A stretch of DNA of 64,000 nt from Moniliella sp. 'wahieum'. Its lineage: Eukaryota. A model generated the notes under the pieces. The model was not told where the DNA came from and made no database searches. It worked only from the letters and a program-made list of their open reading frames with translations. The stretch covers positions 1 through 64,000 of the forward strand of contig RSEE01000130.1 in assembly GCA_003971905.1 (NCBI GenBank), read 5' to 3'. Positions 1-64,000 of this stretch are shown in pieces. The position numbers and the translations under genes are program-made. How positions within the stretch are numbered: position 1 is the first letter of the stretch; each line of letters starts with the position of its first letter.

Positions 1-17
1 CCTAACCCTAACCCCAG

Positions 18-250
18 TTGGAGAAGGTGATTCTCAATGCGGTCTTGGGCGTGGGTGTGGGTGTGGCCGGGGCGCCAGCGGACATGGTGCGCGTGGACGA
101 TAACTCGGTCTTGCCCGCGCCGAACCATGCCGTGCTCCATCACCTCGCCGCTCGTCCATCAAGCGCGGCGTGCTCAGCGTCTCGACCACCACGCGCTACC
201 GCGGCAAGTACGTCACCACCATTCTCTACCGCCCTGCCGAGCCCGTGTAG
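18..250 (+). CDS. SNF1/AMPK beta subunit (Gal83/Sip2 family), last exon (ASC/AMPKBI domain); partial
   Basis: After a CTAAC...CAG intron end (1-17) reads LEKVILN...DDNSVLPAPNHAVLHHLAA, then (1-nt frameshift) SSIKRGVLSVSTTTRYRGKYVTTILYRPAEPV*. This is the conserved AMPK-beta C-terminus. Confidence 0.9.
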
Positions 251-2088
251 CCAGGCCATCGACGCGTCTGCGCTGCCCCCCTGCTTTCCTGCTCTCCTGC
301 TCTCTGGGTTTCCTGGTCTCCTGGTCTGCTGGCCTCCCCCTTGGTCAGATACGGCCCGTGGGGGGCCGCTGTGTCGGCGTGTCCTGCCCACTCCCCCCCC
401 CAATCCCCTGCCCACATCCCATGCATGTTGATACACATACCCCATCATCGCGCCTTACCTCTCTGCTACTGCCTACCGCCTAAAGCCCGATCCACGTAGC
501 TTCCAGTCAACTCAAGTGACTCATCTTGCCCTCCAAACCAAAAAACGCCTTACGGGTCCCCTCGCTCATTTTCCACGACCACCCAATACCAACGTACCGC
601 TCCCACCCCACCCTGATTAATGATTCCCCATGCGCCTCCCCCCGAAGCGGGGGGAAACAAGCCCGGCGTCCCCCTTCGTCTGTCCGTCCGTCCGTCATCC
701 GCCTGGGCGGACTCAATTAGTAGATTTTGCGTGCCCACCCACCCCGGTTGTTCTTGTTCCCACCAAGCTTCAAGTCCCAAGGTTCAAACCCCAAGCTTCA
801 AGCCCAAGCCACCAGCCTCACGCCTCGGTGCAGTGGCCCAGACTCGTCTGAGGCGCAGCGCGAACGACGTTCATGCCATGATGTGGCACCCTACCGTGAT
901 GGCCCTGTGCGTGCACCGCGAGACCAGTATGCCGCAGATGAAATGTAGTACAGGCGGCATCAGGGAAAGGATAGAGTGGGGTTCGGCCTTGACGTGGATC
1001 CAGTTCTGTCTCGGGAGTCTTGCCCCTCCTGTGCCCGACTGTACGCATGCGACAGAGAACAAGAGAAAGAGGAAGAGGACGACAGCGCGCCGGGCGAGAG
1101 CAACGGTAAGAGGGGGCCAGAGGAGAGAGAGCAGCGTATCGTGCCCAACCCCTGGTTTTGCACTTCAATTCACGGTTGCGTGGACGGGGTTTTTCGTTTG
1201 CCAACTCACAGCACTAAGGTGAGCGCGGGGAGCTCACCGCTCTCTGCAGGACAGAGAGGGTAAAGAAAAAAAGGTACGGTGCCGCACTGCCGTGGACTTG
1301 TCGGACTGATGCAGCCCTAGGCCTGGGGCCAGGCCACGGCCCAATACAACGCTGCTTTGTCCCGCAGGCGCAGAAAAGAGAGCAGGCAGGGTGAAATGAA
1401 GCAACCCCACGCATATGCCCTCAATTTAGCTGTTATAACAGTAACATGGATTCGATTCGAGCCTGACGAGACGTAGTAGTGTGCATCATGGTGCCGGTGC
1501 TCGCCCCGAAGCAGATTGACGGAGCGGCCAGCGCCGTAACTCAAAAAGGCAGCTGTCTTGGTCCGTCCTGTCTCCGTCTGCCAGTGGAAGGATTGTCTGT
1601 TTGCGCGCGAAAGGGCACCACGGCCAAGCGGCACACCAGCGTCGTAGGCGACGGTTCCCATGTGCGGGGTAAGCTGTCTCGACGGAGACGCGGCTGAGCA
1701 GGCTAGGACACCCGCCAACGCACGTCGTGGAGGAGGTGTATCGTGGTAGCCCTACGGGTACAGTGGAGTCTCTCGCACCGCCTGCGCACTCACCGTACTC
1801 ACCATCCTTACGGCGATATCTGTGAAATGTGATGTGTGAGAAAAGAGAGTGCTGGGCCAGTGTGGAGCTGGAGTGGCGGTTACGTGATGGGGATGACCGG
1901 TGGTAATGGCCGTGGACAGGCGTGTATGTTCGAGTGAGAAATGCGACTAGGGAGTTATACAGGCCAGAGCGTGTCATGGACAGGAGAGATGCAATCGTGG
2001 GGGGGGATGCGGGGCAGAACAGAGCACAACAGAGCAAGAAGGGGATGGAAATGGGGTTAAGAGAGGCGGTTATCGAAGAAAAGGGGGG

Positions 2089-2310
2089 CTAGAGGTAGCG
2101 GATGACGTATCCGCACTCGGTGCACACCTCGCACTTGGTGCCGGGGCGGATGGCAAAGAGGGTGTCCTTGTGGCAGCTGGGGCAGAGCAGCCCATACTGG
2201 GGGGGGGGGGTTAGTAGTGGTGGACTGGTCTAAGGTGGGGATGGAGTTGCGTACCATACTCTGGTGGTGGTGGTGGTGGTGGGGGGGATGGTGGTGGTGG
2301 TGGTGGACAT
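2089..2310 (-). CDS. Small zinc-ribbon protein (36-52 aa, two exons)
   Basis: Exon 2 (2196-2089) = YGLLCPSCHKDTLFAIRPGTKCEVCTECGYVIRYL*, with strong GC3 bias. It is preceded by CTAAC-polyC-CAG. Either donor GTACGC (2254, after ATG 2257) or GTATGG (2259, ATG 2310, MSTTTTTIPPTTTTTTR) splices in frame. Confidence 0.65.
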
Positions 2311-2587
2311 GGCCTGGACGGACAGGCAGGGGGAGGCGCAGGCGGAGCAGAGGGGCGCGCCAAGGCAGGACGATTGTTATATTCGTGCGCACTTGTATAG
2401 CCAAAACCACCGCAACGGCAGCGGTGACGGCGCGACCAGCACGGCGCCTGTGTGTAGCCCTGCGCCCCTTACCACCAGTAACACTAGGGTTGTTAGCTCA
2501 GCCACGTGCACGTGAACATTTCACCCAGGCGCTTTCTCCGCCGTGGACTTTTTTTTTTCCGGGGGAAACATCCGTGCGGCGGCTGGC

Positions 2588-2621
2588 TGACTGCGCGACA
2601 GGATATATATCTCGCTGACTC
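2588..2621 (+). promoter_or_regulatory. LYS2 promoter: Gcn4/CpcA-like TGACTG and TGACTC sites flanking a TATA-like element
   Basis: TGACTG 2588-2593, ATATATAT 2603-2610 and TGACTC 2616-2621, just upstream of an amino-acid biosynthesis gene. Confidence 0.45.
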
Positions 2622-2655
2622 CTTCTCCCCCCCACCAGTACCCCTAACCCAGCCC

Positions 2656-5600
2656 ATGCCGACTCCCCCCACCGCCACCGCCGACGCCGCCCGGCTGGAC
2701 CGCTGGGTGGAGCGTCTGCGCAGCCTCCCCTCCATCGCCCTCCCCACCGACTACCCGCGCCCCGCCGCCGCCCAGGTCGTCTCCGCCCTCACCACCACCC
2801 GCCTCGACCGCCGCGCCCGCAACGCCATCGCCCGCCTCGCCCTCTACACCGAGCACGAGGAGCCCCACCCCCCCCTCGGACGACGGCGACGACGACGACC
2901 ACCAGGACGACAACGACACCGACACCGACGACCAGGACGCCGGCCCCACCGCCTTCCACATCCTCCTCGCCGCCTTTGCCGTCCTGCTCCACCGCTACAC
3001 TGGCGACACGGACCTCGTCATTGGCTCCAGCAGCCCGCTCGACGCCAGCCCGCTCATCCTCCGCGTGCCCATCGAGCCCGGCGATGCCTTCTGGCAGGTC
3101 GTCCGCCGCATCCAGGCCGTCGAGGCCGAGGCTGCCGCCGACAATCTGCCCTTTGACGTGCTGGCCCAGCGCCTCGAGGCCGACCGCCAGGCCGCGGGCG
3201 ACACGCTGCGCACGCCCCTGTTCCGTGTGCGCTTTTTGGACGAGACCAGTGGACGGGCCGGGCGCGAATTTATCCAGACCACCGCCTCCACCACCGACCT
3301 GACCATCTTTGTCACGCCCTCCAGCGCCCCCGTGCCCGGCACGGAGCAAGACGACGGCGCAACGGCAGCCTCGACCCCGACCCCGACGGCGGCCACGTTT
3401 GGCACCGCGAGCGCCATGCGCCAGTCGCTCGTGCCTGACATTGCGCTGCACCTGAGCTACAATGCGCTGCTGTTCAGCCAAGCGCGCATGTCTTTCCTGG
3501 TCCAGCAGCTGCTGCATGTGGTGAGCATTGCCGCTGCCGATCCCACCTCGGTGGTGGGCACGATTGCGCTGCGTACGCCGGCCGAGGCCAAGATTTTGCC
3601 CGACCCGCGGACGGATTTGAACTGGTGTGGGTTCCAGGGCTCGATTACGTCGATTTTCGAGCGCAATGCGGCCCAGTTCCCGACCGACGCTGTCTGGTGG
3701 AAAGTGTGTCGACGGCCACAGCGTCAGGCGAGCTGGGTGCGCCAGCGGCAAGTGTGCGTGAAGTGAGCTATGGCGAGCTGGACCGCGCTTCGAACGTGTT
3801 GGCCCACCACTTGCTCGCGCACGGCGTGCAGCGCGAAGAAGTGGTCACGGTCTATGCCCACCGGGGCGTGGACTTGGTGGTGGCCGTGCTGGGCACACTC
3901 AAGGCCGGCGCGACGTTTTCGGTGATTGACCCTGCCTACCCGCCAGCCGACAAAACATTTACCTCCAGGTAGCCAAGCCGCGTGCGCTGGTGGTGCTGGC
4001 CAAGGCTGGTCGCTTGGCGCCCGTCGTGCGCAACTACATTCAAACCGAGTTGGACTTGCGTGTGGAGGTGCCGGCGCTGGCGCTTACGCCCGAGGGGGTC
4101 GTCTTGGGTGGTGCCACATCCGAGACGGATGCGACGGACGTGTTGGCCAGCTCGCAAGCGCTGGCGACCCAGAGCACGGGGATCGTGCTTGGGCCCGACT
4201 CGGTGGGCACGCTGAGCTTCACCTCGGGTTCGACGGGTATCCCCAAGGGTGTCCGTGGTCGGCACCACAGTCTGACGCACTTTTTCCCCTGGATGGGCCA
4301 ACGGTTTGGCCTGAGCGAGCAGGACCGGTTCACCATGTTGTCGGGCATTGCACATGACCCCATTCAGCGCGACATGTTTACGCCGCTGTTTTTTGGTGCT
4401 GAGCTGCACATTCCCACGGCCGAGGACATTGGTACACCCGGCCGCCTGGCCGAGTGGATGGCGGCGACCAAGGCTACGGTCACCCACCTGACGCCGGCCA
4501 TGGGCCAACTCTTGTCGGCGCAGGCGGTCGCGTCGATCCCGACGCTGAAGAATGCGTTTTTCGTTGGCGACGTGTTGACCAAGCGGGACTGCACCCGTCT
4601 CCAAGCGCTCGCGGCCAATGTGACAATCATCAACATGTACGGCACCACAGAGACGCAGCGTGCCGTGTCCTACTTTGCCCTGCCGAGCGTCACGGCCGAC
4701 GCGGCGTTTCTGCGCAGCCAGAAGGACATTATGCCCGCCGGACAGGGCATGATTGATGTGCAGCTGCTCGTGGTTAACCGGAACGACCGCACGGTCACCA
4801 CGGCCGTAGGCGAGGTGGGTGAGATTTACGTTCGCTCAGGCGGCTTGGCCGAGGGCTACCTAGGCCCGGCCGAGATGAGTTTGGAAAAGTTTGTGCCGAA
4901 CTTTTTGGCGACGGACCTGCAGTGGCCCGATACGCTGAAGGGCACGCCAGCTGGGCAGTTTTGGAAGGGCGTACGCGACCGCATGTACCGCACGGGCGAC
5001 TTGGGTCGGTACCTTCCCGACGGCACGGTCGAGTGCACTGGCCGCGCAGACGACCAGGTGAAGATTCGTGGGTTCCGCATCGAGCTCGGGGAGATTGACA
5101 CGCACCTGTCACGCCACCCGCATGTGCGGGAGAATGTGACGCTGGTGCGGCGCGACAAGAACGAGGACAAGGTGCTGGTGTCGTACTTTGTTCCCGGTGC
5201 TGGCGCGGTCGAGTTTGAAGAAGAGTTGAGCTCGGCCGCGTCGGGCGAGGAAGCTGGTGGTGGTGGTGCGGCGTCCAATGCGGCATCGGCGCGCGATGTG
5301 GCACTGGTGCGCGCTGTGAAAAAGTACCGGCTGCTGATCAAGGACATTCGCGAGTTTCTCAAGCGGAAACTGCCGTCGTACAGCGTGCCGACGCACTTTG
5401 TGCCCATGAGCAAAATGCCGCTCAACCCGAACGGCAAGATTGACAAGCCTGCCTGCCCTTCCCCGACACGGCGCTGGCCAATGCCGTTGCGGCGGCGCAG
5501 ACCCGTTCGCATTCGCACGCGGCGCATGCGCGGCCGCAGAGTGCGACGGAAACGACCGTGGCGCAGTTGTGGACGCAGCTCTTGCCTGGCCTAGCGCAGC

Positions 5601-7347
5601 CCGTGCCGATGGACGAGAGTTTCTTTGACCTGGGCGGCCATTCGATCTTGGCTACGCGCTTGGTGTTTGAGTTGCGCAAGGCGTTCGTCATCAACGTGCC
5701 CTTGGGCGTCGTGTTTGACCACCCGACGGTCGCTGGTCTCCCAGGCCATCGACACGATCCGCGCGCAGGACGGCGCGTTGGGCTTGTCGGTTCCCGGGGC
5801 CAAGGAGGCCGAGGCGGTGGCCGCGGCCGACGAGACGGACTATGCTTCGGACCTGGCTCCGCTCGTTGCCGACTTGCCCGAAGTCTACCCGCCCGCCCGC
5901 CCGGCGACCGAGCAGCTCACCGTGCTCTTGACGGGTGCAACGGGCTTTTTGGGCAGCTACGTGTTGGCTGACTTGCTGCGGAAGCGGACGGTGTCAAGCG
6001 CGTCTTGGCCCATGTGCGGGCCAAGGACACCGAGGCCGGCCTGCAGCGCCTCCAGGCCGCAGGCACCAACCGCGGCGTGTGGGACCCGTCCTGGGTGTCC
6101 GCTGGCCGGGTGGAGGCGGTCGTAGGCGACCTCGAAAAGGAACGGCTGGGCGTCGACAAGCCGACGTGGGACCGGCTGGCCAAGGAGGTGGATGTGATCA
6201 TCCACAATGGCGCGTTGGTACGTGGACTTTGCCTGGCGAGCGGGGTGGATTGGATGGATGTGTACTGACCGTTGTTGTTCTTGTTTGTGGGGATGTAGGT
6301 GCACTGGGTGTACCCGTACCAGCGGCTGCGCGCGGCGAATGTGCTGAGCACGCAAGCGCTCCTGCAGCTGGCCGGCACGGGGCAGGCCAAGACACTGACG
6401 TTTGTCTCGTCGTCGGCGCTGGACACGAGCTACTATACGGATCTGAGCGACTCGCTCGCGTCGTCGGGGCAGGGCGCCGGGGTGCCGGAGAGCGACGACC
6501 TGGGCGGGAGCCGGACGGGGCTCAAGACGGGGTACGGGCAGTCGAAGTGGGTGGCGGAGCAGCTGGTCATGGCGGCGTCGCGCGCGGCGCCCGGGCCGGG
6601 ATCGTGCGTCCCGGGTACGTCGTCGGCGACGCGCAGACGGGCACGAGCAACACGGACGATTTCCTGGTGCGGCTGATCAAGGGGTGTGCGCAGCTCGGCG
6701 CGTACGCCGAGATCCGCAACCTGGTCAACATGGTGCCCGTGGACCATGTGGCGCGCATCACGACGCTCGCGGCGCTGGACATTACGCTGCCCGCCGAGCG
6801 CGTGCTGCAGTCGGCCTCGGCGCTCGGTCAGCCCTTCACGCCGACGCCCGTGTTCCACGTCGAGGGCCACCCGAAGGTGACGTACGACCTGGTGCTGGGC
6901 TCGCTCGCGCTCTATGGCTGGCCGTCGCGCGCGAAGAGTACATGACCTGGCGCAAGCATCTCGAAGAACACGTCTTGCGCAGCAGCAGCGCCACCGGCTC
7001 CAGCGACGAGGACAATGCCCTGTTCCCGCTCCTGCACTTTGTCCTGGACGACTTGCCCACATCGACCAAGTCGCCTTCGCTCGACGACCGCAACACGCCG
7101 CATCCTCACCGCCGCCCACGAAGCGCCGGCCGACGGCGTCGTCGCCGGCATGACGACCGACACGCTGGGCCTGTACCTCGCCTGGCTCACTGCCGTTGGG
7201 TTCTTGCCCAAGCCGACGCGCGCCGTGGGCACGCCCGTGTCCAGCGCGCACGAGCAGGGCGACGAGCACGCCCCTCGCACCGTCTTGCCTCTGCCCAAGG
7301 TCACGGCCGATGCCAAGGCGGCCCTGGGCCGCGCCTCGGCGCATTAA
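2656..7347 (+). CDS. LYS2: L-2-aminoadipate reductase (A-T-R NRPS-like enzyme of lysine biosynthesis)
   Basis: N-terminal LPTDYPRP; A-domain [37 protein letters not shown] motif [15 protein letters not shown]-domain [11 protein letters not shown] and [10 protein letters not shown]. Intron 6218-6298. Several 1-nt frameshifts. Confidence 0.96.
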
Positions 7348-7761
7348 TCCTCCCTCCCCCGCCTCGCGCGATAGCTACTAGCGCAACTGCTCCCCCCCTC
7401 TGCTGTGCTGCCGTACTATCGTGCCTGCAATGACATCTACCGTTTCGGCCTGAGTACTGAGTCCTGTTGCTGTGCACGCGAAGCCGGATCTGCCCCGTGC
7501 GGGGTCGGCTTCACCCTTAGTCCTCACAGTCCCTGGACACTGCGAGGGCGCACCTACCAAACCATACTAGTTCCGACAGAGTTGACTGGCATGCATGAAC
7601 GTCATGAACAGGACATTGCATGAGGCCTGAGGCAGGCCAATGTAATACGACAGGAGTGTTGAAAAGACAGGTACTTCCTGCAGTCGAACTCGGCAGTCCG
7701 GCGCGGGGGAGAAGGAGAAAGCAAAACAGACCAAGGGGAACTGAGCACCTAGTCCCAGTGA

Positions 7762-7795
7762 CAGTTACAGTTAGTTACAGTTACAGTTACAGTTA
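7762..7795 (+). repeat. (GTTACA)n microsatellite
   Basis: cagttacagttagttacagttacagttacagtta. Confidence 0.8.
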
Positions 7796-8121
7796 GGAAG
7801 CAGTAGTACAAGGGGCGGGGGAAGCGCATCCGACGAGCAACCGTCTGGCAGCCAGCAGACACATGAAGCACATGACGGCCATGGCCCGTGCCAAGTGCCC
7901 AGCCCGTTACTCCTCCAGAGCCCATCGGGAGCCAGGCAAGCCCCCCGCTCGCATGCCGCCCGCCCAGCGCGCAGAGGGACTCAGAGCAGAGTGCAAAAGA
8001 CAAGACAAGGCAAGGCAAAAGGCAAGGCAAGGGAGAGGCGTACGTGTCCTTACCGTTACCGTTATGGTGATGAACGGGATTGCTGCTGTGGCCATCGTGA
8101 CCGTGGTCAAGGACACGGACG

Positions 8122-10981
8122 TCATTGGCACTGGTGGTGATCCTGGTCAGGAACGACGCCAGGGGAGTTCTTGTGCGGACGGTGCTTGTACCAAGCCGGG
8201 ACGGGATTGGCGCGGTGAGCAAGGGCGAGGGAGCGGGCCAAAGCGCGCCGATCCGCTTCGTCCTGTGCGTGCTTTTGCTCGAGCGCCTCGGCGCGCGCAC
8301 GCTCCACCACAGCCTGGTGCGCATCCCGCAGTTGGGTCCAGCGTGCCCGTTCGGCCGCGCGCACCGCCAACGCCGATGGCGGCGCACGCCCACACCGCGT
8401 ACGACTGTCCTTACTGTCCTTGGCCTTGCTCGCTGCGCCGGCGATCGCTTGCGCCGCCGCTGCGCGCCAACCGGTGCGCCGCTAACGTTTCCCTCCGCAC
8501 CAGCTCGGCTTCCCGCTGCGCTCGCTGTTCTGCCTCCGCCGCGATCTGGGCCTTGCGCTGCTGCAGCCACGCCGGGACGGGGTGGGCGAGGGGCTGCCGC
8601 GGCACTGGGACAGCAGGTTGGTCGCGCCCGTCGCGGGTGGGCTTGGCTGCGAGACGTGCTGCCAGTCGAGCTGCGGCGCCGGGCGCGCCGGCGCACAGAT
8701 GGGCACCCATTGGCCCGTCGAAGTTTGGCGGAAGCCCGTGGGATGGGACGAGGTGGGCGCCGGGAGAGCGGGAGCGGCAGAATCGGTGGGATCAGTACGA
8801 TCGGAAGGAGTGGGGCTCGGGTCGGCCGGCGCGCGCCGGGCGCGGTGTGAGCAGGGTGGGAACGGCGGTGGATGTGGGCAATGCGATGGGGGTGCGTTTG
8901 GCAGCTGGGGCGGCCTGGTGGGTGCGCGGCCGACCAGTGCGACGACCGAGGGACGGACGGAGGGGTTGGGTACTGCCTAGCCGCTTGCTCGCTCGCGTGG
9001 GGGGACGGGCCGCCGTGGCTCGCTGCCCACTCGAGGGGGAAGAGTCCCGGCCCAAATCCATGTCCATGTCCACGTCCTCGTCCACGTCCTCCTCCACGTC
9101 CACGTCCACGTCCACGTCCTCATCCACGTCCGGCGAGGAAGAGCCACCTCGGGTCACCGTCAAACCCTCGTCTGGGTCTCCCACACCTGGCTTGGGCGAC
9201 GGAAAAGATCCACTGGTTCATCCACTTGTCGGCGTTCCCGCGTTCCCGCTTTGCCCCGGCGCAGCGCGATCCTGCTCCCAACCCAACTGCGACGCAGTGG
9301 GCTCTGCGCTTGTCCGAACGCCTGAGCGGCTCGTCCCGCCCGAGCCAGGGGGAAGGCGCTCAGGTCCAGGTTGGCTGCCACGATCCAAGGGCGCAAAGCC
9401 AGCTGGTGTTTTGCCTGCAGGACGGGCAGGAGGCAGGCGGGAAAGAAGGGCAGAGGTACGGATAGGGTCTTCGGGGCCGCATTCCGGTCCAGTTGGGGGG
9501 AGAGGTGGCTCCTCTTGGGCGGTACGTTTACTTGACTTGCTTGGCTTGCTTGGTTTGGGTGCGCCTGTTCTCTTTGGATCGCGCAGACGAGGAAGAAGAG
9601 AGGCCGATCCACCACTTCGGTGAAGCAACTGCGCCTACCCTCGACCTGGTTGCCCGGCGTAGCCTTGCTTGACCAAGGCAGGGATACGATGGGATCAGAG
9701 CAGGGCGGCACATTGAGCTCGCTTCGCTCTGTGGGCACAGGGGCAAGCGCAGGACGGGTAGATTCGGATTCGAATTCGGATTTCCCTGCCCGTACCCGTG
9801 CCCCAATCCCTGCCTCTGCCCCTGCCTCTGCCCTGCCTGTGCCTCTGCCTCTGGCGTTCCTCCCTCGGCACGAGACGGCGGAGGAGCGGCCATCAAAGAA
9901 GCCAGACCCAACCGCGCCGACGCCGTTCCCGCGCCTCATCCCGCTGCACCAAGCTCTGTCCCACGACGCGTCCCAGGGCCGAGAAGGAGGCATCGACTGT
10001 ACCTAGGTTCGGAGCAAGTGTCTCCGCCTGATTCGGGGCGTGGTTTGGGTCCTGGCCCCGCGTGGCGCAGCAGCCTGGGCAGGAGCAGCCGCCGGGAACC
10101 GGGCATCGGCAGGAGCGGGGAGCGAAGTGTGGGGCGGTTCAGGCTCGGACTCGGATGGAGGGTGAGGGTGAGGACGAGGTTGGGGATCGGGGCCCGGCGG
10201 GATGGTGGGTTCCGTTGTGGTTGTGGTGATCGCCATGGGAGCGTCGGTGCGCTGCCGGCTATGTGGCGTGCGAGGGGAGCGACTGGACGAAGCTAGAAAG
10301 AAGGGGGAGGGGGTGAGTGCATGGCCTAGCCGAGGGGGGGGGAAGAGGGGGGCCGACAGAAGAACGTACCTTGCAAACCGGGCCGCGCGCTGCGGTTCGG
10401 CCTGCTTCTGGAAGTGCGCGGGCAGTGGCAAGAGCAGGAGCAGAAGTAGAAGCAGGAGCAGCGCAGCGCGTAGGGCCAGGCGTCGAGAAGAGCGGTGGCC
10501 GCGCTGGGCAGCGGCAGGGGAGCTGGTCTTGTGGCCGGCAGAAAACCGAGGCGGCATGCGCCGAGCTGCGTTTCTGCCGGGGGCACGTGCCCCGTTCGCG
10601 GGCGGCCGACTGGCGAGGCCGGGAGGGGGCGCCGCGTGGCGCTGGGTTTGTGCCTCCTCGGCCCAGGCGAGACGCTCCAGCTGCTCTTCGTCCAGCGCAT
10701 CGATGGTCGTGGCGCCATCGCGGGCGGGGAGCTGCCGTCGGCGCGCACCAACACGATCGCGCGGGCGATGCGCATTGTAGCACTCGGGACTGAAGGCGAG
10801 CGTGGTCATCTCGGATCCCACGGGCAGCTGCCGCTTGGCCGGCGAGGCGTGGCGAGCGGCGACGAGGCGCGCGCCGCATGGTTAGGCGACGACTGGAGCG
10901 CTGGCCAGCTGGCGCGTCAGGCTGAGCGAAAGGTCCATCAGCATCGTCCTCCATGCGCGGCGTGGCGAGCGGGCTGGCCAT
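8122..10981 (-). CDS. Large low-complexity protein with C-terminal TPX2-like coiled-coil domain (putative microtubule-associated)
   Basis: A chain of minus-strand ORFs from ATG 10981, with intron 10369-10293 (GTACGT...TAG) and an acidic (DV/DE)n stretch. C-terminus RAAERARWTQ...EADRRALARSLALAHRANPVPAWY resembles the TPX2 C-terminal HKANP(V/I)P motif. Multiple frameshifts. Confidence 0.6.
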
Positions 10982-11167
10982 CGCGGCGGGCGTGGTGGAC
11001 AAGTGGTGTTGGTTGCCAGAGAAGGCACGAGCAGCGTGCTCACCCATTCTCTACGCTAGCACGTGACCTGCCCGTTGCGCTTAATTCTGTTCTCGCGGGC
11101 CAGCCATTGGGCAATTTATTTTTTTGCGGGATCAATACGCGTACGCAAAATGTTTGGCTGGCCGACA

Positions 11168-11248
11168 CCTGGGCCGGACGAACGAGGTCAGCCCCCACCT
11201 CATCGCCCAATGATCTAATGGAGACGTACTACCATCCTAATCTGGACA
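11168..11248 (+). repeat. Direct repeat copy 1 (pairs with 12579-12663)
   Basis: cctgggccggacgaacg...catcgcccaatgatctaatggagacgtactaccatcctaatctggaca. Confidence 0.85.
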
Positions 11249-12578
11249 CCCCTCTGTCATGGGGCGGGCCCCCGCCAGGGGGCTCGCCCGGGTTTATGGG
11301 GTACAATAAGTCCCTTAGGAGACGGTCGCGCTCGACTCACGGTAGTCTCGGGCTTGGGCTGGTAGGTAGTGGATCCGAACGGCGCTAGGGAGGACGAGAG
11401 GCCTTTGGGCGCGAAGCCGAGACGGCTGTACGTGTAGCAACTGGGCTGCGTATTATTCACCGGCTTGGGGCGTAGTAACGTTCTGAAGCCTCCGAGGCTT
11501 ATATATAGGGACGGGTGGTCGGAGGCAGGGGTGGAACAAACTCTGCCACAGCTGAGGCTGGACAAGGACGGCTGCCAACGTGGCTGGAACGAAACACACG
11601 CGAGGAGCTCGTACGGGGAATCGATGCGGTTGAGGGAAGGCTCGCGGGACTGACGGGTGGAGGGTGGAGCGAGGACGAGATCGGAAAGAAGGTGGGAGCT
11701 AATTGGAAAGGAGGCTGCCTGTACTGGATCAATTGGCTGGGAAACGGGCGGGAATAGGACGGATAGGCGGGAAGGAACGACGAGAGAGGACGAGAGGGTA
11801 GACGAGAGAGGACAAAAAGATGGAAGGGGCGGGGAAATGGACCCGCTTTAACCACTGGGGTACAGGCAATTAGGTCAAAGGGGAAAACGGATACAGAGGG
11901 GGTTAGAAAGGAAGGTATGTCAAAAGAGGGGTGGTTACCGCAGGCACAACAGCGAGAGGAAAACGAAACCGGGGATAGAGGCGCCAATAGTCGAAAAGTT
12001 CCTGGGAAGTTGGTGGCCGTTAGTACCTAGGGACTTTTGAGAGTGGGGGAGCGACTACTAATATTGTTCGCGGACTCCTACGGCACCAAGACAGCTGGAA
12101 GATGTTTGCGCATTGGAAGGATTTGGCTACTAAGTCTCAATGGAACTGGTTCCTCGCTCGGATGTCAACCACGTTCATCCGTGTCTACACGCGCTACCTA
12201 GGGTACGGGACCGGATGGTGAGAAGCAGAGGGTCCTGATATCCTGGCGATCCCCCCGGTTCCTTAACCTTGATGGCGCTTCCAAGCAACTCCCGCAAGAT
12301 GAACGGTTCGTTTTAGACGTATAGCGTTTCCCCTGTCCCAGCCCTAAGCTCTGTCAATGATATGGAGCAGAAGAGAGATATCCTCCGGGACGCATTTTTG
12401 AGCAGCGGGAGCGCACTATAACCTCCGTTCCATGCCACTCGGTCCGTTCCATGCTGGCCCGAGGAGCACAGGAGGAGGACGAGATGGCAGACCATCCTGC
12501 ATCATGGGTCATAGATCGATCGCCAAGTACCAAGGTGTCGCCAGCTCTGTACGTCGCAATAAGTTCTGCCAACGGACG

Positions 12579-12663
12579 CCTGGGGCCGGACGAACGCGGC
12601 GAGCGCCCCCCAGCCCATCGCCCTATGATCTGATGGAGACGTACCACCATCCTAATCTGGACA
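12579..12663 (+). repeat. Direct repeat copy 2 (pairs with 11168-11248)
   Basis: cctggggccggacgaacg...catcgccctatgatctgatggagacgtaccaccatcctaatctggaca. Confidence 0.85.
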
Positions 12664-13572
12664 TGCATCCTTGTACCTCGCAGAGCGGGTCCTGGTCTTC
12701 GTCCTTTTGAGGGCACCGTCTTGGCTTTTCCCGCTCCCAAAGCAGAAAGAAAAGAAAACAAAAGGGGCTCCGTGGGTTTCTTTCCTTGGCGCGAGCCGAG
12801 TCGGGTCGAACGGCCTGGGAATGGTTCCTCGTAACGCGTACTCTCCCAAGTGGAATCCTGAACCCTGGGGGCGGCGATGGGCAAGGCGACAGCAAGGCGA
12901 GGTGAGGCCAGAAGCCAGAACGTCACAACGTCACACGCGAAAGCGAGAGAACGTTAAAACCCAGCAACAGGCCAAGAGCAAGTCCAAGTGCACTGCCTAT
13001 GGGCACAAAACAGAGGGCCAAAGGTAAGGTAAGGTACGTAGTAGCGTCCTAGGGCAGCTGCCCCCCCTTTGAATGTTAAACGGCGTCCAAGCGGTCTGTG
13101 CCCAAGAGAGAGAGCTTTCTGGGCAAGATGTTCGGGAAGGGGTAGGCCGAGACAATGCGAGGATAAGATCGTACAGAGTGCCGCTGTGGAAGAAGGCTTG
13201 CGTGCGGGACAAAGAAACAAACGACTCGAAGCGAAAAAAAAAACAGCCGCGCTGGCCTCTCCCGCGCTTCCTTTTCAAAAGGATGGCGGGGGTGGAATGC
13301 TAAATGCTGCCCCCCTGAGAAAGGAGAGGGACGGATGCGGCCAGAGAGACGGGCGATGAGGACAGGAACGGACGGTAAGGGCAGGGTTGCAGTTACGGTC
13401 GCGGAAGAGATCCCGGTACTGCATACAGTGAAGAGAGGACAAATGGGCAAGTGGCAGCAGGGACGGCCGGGCCAGGACGGAGGAGGAGGTGCGGTATATG
13501 CGAAGCGAGGAAGACACAACAATGCGAGAGGCGAGCGAAGAGCGAAGAGAAGACGAGAGGGGAGCGCCGCAG

Positions 13573-13835
13573 CTAGGCGCGGCGGGATGGGCAGGACGGG
13601 CTGAGGATATGGGGACACGGGCCGAGGGCGGAGCGATGGGGCGGCAGAGGGAGGCGGCGGGGTGGGAGTGGGAGTGGGAATGGAGGTTGTGGAGGGCGGT
13701 GGAGGCGGGAGCAACGGACAGGCGGGTGACCGGCGTGGCGTTGGTCAGGTCGGCGTCGCAAAAGACGCAGATGCCCGTCTCGATGCGCGTCACGTGGCCG
13801 CACTGGGGGCAGATGGCGTACTCGTACTTGGTCAT
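13573..13835 (-). CDS. Small protein with N-terminal zinc ribbon (CxxC-x10-CxxC) and His/Ser/Pro-rich tail; 3' end uncertain (ORF continues to 13275)
   Basis: MTKYEYAICPQCGHVTRIETGICVFCDADLTNATPV..., strong GC3 codon bias, ACC-rich leader. Confidence 0.55.
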
Positions 13836-15708
13836 GGCGAGGTGCGTGGTGGTGGTGGTGGTGGTGGTGGAGATGGTGAAGATGGTGAGGGGCTGGTGCG
13901 CATAGCAAAGAAGGATGGCGGCGAGTCTCGTGTACAATTATCGATTACCCCGCACACGGGCTGTGCAGGGTACAGTAGGTTGTCTGCGGTGTACCGCGTC
14001 AGACGCCCGGCCCTGCCAGCCTGAGCGCGCACCAGGCCACTGTGCCCGCGGCAGCCAACCCTAGGCAGCGCGGGGTGCTGCCCCCGTGCGGCAAGGGGCG
14101 TGACTCGCTCCCGCACGGCACCGAGGCGGGGGCAGGCACCAGCCCAGTGCGCGTCGCGGTGCCTCGGGCGGGGCACATGGTCACATGGTCGCCTCGCGCA
14201 GCCGCACGCTCTGAGGCCACGCCCCCCCGCGTGACGTCACCAGCGCACAAACACTGGCGCCACACGTCCGCTGTTGGCACGCCCAGTGGCTAGGTACGCG
14301 CCGTCGCGTACGAATGGACCGAGCATAGCAGCCATTCCTTTTCCCACAGGCTTACTTTTTGCCAAGCACTCGGTTTTGCCAAGCCAGGTTGTGAACACCC
14401 CCATCTACATACCTCCTGCCATGCCCCGCAGAACGAGCAACTGCAACCCGATACGTACGGCCCTTTCATCTCAGATCTCAATTCTCAATTCTCAAGTCTC
14501 AATTCTCAATCTTGATAGCGTGGGACGTATCCCCTGTGCGATTTTACAGGGCAAGGTCCACCTTTGGCACGCACGCTCTGAATCCGCTTGTTGCACAACA
14601 GGCACCAAGCATCCTTCACCCCACCCGTTTCCTACTTGCGGTGGCGCCAGCACGCAGCCCATGCCGGATGAGCCAGTCGGTTAGTCCGTAGGCGTACTGT
14701 TTTGGAAGAGAAAGATACGGCTCGGTTCGATTCAACTTGGGAGTGGAGCAAAAGAGCATATGTGCCAGTAGACCTCAATCGCTATTCCGAGGCTGAATCC
14801 ATAGTACTATTTGCAAATGAATATCTCTTCGTTCTGTGGAAGACCCGATAAGTGACGCCATCCTTGAGCTACTGGCGTCGCGCTCTCGCGGGCCGGTGGT
14901 GGAAACGCCCATCAGCCGACCAAGAGACCACCTAGCAGCCCGTGGTTGACTCGAATATATTAGTGTGTCCCCGCGATCCCCGCTGAAATAAACCAGCGCG
15001 CTTGACCATCAGTTGCACCCTCCGACTCACTCATCTGTGGCATTTGCTCAGCGCCAGCTTATCCTGTTCAATACCGCAGTAACAAAAGGAGATGGAAATG
15101 GGGCAAAAGATGAGAGGATCATATTCGTCGAGTGGAAAGAGGGCGAGGTATATATTATGCTTGGGAGAAAGAGAACATGCGAAGCTGAATCACACGGGGG
15201 GAGCATAGTCAAAGGGGGAAAACAGGGCCTAGAACAAATCAGGGACCAGTCAATTGGGTGATCAAACGTGATCAAGTGGGTCTGATTCCGACACGCAGTA
15301 GACTACAAACGGGTGTTATATGTAGCCAGCAGGTGCGAAGCATTGGGCTCATCCCACTGTGTCACATCCTTTATCCTTTCTTTCACCCCCCCTAAATGGC
15401 GCGAGAGCACGTTAAAGCAGAGAAGTATCGCATGGGGGGTGGACGGAAGGCAGGAGCGGATGGGTTGACGGTTGAACCCAGACGGAGAAGGAAGAGAAGA
15501 AGAAGAAGGAGGGGTGGCAGTGCCTACCAGCAGCGCTTGAGTCCTGCCTGCTTCCCTGGGGCATGCGGGTAGGGTTGGGGGCGGAAACAGGGCGGAAGAA
15601 ATACGAAGCGGGGTGGGTTGCACCGATGCGGGCATATTTGTGGTGGATGGCCAGAAGAAGTGCCGCCACTGGGCTGGCCAGCCTTCCGGCCACCAGCGTG
15701 TTGTGTCC

Positions 15709-18688
15709 ATGCTGCCCCTCGCCCGCAGGCCATGCGCATCCACGCGCACACGCGCTACGCTGGCCTCCCGCTGGCCATCGCGCAGCCGTGCTTCCCATCC
15801 CCACCGCGCGTTCTCCACGTCGGCCGCCGCGCGCCACCGCGCGCCGCGCCCGCCGCACCCGCCTCCGCCCCCGTCCAAAAAGCCCACCGTCTGCTCAGTC
15901 CCGCCACCGGCCGCCCCCGAGTACCGCCGCGTGCCCGGCATTGGCGCGACAACGCACGAGCCGGGCGCGCCGGATCAACGACATGGTCGAGTGGTCCAAG
16001 TCGCCCCTCGTCGCGCTCAACGTGAAGAACGACCCGCGGGAGCTCGCCCGTTCCGCCACCATCTTCCGCCGCCTACCGGTCCGACCGGGCTTTCGCAAGT
16101 TGTTGGCCCAGGTGCTGAGTGCGCGCAACGCGCTCCGTCTCGATATCCTCCGGAGCAGAGGCCGCCCCTGGCGCCCACCTCGATCCAGCGCTCGCCTTCC
16201 AACACTTTCTCATCAACCGAAACGAACACACCTGACTGCCCGCAGCACCCGTGCTCGTCTGTTTCAGGGTGCGCAGGGCTTCCTGTTCCCCAAGGCTCCC
16301 GGCAGCTCGACGCTGCTTGCTGGCGAGACGGGCGGAGGCAAGACGTTTGCGTACCTGGTGCCCTTGCTCGAACGCCTGGTTGCTACGAAGAGGAAGACCT
16401 CCAACGGGAATATGGTGAGCGGGATGCGGAAGCGCGTGCGAATGCTCGTGCTGCTCACTTTGCCTCGGAGGCGACCAAGGAGCTGGACGAATATGACGAT
16501 CCGGAGGAGGAGGACGAGGAAGCGTGGTACGAAGACAAGGAGGCGAACGAGGCCATGTTGATGCGCGATCGACAGCCGATTGCCAATCCTCGCCACTGGC
16601 TCTCGGGGGAGGAGTTGGAAGAGTTTGAGAAATTTCTCCGCACCTCAGAGCGCACCCAGGGGAGCGCAAGCGCGCCGCAGCGTACAGACGCTATCGACGC
16701 TTGCACGTGCGCAAGGAAGAAGTCAAGGCCTGGACCCGCCTTCCAAGCCGGAATTCCCCTACCTATCCGGCCACGGAGCATCATCCTTGCTCCGACGCAT
16801 GAACTCGCTCGTCAGATCGAGACATCGGTCAAGGCCTTGACGCACATTGAAAGGTTGCGTACCGTGTGCACCAGCCGGAACAGTTGGCGCAAGGTCCTGC
16901 GGCACGACATTGGACTCATGTCGCGCGGCAAGTGGGATGAGGTGCGGAAGATCGATGTGCTGGTCACGACGCCCGAGCGGTTGTTGGACCTGACGACGCC
17001 GTTGTCGGTGCGCAATGCGGTACCTTGCCCTTCACAACCAGTACATGCTCGGCGAAGACTTTTTGGCAGCACGCATGTTGGAAAGGCACGTGGAGCGCGA
17101 CATTCGGCACAGTACATTTCGCTCGATGCCGTACGGGCCGTGGTGTGTGACGAGGCAGATGTGTTGTGGGACCACGATCACTACATTCCCACCAAGGTGA
17201 TCCTACGAACCGTGTACGACGACCGGCTCAAGGCATGGAAGGACAAGGCCGAGCCGAAGCCGCTTGTTCCTGCCGACCTGATCCATGTCACCGCGTCGGT
17301 CGGAGCGGGGCTGAAGAAGGAATTGACCAACCGGTTCCCGGACACGACTTTCCTCTTTCCAAGCATCTGCACCAGCTGCCCACTTCGTTGCGGGTCAAGT
17401 ATGCCAATGTTGGGCCGACGCGGCAGTTGCATTTGCGCGAGGTGCGCGAGGCGTTGCTTGCGACCCTACCGATCGATCGCGGGTGGTGGTGTTTTGCGAC
17501 CGTCGAATCGCCGTGCGCAACTATAGCAAACTGTTGGACCGTGTTGGAATTCTGTACGTCTCTTGTCTTGGTTTCCCTGGCTTGTCTACCCGGTTTCGCT
17601 GTTGCCTTGGCTCGCGGTTCTGGCCACCCTACTAACTTGGCTCCTCTTTCAGTAACACCACTTTGACCAGCACGTCCAAAAACCGTAGCCTAACGAGCAA
17701 CAACCATCTTAATGGGTTTGTGCTGGATCCTCGTAAGCTCACCTCCTCCCCGCCGGTCCCTGCGTCCGATGAGGAGTCGCTTTCGGCCGAAGACGGCACG
17801 GTGGCTGGAGAAGGGCACGAAGAACAAGCTGCCACCGAGGGGCTGGAGGAAGACCAAGTGGAGAGTTGGAGCAGGAGGAAGACGACGAAGAGTTTTCGTA
17901 CAAAGACTACGACCTGGACGAGATCTCCAAGAACCTGGAGCTGGAGGCGCTGCCCGGGGTGGCGTCTCGACCGACAAGATTCTCCGCGCCTACAAGCGGC
18001 ACGACGATAAGCTTGCCGCCCAGCCGGCCAAGGAGGCCGCCCGTCGTAAACGCAGGGAACAACGCGGCTTCTTGGCTCGGGCTTGCCTCAGCCCGTGGAG
18101 ATCGTGCCAGAGAAGAGGAGCAAGACGGTCGTCGCGGCCCGCGCCATGGCCAAGCGCTTGGAACAACGTTCGCTCCGGTTCCCTGTACCGGTACAACTCA
18201 AACCAGGGTGTGACCGATCCTGCCGCCGACGCTTCAGATGCTGACGCTGCCACGCCCGCGCCCAACTACCCACGTGTGCTCATCACCACTTCGATGTTGG
18301 CGCGTGGGATTGACTTTTCGCCGTTGGTCACGCACCTCGTTATTCCCGACTCGAATGCGGCGACGCGGGCGGAGCTGGACACGCCGGCGCGCCATTCGAT
18401 GAGCACGATGGATCTGCTGCACCGTGCGGGGCGGGTCGCGCGCGGTGGCGCGCCCGCAACGCTGGTCTTGTTTGACAAGACGGCGGCGTTGCCCAAGCGC
18501 AAAACGATGCATCGAACGGTCGGTTCCGTGGGTACAAGTTGGGTCGGATCGAGTGTGCCGTTCGGTCCCTCCGACCGCTCACGCCCGGTCGCGATGGCCC
18601 CCACACAAAACGCTCCTTGCGCAACGATAAGTATGCCCGCGGCGCCGCACGCAAACAAGCCAAGGATAAGCAGGAGATTGGGTTCTAG
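15709..18688 (+). CDS. MRH4: DEAD-box RNA helicase, mitochondrial MRH4-like
   Basis: Arg/Ser-rich presequence-like N-terminus; motif I AGETGGGKT, Ia ILAPTHELARQI, Ib VTTPERL, II DEAD, V TTSMLARGIDF, VI HRAGRVAR. Intron ~17554-17652. Frameshifts make the 3' end approximate. Confidence 0.8.
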
Positions 18689-18897
18689 GTCGTCTGTACT
18701 ATGGGCCGCTGCCGTCCCAGGTACCTAGACGCACTAATCGGGACTCCACCCTAGTCACTGTACTATGCATTCACCTCTCTCTGCCACTCTCTCGTATAGG
18801 TGCAATATCTTGCTGGTAGGGAAGCGTAGGAAAGGAAAAGCGGGGAGGGGGGGGAGGATGACAGATACTAGGCACGCTGTTGTTGGTCGTAGGAGCC

Positions 18898-20227
18898 CTA
18901 TTCGCCCTGCCTAGCCGACTCGCGCGGAACAGGAGAGCGTGGGTAGGCGGATGAATTAACCGCAGTGGATGTGGACCGCTGCTGCCGGACCAGGGCAGAG
19001 GCGCGGGTCAAACCAATCGGCCTACCCGCGTTCGTCTGGGCAAGACGGGCGGGATGCGGGACTGGGAGGAAGGCGGTGGGGCGGCCGAGTCGCGCCAGCC
19101 GGCTGAACTGGTGGAGAGGGGTGGAAACAGTCGAAATGGGGACGTAGGGATGACGATGAGAAACAAGCGAATGCAGATAGGAACTAGCACTTGTCGCAGT
19201 GGGCTTGCCATAGCCACGGCCGCCCTGCCCTTGACCCAACGAGGGTCCGGTCCCACGGTCGGCTTGGGGTCTTGGTGGGGGCCAGGCCCAGCCATCAGGG
19301 GTGCAGTGGGCGCCTGGTGGTGGGCAGCAGGGAGATCGGGGCAGAGGGTGGGAGTAGGGTTGAAAACCCAGGGAAGAGGAAGGGGGTCGGGAAGCACCAT
19401 GGTTGAGGACGCTCTGGCGGGTTGGGATATTGCGCCAGTAAAGGAATCAAGATCACGGTCCAAAGCCCACGAGACGGATGAAGATGCAGGCGACGCCGAG
19501 GAGGAGGAGGATGGCTCTGCGAAGAGCGAAGGTCGTGCGCCGATGGGCAAGGCAGGCGTCGCGAGAGGGTGGGGGAAAATGGTGGACGTAGTTGCCTCGC
19601 TATTACTGCCGCGGAATGTGGATTCGCCATCAGTGGCCACTATTACGCCGCTGCCGAGGCCCGAAGGGAGAGTGCCCGTCGGACGACGCTGCCCGCTGCC
19701 TTCTCCCCGCACTTGTTCCCACCCCGGAGATCCTTCGACGTCTTCAGACTGTGCCCGTGGTTGGCTGGCCTGAGAGGGGGCATGGGCAAGGGGCGCAACG
19801 ACGGCCAGCGCGCATCGACGATGACCCTCCACCGCCTGCGACGGGTGGCGGGGCCTTTTTGAGAAGAGCGGCGTCGCACCAGGTCTCTTTCTTGCTACTA
19901 CTAACGAGTGCACAATTAACGCGGGTGGTGACGCGGCCTGGAGGGGTTGCTGCGCAGCCTATCCGGTCCTGTGCAACCGCGACGGACAGCTGGGAATGCC
20001 GCGTATTATGCGACAAGGAGTACTACTAGTAATAGTACCGAGTAAGTACTTACTGTGCGCCGCCCCGACTGTCCTCTTCCGATGACCGCCTTGCCTCGCA
20101 TCTCCGAAAGAGCCGCCCCGACCCCCTGAGACCCGCCTGTGTGCTGCCATAAATCGCACCCACGTAGTACTGCTGTGTCTGTCCGACGGCTTCAATGGGC
20201 CGAATTTTCCTGATGATCGATGATGCA
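18898..20227 (-). CDS. Hypothetical low-complexity protein (boundaries uncertain)
   Basis: A 301-aa minus ORF (19008-19913) with a basic NLS-like RKRP/KRPR segment, and a possible upstream exon ending at a GTAAGT donor near 20053. No recognisable domain. Confidence 0.3.
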
Positions 20228-21342
20228 TGATGCTAGGGATGGGGCATGGCCGCGCCAAGTGAGAGGGGGAGGATGAGCAGGCCGATGCTGATCGACACCC
20301 CCGCCGAGATTCATGTTTCGGTCGCACAGCACCACATCCCACATGCGTGTGCGGACGACGACCGTAAAGGGAAACGCCGAATACTCGAGTATAATGGTGT
20401 GTGGGTTAGACACGTCACGCGTCAATAAACGTGAATTTAACATGCTGGGCACAAGGTCGACGGTGATCGAGTGATCGATGGTTCGGATCAGCGGTGGCAT
20501 CCCCACGCTGGCTCGCGCGCGCTTACGCTTCCACACGAGTCTTGGACGAGACGGAGTACTATACTGTTGGCTGGAGGAGGCGTTCAACGGCTCGACGGAG
20601 TGCTGCAGCATGTAACCGACGGAGCAAAGAAAAGCGCGGCCATTTTACCGCCGCGGGGTTTAGCGATCGCCCTATCCACTCGTTGCCCCCAGCACCACTG
20701 ACATTATTATAGGCGGGTCAGCTCTGTCCTCGGTCGATCGGGCTAAAGGTTGAGGCAAAGCTAGATACTAGTATGGAACAGCGTGTGAAACTACCGGTCT
20801 CTCCGCTGTGGGTCCAACAGCTCACTCTCGGACGGAGAGCTTACTAGTAATGGTAGGTGCGACCTGGAATCGAGTTCTGACGGCCGGGTGCAGAGCGATT
20901 AAAGTGCCAGGGAGAGTGTCCTGCCACCCAAGTCGTACCTGGTGTGGTGTCCAGGGGACGTACGTGGATGGCGGGTGTGCCAGTACCGCTAAAACAGAGA
21001 TCGGAACCAGCAAAAAGCGAAGGAATTAGTAGTAAGAACCTGTGATGCAGCCGAAGAGCTTAGTTGAGTTGATTGTCTTCCGGTGTGGAAAACCAGAGAC
21101 TAGCCAACCCCTTTCGAGCTTCCCTGAGAGGGCCGTGCACATGGCCGACAGCACGGAACCGACAGGTCACTAATGGCTATTGAATACGGCGCCCCCACAA
21201 CGGGCAAAGGGGAAGGTGCAGGTTCACGGGCGGTTATCGTCCCCAACTGGTCGGCCGCATACTAGCCAGCTGCAACAAAAAAACAACCCATCATCCAGAT
21301 TCGTCAACCACCCCCATCAACAGTGCGCCCCCTAACACTACG

Positions 21343-22484
21343 TCAGAGGTCCTGAAGGACGGAGCGCGTAAGTTGGATCAGAGCTTCGATCGTAGGGCGT
21401 CCAGCTGGGTCGAGAGTGAGGCAGCGTTGAATGATGGTACGGGTGGCAGGCGAGTACAGGTCCTCTGATTCGCTCGGCAACTTGTAGTCCCCATTGAGCG
21501 CGGCCAGTGCTAGCGACCCACCCTGTCCCACCGTCTGATCCGTTTCGAACGGCGAGTGGAGGTAGGCCATGGCGTACAGGACACACCCCATCGACCAGAC
21601 ATCCACCGCCTCGGTGATGGTCGTGTTGGTCTTGACGTCAAACAGTTCCGGCGCACGGTAGGGCATGGAAGAATGCTCGGCTGCCAGATCTTGCTCCGCC
21701 ACAGTGAGGCGACGGGGAAGAAATGGTCCGGCGCGCCTGAGCGTGCTTCCAAAGTCGTACACTAAGGGAGTTCCATCGTCAGCCATCATAATGTTCCCTG
21801 GCTTCAGGTCCCGATGCGCATACGGCACCATTTCACCGCCCTGGGTCTCGCCCCCCCTGCTCTCGGGTTGCACCGCCTCGCCCGAATCTGCGCCCTCACG
21901 AGGAGGCGGATAGGTAGTTGGTTCTTCCTGTGCAGAGATGAGCGGGGCAGCTGCCTCCCCATCCATCTCGCTCGTATCGGGCCGAAGGACCATTGGAGCC
22001 GTCGGCTTGGGACCCACAAGATCTTCCCCCTCATCGGCGTGGAAAGGCGACCCAATGGCTGGGTTATGGGAACGGGAAGCGAGGAGGGCAGCATCAGAAG
22101 CCCTGACGGCACAGACGTGTGTCCTCGTTGCGCGTGCACATTGAGGAGGCGATAGCGGTGTAAGGTCTGGACGGCCTGGCAGGCCACCGAGGAAGATGGT
22201 GAGCATCTCCTTTTCGCCGAAGCGCGATCCGCGGACAGTGTGGGCATTGATGGCGTCCTGCACGTTGCCGCGAGGGTAAAGGGAGGAAGAGGTATAGATG
22301 AGCTTGGCCATCGTCCAGGCCCTCGCCGTGCTGGACGATGGCCGAGTCGTAGAGGCGGATGATGTGCGGGGAGCGGTTACAGACACGCGCCGAGAGCAAG
22401 CGCCGCGTCCTGCAGCTGCTCCAGCACGCCGCCCAGCACGCCCGACCCGTGCCCGGACAGCGGTCCGTACGCGCCGCCCGACAT
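21343..22484 (-). CDS. ENV7: NAK-family Ser/Thr kinase ENV7/STK16; N-lobe subdomains I-III absent in this sequence
   Basis: HRDLKPGN, DFGS, QDLAAEHSSMPYRAPELFDVKT, DVWSMGCVLYAMAYLHSPFE. The N-terminal ...LQDAALALGACL abuts RSPHIIRLYDS directly. Confidence 0.85.
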
Positions 22485-22565
22485 GCGCCGGCGTTCTGCC
22501 CGCGGGGGGGAGCGCGCGCGATGGAGACGCCTCGGGGGGCCGATGGGGTTGCTCCACACGCACGA

Positions 22566-22616
22566 GCAACCCTAGCGAGCGTTGTGGGAAAAGCACATCA
22601 CCCGTGCTAGGGTTGC
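22566..22616. promoter_or_regulatory. Inverted pair of GCAACCCTAGC motifs in the ENV7/RDH54 bidirectional promoter, followed by an MCB-like ACGCGT site (~22636)
   Basis: gcaaccctagc (22566-22576) ...29 bp... gctagggttgc (22606-22616). Confidence 0.55.
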
Positions 22617-22785
22617 GCCTTGCCTTGGCCACGCGACGCGTCAAATGGGCGCCGCTTTGACATGAATTGGGACGCATTCACACTCGCCCATTTCTGTCTC
22701 CATCTCCATCCTCACCACCACCCACCACCACCACCACCATTCCCGCCATCACCATTCCCACCAGTCCTGTTCAGGCCTGCCCGGC

Positions 22786-25723
22786 ATGCCTGCCCCCCCT
22801 CCCCCTCCGCGACCCCATGTGCTTCCCGCGCCGCCCCCAAGCGGCCCGACCGCGCGTCCAGCCATGCCCCTGCCGCCTCATCCGCTTTCAAGCGTCCCCG
22901 CCTCAGTGCGCCCGCTGCTGATTCTGCCCCTCGCCCCCCACGGCCCACTACCTCCTCGCCGCCATCCACGCCGCAGGTCTACCTGTGCACGTGGCGCAAG
23001 CGCCAGTTCAAGAAGCACAAGACGTGGGACGGGGACGCCTACTTGCTACTGCTACTCGACCGCCCCCGCCACTCTGCCAAGCTGGTAGAGTCCGACTCGG
23101 ATCGCATGTACGTCCTTCCCCTCCGCCTCGTTCTCCACGCTGTTTCGCGCGCTTTGGGTGGCACGATGCTCACCTTCCTGCCAGTGTTGCATCTTCCTCC
23201 TCCTTCTACCGCCCGGTCCAGGTGGACGACGAGCTTCTGCTCGGCACTGTCGAGGTATCGTTTCGTTCGCACCCCAGCTGAAAAACATAGGCCCGCCGAT
23301 CTGACCCTGTTCCGACTCTTGCAGATTCAAATTGTCTCGCTCTCCTCCTATTCTGCATACAAGCGTTCCCGCCGCGCCGAGATGGATGCCCCCCCCATGA
23401 CAATCCACCCGTTCCCCCGCCATCTGCGCTACCCAAGACGCGCTTCCAGCCCCTGACCAGCAACGCACCTGCGGCCCTCAATGCCGACTCTGCCCGTGCC
23501 CGGACGTTTTATGCCGCCCCTGGCGCCTTTGCCTCCGCTTCTTCTTCATCTTCTTCCTCTTCGTCCCTTTCCAAGCCGCGTATTTCCGCCTCTGCGGCCG
23601 CAAGCAAAGCGGCCCCGCGTTTTGACCCTCACGCGCCTGGGGCCGTGGTGATGCCGCGGCCGAGCAAGGCGCACCAGCTTGCACACAACCCGCACGGGCG
23701 GCCTGTGGTGGATGTGGTGGTGGACCCGTCGGTGGGCAAGCATCTTCGTCCGCACCAAGTGGAAGGGGTCAAGTTTTTGTACGAGTGCGTGATGGGCATG
23801 CGGGGCGACGGGTCGCAGGGCGCGATTTTGGCGGACGAGATGGGGCTGGGCAAGACACTGCAGACGATCGCTTTGGTACATACGTTGCTCAAGCAGAGTC
23901 CGTACTGGACCCTGGCTCAGCGGTACAAAAAGTGATGGTGGTTGTCCGTTGACGCTGGTCAAGAACTGGAAACGCGAGTTTCACAAGTGGCTTGGTTCGT
24001 CGTCGATCAATGTATTGTGTGTGGATGGGAGCAAGAACGGCTCGCGAGCCGGTTCTTTCGCTCGCACGTATTTCAAGTGATGATCATTGGCTATGACAAG
24101 CTGCGCTCGTGCATTCACCATCTCAAAGACGCGCATCCACCCATCGACCTCGTCGTGTGCGACGAGGGCCACCGACTCAAGTCCCGTGAGGCCAAGACGA
24201 CCAAAATGTTTGACTTGCTTCCCACCCGCAAACGCATCCTCCTCTCTGGCACCCCGATCCAAAATGACCTCTCTGAGTTCTATGCGATGGTCGACTTTGT
24301 TGCGCCGACGCTGCTGGGTGAGTACGCGACGTTCAAACACGTCTTTGAGGATTGCATTGTCCAAAGCCGGGTGGTAGGGTGCAGTGCGCAGGAAGCTGAG
24401 GCAGGACGAGAACGGTCGCAGATGCTACGGGACGCAACGCAGCAAATCATCCTCCATCGTTCGGCCGATATCTTGACTGGTTACCTCCCCTCTCGTACGG
24501 ACATGGTGGTTTTCTGTGCGCCCTCGCCGGTACAGCTACAGGTATACAAGGCGGTGGTGGAGCAAAATAAGCCAGTGTCCAATCCGTTGGTTCAGATTGG
24601 CGCGCTGCGCAAGTTGTGCAACTCGACCCGTCTCCTTCAACTGGACAAGGAGGCAGACAGCGTACCTGAGGAGGCGAGGAAACTGCTGCAGAAGCAGCTT
24701 CCAGTGGAACAAACCAGTGGCAAGCTGATTCTTCTGCACCGACTTTTAGCTCGCATTTGGGCCGAGACGGAGGACAAGGTTGTGATTGTGTCGCATTTCG
24801 TCTCGGCGCTAGATGTGGTGGAGTCCATGGTGCGGAAAAAGTACAGTTATCTCAGGCTGGATGGCCAAACGAAACAAGAGGATCGGCAGCAGCGCATTCA
24901 AGCCTTTAATCGCTCCGATCGTTCTTCCTCCTTTGTCTTTCTCCTCAGTGCCAAATCGGGCGGGACGGGACTCAACTTGATTGGGGCGAACCGGCTGGTA
25001 CTGTTGGACAGTGACTGGAATCCCTCCACCGACGCGCAGGCCATGGCGCGTATTCACCGCGACGGACAGCGCAAAGCATGCTTTGTCTACCGCCTCTTGC
25101 TGGCTGGCACGATGGACGAAAATCTATGAGCGGCAAGTGGCCAAGAGTGGATTGAGCGAGGCGTTGATGCAGGCCTCGAGCAGTGCGGGCGCTTTCACGG
25201 CGGACGACTTGCGCGACCTGTTTACCCTGCACACCTCGTCCCCTTGCGTAACCCACGACCAACTGGGCTGCACCTGCAAGGGCAACGGCGACCCAGTGGA
25301 CTGGGATCCCGAAGAGGAGGAGAGAGAGGGAGAGGAAGCGCACGAAGAAGAAGAAGAAAACGACAAGGCGGGAAACCAAGGCGAACAGCAAGGCTTTGTG
25401 CCAGCCAGTCAGCGGGCTTTGGATCGTGTACGTCTTTTGGGGGGCCCTTTGTCTGGCCTTGCTCTCGCACTTGTGGCAGGTACTGACAGACTCACTTTCT
25501 GCGTGGGCAGACGGCCACACACAAGACCCAACTGGCCTCGCTCTTTTCCTGGGACCACCTCGACTGCACCTGGACCCAGGCCGAGCTGGACGACGGAGCG
25601 TTGCAGCACCTGGTCCAAGCGCCGCTCGCGACGGGCCCATTCGACATGCACACTGTGCCGGCCGGCCGGGTGCTGCACGTGTTCCGCAAGCGGAACAGTC
25701 CGCTGGCTGGGGAGGAGCGTTAG
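22786..25723 (+). CDS. RDH54: SNF2-family DNA translocase RDH54/RAD54B
   Basis: N-terminal [15 protein letters not shown] motif typical of RDH54/RAD54[65 protein letters not shown]. Introns ~23108-23184, ~23255-23324, ~25428-25510. Confidence 0.92.
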
Positions 25724-26221
25724 GCCGCTCTGCTGGGTGTTGGATCGTGTGCGCATGTCCCGCAGGATATGAAGGGCAGATCCACCAACGGTCAGTACCG
25801 TCAGTACTGGACCATGCGCCTTTTCCTCCGTGACCGACCAGAACCGTGGGTCTGTTTTTTTACGGTAGAATGGGCTGGACCACCAAGGGAAAGACGGGGG
25901 CAAGTGCGGTACCAGCCTCTCTGTTCTTATAGCGGCTGGGCCAATGTACGACCATTGGTATCCAATGCGGAGCGCCAGTCTCCCTAGACGAAATCCCATA
26001 GGGAGCGAGCTGAGATCTGAGAGAGCCATCCTCTGCTCGCTTATCGACCAACTGCGCTCCGCCCACAACCCTAGCACAACCCTACTGCCCTCGACGCTGG
26101 TGACCCCCGCGCAGGCCCAGTGTCCCCGCCGGCAGCATCTCGCCCGCCGGCACCACCACCGCACCACCTCCTCCTCCTCCTCCACCAACACCTCCCCCCC
26201 GCCGTGGCGAGCACAAGTCTG

Positions 26222-29200
26222 ATGGAGCAGCAGCTTGTCGAAGCGGTCCGCCTCGCTGCTGATCCAACCGCTGGCCGTGGCGGTGGCGCCAGTGGCGGCA
26301 GTGGCGCCGACACGGGCAGTCTCCGCGCCCACGCCCTCGCCTTTCTCGCCGACGTCCAGACGCCCCACGACGTGTGGCCCGCCGCGTGGGCCGTGTTCGC
26401 GGCGGTGCCGGCGCACGACGTCCGGTGCGCATCTTTGCCCTCTCCCTCGTCTCCGCCTTCCTCGCTGCGGCGCCCCCCAACGACCCCGCCGTCGCGGCCC
26501 TGCCACCCGCGTCTTGGCGCATGTCCACACCACCTATGTCGCCGGCACGGGCGAGCCCAACGCTGCGCTCGCCAGCAAGCTGGCCCAGACCATCACCCAA
26601 CTACTGGCCTACCTCTATTCCCAGCCGGCTGCCCCGCCCTTCTTCTTGATTTATTCGCCTTCTTGTCCGCCCCTCGCCCGGCGCGCCGCTCAATGTCCAT
26701 GTCGCCGATTTGGTCCTGCGTGCCCTGCATGATCTTTCCCCACCCTCGGCTCCGATGTTATGATTCGTGCTGCCAAGGACCGCCGTACGCTTCTGCGCGA
26801 TGGCCAGGTGAAGGATGCGATCCGCGCTCATCATGCGACTGCCCTTGCCGACCAGGTCTGGTCCATCGCCCGGGACTGTCTCTCTGTGCTGGCGCCTACT
26901 CCCACCCAGACGCCTGCACAAGGCTTGAGTGAGGCAACGGCCACTCGATTGTTGCGCCAGCGCTGGTCTGCGCCGGAGACTACGCCTCCTGGCTCGACAT
27001 TTCACTCATGGTGACCTCTGAAACGGTCGAGGTGTTGATGCGCGCGCTCCATCTGCCGTCTACGGAAGTGCGGGGCGCCGCTGCAGACGCGCTGCTGGAT
27101 GTGGTGCTCAAGGGAATGAAGCCGACTGACAAGCAGCAGCTCCTCTCTCTCTTGGGACTCACATCGATTCTTACTTTGCAGGAACGCTCGACCCGCAGCC
27201 GTGGCACCAACGCCCAGCTTCTCGCCTTGGGTCTAGATTTGCCAGCGTCTGCCTCGTTCACCCCACTCCCCGTAGCCGAGCAAGAAGCCACACTTGATTT
27301 CCGCGAGCGCATTGCCAAGCTCGTGGACGGGATTGGAATCGAGCTGGTCAAGATCATTGACGACACGAGCGCTGTAGCGGGCGCGGTCTCTTCGACAGCA
27401 GAGGAAGTCGGCTTCTTGGTCAGTCGGGACAGGCAGCAGTGGAGATGCTTACCAACCACTTGCCCCTCATCCTCTGTTTCTTGGCAGACGAGCATGAGGG
27501 GACCTCGGAACAAGTCTTGCCCACGATCCAGGCTATTTTGGGCATGTGCAAGAAGAGCAAACGCCGTTCCACGGGGGCGCCGAGCCATCCTCCCAGCTCC
27601 TGGCCCAATCCGATTTCCTCACCAGCCTGTTGGCAGTGGTGGGACAGAAACTCAAGTATGCGCCCAACCTGCCCTGGACTGGGTTGGGGTCCGAAGAAGA
27701 CACGCCTGAGGCGGCGGCGCAGGATGACGATGCGCCCGATTCGGACGAGGCAGCGTTTGTGCAGTTGCGCAAAAAGTTACAGCAAGTCGCGGCCTCGGTT
27801 GCTGGGCTGGACGAACAACTGTTTTCCTCGGCAATGCAGAACGTGATTATCGGGTCCTTGGTCAGGTACGAGGAGAGCATTGCTTCGGGCGGATCGGTGC
27901 CGATGCCTTCCTGGCAGGATATTGAGGTCGCCCTCTTCTGCACCTATATTTTCGGGGAGATTCTCAGCACATCTGCTTCCTCCCCGCTTAAAGCTGGCCT
28001 CTCCCCGTTTGCGTTTGTCGAGACAACGGGGCTGCCCGTCATTGCGCCTGGGGCTAAGCGCGGAGTGCAGCCCAAGGTAAGTGGCGAACAGCTGCGGGTG
28101 CTCCCCCTCAACCTTTTGGGGGGACGGTGCAGCGCGCATTGACTCGGGCGTGGCTGCATTCCCTCATCCGGCGGTGCAACTCCAGCTGTTCGAAACACTT
28201 GTTCGGTACAGCGCCTTCTTCCAGGTCCGACCGGGGCTCCTGCAGGACGCACTTACCTACTTTCTAGATGCCCGTGGCATCCACCGCCCCGAACCCGGGT
28301 TCCGTAAGCGGGCCAACTACCTCTTTGGTCGTTTTGTGCGCGAAACACGTACTCACATTACGCCGGAGATGGTGCCCCCCATGCTGGAGAACATGCAAGA
28401 TGTGTTGCTCATCCAGGCTGATCTGCCGCCTGTCCCACAGGGCACGGATCCATTCGAACGTGCAACGGACAGTTCCGCATTTGACAGCCAACTTCATCTG
28501 TTCAATGTCGCTGGTATCCTGCTTGCCTCAGTGCACCATGACCCGAACGGCAGGCAGCGCTCTTGGCCACCATCATTTCTCCCCTGGCCCACGGCCTGAC
28601 GCAGGCAGTGCAGGCCTTTGATGCGTCAGGCCGCACCGATCTTCGCTTGGTCCTCCAAGTGCACCACTTGATCCTCGCCATGAGTACACTGGCCAAAGGG
28701 TTCCCCGATGCGAGCAACCAATCGGCAGAGTCCATCGCCTCCGCCCACTTTGGATCGATGCGTTCAAGCGCATGACCGAGCACATTATGGCCTCGGTTGC
28801 TGCTTTACGCGACTTTCGAATTGTTCGCGAAGCTGGTCGCGGTGCTTTTGCGCGGATCATCAATACCATCGGCCGTCATGCGTTGCCTTTTGTGCCGATC
28901 TTGATTGACGCAGTGCTCAGTGAGCTGTCCGCGGCCGAGCTGGTCGAAAGCCTCAACTTCCTCTCGATGCTCGTCAACAAGTACCAGAGGGATGTGCAAG
29001 CAACGTTGGACGAGCTTCTGATCGGGCTGCTCCAGCGCACATTTGCCTTCCTCAACCAACCCATCACGGGTACGGACGAGTCCCTGGAGCGCACGCTCCT
29101 CCAAAAGGCCTACATTGGCCTGATTCACAGCCTCGTCTCATCTGGCCTCGATGGCGTTCTTCTTTCTCCCAGTACGTACGCACCCTTACCTTCGTCCTGC

Positions 29201-29689
29201 CCAGGCGTTCTCTTTTCAGAGTCCTGTACTAACTCTCTTGGCTCTGCACAGAAAACCAAGCACAACTCCAACCCATCCTAGAGAGTTTGATCTACTATGC
29301 GGGCAACGCCGCCGACAAACGACGCAACGCAGCGCCGTGACCTGTTTAGCGGGCGTTGTGACGGCCTGGGGCACGACGGTCAGCGGATTCGAAACGTTTC
29401 TGTACGAACGGATTGTGCCCTTGGTCTTTGAGACGGCAGCCACACCAGAGTTTGACCTGGCCGATACCCAAGCGCAGCAAGTCCTCACCGAGCTAGCGGG
29501 TCTCCTGAAAAAGGCGTATTTGGCCCGCGGGGACGAGCTGCTCGAGTTTCTGCTTACGCGCTACTTCCCCTCCATCAACTGCCCTGACGTGCTGGCCTCC
29601 GAGGTGGCCCAGGGCGCCAAGACGCTTGAGCCCAAAGCCTTTCGGCGTGTGCTGCTCAAGTTTGTTCAGGCTTCGACTGGTGCGGCTGA
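26222..29689 (+). CDS. LOS1: Exportin-T (tRNA export receptor)
   Basis: MEQQLVEAVRLAADP start; EVALF..YIFGE, PHPAVQLQLFETLVRY, FLDARGIH, FDSQLHLFNVAGIL, GFETFLYERIVP. Intron 29172-29251. Frameshifted; 3' end approximate. Confidence 0.85.
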
Positions 29690-29900
29690 TAGAAGTGCCG
29701 ATCGCCAGTTCGCCAGCATACGAGTACCCTCCCCCTGCAGACTGACCTGCAATCCCCTTCATTCCTCCGTTTACGATGTAACCTGCAACTATGAGACGTT
29801 CCAGTTGACAGGCCAGGCTAAACTCCCGATAGCGCCGACATGTGTTGGGAGAGGAGGGAACAGGGTAGCTAATAACATTGAGATGAGAGCGGAGACTAAC

Positions 29901-31527
29901 CTACTTGGTTGTCTTGCGCTTCTTGATCGGTCGCTTGTCTCCCCTGGCCTCGGACTCGGATACAACCTCAGCTCCACTCTCGTCGGACGATTCTTCGGAA
30001 GGAGATCCGCCGTCGGAAGACTCCGCTTCAAAGTCCTCGTCCTCCTCCGAGTCCTCGTCGTCATCCGCACCCACATCGGGCATCTCCTCATCCGACAAAA
30101 CGCCCGCGGCGGCCTGGAGTGCCATGCCACCGTCCTCAGCCATCTCGTTTTTGACCCTCAACTTCTTCTCGAGGAAGTAGCTGTTGAGCTTCTCATGTTC
30201 CTCACGGTTGATGCTCTGGAACAGATGACTGGTGGACCCGTGCGTAAGGACCTTCAAGTCAAATGTTTTGCCACTGCTCACTGCCCCTCCCACACGGGAA
30301 AAGACGAGTTTCTGAATATCGCTAAAGGGAACGTAGACCGACTGCTTGCTCACCCATAGCAAGGCCTTGTCCAGGGGATAAAGCAGACCATCGGCCGCCT
30401 TGACGTTGCACTTGACCGAGCTTTGGGAAGTGCTGCTCTCGAACGTGGAAGGGATGATCAAACGTTGGCCGGTAAGTACTTGAAGAGGGTAGTGACAATC
30501 TTGAACGTTGGTTCTCATAGCGCTTCTTGAGCTTGCCCCCGTACTTGGTCGCAATCGTCTCCTCGTCCAAGTTGAGTTCGGCATCCATCTCTTCCTCCCG
30601 TGGGAACTGAAGAACAAGTACGGGTAGCGAGTCTGGCCCTGTCGGATTGCCGGGTCGAGGCTGATGACAAACTGAACGTGCACGTCGTCTTGCTTGGGCA
30701 ACAGGAAAAGACGGTTGATGCTGCTGTAGAGGACCTTGTAGTCGTATGTCTTGCCGCGCAACCGCAAAAAGGTAGGATACATGTCAATGTCGTACCTCCC
30801 GCGTGGCGTCAACACCAGTACGTCTTGGAACAGCAGAATGCCATCGCCTGCCACCTGACCAATATCCGCCTTGGCCTTCAGCGCATCATGGAACGCCGAG
30901 CCGCCGTCTCCTCCTCCTTGTCGAGCCAGCATCACTGCCGGTATCCACAATGCCAGGAATGTAGAACCGCATTTCTACCAGCTGGTCTCCCTGCGTCCGC
31001 GGCGGCTTGCTCCGCCCGCCCGAGGCTGCACCACTGTTGGCTGTCGGCTGCTGCTGCTCGGGGTTGATGAATTCCATGCTGACCTCGGTCTTGCCCGCAA
31101 TGTTCGAGTTGGCCACATGGCTCAACGGAATCTCAAACGCCAGCTTGTCCTTGATCAGGAACTGCACGTCGTCCGACGCCAGCTCCGCCTTGCCCCAATT
31201 CCAACCGCGCATGCTCACCTCGACCGACTCGAGGGGCGCATCGTACCAGCGCCGCAACGCGCTCGCCAACCGATCATGGTCTTCGCGCAGAAACCCATCA
31301 AACGTGATCCGCTCCTCACCACGTCGTTGTGCTCGCGCAAGCCAATCCGAGCTGGTAGTTACGCGCCACCTTGATCCATTTGAACGACTTGAGGTTGGTG
31401 GCGGCTTCGGTGATGTCTGCCCAGCCTCCCCACCAGTCGGCTTCCATCCCAGCCCAGCTTGGGTCAGACGCAGACGGCCGGTCGCGCCCAGGCCGTAGAA
31501 AATGTGGTGGAAATCAGTGTCATCCAT
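29901..31527 (-). CDS. POB3: FACT complex subunit POB3/SSRP1
   Basis: GWNWGK, FEIPLSHVANSNIAGKTEVSMEF, LVEMRFYIPG, LTPRGRYDIDMY, LRLRGKTYDYK, IRQGQTRYP; acidic tail and KKRK NLS. Confidence 0.95.
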
Positions 31528-32763
31528 CGCGACAAGAGCGCAGGCGATCGAGCGGGGGGGGGGAGCGCGGGAGGAGTGGTGGCGGTGGCGGGTGGTGGGG
31601 GGTGGTGGTCGCGGGAAGAGTTGGTCTCAACGCGGCAGAGTGCGAGAGAGAGAGAGAGGGCAACCCTAGCACGACGCGTTCTTCGGTTCCGCGCTCGTCT
31701 TGCCATTTCCGACGCGTCGTACATGGGCCCGATTTCAAATTTCAGCCGTGTCGGCTGGATGTGGCGGCTCTTCCTGGGTTCGTTGTACACAACGCACAGA
31801 CCCCCGTGCTCCCGCAGGCGGCCAGCCGTCTTTTTCCTCCACCATCCCCCACGCAGCCTCGGATCCTCGGGACGAAGAGAGATTCCGAATGTGGATGGCG
31901 CATGGTCATCGAGATGAACATTGACAAACTGGTTACCAGTAGGCCTGAGGAGTACGGGTCTCGCGCTATATTACCAGTGGGACAACCGCAGAGAGTTGGC
32001 CACACTCTCGCTCGTCTCTCCCCCCATTACTAAACGTTGTTGCTGTGGCGAGCGAAGACATGACGCATATACAATGCTTTGCCTATGCGGCGGAGGCCCA
32101 TTCCCCTGTGTGGATAATCTCACCCGAGCAAAAAGAACAGCAGCGGGTGACAGACCGACGGGGGAATCTGCCCAAATGTACGCCAGACTGGCCTACGTAT
32201 CCTTCCGCTCCCCCCTGGCTCAATACAATAACCACTACTGCTATATGATAGGCGGGGAGAAAAGATGTGTAAGGATATGGGCATGGGAATCATGATCGTG
32301 ATCCGTAGGACGAAAGAAAAGGTAGGCTTAACAGGGGGGGGGGGTCGGCGAAAGGCAAGACAAGGGCGAGAACAGAAGAGGGATATGAAACAAACGGGCA
32401 GAGGAAAAACGAGGAATGGGAAGGGTAGGAGAGCAGCGGTGCCAACCAAGCAGGCAGGCCCAACGGCAGCACGAGCAGCCAAGACGGGGTCTGGGGATGA
32501 TTTTGGCGACGCATCGGCGATCCAAGGGGTTGAAGAATGGACAGAAAGGTGGGACAGGTCAGGCTACCAGGCGACGTAACGGGCTGCCCACAATGGGAGA
32601 GTGCGAATACCGGGCGTACAAGACGGCTAGGGGAACGGTGGGACAATGGCCAAGGACTGGCGACCGAGCATGTCGAACGCAAGCCGGACCGGCGGTATGT
32701 CCAGACCAGTCTTGCTTCCACGCAGACCCACCTTCCAGGGGATAGCTCATGGGCAACGCAGCC

Positions 32764-33766
32764 TTAGTTCGAGGGGCCATCGGCCGGCACAGCCTCAGCG
32801 ACCTGGTCGGCCACCTCAGTGACCTTTTCTGCCACCGACTCGGCCGCGGCCGAAACCTCAGCAGAGGGAGTGGCGGTGGCGTCGGGGTGCTGGATGGCCT
32901 TTTGAAGCTCGGGAGGGCCGTGTTGCGACAAAGTTGATAATGTTGGTGAGTTTGGTGGTGACGGGCACATTGGGCTCGGCAGCCTCGTGGGCAAGCGTGG
33001 CGTAGGCGTCAGTGACCGTGTCCTTGACTGGACGAAAGCGGGAGGCAGTCTCCGAAGGGAGAGAAAGGACAAAGGAGCGCAGCTTTTCCAGCTCGGCGAG
33101 GATGCCTTTCGAGGCTGTGACAGCCTCCTTCTTCACCTCCCCCTCCAGCTCCTTACCCGACTCTTTGGTCTTGGCCAAACGGTCAGAAAGGGTAGCGTGA
33201 AGCGCAGTAATCTTCTCAACTGCCGCCTTGACATAGTCATTGTGCTTGAGGTCGTCGAACTTGGCAGTGGCCTTCTCGTACGTAGGCACCACCCGGGCCT
33301 CATACACTCCCTTGGCTGGCGTGACGATCTTGTCGGAATAGGTCTTGCTAATCGAGTCGGTGATGGCCGTCTTGTAGGCGGAAACCAAGGCCTGGGCATT
33401 GACCTGGGCCGTGGCAGGGGCGGCCTTGACGTCCTTGGCCACTTCCGAGGGGGTGGCGTGGAAAGGGTAGGGGAACTTGGCCTCGGCCAGGTCGATGCCC
33501 TTGACGGCGAGGCCATCGACGTACTGCAGCTGGGGAGTGAAGCGGGCGGCAAGAGGCTCAACAACACGCAGCCCGCCGGCAGCCAGGTGGCCGCCGGCAA
33601 CGGCGGCGTTGAACACCTGGGGGTAGCTGGCCAGCGTCTGGTGGGCGTACTGGAGCGAGTCGCGGACGAGAGGCACGCTGAGCAGCTTGGACACGGCCTC
33701 GCTCGACGGGAGCGGCTTGGAGGCGGCGGGGGCCGGAGCCGGGGTGGCGGAGGCAACGTCGGACAT
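32764..33766 (-). CDS. Perilipin/CAP20-like lipid-droplet protein
   Basis: SKLLSVPLVRDSL...PQLQYVDGLAVKGIDLAEAKFPYPF PAT-like N-terminus followed by amphipathic helices; one frameshift near the 3' end. Confidence 0.75.
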
Positions 33767-34832
33767 GGGGGAAGGGTGGTGGGCGAGAGAAAGGAGGAGG
33801 GGGCGCGACAGAGGGCTGCGGGTGGGGTGCGATAAGGGCGGGTCTTATACACCGACCGCACCGGGCCAGTGCCGGCCAGTGCTGCACGCAAGGTGCATGC
33901 GACCGTGCAGCGTGCATCGCAGCTGCACGAGTGCGGGCTGGCTGGCGCAGTGCCGTTCCGTGCCCGACCGCGTAGCGTCCGCTTGTGCGTGGGCGTCTAA
34001 ATTGGCTCAGCACCCGCCGAGCCTCTGCGGTGCGGCAGCGGCGTGCTGCTGGGCAGGATGCATGATCACTGTGCGCTGACGTGCTGGGAAACCTTGTGAA
34101 ACGCCGTCCCCACCGCCGCACGGGGCGGCAGTGTGCCTCGCACCAGGTGACGCATGCCGTCGGTGATTGTCCCGCGTTTTCACGCTGCAGGTCCAATCCA
34201 CTGCCGCCATGCCTGCTGCGGGTGGCGCACAGCGCCTGTGTAGACGCGCGGGTGCAACTGACAGTGCGCAAACGAGCTAAAACAGCTATAAAACAGGTTA
34301 AAACGCACGGACTACGTACCAAACGCAGTAGGGGCACGAAGCGAAGCAGGCCATTCTACCCTATTCTGCCCCACTATGTACCCCTCCGCTTCCCCACCTG
34401 GGACTGAGAACGCAGCCCAAGTGCTGAGGTAACTGGTAACTAGTAACCGGCAACGGCAACCGGTAATGCATAATGAGCAACTACGCAACAAGGCTGAGAA
34501 TGGAAAGTACATCTGAGATCCGAAGCCCTGAGATCTCAAGGCGAAAAGAGCGATCGATCTGATGTCGACCTTCCAGCTTCCGCTCCTGTGCCCAGCCAGC
34601 CAGCCTGCCCGCTCGGCGGCAACATGCCGCGGGCAAAAGTGCAGTTGTTGCCGCCACGCATCGGGGTACATACCGAATTGTGTCCCACATACTCCACCCC
34701 ACCCACACTCCTCTCTCTTCGCCCACGAGAAGTAATATGGCCTCTCCCCGATCTCATCATGCACATGCATTGTGCAACTCGTGCCCCACACACAAACAGC
34801 GCTGTTGCTGCGCGTTCGGGCCGTTCAGGACC

Positions 34833-34870
34833 AGAACGTTGAATTGAACGTACGTTGAACGTTGAACGCT
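34833..34870. repeat. Heptamer palindrome repeat (AACGTT-G)n
   Basis: agaacgttgaattgaacgtacgttgaacgttgaacgct. Confidence 0.8.
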
Positions 34871-35178
34871 TGCGCCTGTGGGCCGTGGGGCGCAGAGAGA
34901 GGGGAAAAAGCGTTGCCACTTGCCACTAACGCCCACTGTTACGGTCGCGTCTCTCCATGTCCTGCCTGCCCCCCTCCCACGTGTGCTCCCTATCCTGCCA
35001 TACATGATGCATGATGCATGACGCGCATCAAAACCGTTCTTCTTGCTCCCGCACAGCAGTCACTACAGGTCACACGTCCCGACTCCTGGCCAAAACTAGT
35101 CAGTACTCAGTCTGAGTACTCAACCAGTACACTCAGTACCATTGCGTCTAGTGAAGCTAATGACTATAGCGTGCCTAG

Positions 35179-35248
35179 TGAAGCTGAAGCTTGAAGCTTG
35201 AAGAGCTTGAAGCTTGAAGGCTGAAGAGCTTGAAGCTAAAGCTTGAAG
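35179..35248. repeat. Heptamer palindrome repeat (AAGCTT-G)n
   Basis: tgaagctgaagcttgaagcttgaagagcttgaagcttgaagg...gcttgaag. Confidence 0.9.
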
Positions 35249-35303
35249 TGGTTTTGAAGTCACTAATGCGACTGTACCTATAGGACTGGTATGAATATGA
35301 CGG

Positions 35304-35345
35304 GATGATCGATGATCGATGATCGATGACCTCGACGATCGATGA
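35304..35345. repeat. Heptamer palindrome repeat (ATCGAT-G)n
   Basis: gatgatcgatgatcgatgatcgatgacctcgacgatcgatga. Confidence 0.9.
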
Positions 35346-38039
35346 CCGAAAGGTGAAGACCTACTATGACGTACTCGCCCCTGCGACCGCCCAGCACCCA
35401 GGGCCGCCTTTCTAGCCACTACTGAGTAACGAGTGAAATCAGCTACCAGTCACAATCAACCGTCACGCGTCGCGTCGCGTCACAACCGTCACATGCACAT
35501 TGCCCTTTTTGCCACTGGGTCACTGTGAGTCTCCGTAACTAGTCACCGGTCATCGGCATCACCGGTCACCACATGTCCGCTCGACGGCCCGGCGGTCCAC
35601 GGTTGTTTTTCCTAACCTTTCACGAATTCACGTTTCACGCGTTTCAACACCTATACAGCTAGTGCACTATCATGCATCACGCATCATGCATCAGTGCATC
35701 AATCTCCAAAGCATTGCATCATCGACATCATCCATAGCAGCAGCATCCTGGGCCATCCACCACCTCTGGATTCTGGCGTTTTTTCATTCGTCTCCCACGC
35801 GATGGTCCTCGTTTTGGTCTCCTCAGGCCTCAGGCTGAAAAGCTCTCAGATCTCAGTTACGTTCGAATCCTGCATTCATAAATTCGTAGCCGGTGTTTTC
35901 ACACCTCTACCGGCACATCCTACTACCATACCTTGTGCGGCCGTGTGATGTATGGCGGCACAGAGAAGGGGTGTTCAACCATCCGACGAACTCCGGCCTC
36001 CACCTCATCCGGGGCCGATTGAAGGATCGACAGCAATCCTTGGCCTTATTCTCGAGAGCCTCCGGACCCGCTTCGCTTCAGGCGGAGCCCACTAGTTCAA
36101 TGCCTCAAGCTCACGCTCCAGCTCCAAGGTACTACTCGTCTAGTTCTCCAAAACTCACCCTACGCATATGTATCAAATCACTCGTCGGGCGTTACAATGT
36201 CTCTCATTTTCTCTTTTCACTTTGCCGCCACACTGTCTATTGGCAGATTTGCCTTTGGGTCCGTAGACTGGAGTATACCCATTGCCACCCAGGTACCGGG
36301 TACCCCCTACCGCTTCATGCGTCTTGCGCGCGCCATGGTTAATGATTCAGAATAATGCATCATGCACATCATGCTCTCTGCGCCCTGCCCTACTGATCAC
36401 ATATGTCCTGCAAATTGAGACGTTTTCCGGCCACGTAACAGAAGTAACGCGTAACGCGTAACCGGCACCGTGCCCAGCGCGTCTACAACCTGCGTGGCAA
36501 CGCCTATGCCCCATGTAACCATGGAACCGGTAGCCGGCTTGCTGCGATGATACATGGATGCGCACAAAAGCCCTCTGTCCCACCTTGCCTTGCCCCACGC
36601 GTGTGGAGGATTGACCCTTCTGAGGTCCGAAAAGACACGAGAGAGGTTTTAGCTTCACGTGTCATGCATGTATGTCACAGAGGATCGCAAAAGAGGGCAC
36701 TTCTAGAGAGAGGGAAGAAGGAAACGCCCTAGGTCTGACGAATGGGTAACCTAGTGTGTGTATACCTGCGAGAACCAGAAAAGAGGCGTGGATTAATGCA
36801 TTGACTATGAATGTGGAAGCCCATGAGGGAATTGGAGAGCAGAAGGAATGTGTAGAGCCTGAGGGGCCGATTTTCAATCGATCCACACATACCTCACGGC
36901 CTCACCAACATACGTGCCGCGTGAGTGTCATGCATATCTACTGTACTAGTCCGCACCGGCCGCCCGCTGGCGTCCACCCCACACTGGGGGTGAGATCTGA
37001 GACTCAGATCTGAGAAGAGCAGGAACTCCACCTTCCTCCCCACAAACATCAGTCATCAGTGAGAGACTGGATACAGAGGAGGTACAGCTGAGCCTCAGCG
37101 CTGATGCGTGATGCCTTCCATGTGACATGTGATTCACAAAACTCTGGCAGTAATCATGCATCATGCTCATGCATAAAGCCTCAGGCGTGCTCAGCACTGG
37201 GGCGCTGAGGCGGAGGCCTGAGACATGATATGCACGCAGTAAAGATAGAGGCGTAGGCATGCGGCCCCGATGATCGATAACGTGTGTGGAGCAGCAAAAC
37301 CAATGCCCCGCACAACTTTTCCGTTCTCGCGACCCCTACTGGCACAAGTCGGTGCTCCGGAATCTCCCGGAATGAATCTGGAATCGACAACATGGCATAG
37401 TCCAACAGCAGTCACATGTCACAGAGAAGCCAAGAAAGCTCGGATGATCGATGCTATGAGGGAAGTTCCGGCCCGGCAACTGTCGAAAAACCGGATCCTC
37501 TGTGTCAAGAATGAGATCTGAGATCTGAGAAGCGGGAGTGTAGACTTGACTTGTTATACAAACGTTAGAGAGGCTGAGCGGACTGCCAGGCATTGGGTAT
37601 CTACTCCTAAGGGACCACCGGGCCTACAACCCGATCTGCGTTCCTGTCATGATGCTTTTTACTGTGCGTCCGTATTGAAGGTCTGGGGCTTCGCCCCAGC
37701 CTTCCCCCAGCCGGGTGGTGGCAGCCCACGGCCATCTTTCCCCCTGGGCCACTATTCCATAGGCCTCTGTGCCCACTCGTCCACGCTGTCCAGCGTTCCA
37801 TCGGCGATGGATCTGGCTGGTTTCGTACCACCACCACCCCAATCCAGCTGGCGTTGCCCGCCCCCAAGGTCTGTTGCCCCGTTTAACCCCTATTCCCAGC
37901 CTCCGTTTCCCGCGCCTCGTCTGCCCCCCGCGGCCCTCCGCTCAGGATCCTCCCTCTTCTGTGCCTTCTGGCCAGCGTCTGTGTCTCTGCAGCCATCTCC
38001 CACCCGTCCGGGCCTCGTTCTCACGCCCCTCCCTCCCAC

Positions 38040-38790
38040 GCGCCCTCAGACCATCCCCGCCATTCGCTTGGCCAACCCCTCCATCAACTTGGCCATCTCC
38101 GCCATTCATTCGCCCATCGCCACCGTCGGGTCGGCCAAGCGGAAGCAGGTGATGACACATGTCATTGTGCATGCCTGCTGGCCTCAGTCTGGCGCACTGG
38201 CCGTCCGTGGCCACCGCCTCTCGCCTGTCGCCAGCACTGCCGCGCTTGAGTTGGCCGTCTGGACGCTTGTCTTGGCCATGCGGACCCTCGTCTCGGCCAT
38301 CTCTCCACTTGCTTCGCCCACGTCCAAGCCGACCGTACAACCTGCTACTCCATCCGCTTCCGACGCTGTTCCGGCCCATGCGCACCACTTTGCCCTACTC
38401 CCCTGCTGTCGCTGAGCTTGAGTTCCTCTTATCGAACGTCGCCTTGGCCATGTACAGCCTGGTCGCGCACATCGGTAAGCATGCCGTCTCATCCCATCCC
38501 ATTCCATCCCATCCCACCTTACCTCATTCTGACCCGCTCTTGCACCAGCCGCTTTTTACTCCTCACCACATCGCTCTGCGTCTACGTTTGCGCTCGCCCG
38601 GCGGCAACTGTTGGTTCATGTTGTGTCTGGCGTCTCCAAGCTTGTGCCGGCCATGTCAAATCATGCGCCCGTCATATCCAAGTCTGTACTTGCCATGTTC
38701 TTGTGCCCATTACCATCAACCTTGCGCTCGTCATCCCCAAGCCTGCGCTCTCCATCCCCAAGCCTGTGCTCCCCATCTTCCACATCAAGC
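38040..38790 (-). pseudogene. Degenerate 21-nt (7-codon) repeat array, probably a decayed heptad-repeat coding sequence
   Basis: Minus frames give MGE*MAEMAKLMEGLAKRMAGMV*, EMAETRVRMAKTSVQTA and MGSTGLG-MESAGLG-MTSARL. In-frame TGA stops sit where CGA occurs in a neighbouring unit. Confidence 0.35.
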
Positions 38791-40661
38791 ATTGATAGGA
38801 ACATACTAATGCATGTCATCATTCAGCCTATCTCCGTCCACTCTAGTCTGTTGGGAGCATGCATCACCGAAGCATCTGAGCACCTGTCATGAGCTGGCAA
38901 TCATATCGCGTTTGACAGCTCTTCTCCAACAGTGTAACAGCGAATCTTGAACATGTTTGCAGGCTGTCTACGCCCGACTTGGGGTGAGATGTTCGCGACG
39001 GTGCTGTAACCAACTTTGACACCGCATCCGTTGAAAAACAACAACGACTGTCATAGTTGCTTGAGCGCCTCAGCAGAGGGCATCCGTGGGGCTCTTTCGA
39101 CGGATCAAAAGTACGACTGCGGAAACTGTAATTTTAACGGACATGGAGCAAATGCTCCCGGAGAGAGGTACCTCAGGGCAGGCCAGCTCCGCAATACATT
39201 TACTAACTAAGCGTGGACGCCAGTGACTCTAGCGTGCGCGCAAGTGGCTCTCTCAGTGCGAAGGCCCAGAAATCAGGCCTTGCTCGGCAGTACATTGACT
39301 AACATCTCGGCAGTACATTGACAACTAACTCTGTAGAAGAACCATCTTTCCGATCAGCTTGCTTGCCCTCCCTCGCCCATCGGGAGACTCCCCGCTTTCT
39401 CGTCCAGCTCCCAAGTGCCACCTCTTCGCGGACGCTGCCTGGCTCCGCCCGACAAACATTAAAGAGTACTGTCGCGACCCTCCTACGTTTTCACGCCAGT
39501 GTTCCTTGGACTTTGGATCTGTATGATGGTTTCAGTCCTCCGTGAGTCTTGCCCCGATGGACAGGGAATGTCTCCGCCTGTGGGAAGCCGACAACCCCCC
39601 GTCACAGAGATGTGACAATGATCGCCGTGCCACTCGTCCTCTACTCCCTCTCTGTTGGTACATCGGTCCCTTCAACACACACACCTTTCCCCGTAACCCA
39701 CGGTTCGGCAATCCTATAACTTGCGCGCAAGTGAGGCACCATGATTATATCCCATTGCACCGAGAGAGAAACCTTGGGCGTTGATACGGTGGTATTGTGG
39801 ACGTTCAACGTTGTGTGTTGTGATGGTGACTCGCTCCACCGATCGCGGTGCACTCCCTGCCTCACTAGTCCCCGAGGCTCTGCGGGCTCGGAAGATTGCT
39901 GATGAGCGTGGTACCCGCGTATTATAAGCCACCGACTAGTAACCTTCTCCCGTAGCCCTCTTGTTGTCCTGCTGTCTACTACCAACGCCCATCTCTCGCC
40001 CGCAATCGAGATCCCCTACGCTACTGCCCTAAACGCTTCAGCATCCATTGCTGTCTCCGTAGCTAGGTGTGGACCAGGACGTCGGCACAGTTGAACATCG
40101 ATCATCGAGAATGGCCGCTTGTGGCTTTGGGACGGCCCACCCAGGTGTTTAATGTTCCTTTAATTGTACACGGTCTAGATGCAGTGACCAAGGAGTTGCG
40201 TGTACTATACTCGCTGTCACCACGGATGGTATATAGGCATCGATCCAGCAGACACGATGGGAGAAAAGGGGAGAGGCGAATGAATTTGCCGTGATGAATC
40301 GGCTCGGCAAGTACATCCCATCTGCCAGAGGTGGGAAAAGATTCAGGCCAGTGAAGAGAGAAGTGAAGAGCTCAATGAGTGGCAAGAAAGGGAGACACAG
40401 GAATCATGAAAGTGAGTCAGAACGTTTCCCAGGCAAGGAGACCAGGAGGGGATATAAGTGGAGGCAATGCTTTGCCTGCCTTTGGAAGGGCAACATCGTA
40501 CACGGAAAAGCAGGCCCACGAAAGTAATGAAGTACGGGAATCGACCGGCAACAGTCGCATGACATCAAGGGGGCGCGAGGTGCTTTTCCACGCCCGTACT
40601 ACCGCACAGGAAAGCACTGCGGAACAAGCAGCCAGAGAGTAGATACAATCCCACGCTGTGC

Positions 40662-41896
40662 CTAAGCTGACACATCCGCCTCAGCTGAGAAGGAGGCGTT
40701 GGGGACAATCTGTTTGACTGCCTGGGCCACTTGGCTTGGGGCTGGAGCCTTGCCCAGGGCAGAGGAGAGGTGGGCTTCAACGGTGCCGGCCAGTTGGGAC
40801 GGGAGAGCCTTCGCGGAAGCGCCCTCTGCGGACGCAGAGGCCTGCACCTGAGCGATCACCTGGGTCGGAAGAAGGCTGGACAGAGTGCTGCCGGCCGCCT
40901 CAATGTTGGCCTTGCCGCTGGCTTCCACCTGCTGGAACGAGCCCTGGAACTTCTGACTGATCTCCTGGGGCAGGCTAACCATCGCTTCTTTCACGATGGG
41001 CTGGACCTGTGCTTGGACCGAGGTAACCTTGGTGCCGCTCTGAGTAAGCACTTCTTTCACCGCGGCCTCCACATCGCTTCCAGAGGGGACATTGCTCTTG
41101 ATCTTGCACAAGGCCGTCTTCAATGCCGAGCTGACATCTTGGGACGAGGCAGCGCTAGCACCCTTGGGCAGCGCCTGCTTGATCTGCCCCACCAGCTGCG
41201 ACACGGTGGTACTGTTGATACTGGCGCTGGCAGCCACGTTCACACCGTCCCGCTGAGACAGGGGGAGAGAAAAGGACTTGGCCAGGTCGTCGGCCTTGTT
41301 AAACTGGGGCACGGCTTGCTGGACAGCTTGGGCCAGGGTACTGCTCGAGGGCTGCTTACCGCCCAACTTGGCCACGCCCTGTTGCACTGCCGACGCCACG
41401 TCGGCCGCAGAGGGAGCACTCGAGGCGCTCGGCATGACCTGCTGAATCTCCTTGGCGAGAGAACTGGCGTTGATTGTGCCACTCGGAACCGCGCCAGCCT
41501 GGTTTGCATCGCGCTGGCTCAGCTGCTTGGGAAGCTCTTGTTTGACCTCGTCCACCACTTTGGACAAGGACGGAGTAGAGGGGGAGGCAGATGGCGCAGC
41601 CGCCACGCCAATCTTGCGAGCATGACGCTCATGGAACCGGCGCCGGTGCGATGGCTCGCGGGAGCCCAACGGGACAGAACCCGCCAGCTTCTCTGCCTGG
41701 CTGGTGATTTTGCCTGAACCGCTCTCGACGGCGTGTTGAATGTCGTTGGGCTGGGGCAGTTGTTGAGCCTCTGGAAAGAGCAGGAAACACCAGAGGGTTA
41801 GTATAATGTGTACAGGGGTTGCCAAATGGGGGAGAAAGGAGACTCACGGACGGCTACTGCCACCAGGAGCAAGGAGGAAAGGAGCGTGAGGCGCAT
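40662..41896 (-). CDS. Secreted Ala/Ser/Gln-rich repeat protein (effector or cell-surface candidate)
   Basis: Exon 1 41896-41848 plus intron 41847-41771 (GTGAGT...CTAAC...CAG) gives the signal peptide MRLTLLSSLLLVAVAVQA. It is followed by HRRRFHERHARK, repeated helical units and two LSQRD motifs. Confidence 0.85.
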
Positions 41897-42928
41897 CAGT
41901 AGGAGAAGAGGGGGGATCAAGAGAGTGTGTGGGAGGAGGGCTGGGCGCGAGGAAGCGCAGAGTGCTGGGGAAGGGGAGGGAGAGAGAGGACGCAAGTGGC
42001 GGGCAGGGGAAGAGGGGGACCAGCCAAGTGCGCTGACAGATGGCGGGTTTATATATGAGTGGCTCTGGTTGATACTTGAGGCCGATCGCAACAGAGGCTT
42101 GCTGCCCATGGAAGGTGGAGGAGGGCACTGGCAGTGCCAGTTTGTGGGGGCGCAACGAGCGCTGGCGTTGTAATGATATTAAAGTGCGCGAGCGAGGTTG
42201 GGGCGGCTGGCTGTCTTGTGTCTTGTGCGCCCCTGTGCCTGCGTGCAATCGGGCGAAGGAAGAAAGCGAGCCGCTATTAGCGGTTGTGGGGGGAGGGCTG
42301 CGGATGCCCTGACGGAGAGGCGCGACGGCGCAGTCTTTGGCCGACAGCAGGAAGCGCGCGCGAGAGAGGAAGGCGCCGCGCGGGCGCCGCGCTCTCGCTG
42401 CCCCCACCGAGGGAAGGGCACAGCGACGACGAGAGACCTCTAACTCCTGGCCTGGGATGGATGGCCGTCACCGTCATCAGTCATCTTCCTATCTTGAAAC
42501 GTTGGTCAGAAGCAGAGAGCAACCCTTTCTTCGGAGCAATACACCCGAGCAAGCAAGCGCCGAGGCCCAGCAAGTGCTTCGAGCACCAGGAGCGAGAGAG
42601 CGTGCAGAACAAACCGGTGATGGCATCTTCTTTCCTCTTCTTGAAGCTTAACGTCGAACCCAATCGCTTTGCAGAGTGATGTTTGATCGACAGAGGTACG
42701 ATGAGATGTTTACTGTCGATGTATATAACCTGTAAGAGAGAGAGATCGACGAGGGCTCAGGGCTCACACGCGCGTACTAGGTTGCTAGCGTTCATCTGGT
42801 CGAGACCACTTGGACGTGTGCTCGTGTAGGAGCGACACTTCTTGTGGCCTATCATGCAAGCGCGCGCGCGTGAGATGCGTTTTCCTGACGTGTGTGTGGC
42901 GCCCTCAGGCCTCAACGTCTTACCGTCT

Positions 42929-42953
42929 CAACGTTTAACGTTTAACGTTTAAC
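42929..42953. repeat. Heptamer palindrome repeat (AACGTT-T)n
   Basis: caacgtttaacgtttaacgtttaac. Confidence 0.85.
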
Positions 42954-43886
42954 CCTCCACTCCAACACGACTTGGGCTCGCCCCACCGGCGGCGTTTCGC
43001 AATGTGATCTCCATCGATCACCATTTCCACTTTTGCAGCGCTCTGAGCCTTTCTGGGGCACCATGAACTTGACGCTTCTTACGATCGAGCTTCAAGCTTC
43101 ACGCGCGAGCTTCAAGCTTCACGTGTCCATACCAACAGCAGAGCCAGTGTATATAACTCTTTGCAGCGCTCGTGTTGTATGCAACGCTGTTGGCTCTCAG
43201 AAATCAGTCTGATCTACCACACTATCGCACAGAGAATAAGAGCGTTTGTCGGATGCCCTGCTCTTCGTTTGCTCTTTGCTCGCTCTCGCCTTTCCCGATG
43301 GGCAGTGCAGTGCCGGTGTACGCAGAGACAGAGGGCGGATGGAGCGGAGGCGACCAGGGTGCATTCTATCACCCGCTGATGGTGCATGGTGTCTCGCAGT
43401 GGCGAGCGACTGACGATCAATATTCGATGTCAATGTCAACCGTCAAGCTTCAAGTACTCTCAGTCAAGGTTCAAAATACGCCAACAGAGCAAGGCGAGGT
43501 AGACGCGGGACAGGACGCGTGTTATGATAATCCGATGACGCAGTGGGCCAGGGCCTTCCTGCCCATGGCGCAGATGGTGTTACAGTTGTGAGATCTGAGA
43601 CGGGGGGGACCGGTGAGAGCTTGCGACTATATAGGCTGGTTGCCATGGCTGAGGAAGGGCACTAGGCCAGTCCATGCATCATGCCATAGCTCGCGTTGCG
43701 CGCGCTTGCCTTTCCCATGTCATCGATCTTTCTTAGCGCCCTCATCGACTCATACTCAGTACTCATCGGCTCATCAGCCTATCCGGGCGAACCTTTCCTA
43801 GGGGCTGTATGATAGGCCTTTTATTAGGAGCGGCCTAACCAGCTTGCTGTTAGCGTTAGCCGCCCTAATCCACAATCGGTCGCATG

Positions 43887-44116
43887 GGTAACCGGTAACC
43901 GGTAACTGGTAAACGGCCTAAGGCCTAAACTACCCTAAACCAGTGGCCTACTACAACATCTTTGTTTCGCTCAACGTACGTATGATACGTTCAACGTACT
44001 CAACGTTTACACGTTTACACGTTCACGCGTTCACGCGTCCACGTCCGTCATAACGACACGATGATCGATGACATCGATGACATCAGATCTCGGATCAATC
44101 AGATCTCAGATCTCAG
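43887..44116. repeat. Cluster of different heptamer palindrome repeats (ACCGGT-A, AGGCCT-A, AACGTT, ACGCGT, ATCGAT, AGATCT-C)
   Basis: ggtaaccggtaaccggtaac; ggcctaaggcctaa; ttcacgcgttcacgcgt; gatgatcgatgacatcgatg; cagatctcagatctcag. Confidence 0.8.
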
Positions 44117-44556
44117 AGGAGCAACCTTGTTCCCGGCGGCCCATCGCCCATTCCATCAGCTGAGATCCTGCTTCTGGTCCGTTCCCCTGTGTCCAAGACC
44201 GTAGCAGTGAATAACAACTACCAAGTGACACCTTCTTGCTCCTCTGGCATACACTACCGACTTGACGGACTGCTATCGTCTCGGCATGGCATTGCATTCG
44301 CGTACAACGAACTGTCACATGTCACATGTCACTGGCCAACACCAACCCCCAAACATATCGTTGTAGGCCAATTTGATATAGCTCTTCATCTCATTAGGTT
44401 TCGATTCCTCTAGCGCAGTCACTGGTCACTGGTTACCACCCGTAACAATATTCTCATCTTGTCATCTTTCTCACTGGACGTGCCGCGTGGCACGACACAC
44501 GTGGCATGGTCGCACATAGCGGTAGGCTGTAGTCGGTATTCGGTAGTCGGGAGCCT

Positions 44557-46597
44557 TTACGCGCGGTGGTTGCGGCGGGGGGCCGACGGGATGGGTAAGA
44601 CGTGCGAGAGCCGGGGAGTCGGAGCGCATTTTGCTCACGCGAATCCGGCGTAGGTCCGAGACGAACGAGTTGCCCACCAAGCGGCGGTTGTGTTTGTCTA
44701 CGTAGGCGCGGAGCTGGGCGACGTTCTGGCCCTCGTATCGAGGGGCATGGTGAGCGCTTCAAAGATCGAGTCGGCGACCGCTTGTTTATCCCATGGGTTG
44801 ATGATCACACTCCCATTCAACGATGTGCTGCACCAGCAAACTCGGAGAGGATCATCACGCCACACCGCTCGGCTTGGCACGCAATGTACTCGTACGACAC
44901 GAGGTTCATCCCGTCCCGGTGGAGGTGACGAGGCACGCGTCGGACACGGCGTACAGGGCTACCAGTTCCGGAACGGCACGCTCTTGTGCAAAAAGTGGAT
45001 CGGCATGTGCGTTGCCGTACCAAACTCGGAGTTGATCCGGCCTACCATCTCCGATACGGAACAGCGCAAGGACTGGTACTCCTCCACATCTTGCCGCGAC
45101 GGCACGGCAACTTGGATCAGTACGCACTGCTCTGCGTACTCGGGGTGTTGCTGCAGGAACGTCTCGAAGCCAATCTTTTGCGGCACACCTTTAATGTAGT
45201 CCAGTCGTCCACACCAATGATGATCTTCTTGCCTTGGAAGTGGGCCAGAAGCTGGTCCATGCGCGCCATCACCTCGGGCGTCTTGAGAGCCGTGTAGAAC
45301 GACTGAGGCTCAATTCCGATCGGGTACGCGCCCACGTGAACGTACCGCCCTTCAAATGCCAGACCATTGGGCATGACGGGCATGCCCAAGATCCGCGTGC
45401 ACGACGACAAAAAGTGCGCGCATAGTCGTACGTGTGGAACCCAATCAAGTCCGAATGCAGAATGCCCAACAAGATTTCCGCCGCACGGAAGATACGGTAA
45501 ATCTCACTGGACGGGAAGGGCGTGGAGGGGAAAAAGCCAATCTTGATCGTGCCACGGGGGAAGAACGGTGCTGGAGTTGTCGGCACCAGCAGTAGCAGCG
45601 GGCGCAGTGTCGCCGCCCCGCGGATCAGCGGACAGGGAGGCGAGGCGGACTTGCGTGTGGACGGTGCCAGGCCCTCAGAGGACCGCAGGACGGAATGGCT
45701 ATTGAGACCTTACGAATGTGCTCGAGCTCGAGCTGGGACGTGCGGCCTTGTTGGGCGGCGCCTCGACGAGAGTACGCAGCATGAGCGGCAAGAGCATCAG
45801 ATGGTAGTCTTGCACCCACACCATATCGCCTCGGCGGGCAACGGAGCGAACGCGCTGGGCAAACATGAGGTTGGCCTGGCGGTAGGCGAGCCAAGAGTCT
45901 TCGTAAAGTTCATCTCGCCCGGACGGTAGTGGTACAAGGGCCAGAGAACCGAGTTGGAAAATCCATTGTAGTGCCCGTCGGCGACACATCCGGCAGCCAG
46001 ACCGGTTCGCAGCTGTACTCGGAGCGAGCTTGCCCTCGATAAACTCGCGATCGGCCGCGGGGGCGGAAATGCCCGGCCAACCAATCCACAGAAACGGCGT
46101 CGTCTTTTTGACCCCGGCGAGAGCCGAGACGAGCCCGCCGGACGAGGGACGGAAGGTGTAGCCGCCGTCGGCGTTGGTGTCGCGCGTGATGGTGACGGGC
46201 AGACGGTTGGAGACGACAATGAGGCGCGAGGTAGACGTGGTGCCTGCGGCGTCCGTGGGAGCGGGGGCGGGAGCGGGTGTGGGGGCCGGGGCAGCGGCGG
46301 CGGGTGTGCGGGCGGCAGAGGGATGTGGACAGGATCGGGCTGGGAGGTGGTGATGTGGACGTCGGACATGGCGGAGGTGAGGGCGGAGGGCCGGGTGGGG
46401 TGGTGGCGCGGGGTGGCGGAGGCGGAGGAGGCGGGCGGGCGAGGCGATGCGGGAGGGGACGCGGGAGGCGATGCGGGAGGCCGGCGTGGCGGGCGAGTCG
46501 TTGAGCGGCGTCGGGCGGTGGGGGGCGGGGGCGGAGGGGGGTGGAGCGGGCTGAAGGCGGCGGGGTCGGAGGGCGGGACGCCGGTGGGCATGACCAT
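44557..46597 (-). CDS. TPS1: Trehalose-6-phosphate synthase
   Basis: RLIVVSNRLPVT, SSGGLVSAL, WIGWPG, HYNGFSNSVLWPL, WVQDYHLMLLP, IGFHTYDYAR, LIQVAVPSR, RDGMNLVSYEY, ILSEFAGAA. Alternative start at 46369; many frameshifts; 3' end approximate. Confidence 0.95.
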
Positions 46598-47268
46598 CGT
46601 GGCGGTGGAGATGGGGGGGGGGGGAGGGCGAGGGTGGTGGGGAGGGGCCAGAAGGTGGTGGTGAGGAGGACGGACCGGCGGCAGGTATTTTAACACACGA
46701 ACTGCGACGCAGCACACTGCCCCCGCGCGGCGGGTCTTGGGCCGTGCGTCGGCTGGGCCAGTGCGCCTCAGCGCCTCAGCACCTCAGCAGCGGCCCCCCT
46801 GCCACACTGCTGCTGTGCCGTCTGGCCCCGGAAGAAGAGGCAAGAACAGGCGACAATGGATTAATGGCCGGCACGCCCCGTCACATCCCTCCTCGTCCTC
46901 AGCATCCCCAGCACCGCCCGCGCCATCCCCACATCCCCAGCGCCATTCGCCCACTTTCTGACGCCCCATTGGTGCACTTCACGCGATAGCCTCCCCTGCT
47001 ATACTCATCCCTCTCATCCATCCCCCCCCCCGGCCCAACAGCATCGCATACATAGCCCACGTGCCATGACGCGTCCGTAGCGCGTAAGCCCAATTGCCCC
47101 CCTTGCGCCTATGTATTGATCCGCCCCTTGCCCCTATCCACCCGTGCGCACCGGTGACGAGTGCCACCCCATCCATATTCCATGCAGCACAGCGTGTGGC
47201 CACACGCAGGCAGGCAGGCGCACCCACCCACCCCGCCCCGCCCCGCAGCTCGTGTGCCGACTGCCCTA

Positions 47269-47734
47269 CTAGGCGCTCGGTCCTGGCCCTGAGCACTGGC
47301 CGGCGTCGGGGCCGACGAGGCCGGGTCTTGGAAGCCAAGGTTGCTCATGTCGTCCTTGACCATCAGTTCGCTGGCGACGCGCACACGGGTCAGCCTACCG
47401 ATGCCCACCCATCCCCCACCGATGCCCACCCGCACAAAGGAAACAAGAGGGAACACGCACTGGTCCATCCTGCACTGCAGGTACGCCTTGCTCAAGTCGC
47501 GGCACTCGGCCGTGGTAGACTTGTTCTGTTTGAGGCAGTCCATGTACTTGGTGATCCACGACTTGCATTCGCCTGGGCCGCCACAGCAACCCGGCAGGGA
47601 GGGTCAGCAGCCGAGGGGCACGCGCGGGCGACAGGGGAGCGACACGTACCATCGTGGTCCAGCGGGAAGGACCCGCGGTCGGGCGGGTTGACAATGCGCG
47701 TGTAGTCAAAGCCTCCAGGACGGCCGAAGGACAT
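47269..47734 (-). CDS. COX19: Cytochrome c oxidase assembly protein COX19 (twin CX9C)
   Basis: MSFGRPG...PPDRGSFPLDHDG|ECKSWITKYMDCLKQNKSTTAECRDLSKAYLQCRMD..|ELMVKDDMSNLGF. Introns 47649-47573 and 47460-47371; stop position approximate. Confidence 0.93.
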
Positions 47735-48033
47735 GGTGCGCGTGGAGCTGGTGTCGGGGGGAAGTGGCCCGGGAAGATGGGGCGGCAGGAGAAGTAGTGC
47801 GTCAGCCGCATCGGCATTCTTCGCGGTGCCGAAGCACGCAGGGCTGCCGACGCGGCCGCTGATCGATGATCGCTGATCTGATGTAAGCCTAGACCTGCGT
47901 GGTGTGCTTATCCACACCCACGCTCAACACACCTCCGTTCGGGTCGAGTTGGCGCTGGACGTCAAGTGAAGCTGGGCGATTGCTGGCTCGCGCCGTCCAT
48001 CTCCTCACCGCCTCTTCCCTCTTCCCCGCCAGC

Positions 48034-48429
48034 ATGGGCGGGTGCCTCTCGCGACCGCAGCGCGGCCAAACCTTGCTGCTCCCTCCTCGGCGCCCATGGC
48101 CGCGGCGCGCCTTCCGCCTCGGCCTCAACCGCCACCGATCGCGCTGCCAGGGCCGCCGCCGCCGAGCAACGGGCTGCGGCGGCGGCCACGCGTGGCGCCC
48201 CCAACGGCCCCGGCAAGCTCAGCCACCACTCGCAGCCGAACAGGCCAGCGGAGGCACAGGCGCATCCAAGGCCGTGCTCCCCGAGCGGCAGGTGGTACGT
48301 TGGGTCATTGGATCCCCCCTCTTTGTGGCTGCGTATGGCTGACGAGCATGCCTTTCCGCCGACCGTCTGGGGCTACCCACACACGCTATCCGCTACCCCT
48401 CGGCCTTGCTGTGGAATCAGTGGGAGTGA
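48034..48429 (+). CDS. Small N-acylated protein, SVIP (small VCP/p97-interacting protein)-like
   Basis: MGGCLSR myristoylation/palmitoylation motif; RAARAAAAEQR VIM-like helix; GKLS. Intron 48295-48420, then WE*. Contains frameshifts. Confidence 0.6.
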
Positions 48430-48997
48430 CTAGTGACGCACATGGGCCGGCATGGCTTGGTCATGGTCTTTGTGCGGTTTGTGCAGGGCTGCGCGTGCGT
48501 TGGTCGGTGCTCGTTGTCTGTTTTGCCTTGTGGTTTGTGTTAGTGGCTGTTGGGGGCCCTGTTGTGTGCACAACGCAACGCATGTGCGTAGTAGGACTAG
48601 ACTGTGCAATCATCGGCCATCCATCTGTCTGACGAGTGAAACTGTGCATGCACGGCAGGAGGACGTCCTGTTCCAGACTTGAGACGCCATTTGTGGTGCG
48701 TGCCATGGATCGCTCCTCTGGACGGGGGCTGGGGCAAGGAGAAGTATGGGGAGGTGGAGCATGCCTGTCTTTTTCGCTTCAAGCGAGGGGTGGCGGGAGC
48801 GCTAGGGTTGGCCCCGCGTGCACGGACCCTCTGCCTGGTGCTTGAAGCTTCAAGCTTCAAGTTGAAGCTTGATGTGCTGGGGCTGGGGCACGCGCACCCG
48901 ATGGGGCCATGTGCCGGCACAGACACCCTTGGTGGGCACCAGCCGCGCCCTTGGCTCCTGGCCACCACTACCACCACCACCACCACCGCCATCTCCA

Positions 48998-49771
48998 ATG
49001 GGTACGCCTGTCTGCGCATCCGTCCCCTGCGCGCTGCTGACACGCGCCCCATCCCACTTGCCCCGCCCCGCGCGGCGTGTGTTGCGACAGCCACCCTGAG
49101 TGCTGGCGACCAGTCCTTCTCTGGCCTGGCCCTTTGGCTGCAACTTGCGCCGGGCCAGGCGGCCAAGACGGAGCAGCTGATGGACCGCGTGCGCGGCTTG
49201 CTGGATGACCTGCACTTGCCTCCGCCTTCGTCCCCGTTCCCGCCGCACGCGACGCTGGTCGCTGGCTTTGCTGGCACGGGCGCCTTTGCCAGCAACACGT
49301 CGATGGGATTTGGACCCAGGTCTTGCTGGCCCTAGGTGGATGGAAGGAACTTCATCCGACCGTCTGCAACGGTACCATATCCGTCCCGATCGCCCAACCT
49401 GCCACGCGCGCAACGTACTTCCAATCTGTCGTGCTGGCTCTGCAGCGTGTGCCGATCCTCACTGATCTCCACCACCTCGCACGGCACATCTCGCCGTTGG
49501 CGTGCTGGGTAACCCGGATCCCGACCTGCCCCCCACGGCCGACTACTGGCCGCACCTCTCGCTCGTGTACGCCGACCTGTCCAAGCGCCAGGCGGACACG
49601 GTGCTGGCGCGGATGGAGCACGATGGCCTGTGGCACAACGGCACTGCACCCTTGCCCCCCCGACCCGGAAACGTGGGATCAACTAGAATTTTCCAGCCTG
49701 GCCTTGTGGTCGTGCGAAGGCCCGCCCAGCGCCTGGACCAAACTGCAGAAGTTCAGTTTGCTGACCTGTAA
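48998..49771 (+). CDS. CPD1: 2',3'-cyclic-nucleotide (ADP-ribose 1'',2''-cyclic phosphate) phosphodiesterase, 2H family
   Basis: ATG-G|intron 49002-49090|...SGLALWL; two 2H motifs FPPHATL and YWPHLSLVY; YFQSV. Confidence 0.85.
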
Positions 49772-50321
49772 AGCCCCAACCTGCCATGGGTCCCCGTGGT
49801 CACGACTCGTCCCTGGTCCATGCCGCCCTGCACCGTGGCCAGGCTAGAATGGTCATGTCTTTACGGCAGGGTGATGAGTCAAGTTGGACCGCCCGTCCCT
49901 GGCTCCAAGGGGTGAAGGTGAATGCATGGACATGTTTGACTTGGGTTGGCTACCTTGTGGTCTGGTGGCACGAAGCTGCCTACTACCTTATGGCTCGGCG
50001 ACCAGTGCTCAGTACTCAACAATGCAGACATGTGGCTTCCACTGCGCCTCGCCCGTCGTAGACTCCGGCAGTGACGAAGGCAGCAGGTATGCCCCCGGAT
50101 CAAAAAGAGAAAAAAATTGCCTCCTAGCCGAATCGAACGACTAATCTTCGCATTACGAGTGCGACGCCTTACCATTGAGCCAAAGAGGCAGATTGCGTAT
50201 GTCCCGCACGTTCCCAATACGTAGCCACCATGCAATTCGAATCCGGTGGTTACCATGGATGTTTGCGGTTGCTCAGGCTTTCACTGCCATCCCCCCATGC
50301 TGTGCATTGACGAAAGAGTCG

Positions 50322-50370
50322 TCTGTCTGTCTGTCTGTCTGTCTGTCGTCTGTCTGTCTGTCTGTCTGTC
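50322..50370 (+). repeat. (GTCT)n microsatellite
   Basis: tctgtctgtctgtctgtctgtctgtcgtctgtctgtctg... Confidence 0.9.
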
Positions 50371-50578
50371 CGTCACCCGACAGTGCAACGGCCACGTTCA
50401 TCTGCAAAATAGCATTCTCCAGAAATACTAGTAACGGAGCAATCCCAGTTCAAGTTGAGGTGAATCAAGGAGGGTTGAAAAGCAAGGGAAGGTGTTGCTT
50501 TCAGATCAAAATCAACGTGACGATTCATCTGAACTCCTTCTTCTCTCCGTGCGCCCCTTCCTCCCGAAAAAAACGATC

Positions 50579-51433
50579 TTAATCAACATCGATCATCCTG
50601 CAAGCAAGGAACAGGGGGTCAGTATGTACACTTCCACCTACTTCCAAGATCCCAAGATCCCAAGAGACCAAGGCCGGTCGCGGGCCCAGGCCACAGCAAC
50701 TGGTGGGTGGGAAAATGAGATAAGATACATACGCATAAACGGGGGCATCGAGCGCGTCGGCACCCTTGAGGAAAGGGATGGCGACAACGAAAAGGTACTC
50801 GGCCGTGACACCACCAACTTTCTTCACAAGTTCCCCAGCTGCCTTGGCCGAACCACCAGTAGCAATCAAGTCGTCCACCACTAGCACCCGCGCCCCCTTG
50901 GGCAGCGAGCCAGCTTGCATCTCGAACACGTCCTGGTGCCCAGGCAAATGGGGTACATGTCAGGACTCTGTACGCTCATGCCTGTCACGTTGGGAGATCG
51001 GACATGTGACATCTGTCATTGGACATCGGACATCGGACAAGATCTGACATCTGACATCGGACATTCGGGAATTGGACATTGGACGTACCTCGCCATACTC
51101 CTTGGAGTACACAGCCTTCTCCACGTCACCGGGCAACTTGCCCGACTTGCGTACGGGGACAAATGCCGCGCCGAGGCGGAGGGCCAAGATGGGACCAATC
51201 AAGAACCCACGCGCATCCAGGCCCACCACCGCATCGATCTTCTTTGTCCCGTCCGCGCCGGCCGGCAGCGTAGGAATCACATCGGCAAAGATGTGGCGGA
51301 GAAAGTGGGTGATGAGCGACTCGAAGGCGATGGGGTCGCGCAGCGCAGGCAAAATGTCACAAAACGTAACCCCTTTCTTGGGCCAGTCGGCGTGGAATTG
51401 GAACAGCGACTTGATGTGCTCAACGTCGGCCAT
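50579..51433 (-). CDS. APT1: Adenine phosphoribosyltransferase
   Basis: DWPKKGVTFCDI, VGLDARGFLIGP, FVPVRKSGKLPG, YSKEYG, VLVVDDLIATGGSA. Introns 51088-50933 and 50732-50598. Confidence 0.96.
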
Positions 51434-51924
51434 GGTGGAGAGGAGAGTAGAGACCGAAGGCAGTGGTGGTGGTGGTGGTGGGAGGTGGGAGGTGGCAGAG
51501 AACAAAGACGTCCAATCAATTGCGGATGGGAAGCGCAATCGAGGATCGTTGAGGCCAAATGTGCAGTTTTTGAACCAGACCAGTTGCACCGACGGGGCTT
51601 TTCTTTTGCGCGGGGCCGCCGTATTTGTTCCTGCCAATCGTTAATCATCCAGCACGCTGGGATGCCAACATTTTGTCTCGTTCCGGTGGCTGGGCGGGTC
51701 GGGTAGCAGCTCACATCCATGGCCCCGCCCAGCCCGCAGTGGCTTCCCTCCACGCTTCCGGGTCAGCAGCCACCTCCCTCCTTCACGCGGGCAGCACAAC
51801 CGACGGCTCTCGGTTGCTGGCAATCAACTAACTACCTCTACTACGATGGGCAAAAGCGAGGTGAAGCAGATATGCATGTGCGGAACGGAAGAAACGATCA
51901 GGGGTGGTGGTGGTGGTTGACAAG

Positions 51925-52901
51925 CTAAAACTTGAACTCTTCAGCCTTCTTCTGGATGGTCTGGATCAGGATGCGGTCGCGGATGGTCACCAGCTGTTCT
52001 GGGGTGGTGTGGGTTTTGGCGTGAATGTCGGCCACGCCATCGGTCACGAGCTTGGTAAGTTCCGGGGTGATCTTCTCTACGCGACCGAGGTCGTGGGCCC
52101 AGTCCAAAAAGTTAGGTCCCAAGTGCTCAATCATGTGCTTGACCCCGCCCGCGCCGCCACCGAGTTCAAAGTTGATAAACTGACCGTAGATGGCCCAGCG
52201 CAGTCCGGGGCCTTGGGCCAGTGCCGTGTCCAGGTCCTCGGCGCTGGCCACGCCTTCCTGCAAAAGATGGAAGACTTCTTGCACGATTGCCGCCTGCAGC
52301 CGGTTGGCCACATGGCCCTTGACCTCCTTCTTGATCCGGATGGGAGCCTTGCCGAGCAACTTGTAAAAGGCGTAGGTCAAGTCGACATACTTGGGATCGG
52401 TCTTCTTGCCTCCAATGATCTCCACCAGGGGCACAATGTGAGGTGGGGGGTGCGAGCAGGACACGTTCAGGATGTTTAGCACGCTCTTGCAGAAGCGAAG
52501 GTACAATGCCCGAGGACGAAGAACCAATCACCACATCGTCCGCAATACTCTTTTCGATCAACTCGTAAATCGTGTCCTTGATCTCCAGTCGCTCCGGACC
52601 GTTTTCCTGCACATACTGCACGCCCTCCAACGCGCCATAGTCCGGTGTCACAGTGAGCTTTTTAGGATCGTACTGAAAGTGGCTCGCGAGACCTGCATCG
52701 GCAAACGCCTTCTCGGCTCCCGTGAGCATCGACTCAACCATATCCCGCGCACGCGGGTTGGGATCCACCACGACCACATCTAGGTTCTTGGCAAGGTACA
52801 ACGCGCCCACGACGAGCCAATCACCCCCGACCCCCCACACCCACTTTCTTGATCGCCTGGGCGGCCGTCAAGGCGGCAGAGGAAACAGACGACGCGGCCA
52901 T
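51925..52901 (-). CDS. 3-hydroxyacyl-CoA dehydrogenase family protein (carnitine dehydrogenase/lambda-crystallin-like)
   Basis: Rossmann GxG start, YVQENGPERLEIK, IGSSSSG, PPHIVPLVEI, KEVKGHVANRLQAA, GPGLRWA. No intron seen; frameshifts. Confidence 0.88.
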
Positions 52902-54648
52902 GGCAAAGTACAGTCCAAGTTGGAAGGGTGAAGAAAACAATTCGGCGCAGCCGGCGGCCTAGTTATATCAGTCCGCAGTCCGGAGAGACAGTCTCGGCCG
53001 GTCTGCATTTTGGGCACACGAGGCTTGGGGTACCCCGAGGGCGGTTGGCACAGCGCAAGCCAGCTACCAAGCTAGCCACACCTGAGTCCTGACGTGTGCT
53101 AGGTGTGGCCCAAGGCCACAGGGGCGCCCCGCCCCGCCGCGCTGGCCACACCACAACGATGGCCCGTCGCGCAATGGACACCGCGTGCTGAGTCCTAGTG
53201 CAGTCCATTCAATATCAGGCCCGAGCCCCGCGTCTGGGTAACGGGTACCGGGTAACGCGGACCGAGCAACTAGTGAATATTGATGGTCCAACCTGGGCCT
53301 GAGCGCCTGAGCTGCGCCTCAACCAACGTCAACGCGTCAGCGCGTCAGCGGCGCCTCTGCTGGGTGGCGGTGGGTTTGCCGGGACGGAAACCCAAAGGGC
53401 AGGAGGCGAGTGTGCACGTGTGCATCCGCCTCTCCGGTCTCTGATCTCACTCCACCTGTGCCATCTCTATACCATCACACCATCACAACCACCTTTTACG
53501 GCCCGCGTCTGGTCCACTGTGCCAGTCCGCTTCGCATGGCCGAAGGGCCCGCGCGCATTGCAGATTGCAGATTGTCGATTGGTATTGATCCCATCAACGT
53601 TCAACATTCAACTGAACCTTGTCGATCCAGCTAATCAATGACATGTCCCATGTTCCCATTTGTATCATCTGCATCATCGACTTCATCGACCTTACTAGCC
53701 ACGTTCCACCCCACCTGTTTTGCATCTTCATCGACCATCCACTGCCGAAGACGAAGGTCATTAATCCATAATCATTCCCCTGCTTATAAAGAGTTGAAGA
53801 GCATTATGAGCTGGAATCTTGTTGGCCATCAGCCGTATAGCGCGCCCACCTTGAATCTGGTCCATGGTTCACTGATGCCGACCACTTCCTCCTCCCATCG
53901 AGCACTTGAAGGACATTTGCCGTCCGTGCCAACGATCAACTAGCCCGACGTAGGTACCACATCCAGGCGTGAGACGCCATGCACAACACCCCGGGGTTTC
54001 CCCATTGTGGCTTATGATTTTTGCTTCCAAGTAGAAGCAGGGATCATCATCTCATTGGCATTCGCTGCGGGTATTGCTTCTTTGTCTAGCTCCTGTCCCT
54101 TGCCTTCTCTTCCCTTCTGTTCGTAGCCTGATCACGGTTCAATCGTAATGGTTGTTACATCTTATGCTTGGTGCCACCGCGCGGATTTTGTTCGTCCGCC
54201 GCAGCCTTCTCACACCCCAGTAAGCGGGATGCCACCACACCAAACCGCATTGGCTCTCAGGTAGAGGTGGCTATGGAGAGGGGCAGCACAACAATGCACA
54301 GAGGGTGGCCGTGGATTGCGTCGCAGAAGGATAACGGATGGGCGTGTTAGATGTTATTATCGTTGGAGTCTCACTGAGATGGCACCCTGGAGGGCAGAGG
54401 GCCAGGATGAAGAACAAGGTGACAGGGAAAGTTCGTTCGGGGGTGGCAGGCGAATGGGTCGCGTGCAGACGGGAGATGGCGAGAGGAAGCACGACAGCAC
54501 CAGCGGTGGTGGCGGCCGGGCAATGACTGCACTGGCACACGAAGAGCAGTCTGCTGTTGGATGCTGTGGACGGGCCTACATCGAGTACTCCGACTGAGCA
54601 GCGATTATCGATTAACGATGGGGTACAGGGCGGAATTGGCGTGTGACC

Positions 54649-54657
54649 AAATTTTTT
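54649..54657 (+). promoter_or_regulatory. RRPE-like element upstream of DIM1
   Basis: AAATTTTTT ~130 bp upstream of a ribosome-biogenesis gene, in otherwise GC-rich DNA. Confidence 0.4.
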
Positions 54658-54689
54658 GGGGCAGGGGAGCGCCATTCCGCTGCAGTTGA

Positions 54690-55868
<1,179 letters not shown>

Positions 55869-55869
<1 letters not shown>

Positions 55870-55925
55870 CATGGCATCGCATGGCATCGCATGGCATCGC
55901 ATGGCATCGCATGGCACCGCATGGC
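55869..55925 (+). repeat. (GCATGGCATC)n 10-mer tandem repeat in the DIM1 3' region
   Basis: gcatggcatcgcatggcatcgcatggcatcgcatggcatcgcatggcaccgcatgg. Confidence 0.9.
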
Positions 55926-56121
55926 TTGGTCGGTCTGGCCTCTGGCCTGGTTATGTCTTTTCTGTTCTGTGTTCTCTGTTCTGTGCCAGGGTCGGGTCGT
56001 CCCGATACCCCCTCTCCACCACCCCCTCCCCGACTGCCTCTCTCGCTCCGGCTGCGCTGGGCTGTCTATAGCAACCTGCGACGTTGGATAGATGCCTGTG
56101 CTGGTCATTCTGCACTGTATT

Positions 56122-56695
56122 TCATGCCTTGTACCTCGTCGAGTAATCCTTGGGGCTGACCACCAACCCACGGCCCTTGCTCGCACCGCGGTAGACCGTC
56201 TCGATAATATCGATCATCTCCTGCTTGTCTTCGATGGGCCAGTTGCTAGGGAGACCAACCGACGGCGGGTCAGTGTCAGGACCGTCCAGCGGTGCGCAAG
56301 GCAGAGGCAGGTAGAGGATACGTACATTTTGTTGTTGTTGCCGGTACCGAGGTCGACCATGATGTGTTTGTTGCGCTGGAAAAAGGGAGAAGGCAGAGTC
56401 AGCGAGGCGTGCACCCATGCGCTGCTCGGAGGGAACGCACATAGAAGAACATGACGGCGCACGGCTCGTAGAGCTCGTACATGCGGTTAAAGTCGGGGAC
56501 CTGGGTGGTGTCGACGAGGTAGACGACGGCAAAGTTGCGCACCTTGTCGGCGACGCGGTAGAGGGTCTCGTCCATGACCTGGCACGTGGGGTCCGAGTCG
56601 TGGCCGAAGCGGATGACGACGACGCGCTCCTCCTCGGAGAGGATGGCCTGGTCCACGTGCCAGCCCGAGGGCAGGTGCGTGAGGAAGTACGACAT
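56122..56695 (-). CDS. DIB1: U5 snRNP thioredoxin-like protein DIB1/TXNL4A
   Basis: MSYFLTHLPSGWHVDQAILSEEERVVVIRFG...VPDFNRMYELY...RNKHIMVDLGTGNNNK...GRGLVVSPKDYST. Introns 56440-56376 and 56325-56246. Confidence 0.97.
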
Positions 56696-56989
56696 GGTGG
56701 AGGAGGCGAGCAACTGGGGGGGGATGAGGGGGGCAATTAAAATTTCCGCGCGGTGCGTGCCAAGCTGACGTTATGCAATGGTCGGTTGTCGATTGGATGG
56801 CTTGATTGATCCAGTGAGTAAGAATTCGTGTTTAGTGGGTGATGCGTCGTGCTGATCCTGCTCGCGCCCAGCGGAGGCGCGTGCCTGGCGTGTCCAGACG
56901 GAGGGCCCTAACGGTGGGGTTCCTTATCGCTGTCTGTCGCAAACCATCCTGCCCTCGGCGCCCTCCCGCCCCCCACTGCCTCCCCCCCC

Positions 56990-58138
56990 ATGTCCAGCGA
57001 CCCCCCAGCGTCCGCCTCGGCGCGCTCCGCCTCCCGCCGCCGCCCGGCAGCGCGCGCGGGTGGATCCCGCTGCTCAACACGGCCTGCCCCTGGGCCGACC
57101 AGCTCGAGGCCAACTACCTCTGTCCCGCCACTGCCGCCGCCACGACGCGCACTGCCTACCTGCACGGCGCCGGCCGCTGGAGAGTGTGTATGCACAGGAC
57201 GAGCGCGTGCACCAAGTCGCCCTCACCGCCAATGGCTCGCTCAACTCGTTTGGCTACGCCCCGACCCCGCTCACGGCCTACCTGGCGCGCGCCAAGGCGC
57301 TGCTCCTTGCCGCCCTCGCCACTGCCCACGCCGGGCCCGCCCCCGAAACCTATCATTGTCTCTCTCACCGGCAGCCCGCCGCGTGGCCCAGGGCGTCCGG
57401 GCCGTGTGTGCGCTGGCGAGCGAGCTGGACCGTGAGGCAGACAGCAAACCCGACAGCACCCGCCGGCGAGCCCGACAGCGATTCCACGCCACGCCGCGCC
57501 GTTCGCGCCTGCTCGCAGTCGAGATCAACCTCTCCTGTCCCAACATCCGCGGCACCGATGTCCCGCCGGGCTTTTCCCCGGCCTTCCTCACGGCCACACT
57601 GGCTGCCATCGCTGCTCTCTACCTCGCCCTGCCTCGTGGCGAGACCCAAGTGACGATCGGGCTCAAGCTTCCTCCGTACACGTACCCAGCCCAATTTGCT
57701 GCGCTACTTGACGCCCTGGAAAGCGCCGCGCCTACCGTGCCGCACCATCCTCACCTCGTCGGCTTCTTAACTGCGACCAATACGCTGGGCGGATGCTTGT
57801 TCCACGGCTGCTGGCCCGCTCTTACCTGTCGACTTGCCGCGCGGTTCACCGGCGACGGCGGCATGGGCGGCGAGGCGCTCCATCCCCTCGCTCTCGGGTG
57901 CGTGGCACGGTTACGCCGCATGCTCGATGCCAGCCCGTACGCTGCGGTGCGCTCGATTGACCTCTTGGCCGCTGGAGGTTGCTCCTCCGGCGCGGCGGCG
58001 CGGCGGTTCGTCGCTGTCGGCGCAAGCGCTTGTGGTGTCGCCACCGCGCTGGGCCGCGAAGGGCAACGTGTCTTTGCTCGTCTGCGCGCTGAGCTGGAGC
58101 AAGATGCCGATGAGATGCCTGGGCAGGCCAAGTTGTAG
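56990..58138 (+). CDS. Class-1 dihydroorotate dehydrogenase-like FMN enzyme (probable dihydrouracil oxidase)
   Basis: LLNTACPWA, ATTRT, SLNSFGY, KPIIVSLTG, EINLSCPNI, GLKLPPY, TATNTLG, GGMGGEALHPLALG. Frameshifts in the 5' half. Confidence 0.85.
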   Translation: MSSDPPASASARSASRRRPAARAGGSRCSTRPAPGPTSSRPTTSVPPLPPPRRALPTCTAPAAGECVCTGRARAPSRPHRQWLAQLVWLRPDPAHGLPGARQGAAPCRPRHCPRRARPRNLSLSLSPAARRVAQGVRAVCALASELDREADSKPDSTRRRARQRFHATPRRSRLLAVEINLSCPNIRGTDVPPGFSPAFLTATLAAIAALYLALPRGETQVTIGLKLPPYTYPAQFAALLDALESAAPTVPHHPHLVGFLTATNTLGGCLFHGCWPALTCRLAARFTGDGGMGGEALHPLALGCVARLRRMLDASPYAAVRSIDLLAAGGCSSGAAARRFVAVGASACGVATALGREGQRVFARLRAELEQDADEMPGQAKL

Positions 58139-58250
58139 CATCCTTGGTTGCGGTATGATGTACTGCGGGGTTTGCGGACTGAGTTGAGTGTTCGGTGCTA
58201 TTGGGTACTAAGTACTGCGTGCTGATATCCCACAACCGCCGTTGACCATC

Positions 58251-58310
58251 GTCGTGTAGGTCGTCTGGATAGTCGTGTAGGTCGTCTGGATAGTCGTGTA
58301 GGTCGTCTGG
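58251..58310 (+). repeat. 21-bp tandem repeat, ~3 copies
   Basis: (gtcgtgtaggtcgtctggata)x3. Confidence 0.9.
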
Positions 58311-58560
58311 CTACGCCGTTGTACACAGCTGGGGCTGCGCGGGCAGGCGCAGAGAAGGAGGCGTGAGAGTACAAGGGCAGAGGGAGCGAGGTGGCGCGCA
58401 CGGGCGGAATTGGCCCGGGGCGGCCGAGCGGAGATGGCGGAGATGGGACAGCATAGCCCACCATAGCCTACTAGCCTAGCCTAGCTCCAAGCCCCCCCCC
58501 CAACCACCACCACCACCGCTGCGCTCCCCATCGCCGGGGTGCACCACTTCTTTCGGCAGC

Positions 58561-59351
58561 ATGAGCGGCATCGAGGAGCCCGAGGTGGCTGCGCTCACAC
58601 CCGGGGCGGACGCATCGGCAATCCTCCAAGCGCTGCATGCGCGAGCGGCGCGCATCCGTCCAGCCTCCGACGACCTCGACCTCGCTGCCGACGCCGACAT
58701 TGAATCTGAGCCGCAGCTTGCTCCGCTCAGCAGGCCTAGTCGACGCACACGTACAGGCGCACGCAAAAAACGACGTGCACGCGCTCTCCCCACACGCACG
58801 CCACTCGCTTCCTCCATCTCGTCTCTGTCCTCCGCCCCGGGACCCTTGCCCCCCTCGCACCGGGACCCGACTCGCACTCCGGCTCAGACTCAGATTCAGA
58901 CTCGGAGGCAGAGTCCGACTCTGAGCTCGACTCGGACGATAGCCAAATGTACGAGTACGACTCGGAGGAGGAGGAACGGCTGTTGCAAGAGGAATGGGAC
59001 GCTTCCGTGCGCCAGTTTCAGACAATTTGGTCCGTCATGGTTTTGCCCTATGTGGGCAAACTGTATGGCCGCAGGTTTGGGTATTGGAGTACGTCCCCCG
59101 CCCCCTTCCTTACCCCTGCCCCTTTCCCCTGCTCTGCTCTGCTCTGCTCTGCTCTGCTCTGCTCTTCCCGCCGGGACGATCAGGGCGTGAAGGTGCAACG
59201 TGGAGGTGCAACGGCTGACGTTGATCTTGGTCTCCCCACTAGCGTTTACCCGATGGCAACTGCATGGCTGGACCCCGGCCTTTTGGGGGCTCAGCGCTTT
59301 CTTCCCGGCCAATTCGTGGGTGCCATCGGACTGCTGGCGCTGTTTGAATAG
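58561..59351 (+). CDS. MIM2: Mitochondrial import protein MIM2-like
   Basis: Acidic region, then QEEWDASVRQFQTIWSVMVLPYVGKLYGRRFGYW. Intron 59089-59242 (contains (CTCTG)n). Ends approximate. Confidence 0.7.
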
Positions 59352-59700
59352 TCCGCACCAACCCGCACCCGCACCCACACCCGCACCCACCCACCCAGCC
59401 GCCCACCTTTCCTCTTTCCCTTTTTCCTCCTTTCCTCCTTTCTTTCCTCCTCCCTTCCTCCCAGCACGTCAGCACGTCAGCACATGGGCACCTGGGCGTT
59501 GGGCTACTACAATGTCACTGTCGAACAACATTCATCGTACCAGGCGGGAGGACCGACGACATACATGAGGTGGGAGAATAGAGAATAGAGAATAGAGTGT
59601 CAGGCCAGGGAAGGTACAGCGAGCTGAGCACTGAACGAACACTGAAACTGACCCGCGATAACCACCCGAAAGGTTGTGGGGGTGCGGGGGGGGGAGAGAC

Positions 59701-59733
59701 CGTAACGCGTAACCGGTAACCGGTAAGCGGTAA
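59701..59733. repeat. Heptamer palindrome repeat switching from ACGCGT-A to ACCGGT-A
   Basis: cgtaacgcgtaaccggtaaccggtaagcggtaa. Confidence 0.85.
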
Positions 59734-59855
59734 TAAGGGACAAGGAACAGACCAACGGGAGCAACATGAGCAACGTAACGCGCGGAACGGGGAACGGGTA
59801 CATTCGTTTCTTACTTTCGGGTACGAGGTACGAGGTACGAGGTACTAGGTGCTAG

Positions 59856-62741
59856 TTACTCCTTACTTGGCTCGTCCGCGCGGGGCAGCACCGACGCCGC
59901 GGCGAGCGCGCCGGCGGGTCGTCGCCGAGCGGGAGGGAGCTGACGCTAGGCAAGCGAGAGTGCACCGAGCGCGGCGAAGTAAGCACGATGGTCGGTGGCA
60001 ACTGCCGCCCGGTCTGAGCGAAAGGGTGAGACGGCAAGTGGAAATGTAAGCTCCATCCTGCGGGGCCCAAGGCCGCTCGGACCGCTGGATCGTTCGCTCT
60101 TCCTCCGCCTCGGGCGAGAGGGCGAGAGGGGCAGGGGTGAACGGGACGAGAAGGGCAAGTCCTCCACGTCCAGCACTTGGCTCGCCGATCGACCAACTAC
60201 CAGCAGACCCGGCTGGCACGTACTGGTGTAGTCTAGTAGCGTGCGCAGCTGCTCTTCGGCCGGAAGCAGCGCACACTCACCCTACTCCGCATCGAGGGCG
60301 TACGGGCCAAATGCGCGTGCAGGCGATCAAACGTCAGTCGTCCACCAGCTCGGTGGGCGAGCGCAGTTCGTGCGATTCCATCGGCTGAGTCGTCGCTGCG
60401 TCCGTCCACCCGCACCCCACCTGCGCCTTCGTCTTCCCCCTCGCTCGAGTGGTAGCTCGCGGCGAAGCAAACCGGAGCACACTGAGGTGCACCCCGCCAT
60501 TTTGAGCGACCAACACCAGTCCCAGTTCGAGCGCCGCACGCGCATCTGCCCCGCCCAAAAACGCTACGCAGACATGATGCGTATCAAACATGCGTGCGCT
60601 CCTACCGGGCGTGACGGGCGCTGAGCAAGGTGGCAACAACACAGGATGCTGAGCGCTGCACTTTGCGCACCAACAGAGCGTGGTCCGCACCGCCCACGAC
60701 CACCTCGTGCGGCGCCCAGGGCAACCAAGCGTGTCCACCCCTCCGGCCTTGGCCCCAGATAAAATCGCATCGCCTGGTCGGCCGGCGTGGGCGGCACCAC
60801 AGCTACCCTTGCATGGCTCGGTAGCGCATGGAGCTGACAAGCAGTTTGGAACACGGCCCAGACGCTGTCCGATACGAGCGTGTCCTCCGTCGCGGACGCG
60901 CGCATCACAGCGCTCGTCCGGTCCGTCAGTTCCAGCAGACGAAGCGTGTCGAGGTGCAGAAGACCCTTGCTCGTCGATCCCGGTACACGAGGGGGGGGGG
61001 CGGGCTGCGCCAGTACAGGTACCGGTGGACGTAGCTGTGGTAGTATACTCGACTGTGCAACCCTCGGTCACATCTACCTCCTTGGTCTTGGTCGTCTTGC
61101 TGCCAAAGTAGAGACTGCTGCTGTCGGTCGCGTTGGACGGGGTACGGATAGCTCGCCGCGTGGCTGGACCGGCGCGAGGAACTGAACGATGGTCATGAGG
61201 ACCGGGAGATGTTCGAGGCAGTCGAGCACGACGCGCAGGCGTCGTGGTCGGCGAGCAGAAGGGCAACAGGATCGTCCTGCGGCTGCGCAGGCGTGCCGGT
61301 TGGGCCGGTCGGGGCGGGAGCGACACCGACAGGCGATTTGTCAGGGGGAGAGTGTTGGAAGTTGCCGTGGTCGTCGAGGGTGGTACGTACGTGGGGCGGG
61401 TAGGCCCAGATGGTCAGGGGCGTGGTGGCGATGGTCGAGACGAGTGCCATGACACAAACATGCTAAACGTACGTGTATCCAGGATCTTGGCATTCAACCC
61501 ACGTTGAGCACAATCAGTTCCACCAGTCCTTTGCAGCTCATGAGCGTGCCCACCGCAAGCGATTCGCGGTTCCGACAGCCACAGCTTGGCTGCCGCTGCG
61601 CACGAGAGGAACTTGCTGGTAAACGCGACGGCCGTCACGCCTACCAGGTACCCCCATACCGTGCCATTGTCCAGCGAGGCCAGGTTGGTGTTGATGCCAG
61701 AGAGGGTGAAGTAGATGGGCAAGAAGAGGGCCGAGACGAGGTCTTCGATCTTCTCGACCAGTGCAATTGCAAAGCCACCATCATGCGGCACGATCAGGCC
61801 CACAAAAAACGCACCAAAGATGGGGTGCACACCAATGATATCGGTGAGCCAGGCGGAGAGGAGAACGAGAAGAAGGGTGGCAGTCAGCACCATGGGGCTC
61901 GGACCACGCTCCAGCGCGCCGCTGCGACGTAGCACCCAGACAAACACTGGGCGGACGAGGAAGATGAGAACCAAGACCCAGCCCAGGGCAATGAGCAAAA
62001 TGTACACTGCAATCACGCCGGACGAAGCATTGACAAGCGCAACGGTCAACGCCAGCAGGATCCAGCCGACAATGTCGTTGCCTACGCCGGCGGCGAGCAC
62101 AATGACGCCGACCTTGGTCTGGGTGAGCTTTTGCTCGGTGAGGATGCGCGCCAAGACAGGAAAGGCAGTGATGGCAATGGCGACACCGGTAAAGAGGATA
62201 AAGTGACCAAAGGTAACGTTGGCATGATCGATCATGTCGTTGTAGATGCCGACGCTGATGGCGGCGCCCAGGCCAAAGGGGACGATGATGCCGGTGAGGC
62301 CGACGGTATGGCCTCCTTGTAGCACTTTTGGATCGCACGAAAGTCGACTTCGAGGCCGACGAGGAAGAGGAAGAGGATGAGGCCGAGGGTGGAGACGAGG
62401 TTGAGGAAGGGCAGGCTGGGGGCGGGAAGATGTGGTGGGTGAAGCCGGGGATGCGACCAAACACGGTGGGGCCGAGGAGGATGCCGCCGATGACCTCGGC
62501 AATCACACGCGGCGGTGGAGGTAGGTGCCGATCCATCCGAGCAGGCGGGTGAAGCAGACGATGATGATGGCCTGGATGATGAAGAGGCGGATGGGGTCGC
62601 TGGAGCTGAAGGTGGTGGGGTCGAGGCCGGTGAGGATGTTGTCGAGGCGACGTGGTCCGCGCGGCGCACGAGCAGCGCCTCGTCCAGCACATCGGACAGG
62701 GGCGTGGAGGGAGAGGTGGCGGGGCCCAGATGGCTCCACAT
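59856..62741 (-). CDS. KHA1: K+/H+ antiporter (CPA2 family)
   Basis: DPIRLFIIQ, PRVIAEVIGGILLGPTVFGRIPGF, LFLVGLEVD, ITAFPVLARIL, AGVGNDIVGW, HPIFGAF, FLPIYFTLSG; C-terminal FLGGADARAALEL. Frameshifts; ends approximate. Confidence 0.93.
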
Positions 62742-63611
62742 TGGCCGGGGCGGAAGAGGAGGAGGTGGTGGGGCAAAAGAAAGGCAGCGTCTCAAGTGGC
62801 TTTGTTGTTGTGCCGCCACCGGCAGGGTGCGTGTCGGGCCGCAGTGCCGCTTCCACTGCCGCTGCGCGCGACGACGACGGCGACGACCAACACGGCGGGC
62901 CAGCGCCTGGCCACGCGCTGGATGATGCTCCCCGCGCCCAAGCAAGCGCTCTGCCCCCGCGCACCCCATCGAGTTGCCCCCTGATCGTCCGTCCGGCGTC
63001 AGCCGTCAGGCCTGCTCACCGCCTCACCGCCACCACCCATCATCACATCTGCCCCAACCCACCCCCACAACCCCAGGCGTCCCCCTGAGCACGCCGAGCA
63101 CGCCTCCACACGCCATCGACCGTCTGCGTGGGGTTACTACGTACCCAACGTCCAATCCCATCTGGTGCGACGCGCTATGTACACGCCAACACGCCCTTAG
63201 CCCTGTCCGTGCGCTTCGTCCTAACCCCTAACTCGAGCCCCCATCCCCACCCACGTGCCGGCAACTGCCCCATCCCATCCCAATCCCAGCCCATCCCAGC
63301 CCATCCCCCATGCGCTCGCCTGCCCGGACTGGGCCGTGCACCTGCCTTAAACCCCCGTCGCCTGGCAGCGCGTGGTCCGTGCTGGCAATCTATCCGCCCC
63401 GCCCATCCCACACGCGCCTCGGACCTAAGACCTGCATAGCCCATGCTCATGCTCATGCTCATATTCATGCTCATGCCCATGGGGGTGTCGCTCTTGCGCG
63501 TCTGGGTCTGGTAGGTCAGCTCGCCGGCGTGGTGGGGGCTGCGCAGGTTGCGTGGCGGCCTGGCACGCCTACTCGACCTGGTTCGACGGCCTGGCGGGCT
63601 GGAGGTGGAGT

Positions 63612-63718
63612 CATTGTCGCTGTCGTTGTCGCTGTCGCTGTCGCTGTCGCTGTCGTTGTCGCTGTCGCTGTCGTTGTCGCTGTCGTTGTCGCTGTCGTTG
63701 TCGTTGTCGCTGTCGCTG
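63612..63718 (+). repeat. (GTCGCT/GTCGTT)n hexamer microsatellite
   Basis: About 17 units; would encode (DS/DN)n or poly-T/A on the minus strand. Confidence 0.92.
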
Positions 63719-64000
63719 AGGTACGTGTTGGGGAACAGGCAGACGGGGAGGAGGGACAAGGGGAGATGGATTGGGTGCGTAGATGCCAGGAGTCCAACTT
63801 AGCACAGCCAAGTACTCTACGCGCCGCACAAACCACCACCCCAAACTACCCACATAGGAACGCGGCCGCGTCTGTCACCTGGCCTACTCCCCACTACGGG
63901 TCATTACACAGTACACAGTACACATGCCCAGCACACAACACCATCCATTAGCCGAGGCTGCGCGGGCAAGCCAGCGCATCTTACTTCTTGCGTTTGCGTC

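Follow-up and report, generated by a model that had tools for sequence, protein, structure and literature searches.

The non-coding DNA of a 64-kb stretch from a basidiomycete-like fungus (the window, from which all counts given here derive) carries short tandem repeats of period 7 in which the unit is a six-base palindrome of the form A-N4-T plus one further base, and this pattern is real and far beyond chance. The window has 49 tandem runs of exact period 7 that are 14 nt or longer. The unit is a six-base palindrome plus one base in 20 of them, and all 20 palindromes belong to the A-N4-T class. The composition-weighted chance is 1.8% for an A..T palindrome plus one base and 11.5% for any palindrome plus one base, and the binomial probability of at least 20 A-N4-T units among 49 is 2.4e-22. 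The common grammar of A/T ends, dyad symmetry and period 7 proposed in the initial annotation is borne out by these counts, as is its argument that slippage fails to explain that grammar. All of its examples are present at or within a few bases of where it had placed them, and so is a TTCACG-type patch near 35620; a search found no literature relevant to its remark on Ustilago heptamers.

When hexamer palindromes are sorted by first base and compared with 50 dinucleotide shuffles, the A..T class numbers 265 against 156 in shuffles, with 361 against 385 for C..G, 324 against 388 for G..C and 179 against 174 for T..A. Only the A class has a peak at offset 7 (same core 13 vs 0.08 in shuffles, different core 6 vs 0.32). 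Within the window, neither C..G, G..C and T..A palindromes nor TA and TNNA junctions show an excess comparable to that of T-N-A at period 7, and palindromic units reach nothing comparable at other periods (28/112 at period 5, 3/75 at 6, 0/20 at 8 and 1/8 at 9). What is in excess is thus period 7 with A..T ends, i.e. a T-N-A junction. A lack of excess over other periods or over C..G and G..C palindromes, which the annotation had named as fatal to its proposal, is not what the window shows. Maximal period-7 runs with an A..T palindrome are mostly shorter than 14 nt, i.e. under two full units (58 of 78), with a length peak at 12-13 nt; runs of under two units are in excess at other periods of the window too.

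Anatomy and location of the T-N-A elements

A T-N-A followed by a 4-bp palindrome and the same T-N-A is found 63 times in the window, against 1.4-2.2 in shuffles, and corresponding structures with other flank classes, gaps, core lengths or periods are not enriched. Fourteen of the 16 palindromic tetramers are used as cores, which argues that the palindrome is templated and not recognised as a sequence. The spacer base N is repeated directly in 63 cases, complementary in 8 and other in 9; among the 63 it is G or C in 49 (TGA 25, TCA 24). The annotation had suggested iterated fold-back or hairpin-primed synthesis, which these spacers do not support, because under fold-back the spacer should alternate with its complement from one turn to the next. 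What survives of that interpretation is the insufficiency of slippage, the T-N-A anchor and a templated signature of hairpin type, in which two bases are the reverse complement of the preceding two.

As the annotation had noted, the units are densest at 34.4-37.6 kb and 42.7-44.5 kb (42 of 63 units). These two gene-poor patches, which hold 32 of the 50 loci, are long gene-free intervals adjoining gene 5' ends. The patches, their elements and further elements of the window are as follows (window coordinates; no strand is assigned).

34400..37600, patch 1, gene-poor, 26 units of T-N-A plus palindrome in 20 loci; GC about 0.51-0.54, no Pfam-supported ORF inside
34834..34868, TGA-ACGT (AACGTT-G) array with irregular members AT and ACGTACGT
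35003..35021, TGA-TGCA (ATGCAT-G), 19 nt = 5+7x2
35102..35120, true 19-nt palindrome AGTACTCAG-T-CTGAGTACT; a TCA-GTAC element abuts its own inverted copy
35179..35248, longest array, TGAAG-based (AAGCTT-G), about 10 units, with fillers C, CT, AGCT and GC
35304..35329, TGA-TCGA (ATCGAT-G), 26 nt = 5+7x3
35542..35570, TCA-CCGG (ACCGGT-C) elements, preceded by an in-phase ACTAGT
35669..35701, TCA-TGCA (ATGCAT-C) elements
35821..35856, TCA-GGCC and TCA-GATC elements
36444..36462, TAA-CGCG (ACGCGT-A), 19 nt
36991..37015, TGAGA-TC-TGAGA fused with its own inverted copy; palindrome at 36993-37011
37119..37166, TGA-CATG and TCA-TGCA elements
37512..37530, TGA-GATC (AGATCT-G), 19 nt = 5+7x2
42700..44500, patch 2, 16 units in 12 loci
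42930..42953, TTA-ACGT (AACGTT-T), 24 nt
43086..43123, two copies of a 20-bp unit, a TCA-AGCT element in each
43887..43928, TAA series with varying cores: CCGG, CCGG, CTGG, (ACGGCC), GGCC
44059..44117, TGA-TCGA, a period-9 variant TGACATC-GA, and TCA-GATC (19 nt)
44313..44332, TCA-CATG (ACATGT-C), 20 nt
20212..20233, in-phase switch TGA TCGA TGA TGCA TGA
48840..48872, AAGCTT-G/C elements in both orientations
59701..59726, in-phase switch TAA CGCG TAA CCGG TAA CCGG TAA

Boundary statistics were taken over the 50 loci of this one 64-kb window, 39 of which have a single core. In 34 of the 50 loci, period-7 identity stops at the outer T-N-A on one side (0 further bases), and on the opposite side it mostly extends for 2 bases (16 loci), 3 (8) or 1 (5). 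The element is therefore TNAxy(y'x'TNAxy)n, typically a 5-base direct repeat with a two-base separator that reverse-complements the end (xy) of the repeat. The structure TNAxy + revcomp(xy) + TNAxy occurs 70 times in the window against 0.05 in shuffles. These make up 70 of the 109 structures of the 5+2 form, and once the anchor is controlled for, enrichment at other stagger or filler lengths is slight, absent or not anchor-specific. Three models of element birth were compared by simulated likelihoods, and the 5+2 anatomy (-114.9) fits better than the best 7-bp tandem duplication (-134.5) and a 3-bp duplication with 4-bp filler (-188).

In the in-phase core switches from TCGA to TGCA and from CGCG to CCGG, both halves of the palindrome change together, and the phase is kept at 59701, as the annotation had reported. 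Point changes represent decay within arrays. Two units are recurrent, TGAGATCTGAGA at 7 loci and TGAAGCTTGAAG at 4 loci, and identical 12-mers are found at up to 7 loci. The window also holds a non-palindromic T-N-A heptamer array, TCA-ATTC at 14476.

All 50 loci lie outside the Pfam-supported ORFs, which total 24,531 nt (P = 3e-11), and this argues for real indels that are purged from genes. Some loci (7.5, 20.2 and 59.7 kb) lie in intervals resembling gene 3' ends on what is a rough gene map. Transposons, terminal inverted repeats and transposase domains are all absent from the 64-kb window, and no close relative was available for comparison (best protein identities 59-60%). At 121 metagenome loci with (AAGCTTN)3, other cores are not in excess in the flanks (51 vs 58 expected), in keeping with the annotation's view that the phenomenon is lineage-specific and not general.

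In single-strand folding, z is +0.47 to -1.8 for arrays of 2-3 units, which reach only -2.4 to -7.7 kcal/mol, and an element with one core stays unfolded (0 kcal/mol), so that neither forms a stable single-strand hairpin. The structure-based chromatin signal that the annotation had offered as its alternative is unlikely on these values.

A candidate mechanism of templated insertion at T-N-A

We tentatively read the elements as products of a lineage-specific, T-N-A-anchored templated insertion (a staggered break with a hairpin or template switch, occurring repeatedly or multiplied through slippage), a reading to which we give a little less than an even chance. With the same reserve, they may well be scars of a lineage-specific mutational process, and not selected motifs or plain microsatellites. 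No description of such T-N-A palindromic 7-base repeats was found in the literature. The event would take place at a T-N-A, where the five bases TNAxy would be duplicated directly, as by fill-in of a 5-base staggered break, and y'x', copied as the reverse complement of xy at the end of the duplicate, would be placed between the copies. To supply y'x', a covalently closed hairpin could be opened two bases away from the tip, or synthesis could switch very briefly to the other strand. Each event would add 7 bp and leave a new A-xyy'x'-T palindrome with a T-N-A junction, and arrays of 5+7n bases would arise if events recurred at one end or if 7-bp units slipped later. If xy were altered by a point change and another event followed, the new core would automatically differ while staying palindromic and in phase.

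Duplication lengths are 8 for hAT elements and 8-9 or more for MULEs. For hAT, Transib, MULE and RAG, hairpins are known to form on the DNA flanking the cut and to leave footprints once the ends are joined (PMC5499845). The hAT, Transib and MULE footprints and the P nucleotides of V(D)J joining resemble the present elements in that a retained direct target duplication flanks a few bases reverse-complementary to the adjacent flank, the mark of a hairpin opened off centre (PMC5499845); inverted filler complementary to the duplication end is what is found here in 70 cases against 0.05. The modal duplication of 5 bases matches only Transib, and not hAT or MULE, a 5-bp duplication being the hallmark of Transib/RAG (PMC1131882). 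The Transib target (PMC1131882) is GC-rich and symmetric, e.g. CASTG, unlike the T-N-A at one end of the 5-mer here. The elements also differ from hairpin-transposon footprints in that there is no transposable element in the window, the product is nearly invariant (5+2) and not heterogeneous, the filler is one-sided, and events are stacked in phase.

Short template-switch mutations, under the four-point model, can yield a perfect small inverted repeat and a small length change in one event. The present elements would share both properties, although in such mutations neither site nor length is fixed and no trinucleotide serves as an anchor. Like the hairpin-forming expandable repeats (CNG)n, each unit is a palindrome with one unpaired base, so that an array is self-complementary with regular mismatches; unlike them, the arrays span very few units (mostly 1.7), the hairpins predicted for them are weak, and they obey a flank-base rule that thermodynamics does not explain. 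The bacterial heptamer repeats (cyanobacterial STRR, Xanthomonas GGGAATC) also have period 7, are intergenic and comprise many sequence families, but there a palindrome arises from two opposed blocks of a non-palindromic unit, whereas here each unit is palindromic and the host is fungal.

Several points count against templated insertion at T-N-A. The product is very stereotyped (5+2), and end-joining footprints are usually heterogeneous. The event has to be asymmetric, the 5-mer having T-N-A at one end and filler only at the opposite one, and dimeric transposases normally have symmetric targets. The two recurrent units are found far more often than uniform targeting predicts. The lack of any transposon or transposase domain in the window, the small sample of 50 loci behind the boundary statistics and the excess of runs of under two units at other periods weigh on the same side. 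It is possible, though doubtful, that a T-N-A-specific nuclease, perhaps a domesticated DDE transposase, makes 5-base staggered breaks in the open intergenic DNA of this fungal lineage, whose hairpin repair would insert a stereotyped 7 bases each time and so continuously make new hexamer palindromes, as potential sites for dimer binding, in regulatory DNA.

If templated insertion is correct, a single kind of mutation with a stereotyped outcome shapes this genome's non-coding DNA at about 1 site per kb, and the palindromic hexamers made de novo would be material from which sites for dimeric transcription factors could arise. It would suggest that fungi have a site-specific activity of break and repair that has gone unrecognised, and would mean that genomic tandem repeats can be products of something other than slippage. 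The signature TNAxy-y'x'-TNAxy would be searchable in any genome and polarisable in population data.

Alternative origins

The hexamer palindromes could instead be sites for homodimeric transcription factors, with slippage multiplying them and selection preserving their symmetry. Loci confined to non-coding DNA and concentrated in two gene-free intervals beside gene 5' ends would suit such cis-regulatory arrays, as would the 12-mers shared by up to 7 loci, the preservation of the palindrome by paired changes, and the core ACGCGT, which we take to be the MluI cell-cycle box. We nevertheless consider selection unlikely, since a T-N-A flank and a 7-bp spacing common to 14 cores must belong to the process itself and not to a particular factor. 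Adjacent dimer sites would overlap at this spacing, filler bases are constrained even in single-palindrome elements, and some loci occur in the apparent gene 3' ends listed above.

Hairpin-prone microsatellites would make the palindrome + 1 heptamers a 7-base analogue of CNG repeats, expanding by hairpin-stabilised slippage with no site-specific enzyme. Such a unit is the best self-pairing heptamer possible, a 72-nt array folds better than 200 of 200 shuffles (z = -3.3), and unit slippage does occur in the window, as in the TCA-ATTC array. This origin is quite unlikely, however. It leaves the T-N-A rule unexplained, with C..G, G..C and T..A palindromes unused although they pair at least as well, and palindromes not enriched at periods 5, 6, 8 and 9. 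The single core of 39 of the 50 loci is unable to fold, and arrays of 2-3 units fold weakly by their z values. Any 7-bp slippage gives at least 14 nt, i.e. two full head-to-tail units at birth, but the run lengths peak below this and 58 of 78 runs fall short of it; the likelihood of tandem duplication is lower, and the unit sequence is far from unconstrained (20 of 49 runs against a chance of 1.8%).

To our knowledge, PIF/Harbinger (IS5-like) enzymes are the only DNA-processing enzymes with a T-N-A target. Their stacked excision footprints would take T-N-A as a 3-bp target duplication and the core as 2+2 bases of inverted element ends. The T-N-A or TWA duplication of this superfamily corresponds to the direct repeat seen here (63 vs about 2), and the 7-bp increment is fixed, with TGA and TCA about equally frequent. 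Such footprints are nonetheless improbable. They would require 14 different terminal dinucleotides, the cores not being constant element ends, and they predict no repeat beyond T-N-A, whereas the repeat extends a further 2-3 bases on one side (5-6 in total); their likelihood is the worst of the models compared. TWA is the usual target, as against N mostly G or C here, Harbinger excision is reported to be mostly precise, and no element or transposase is present in the window.

An artefact of assembly, amplification or base calling is most improbable, since it would not respect reading frames (0 of 50 loci in 24.5 kb of recognisable coding sequence), the arrays are decayed by point changes, and similar in-phase switching arrays occur on the independent metagenome contigs L075 and L016.

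T-N-A and palindromic cores

The palindromic heptamers of the window follow a rule that is real and strongly non-random. When rotated, each unit reads as T-N-A followed by a 4-bp palindrome, here called the core, and the same T-N-A follows the core, N being the spacer. Direct 3-mer repeats enclosing a 4-bp palindrome occur 63 times with T-N-A as the 3-mer (TGA 25, TCA 24, TAA 10 and TTA 4), compared with 1.4-2.2 in shuffles, and no enrichment was found in the window for other 3-mer classes, for TA or TNNA flanks, or for cores of 2, 6 or 8 bases. Fourteen of the 16 palindromic tetramers are used as cores, the missing ones being GCGC and TATA. T-N-A-N4-T-N-A with a non-palindromic core is found 50 times against about 26 expected, and many of these cores are a single change away from a palindrome. 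As the reciprocal arrangement, a T-N-A between two copies of one core, occurs only 25 times, two T-N-As flanking one core constitute the basic element. The spacer (n = 80) is repeated directly in 63 cases, is complementary in 8 and is otherwise different in 9. Clustering of purine and pyrimidine spacers by strand or orientation was rejected, since their order is random (a manual count gave 25 versus 25 loci in 25 runs).

All repeat statistics refer to this one 64 kb window. The arrays listed in the initial annotation, which described 6-bp palindromes with A and T ends plus one base, were all found in the sequence. The window contains 49 exact period-7 runs of 14 nt or longer. A 6-bp palindrome and one further base make up the unit in 20 of them; all 20 palindromes are of the A-N4-T class, for which the composition-weighted chance is 1.8% (P = 2.4e-22 for 20/49). 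Hexamer palindromes with A..T ends number 265, compared with 156 in shuffles; those with C..G, G..C and T..A ends are at or under expectation. Only the A class has in-phase partners at offset 7 beyond the shuffles, either with the same core (13 versus 0.08) or with a different one (6 versus 0.32). The proposed specificity for period 7 also holds, as palindromic units are not enriched at periods 5 (28/112, about chance), 6 (3/75), 8 (0/20) or 9 (1/8); period 7 without its palindromic class is an ordinary repeat class.

Some arrays depart from this pattern. Period-8 arrays at 44004-44043, 46763-46788 and 53297-53350 also begin with T-N-A (for example TTACAC-GT and TGAGGC-GC), and GCGC, which is never a period-7 core, is present in period-8 arrays behind a 4-base TSAG or TSAC flank. 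At 14468-14510 there is a TCA-anchored heptamer array in which the first core is palindromic (GATC) and later ones are not (ATTC, AGTC); this looks like an element continued by plain slippage.

Boundaries of single elements

The 63 units fall into 50 loci, of which 39 have one core, nine have two and two have three. Boundaries were measured as the extent of period-7 identity past the outer T-N-As, with each locus oriented so that the longer extension lies to the right. To the left, 34 loci have no extension, 10 extend by 1, five by 2 and one by 3, as expected by chance for an element whose start is exactly the T. The 34 loci without left extension continue to the right by 2 (16 loci), 3 (eight), 1 (five), 4 (four) or 0 (one). 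Run lengths have modes of 12 and 13 nt, and 19 and 26 nt are favoured among longer arrays. Boundary phase and run lengths together indicate a canonical element TNAxy(y'x'TNAxy)n of 5+7n bases, in other words a 5-base direct repeat in which the two intervening bases are the reverse complement of the last two bases of the repeat (the 5+2 model).

Models were compared by simulation with 0-12% decay, using the log-likelihood of the observed boundary table. The 5+2 model scores -114.9, compared with -134.5 at best for 7-bp tandem duplication in any phase, and -188 for 3-bp duplication of T-N-A with a 4-bp palindromic filler. The full structure, TNAxy followed by the reverse complement of xy and by TNAxy again, is found 70 times on the two strands versus 0.05 in shuffles, and T-N-A begins 70 of the 109 structures in the window that consist of a 5-mer, an inverted 2-mer and the same 5-mer. 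Variants with other stagger and filler lengths have no T-N-A specificity, (5,1) and (4,2), or only a mild one, (6,2) and (7,2), the fillers of the latter two often being the self-complementary CG or GC. The case is carried by boundary phase and likelihoods from 50 loci only.

Perfect 19-nt palindromes (9+1+9) are found at 35102-35120 and 36993-37011, where a T-N-A/palindrome element abuts its own inverted copy with the spacer changed from C to G or from G to C.

Origin of the elements

That arbitrary bases are complementary even where an element is too short to fold points to templating at its origin. We favour, with moderate confidence, an origin by a break plus a hairpin, or by a very short template switch. 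Fill-in of a 5-base staggered break would generate the direct 5-base repeat, and a hairpin opened two bases off its tip would leave two inverted bases abutting one copy, as with P nucleotides. An in-phase core switch would then take a single change in xy and, after it, a further event that writes the matching y'x', and the switches TCGA to TGCA (20214) and CGCG to CCGG (59703) may have arisen in this way. The earlier suggestion of a lineage-specific, hairpin-type process at T-N-A sites is partly right as a general idea; the fold-back priming and the structural signal that accompanied it are not supported.

Targeting of T-N-A is characteristic of enzymes of the PIF/Harbinger and IS5 types. According to an excerpt of PMC5499845, hAT, Transib, MULE and RAG act through hairpins on the flanks and subsequent end joining, and Transib is described in an excerpt of PMC1131882 as the sole eukaryotic superfamily with 5-bp duplications. 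No known transposon family fits in full. The window was found to contain neither a transposon element nor an inverted terminal repeat nor a transposase domain, the target is asymmetric, and some products recur far too often for an expectation of 0.01 each, TGAGATCTGAGA matching 8 times at 7 loci and TGAAGCTTGAAG 6 times at 4. Dispersed and inverted repeats in the window belong to low-complexity families only, with no MITE-like element. The stereotyped product also differs from that of end joining, which would be heterogeneous.

Simple slippage is rejected, since it would have to give at least 14 nt, whereas 58 of 78 runs are shorter; this length argument is weak taken alone, because an excess of runs under two units is present at other periods too. 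A protein is unlikely to recognise the palindrome, since almost every core is used. A structure-based signal, also proposed initially, is not supported, as folding of short arrays is weak: arrays of 2-3 units have predicted single-stranded DNA folds of -2.4 to -7.7 kcal/mol (z between +0.47 and -1.8), no fold is predicted for a single-core element, and only a 72-nt array (z = -3.3) and the two true palindromes of 19 nt (z about -2) are conspicuous. Thermodynamic structure is a weak driver. Palindromes with C..G ends, predicted to pair at least equally, are not used. Iterated fold-back or hairpin-primed synthesis, the mechanism first put forward, would flip N at each turn, and is rejected along with rolling hairpins, sister-end pairing and strand-displacement template switching of more than three bases, all of which predict a complementary spacer rather than the directly repeated one.

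Genomic setting and occurrence elsewhere

The density noted initially in two patches is borne out, with 32 loci (42 units) within 34.4-37.6 kb and 42.7-44.5 kb. Both patches are poor in genes, have lower G+C and border minus-strand genes at their 5' ends; no locus falls in a comparable non-coding stretch at 38.8-40.6 kb. TCA/TGA is the top enriched trinucleotide in the patches (1.87-fold, or 1.54-fold with perfect units masked). None of the 50 loci is inside the Pfam-supported ORFs (24,531 nt, P = 3e-11), an exclusion that is expected because insertions frameshift and carry stops, and that is evidence against an artefact. The remaining loci are partly in intervals resembling gene 3' ends, on a rough gene map drawn from Pfam hits and GC3, so that no firm claim is made for an exclusively promoter location.

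Scanning metagenomes for (AAGCTTN)3 yielded 121 loci (639,764 nt). Their array boundaries were left out, being biased by the search pattern. Other cores are not in excess in the flanks of these loci (51 versus 58 expected), showing that the grammar is not universal. Two independent contigs from the scan (L075:7690-7760 and L016:5780-5830) carry in-phase core and spacer switches resembling those of the window, TCA-AGCT to TTA-TCGA and TAA-ACGT to TGA-AGCT, and the same grammar may occur in other fungi at much lower density. It is apparently new to the literature; no description was found within the limited collection searched, and PMC3152781 has nothing relevant on Ustilago or 7-bp repeats.

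The G+C content of the window is about 60%. Its ORFs encode eukaryotic domains, among them an NRPS-like reductase, DEAD helicase, kinase, Rad54B-like SNF2, exportin-T, SSRP1/Pob3, trehalose-phosphate synthase and Dim1. Their top protein matches are fungal, chiefly basidiomycete, and none is near: the best, to unnamed proteins, reach 59% and 60% identity, and the best named match of the SNF2 fragment is Malassezia nana (49%). The ORF adjoining the second patch had no usable match in a protein atlas look-up.

Other features of the window
2648-6942, plus strand: NRPS-like gene with condensation, AMP-binding, PP-binding and NAD_binding_4 (reductase) domains
11171-11248 and 12583-12663: locally duplicated segment of roughly 80 nt, the copies 83-91% identical and separated by 1.4 kb, without Pfam match in the region
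37522-38806, plus strand: ORF without Pfam match, with four 21-bp-period repeats inside or beside it (38051-38777 and 39210-39251)
50118-50189, minus strand: tRNA gene, the sole Rfam match in the window
55852-55931: 10-bp tandem repeat TGGCATCGCA, about 7 copies, directly after the rRNA adenine dimethylase gene

The ORF at 37522-38806, between the two patches, may be a gene for a repeat-containing protein. A GTCT tetranucleotide array at 50318-50374 lies 130 nt from the tRNA gene.
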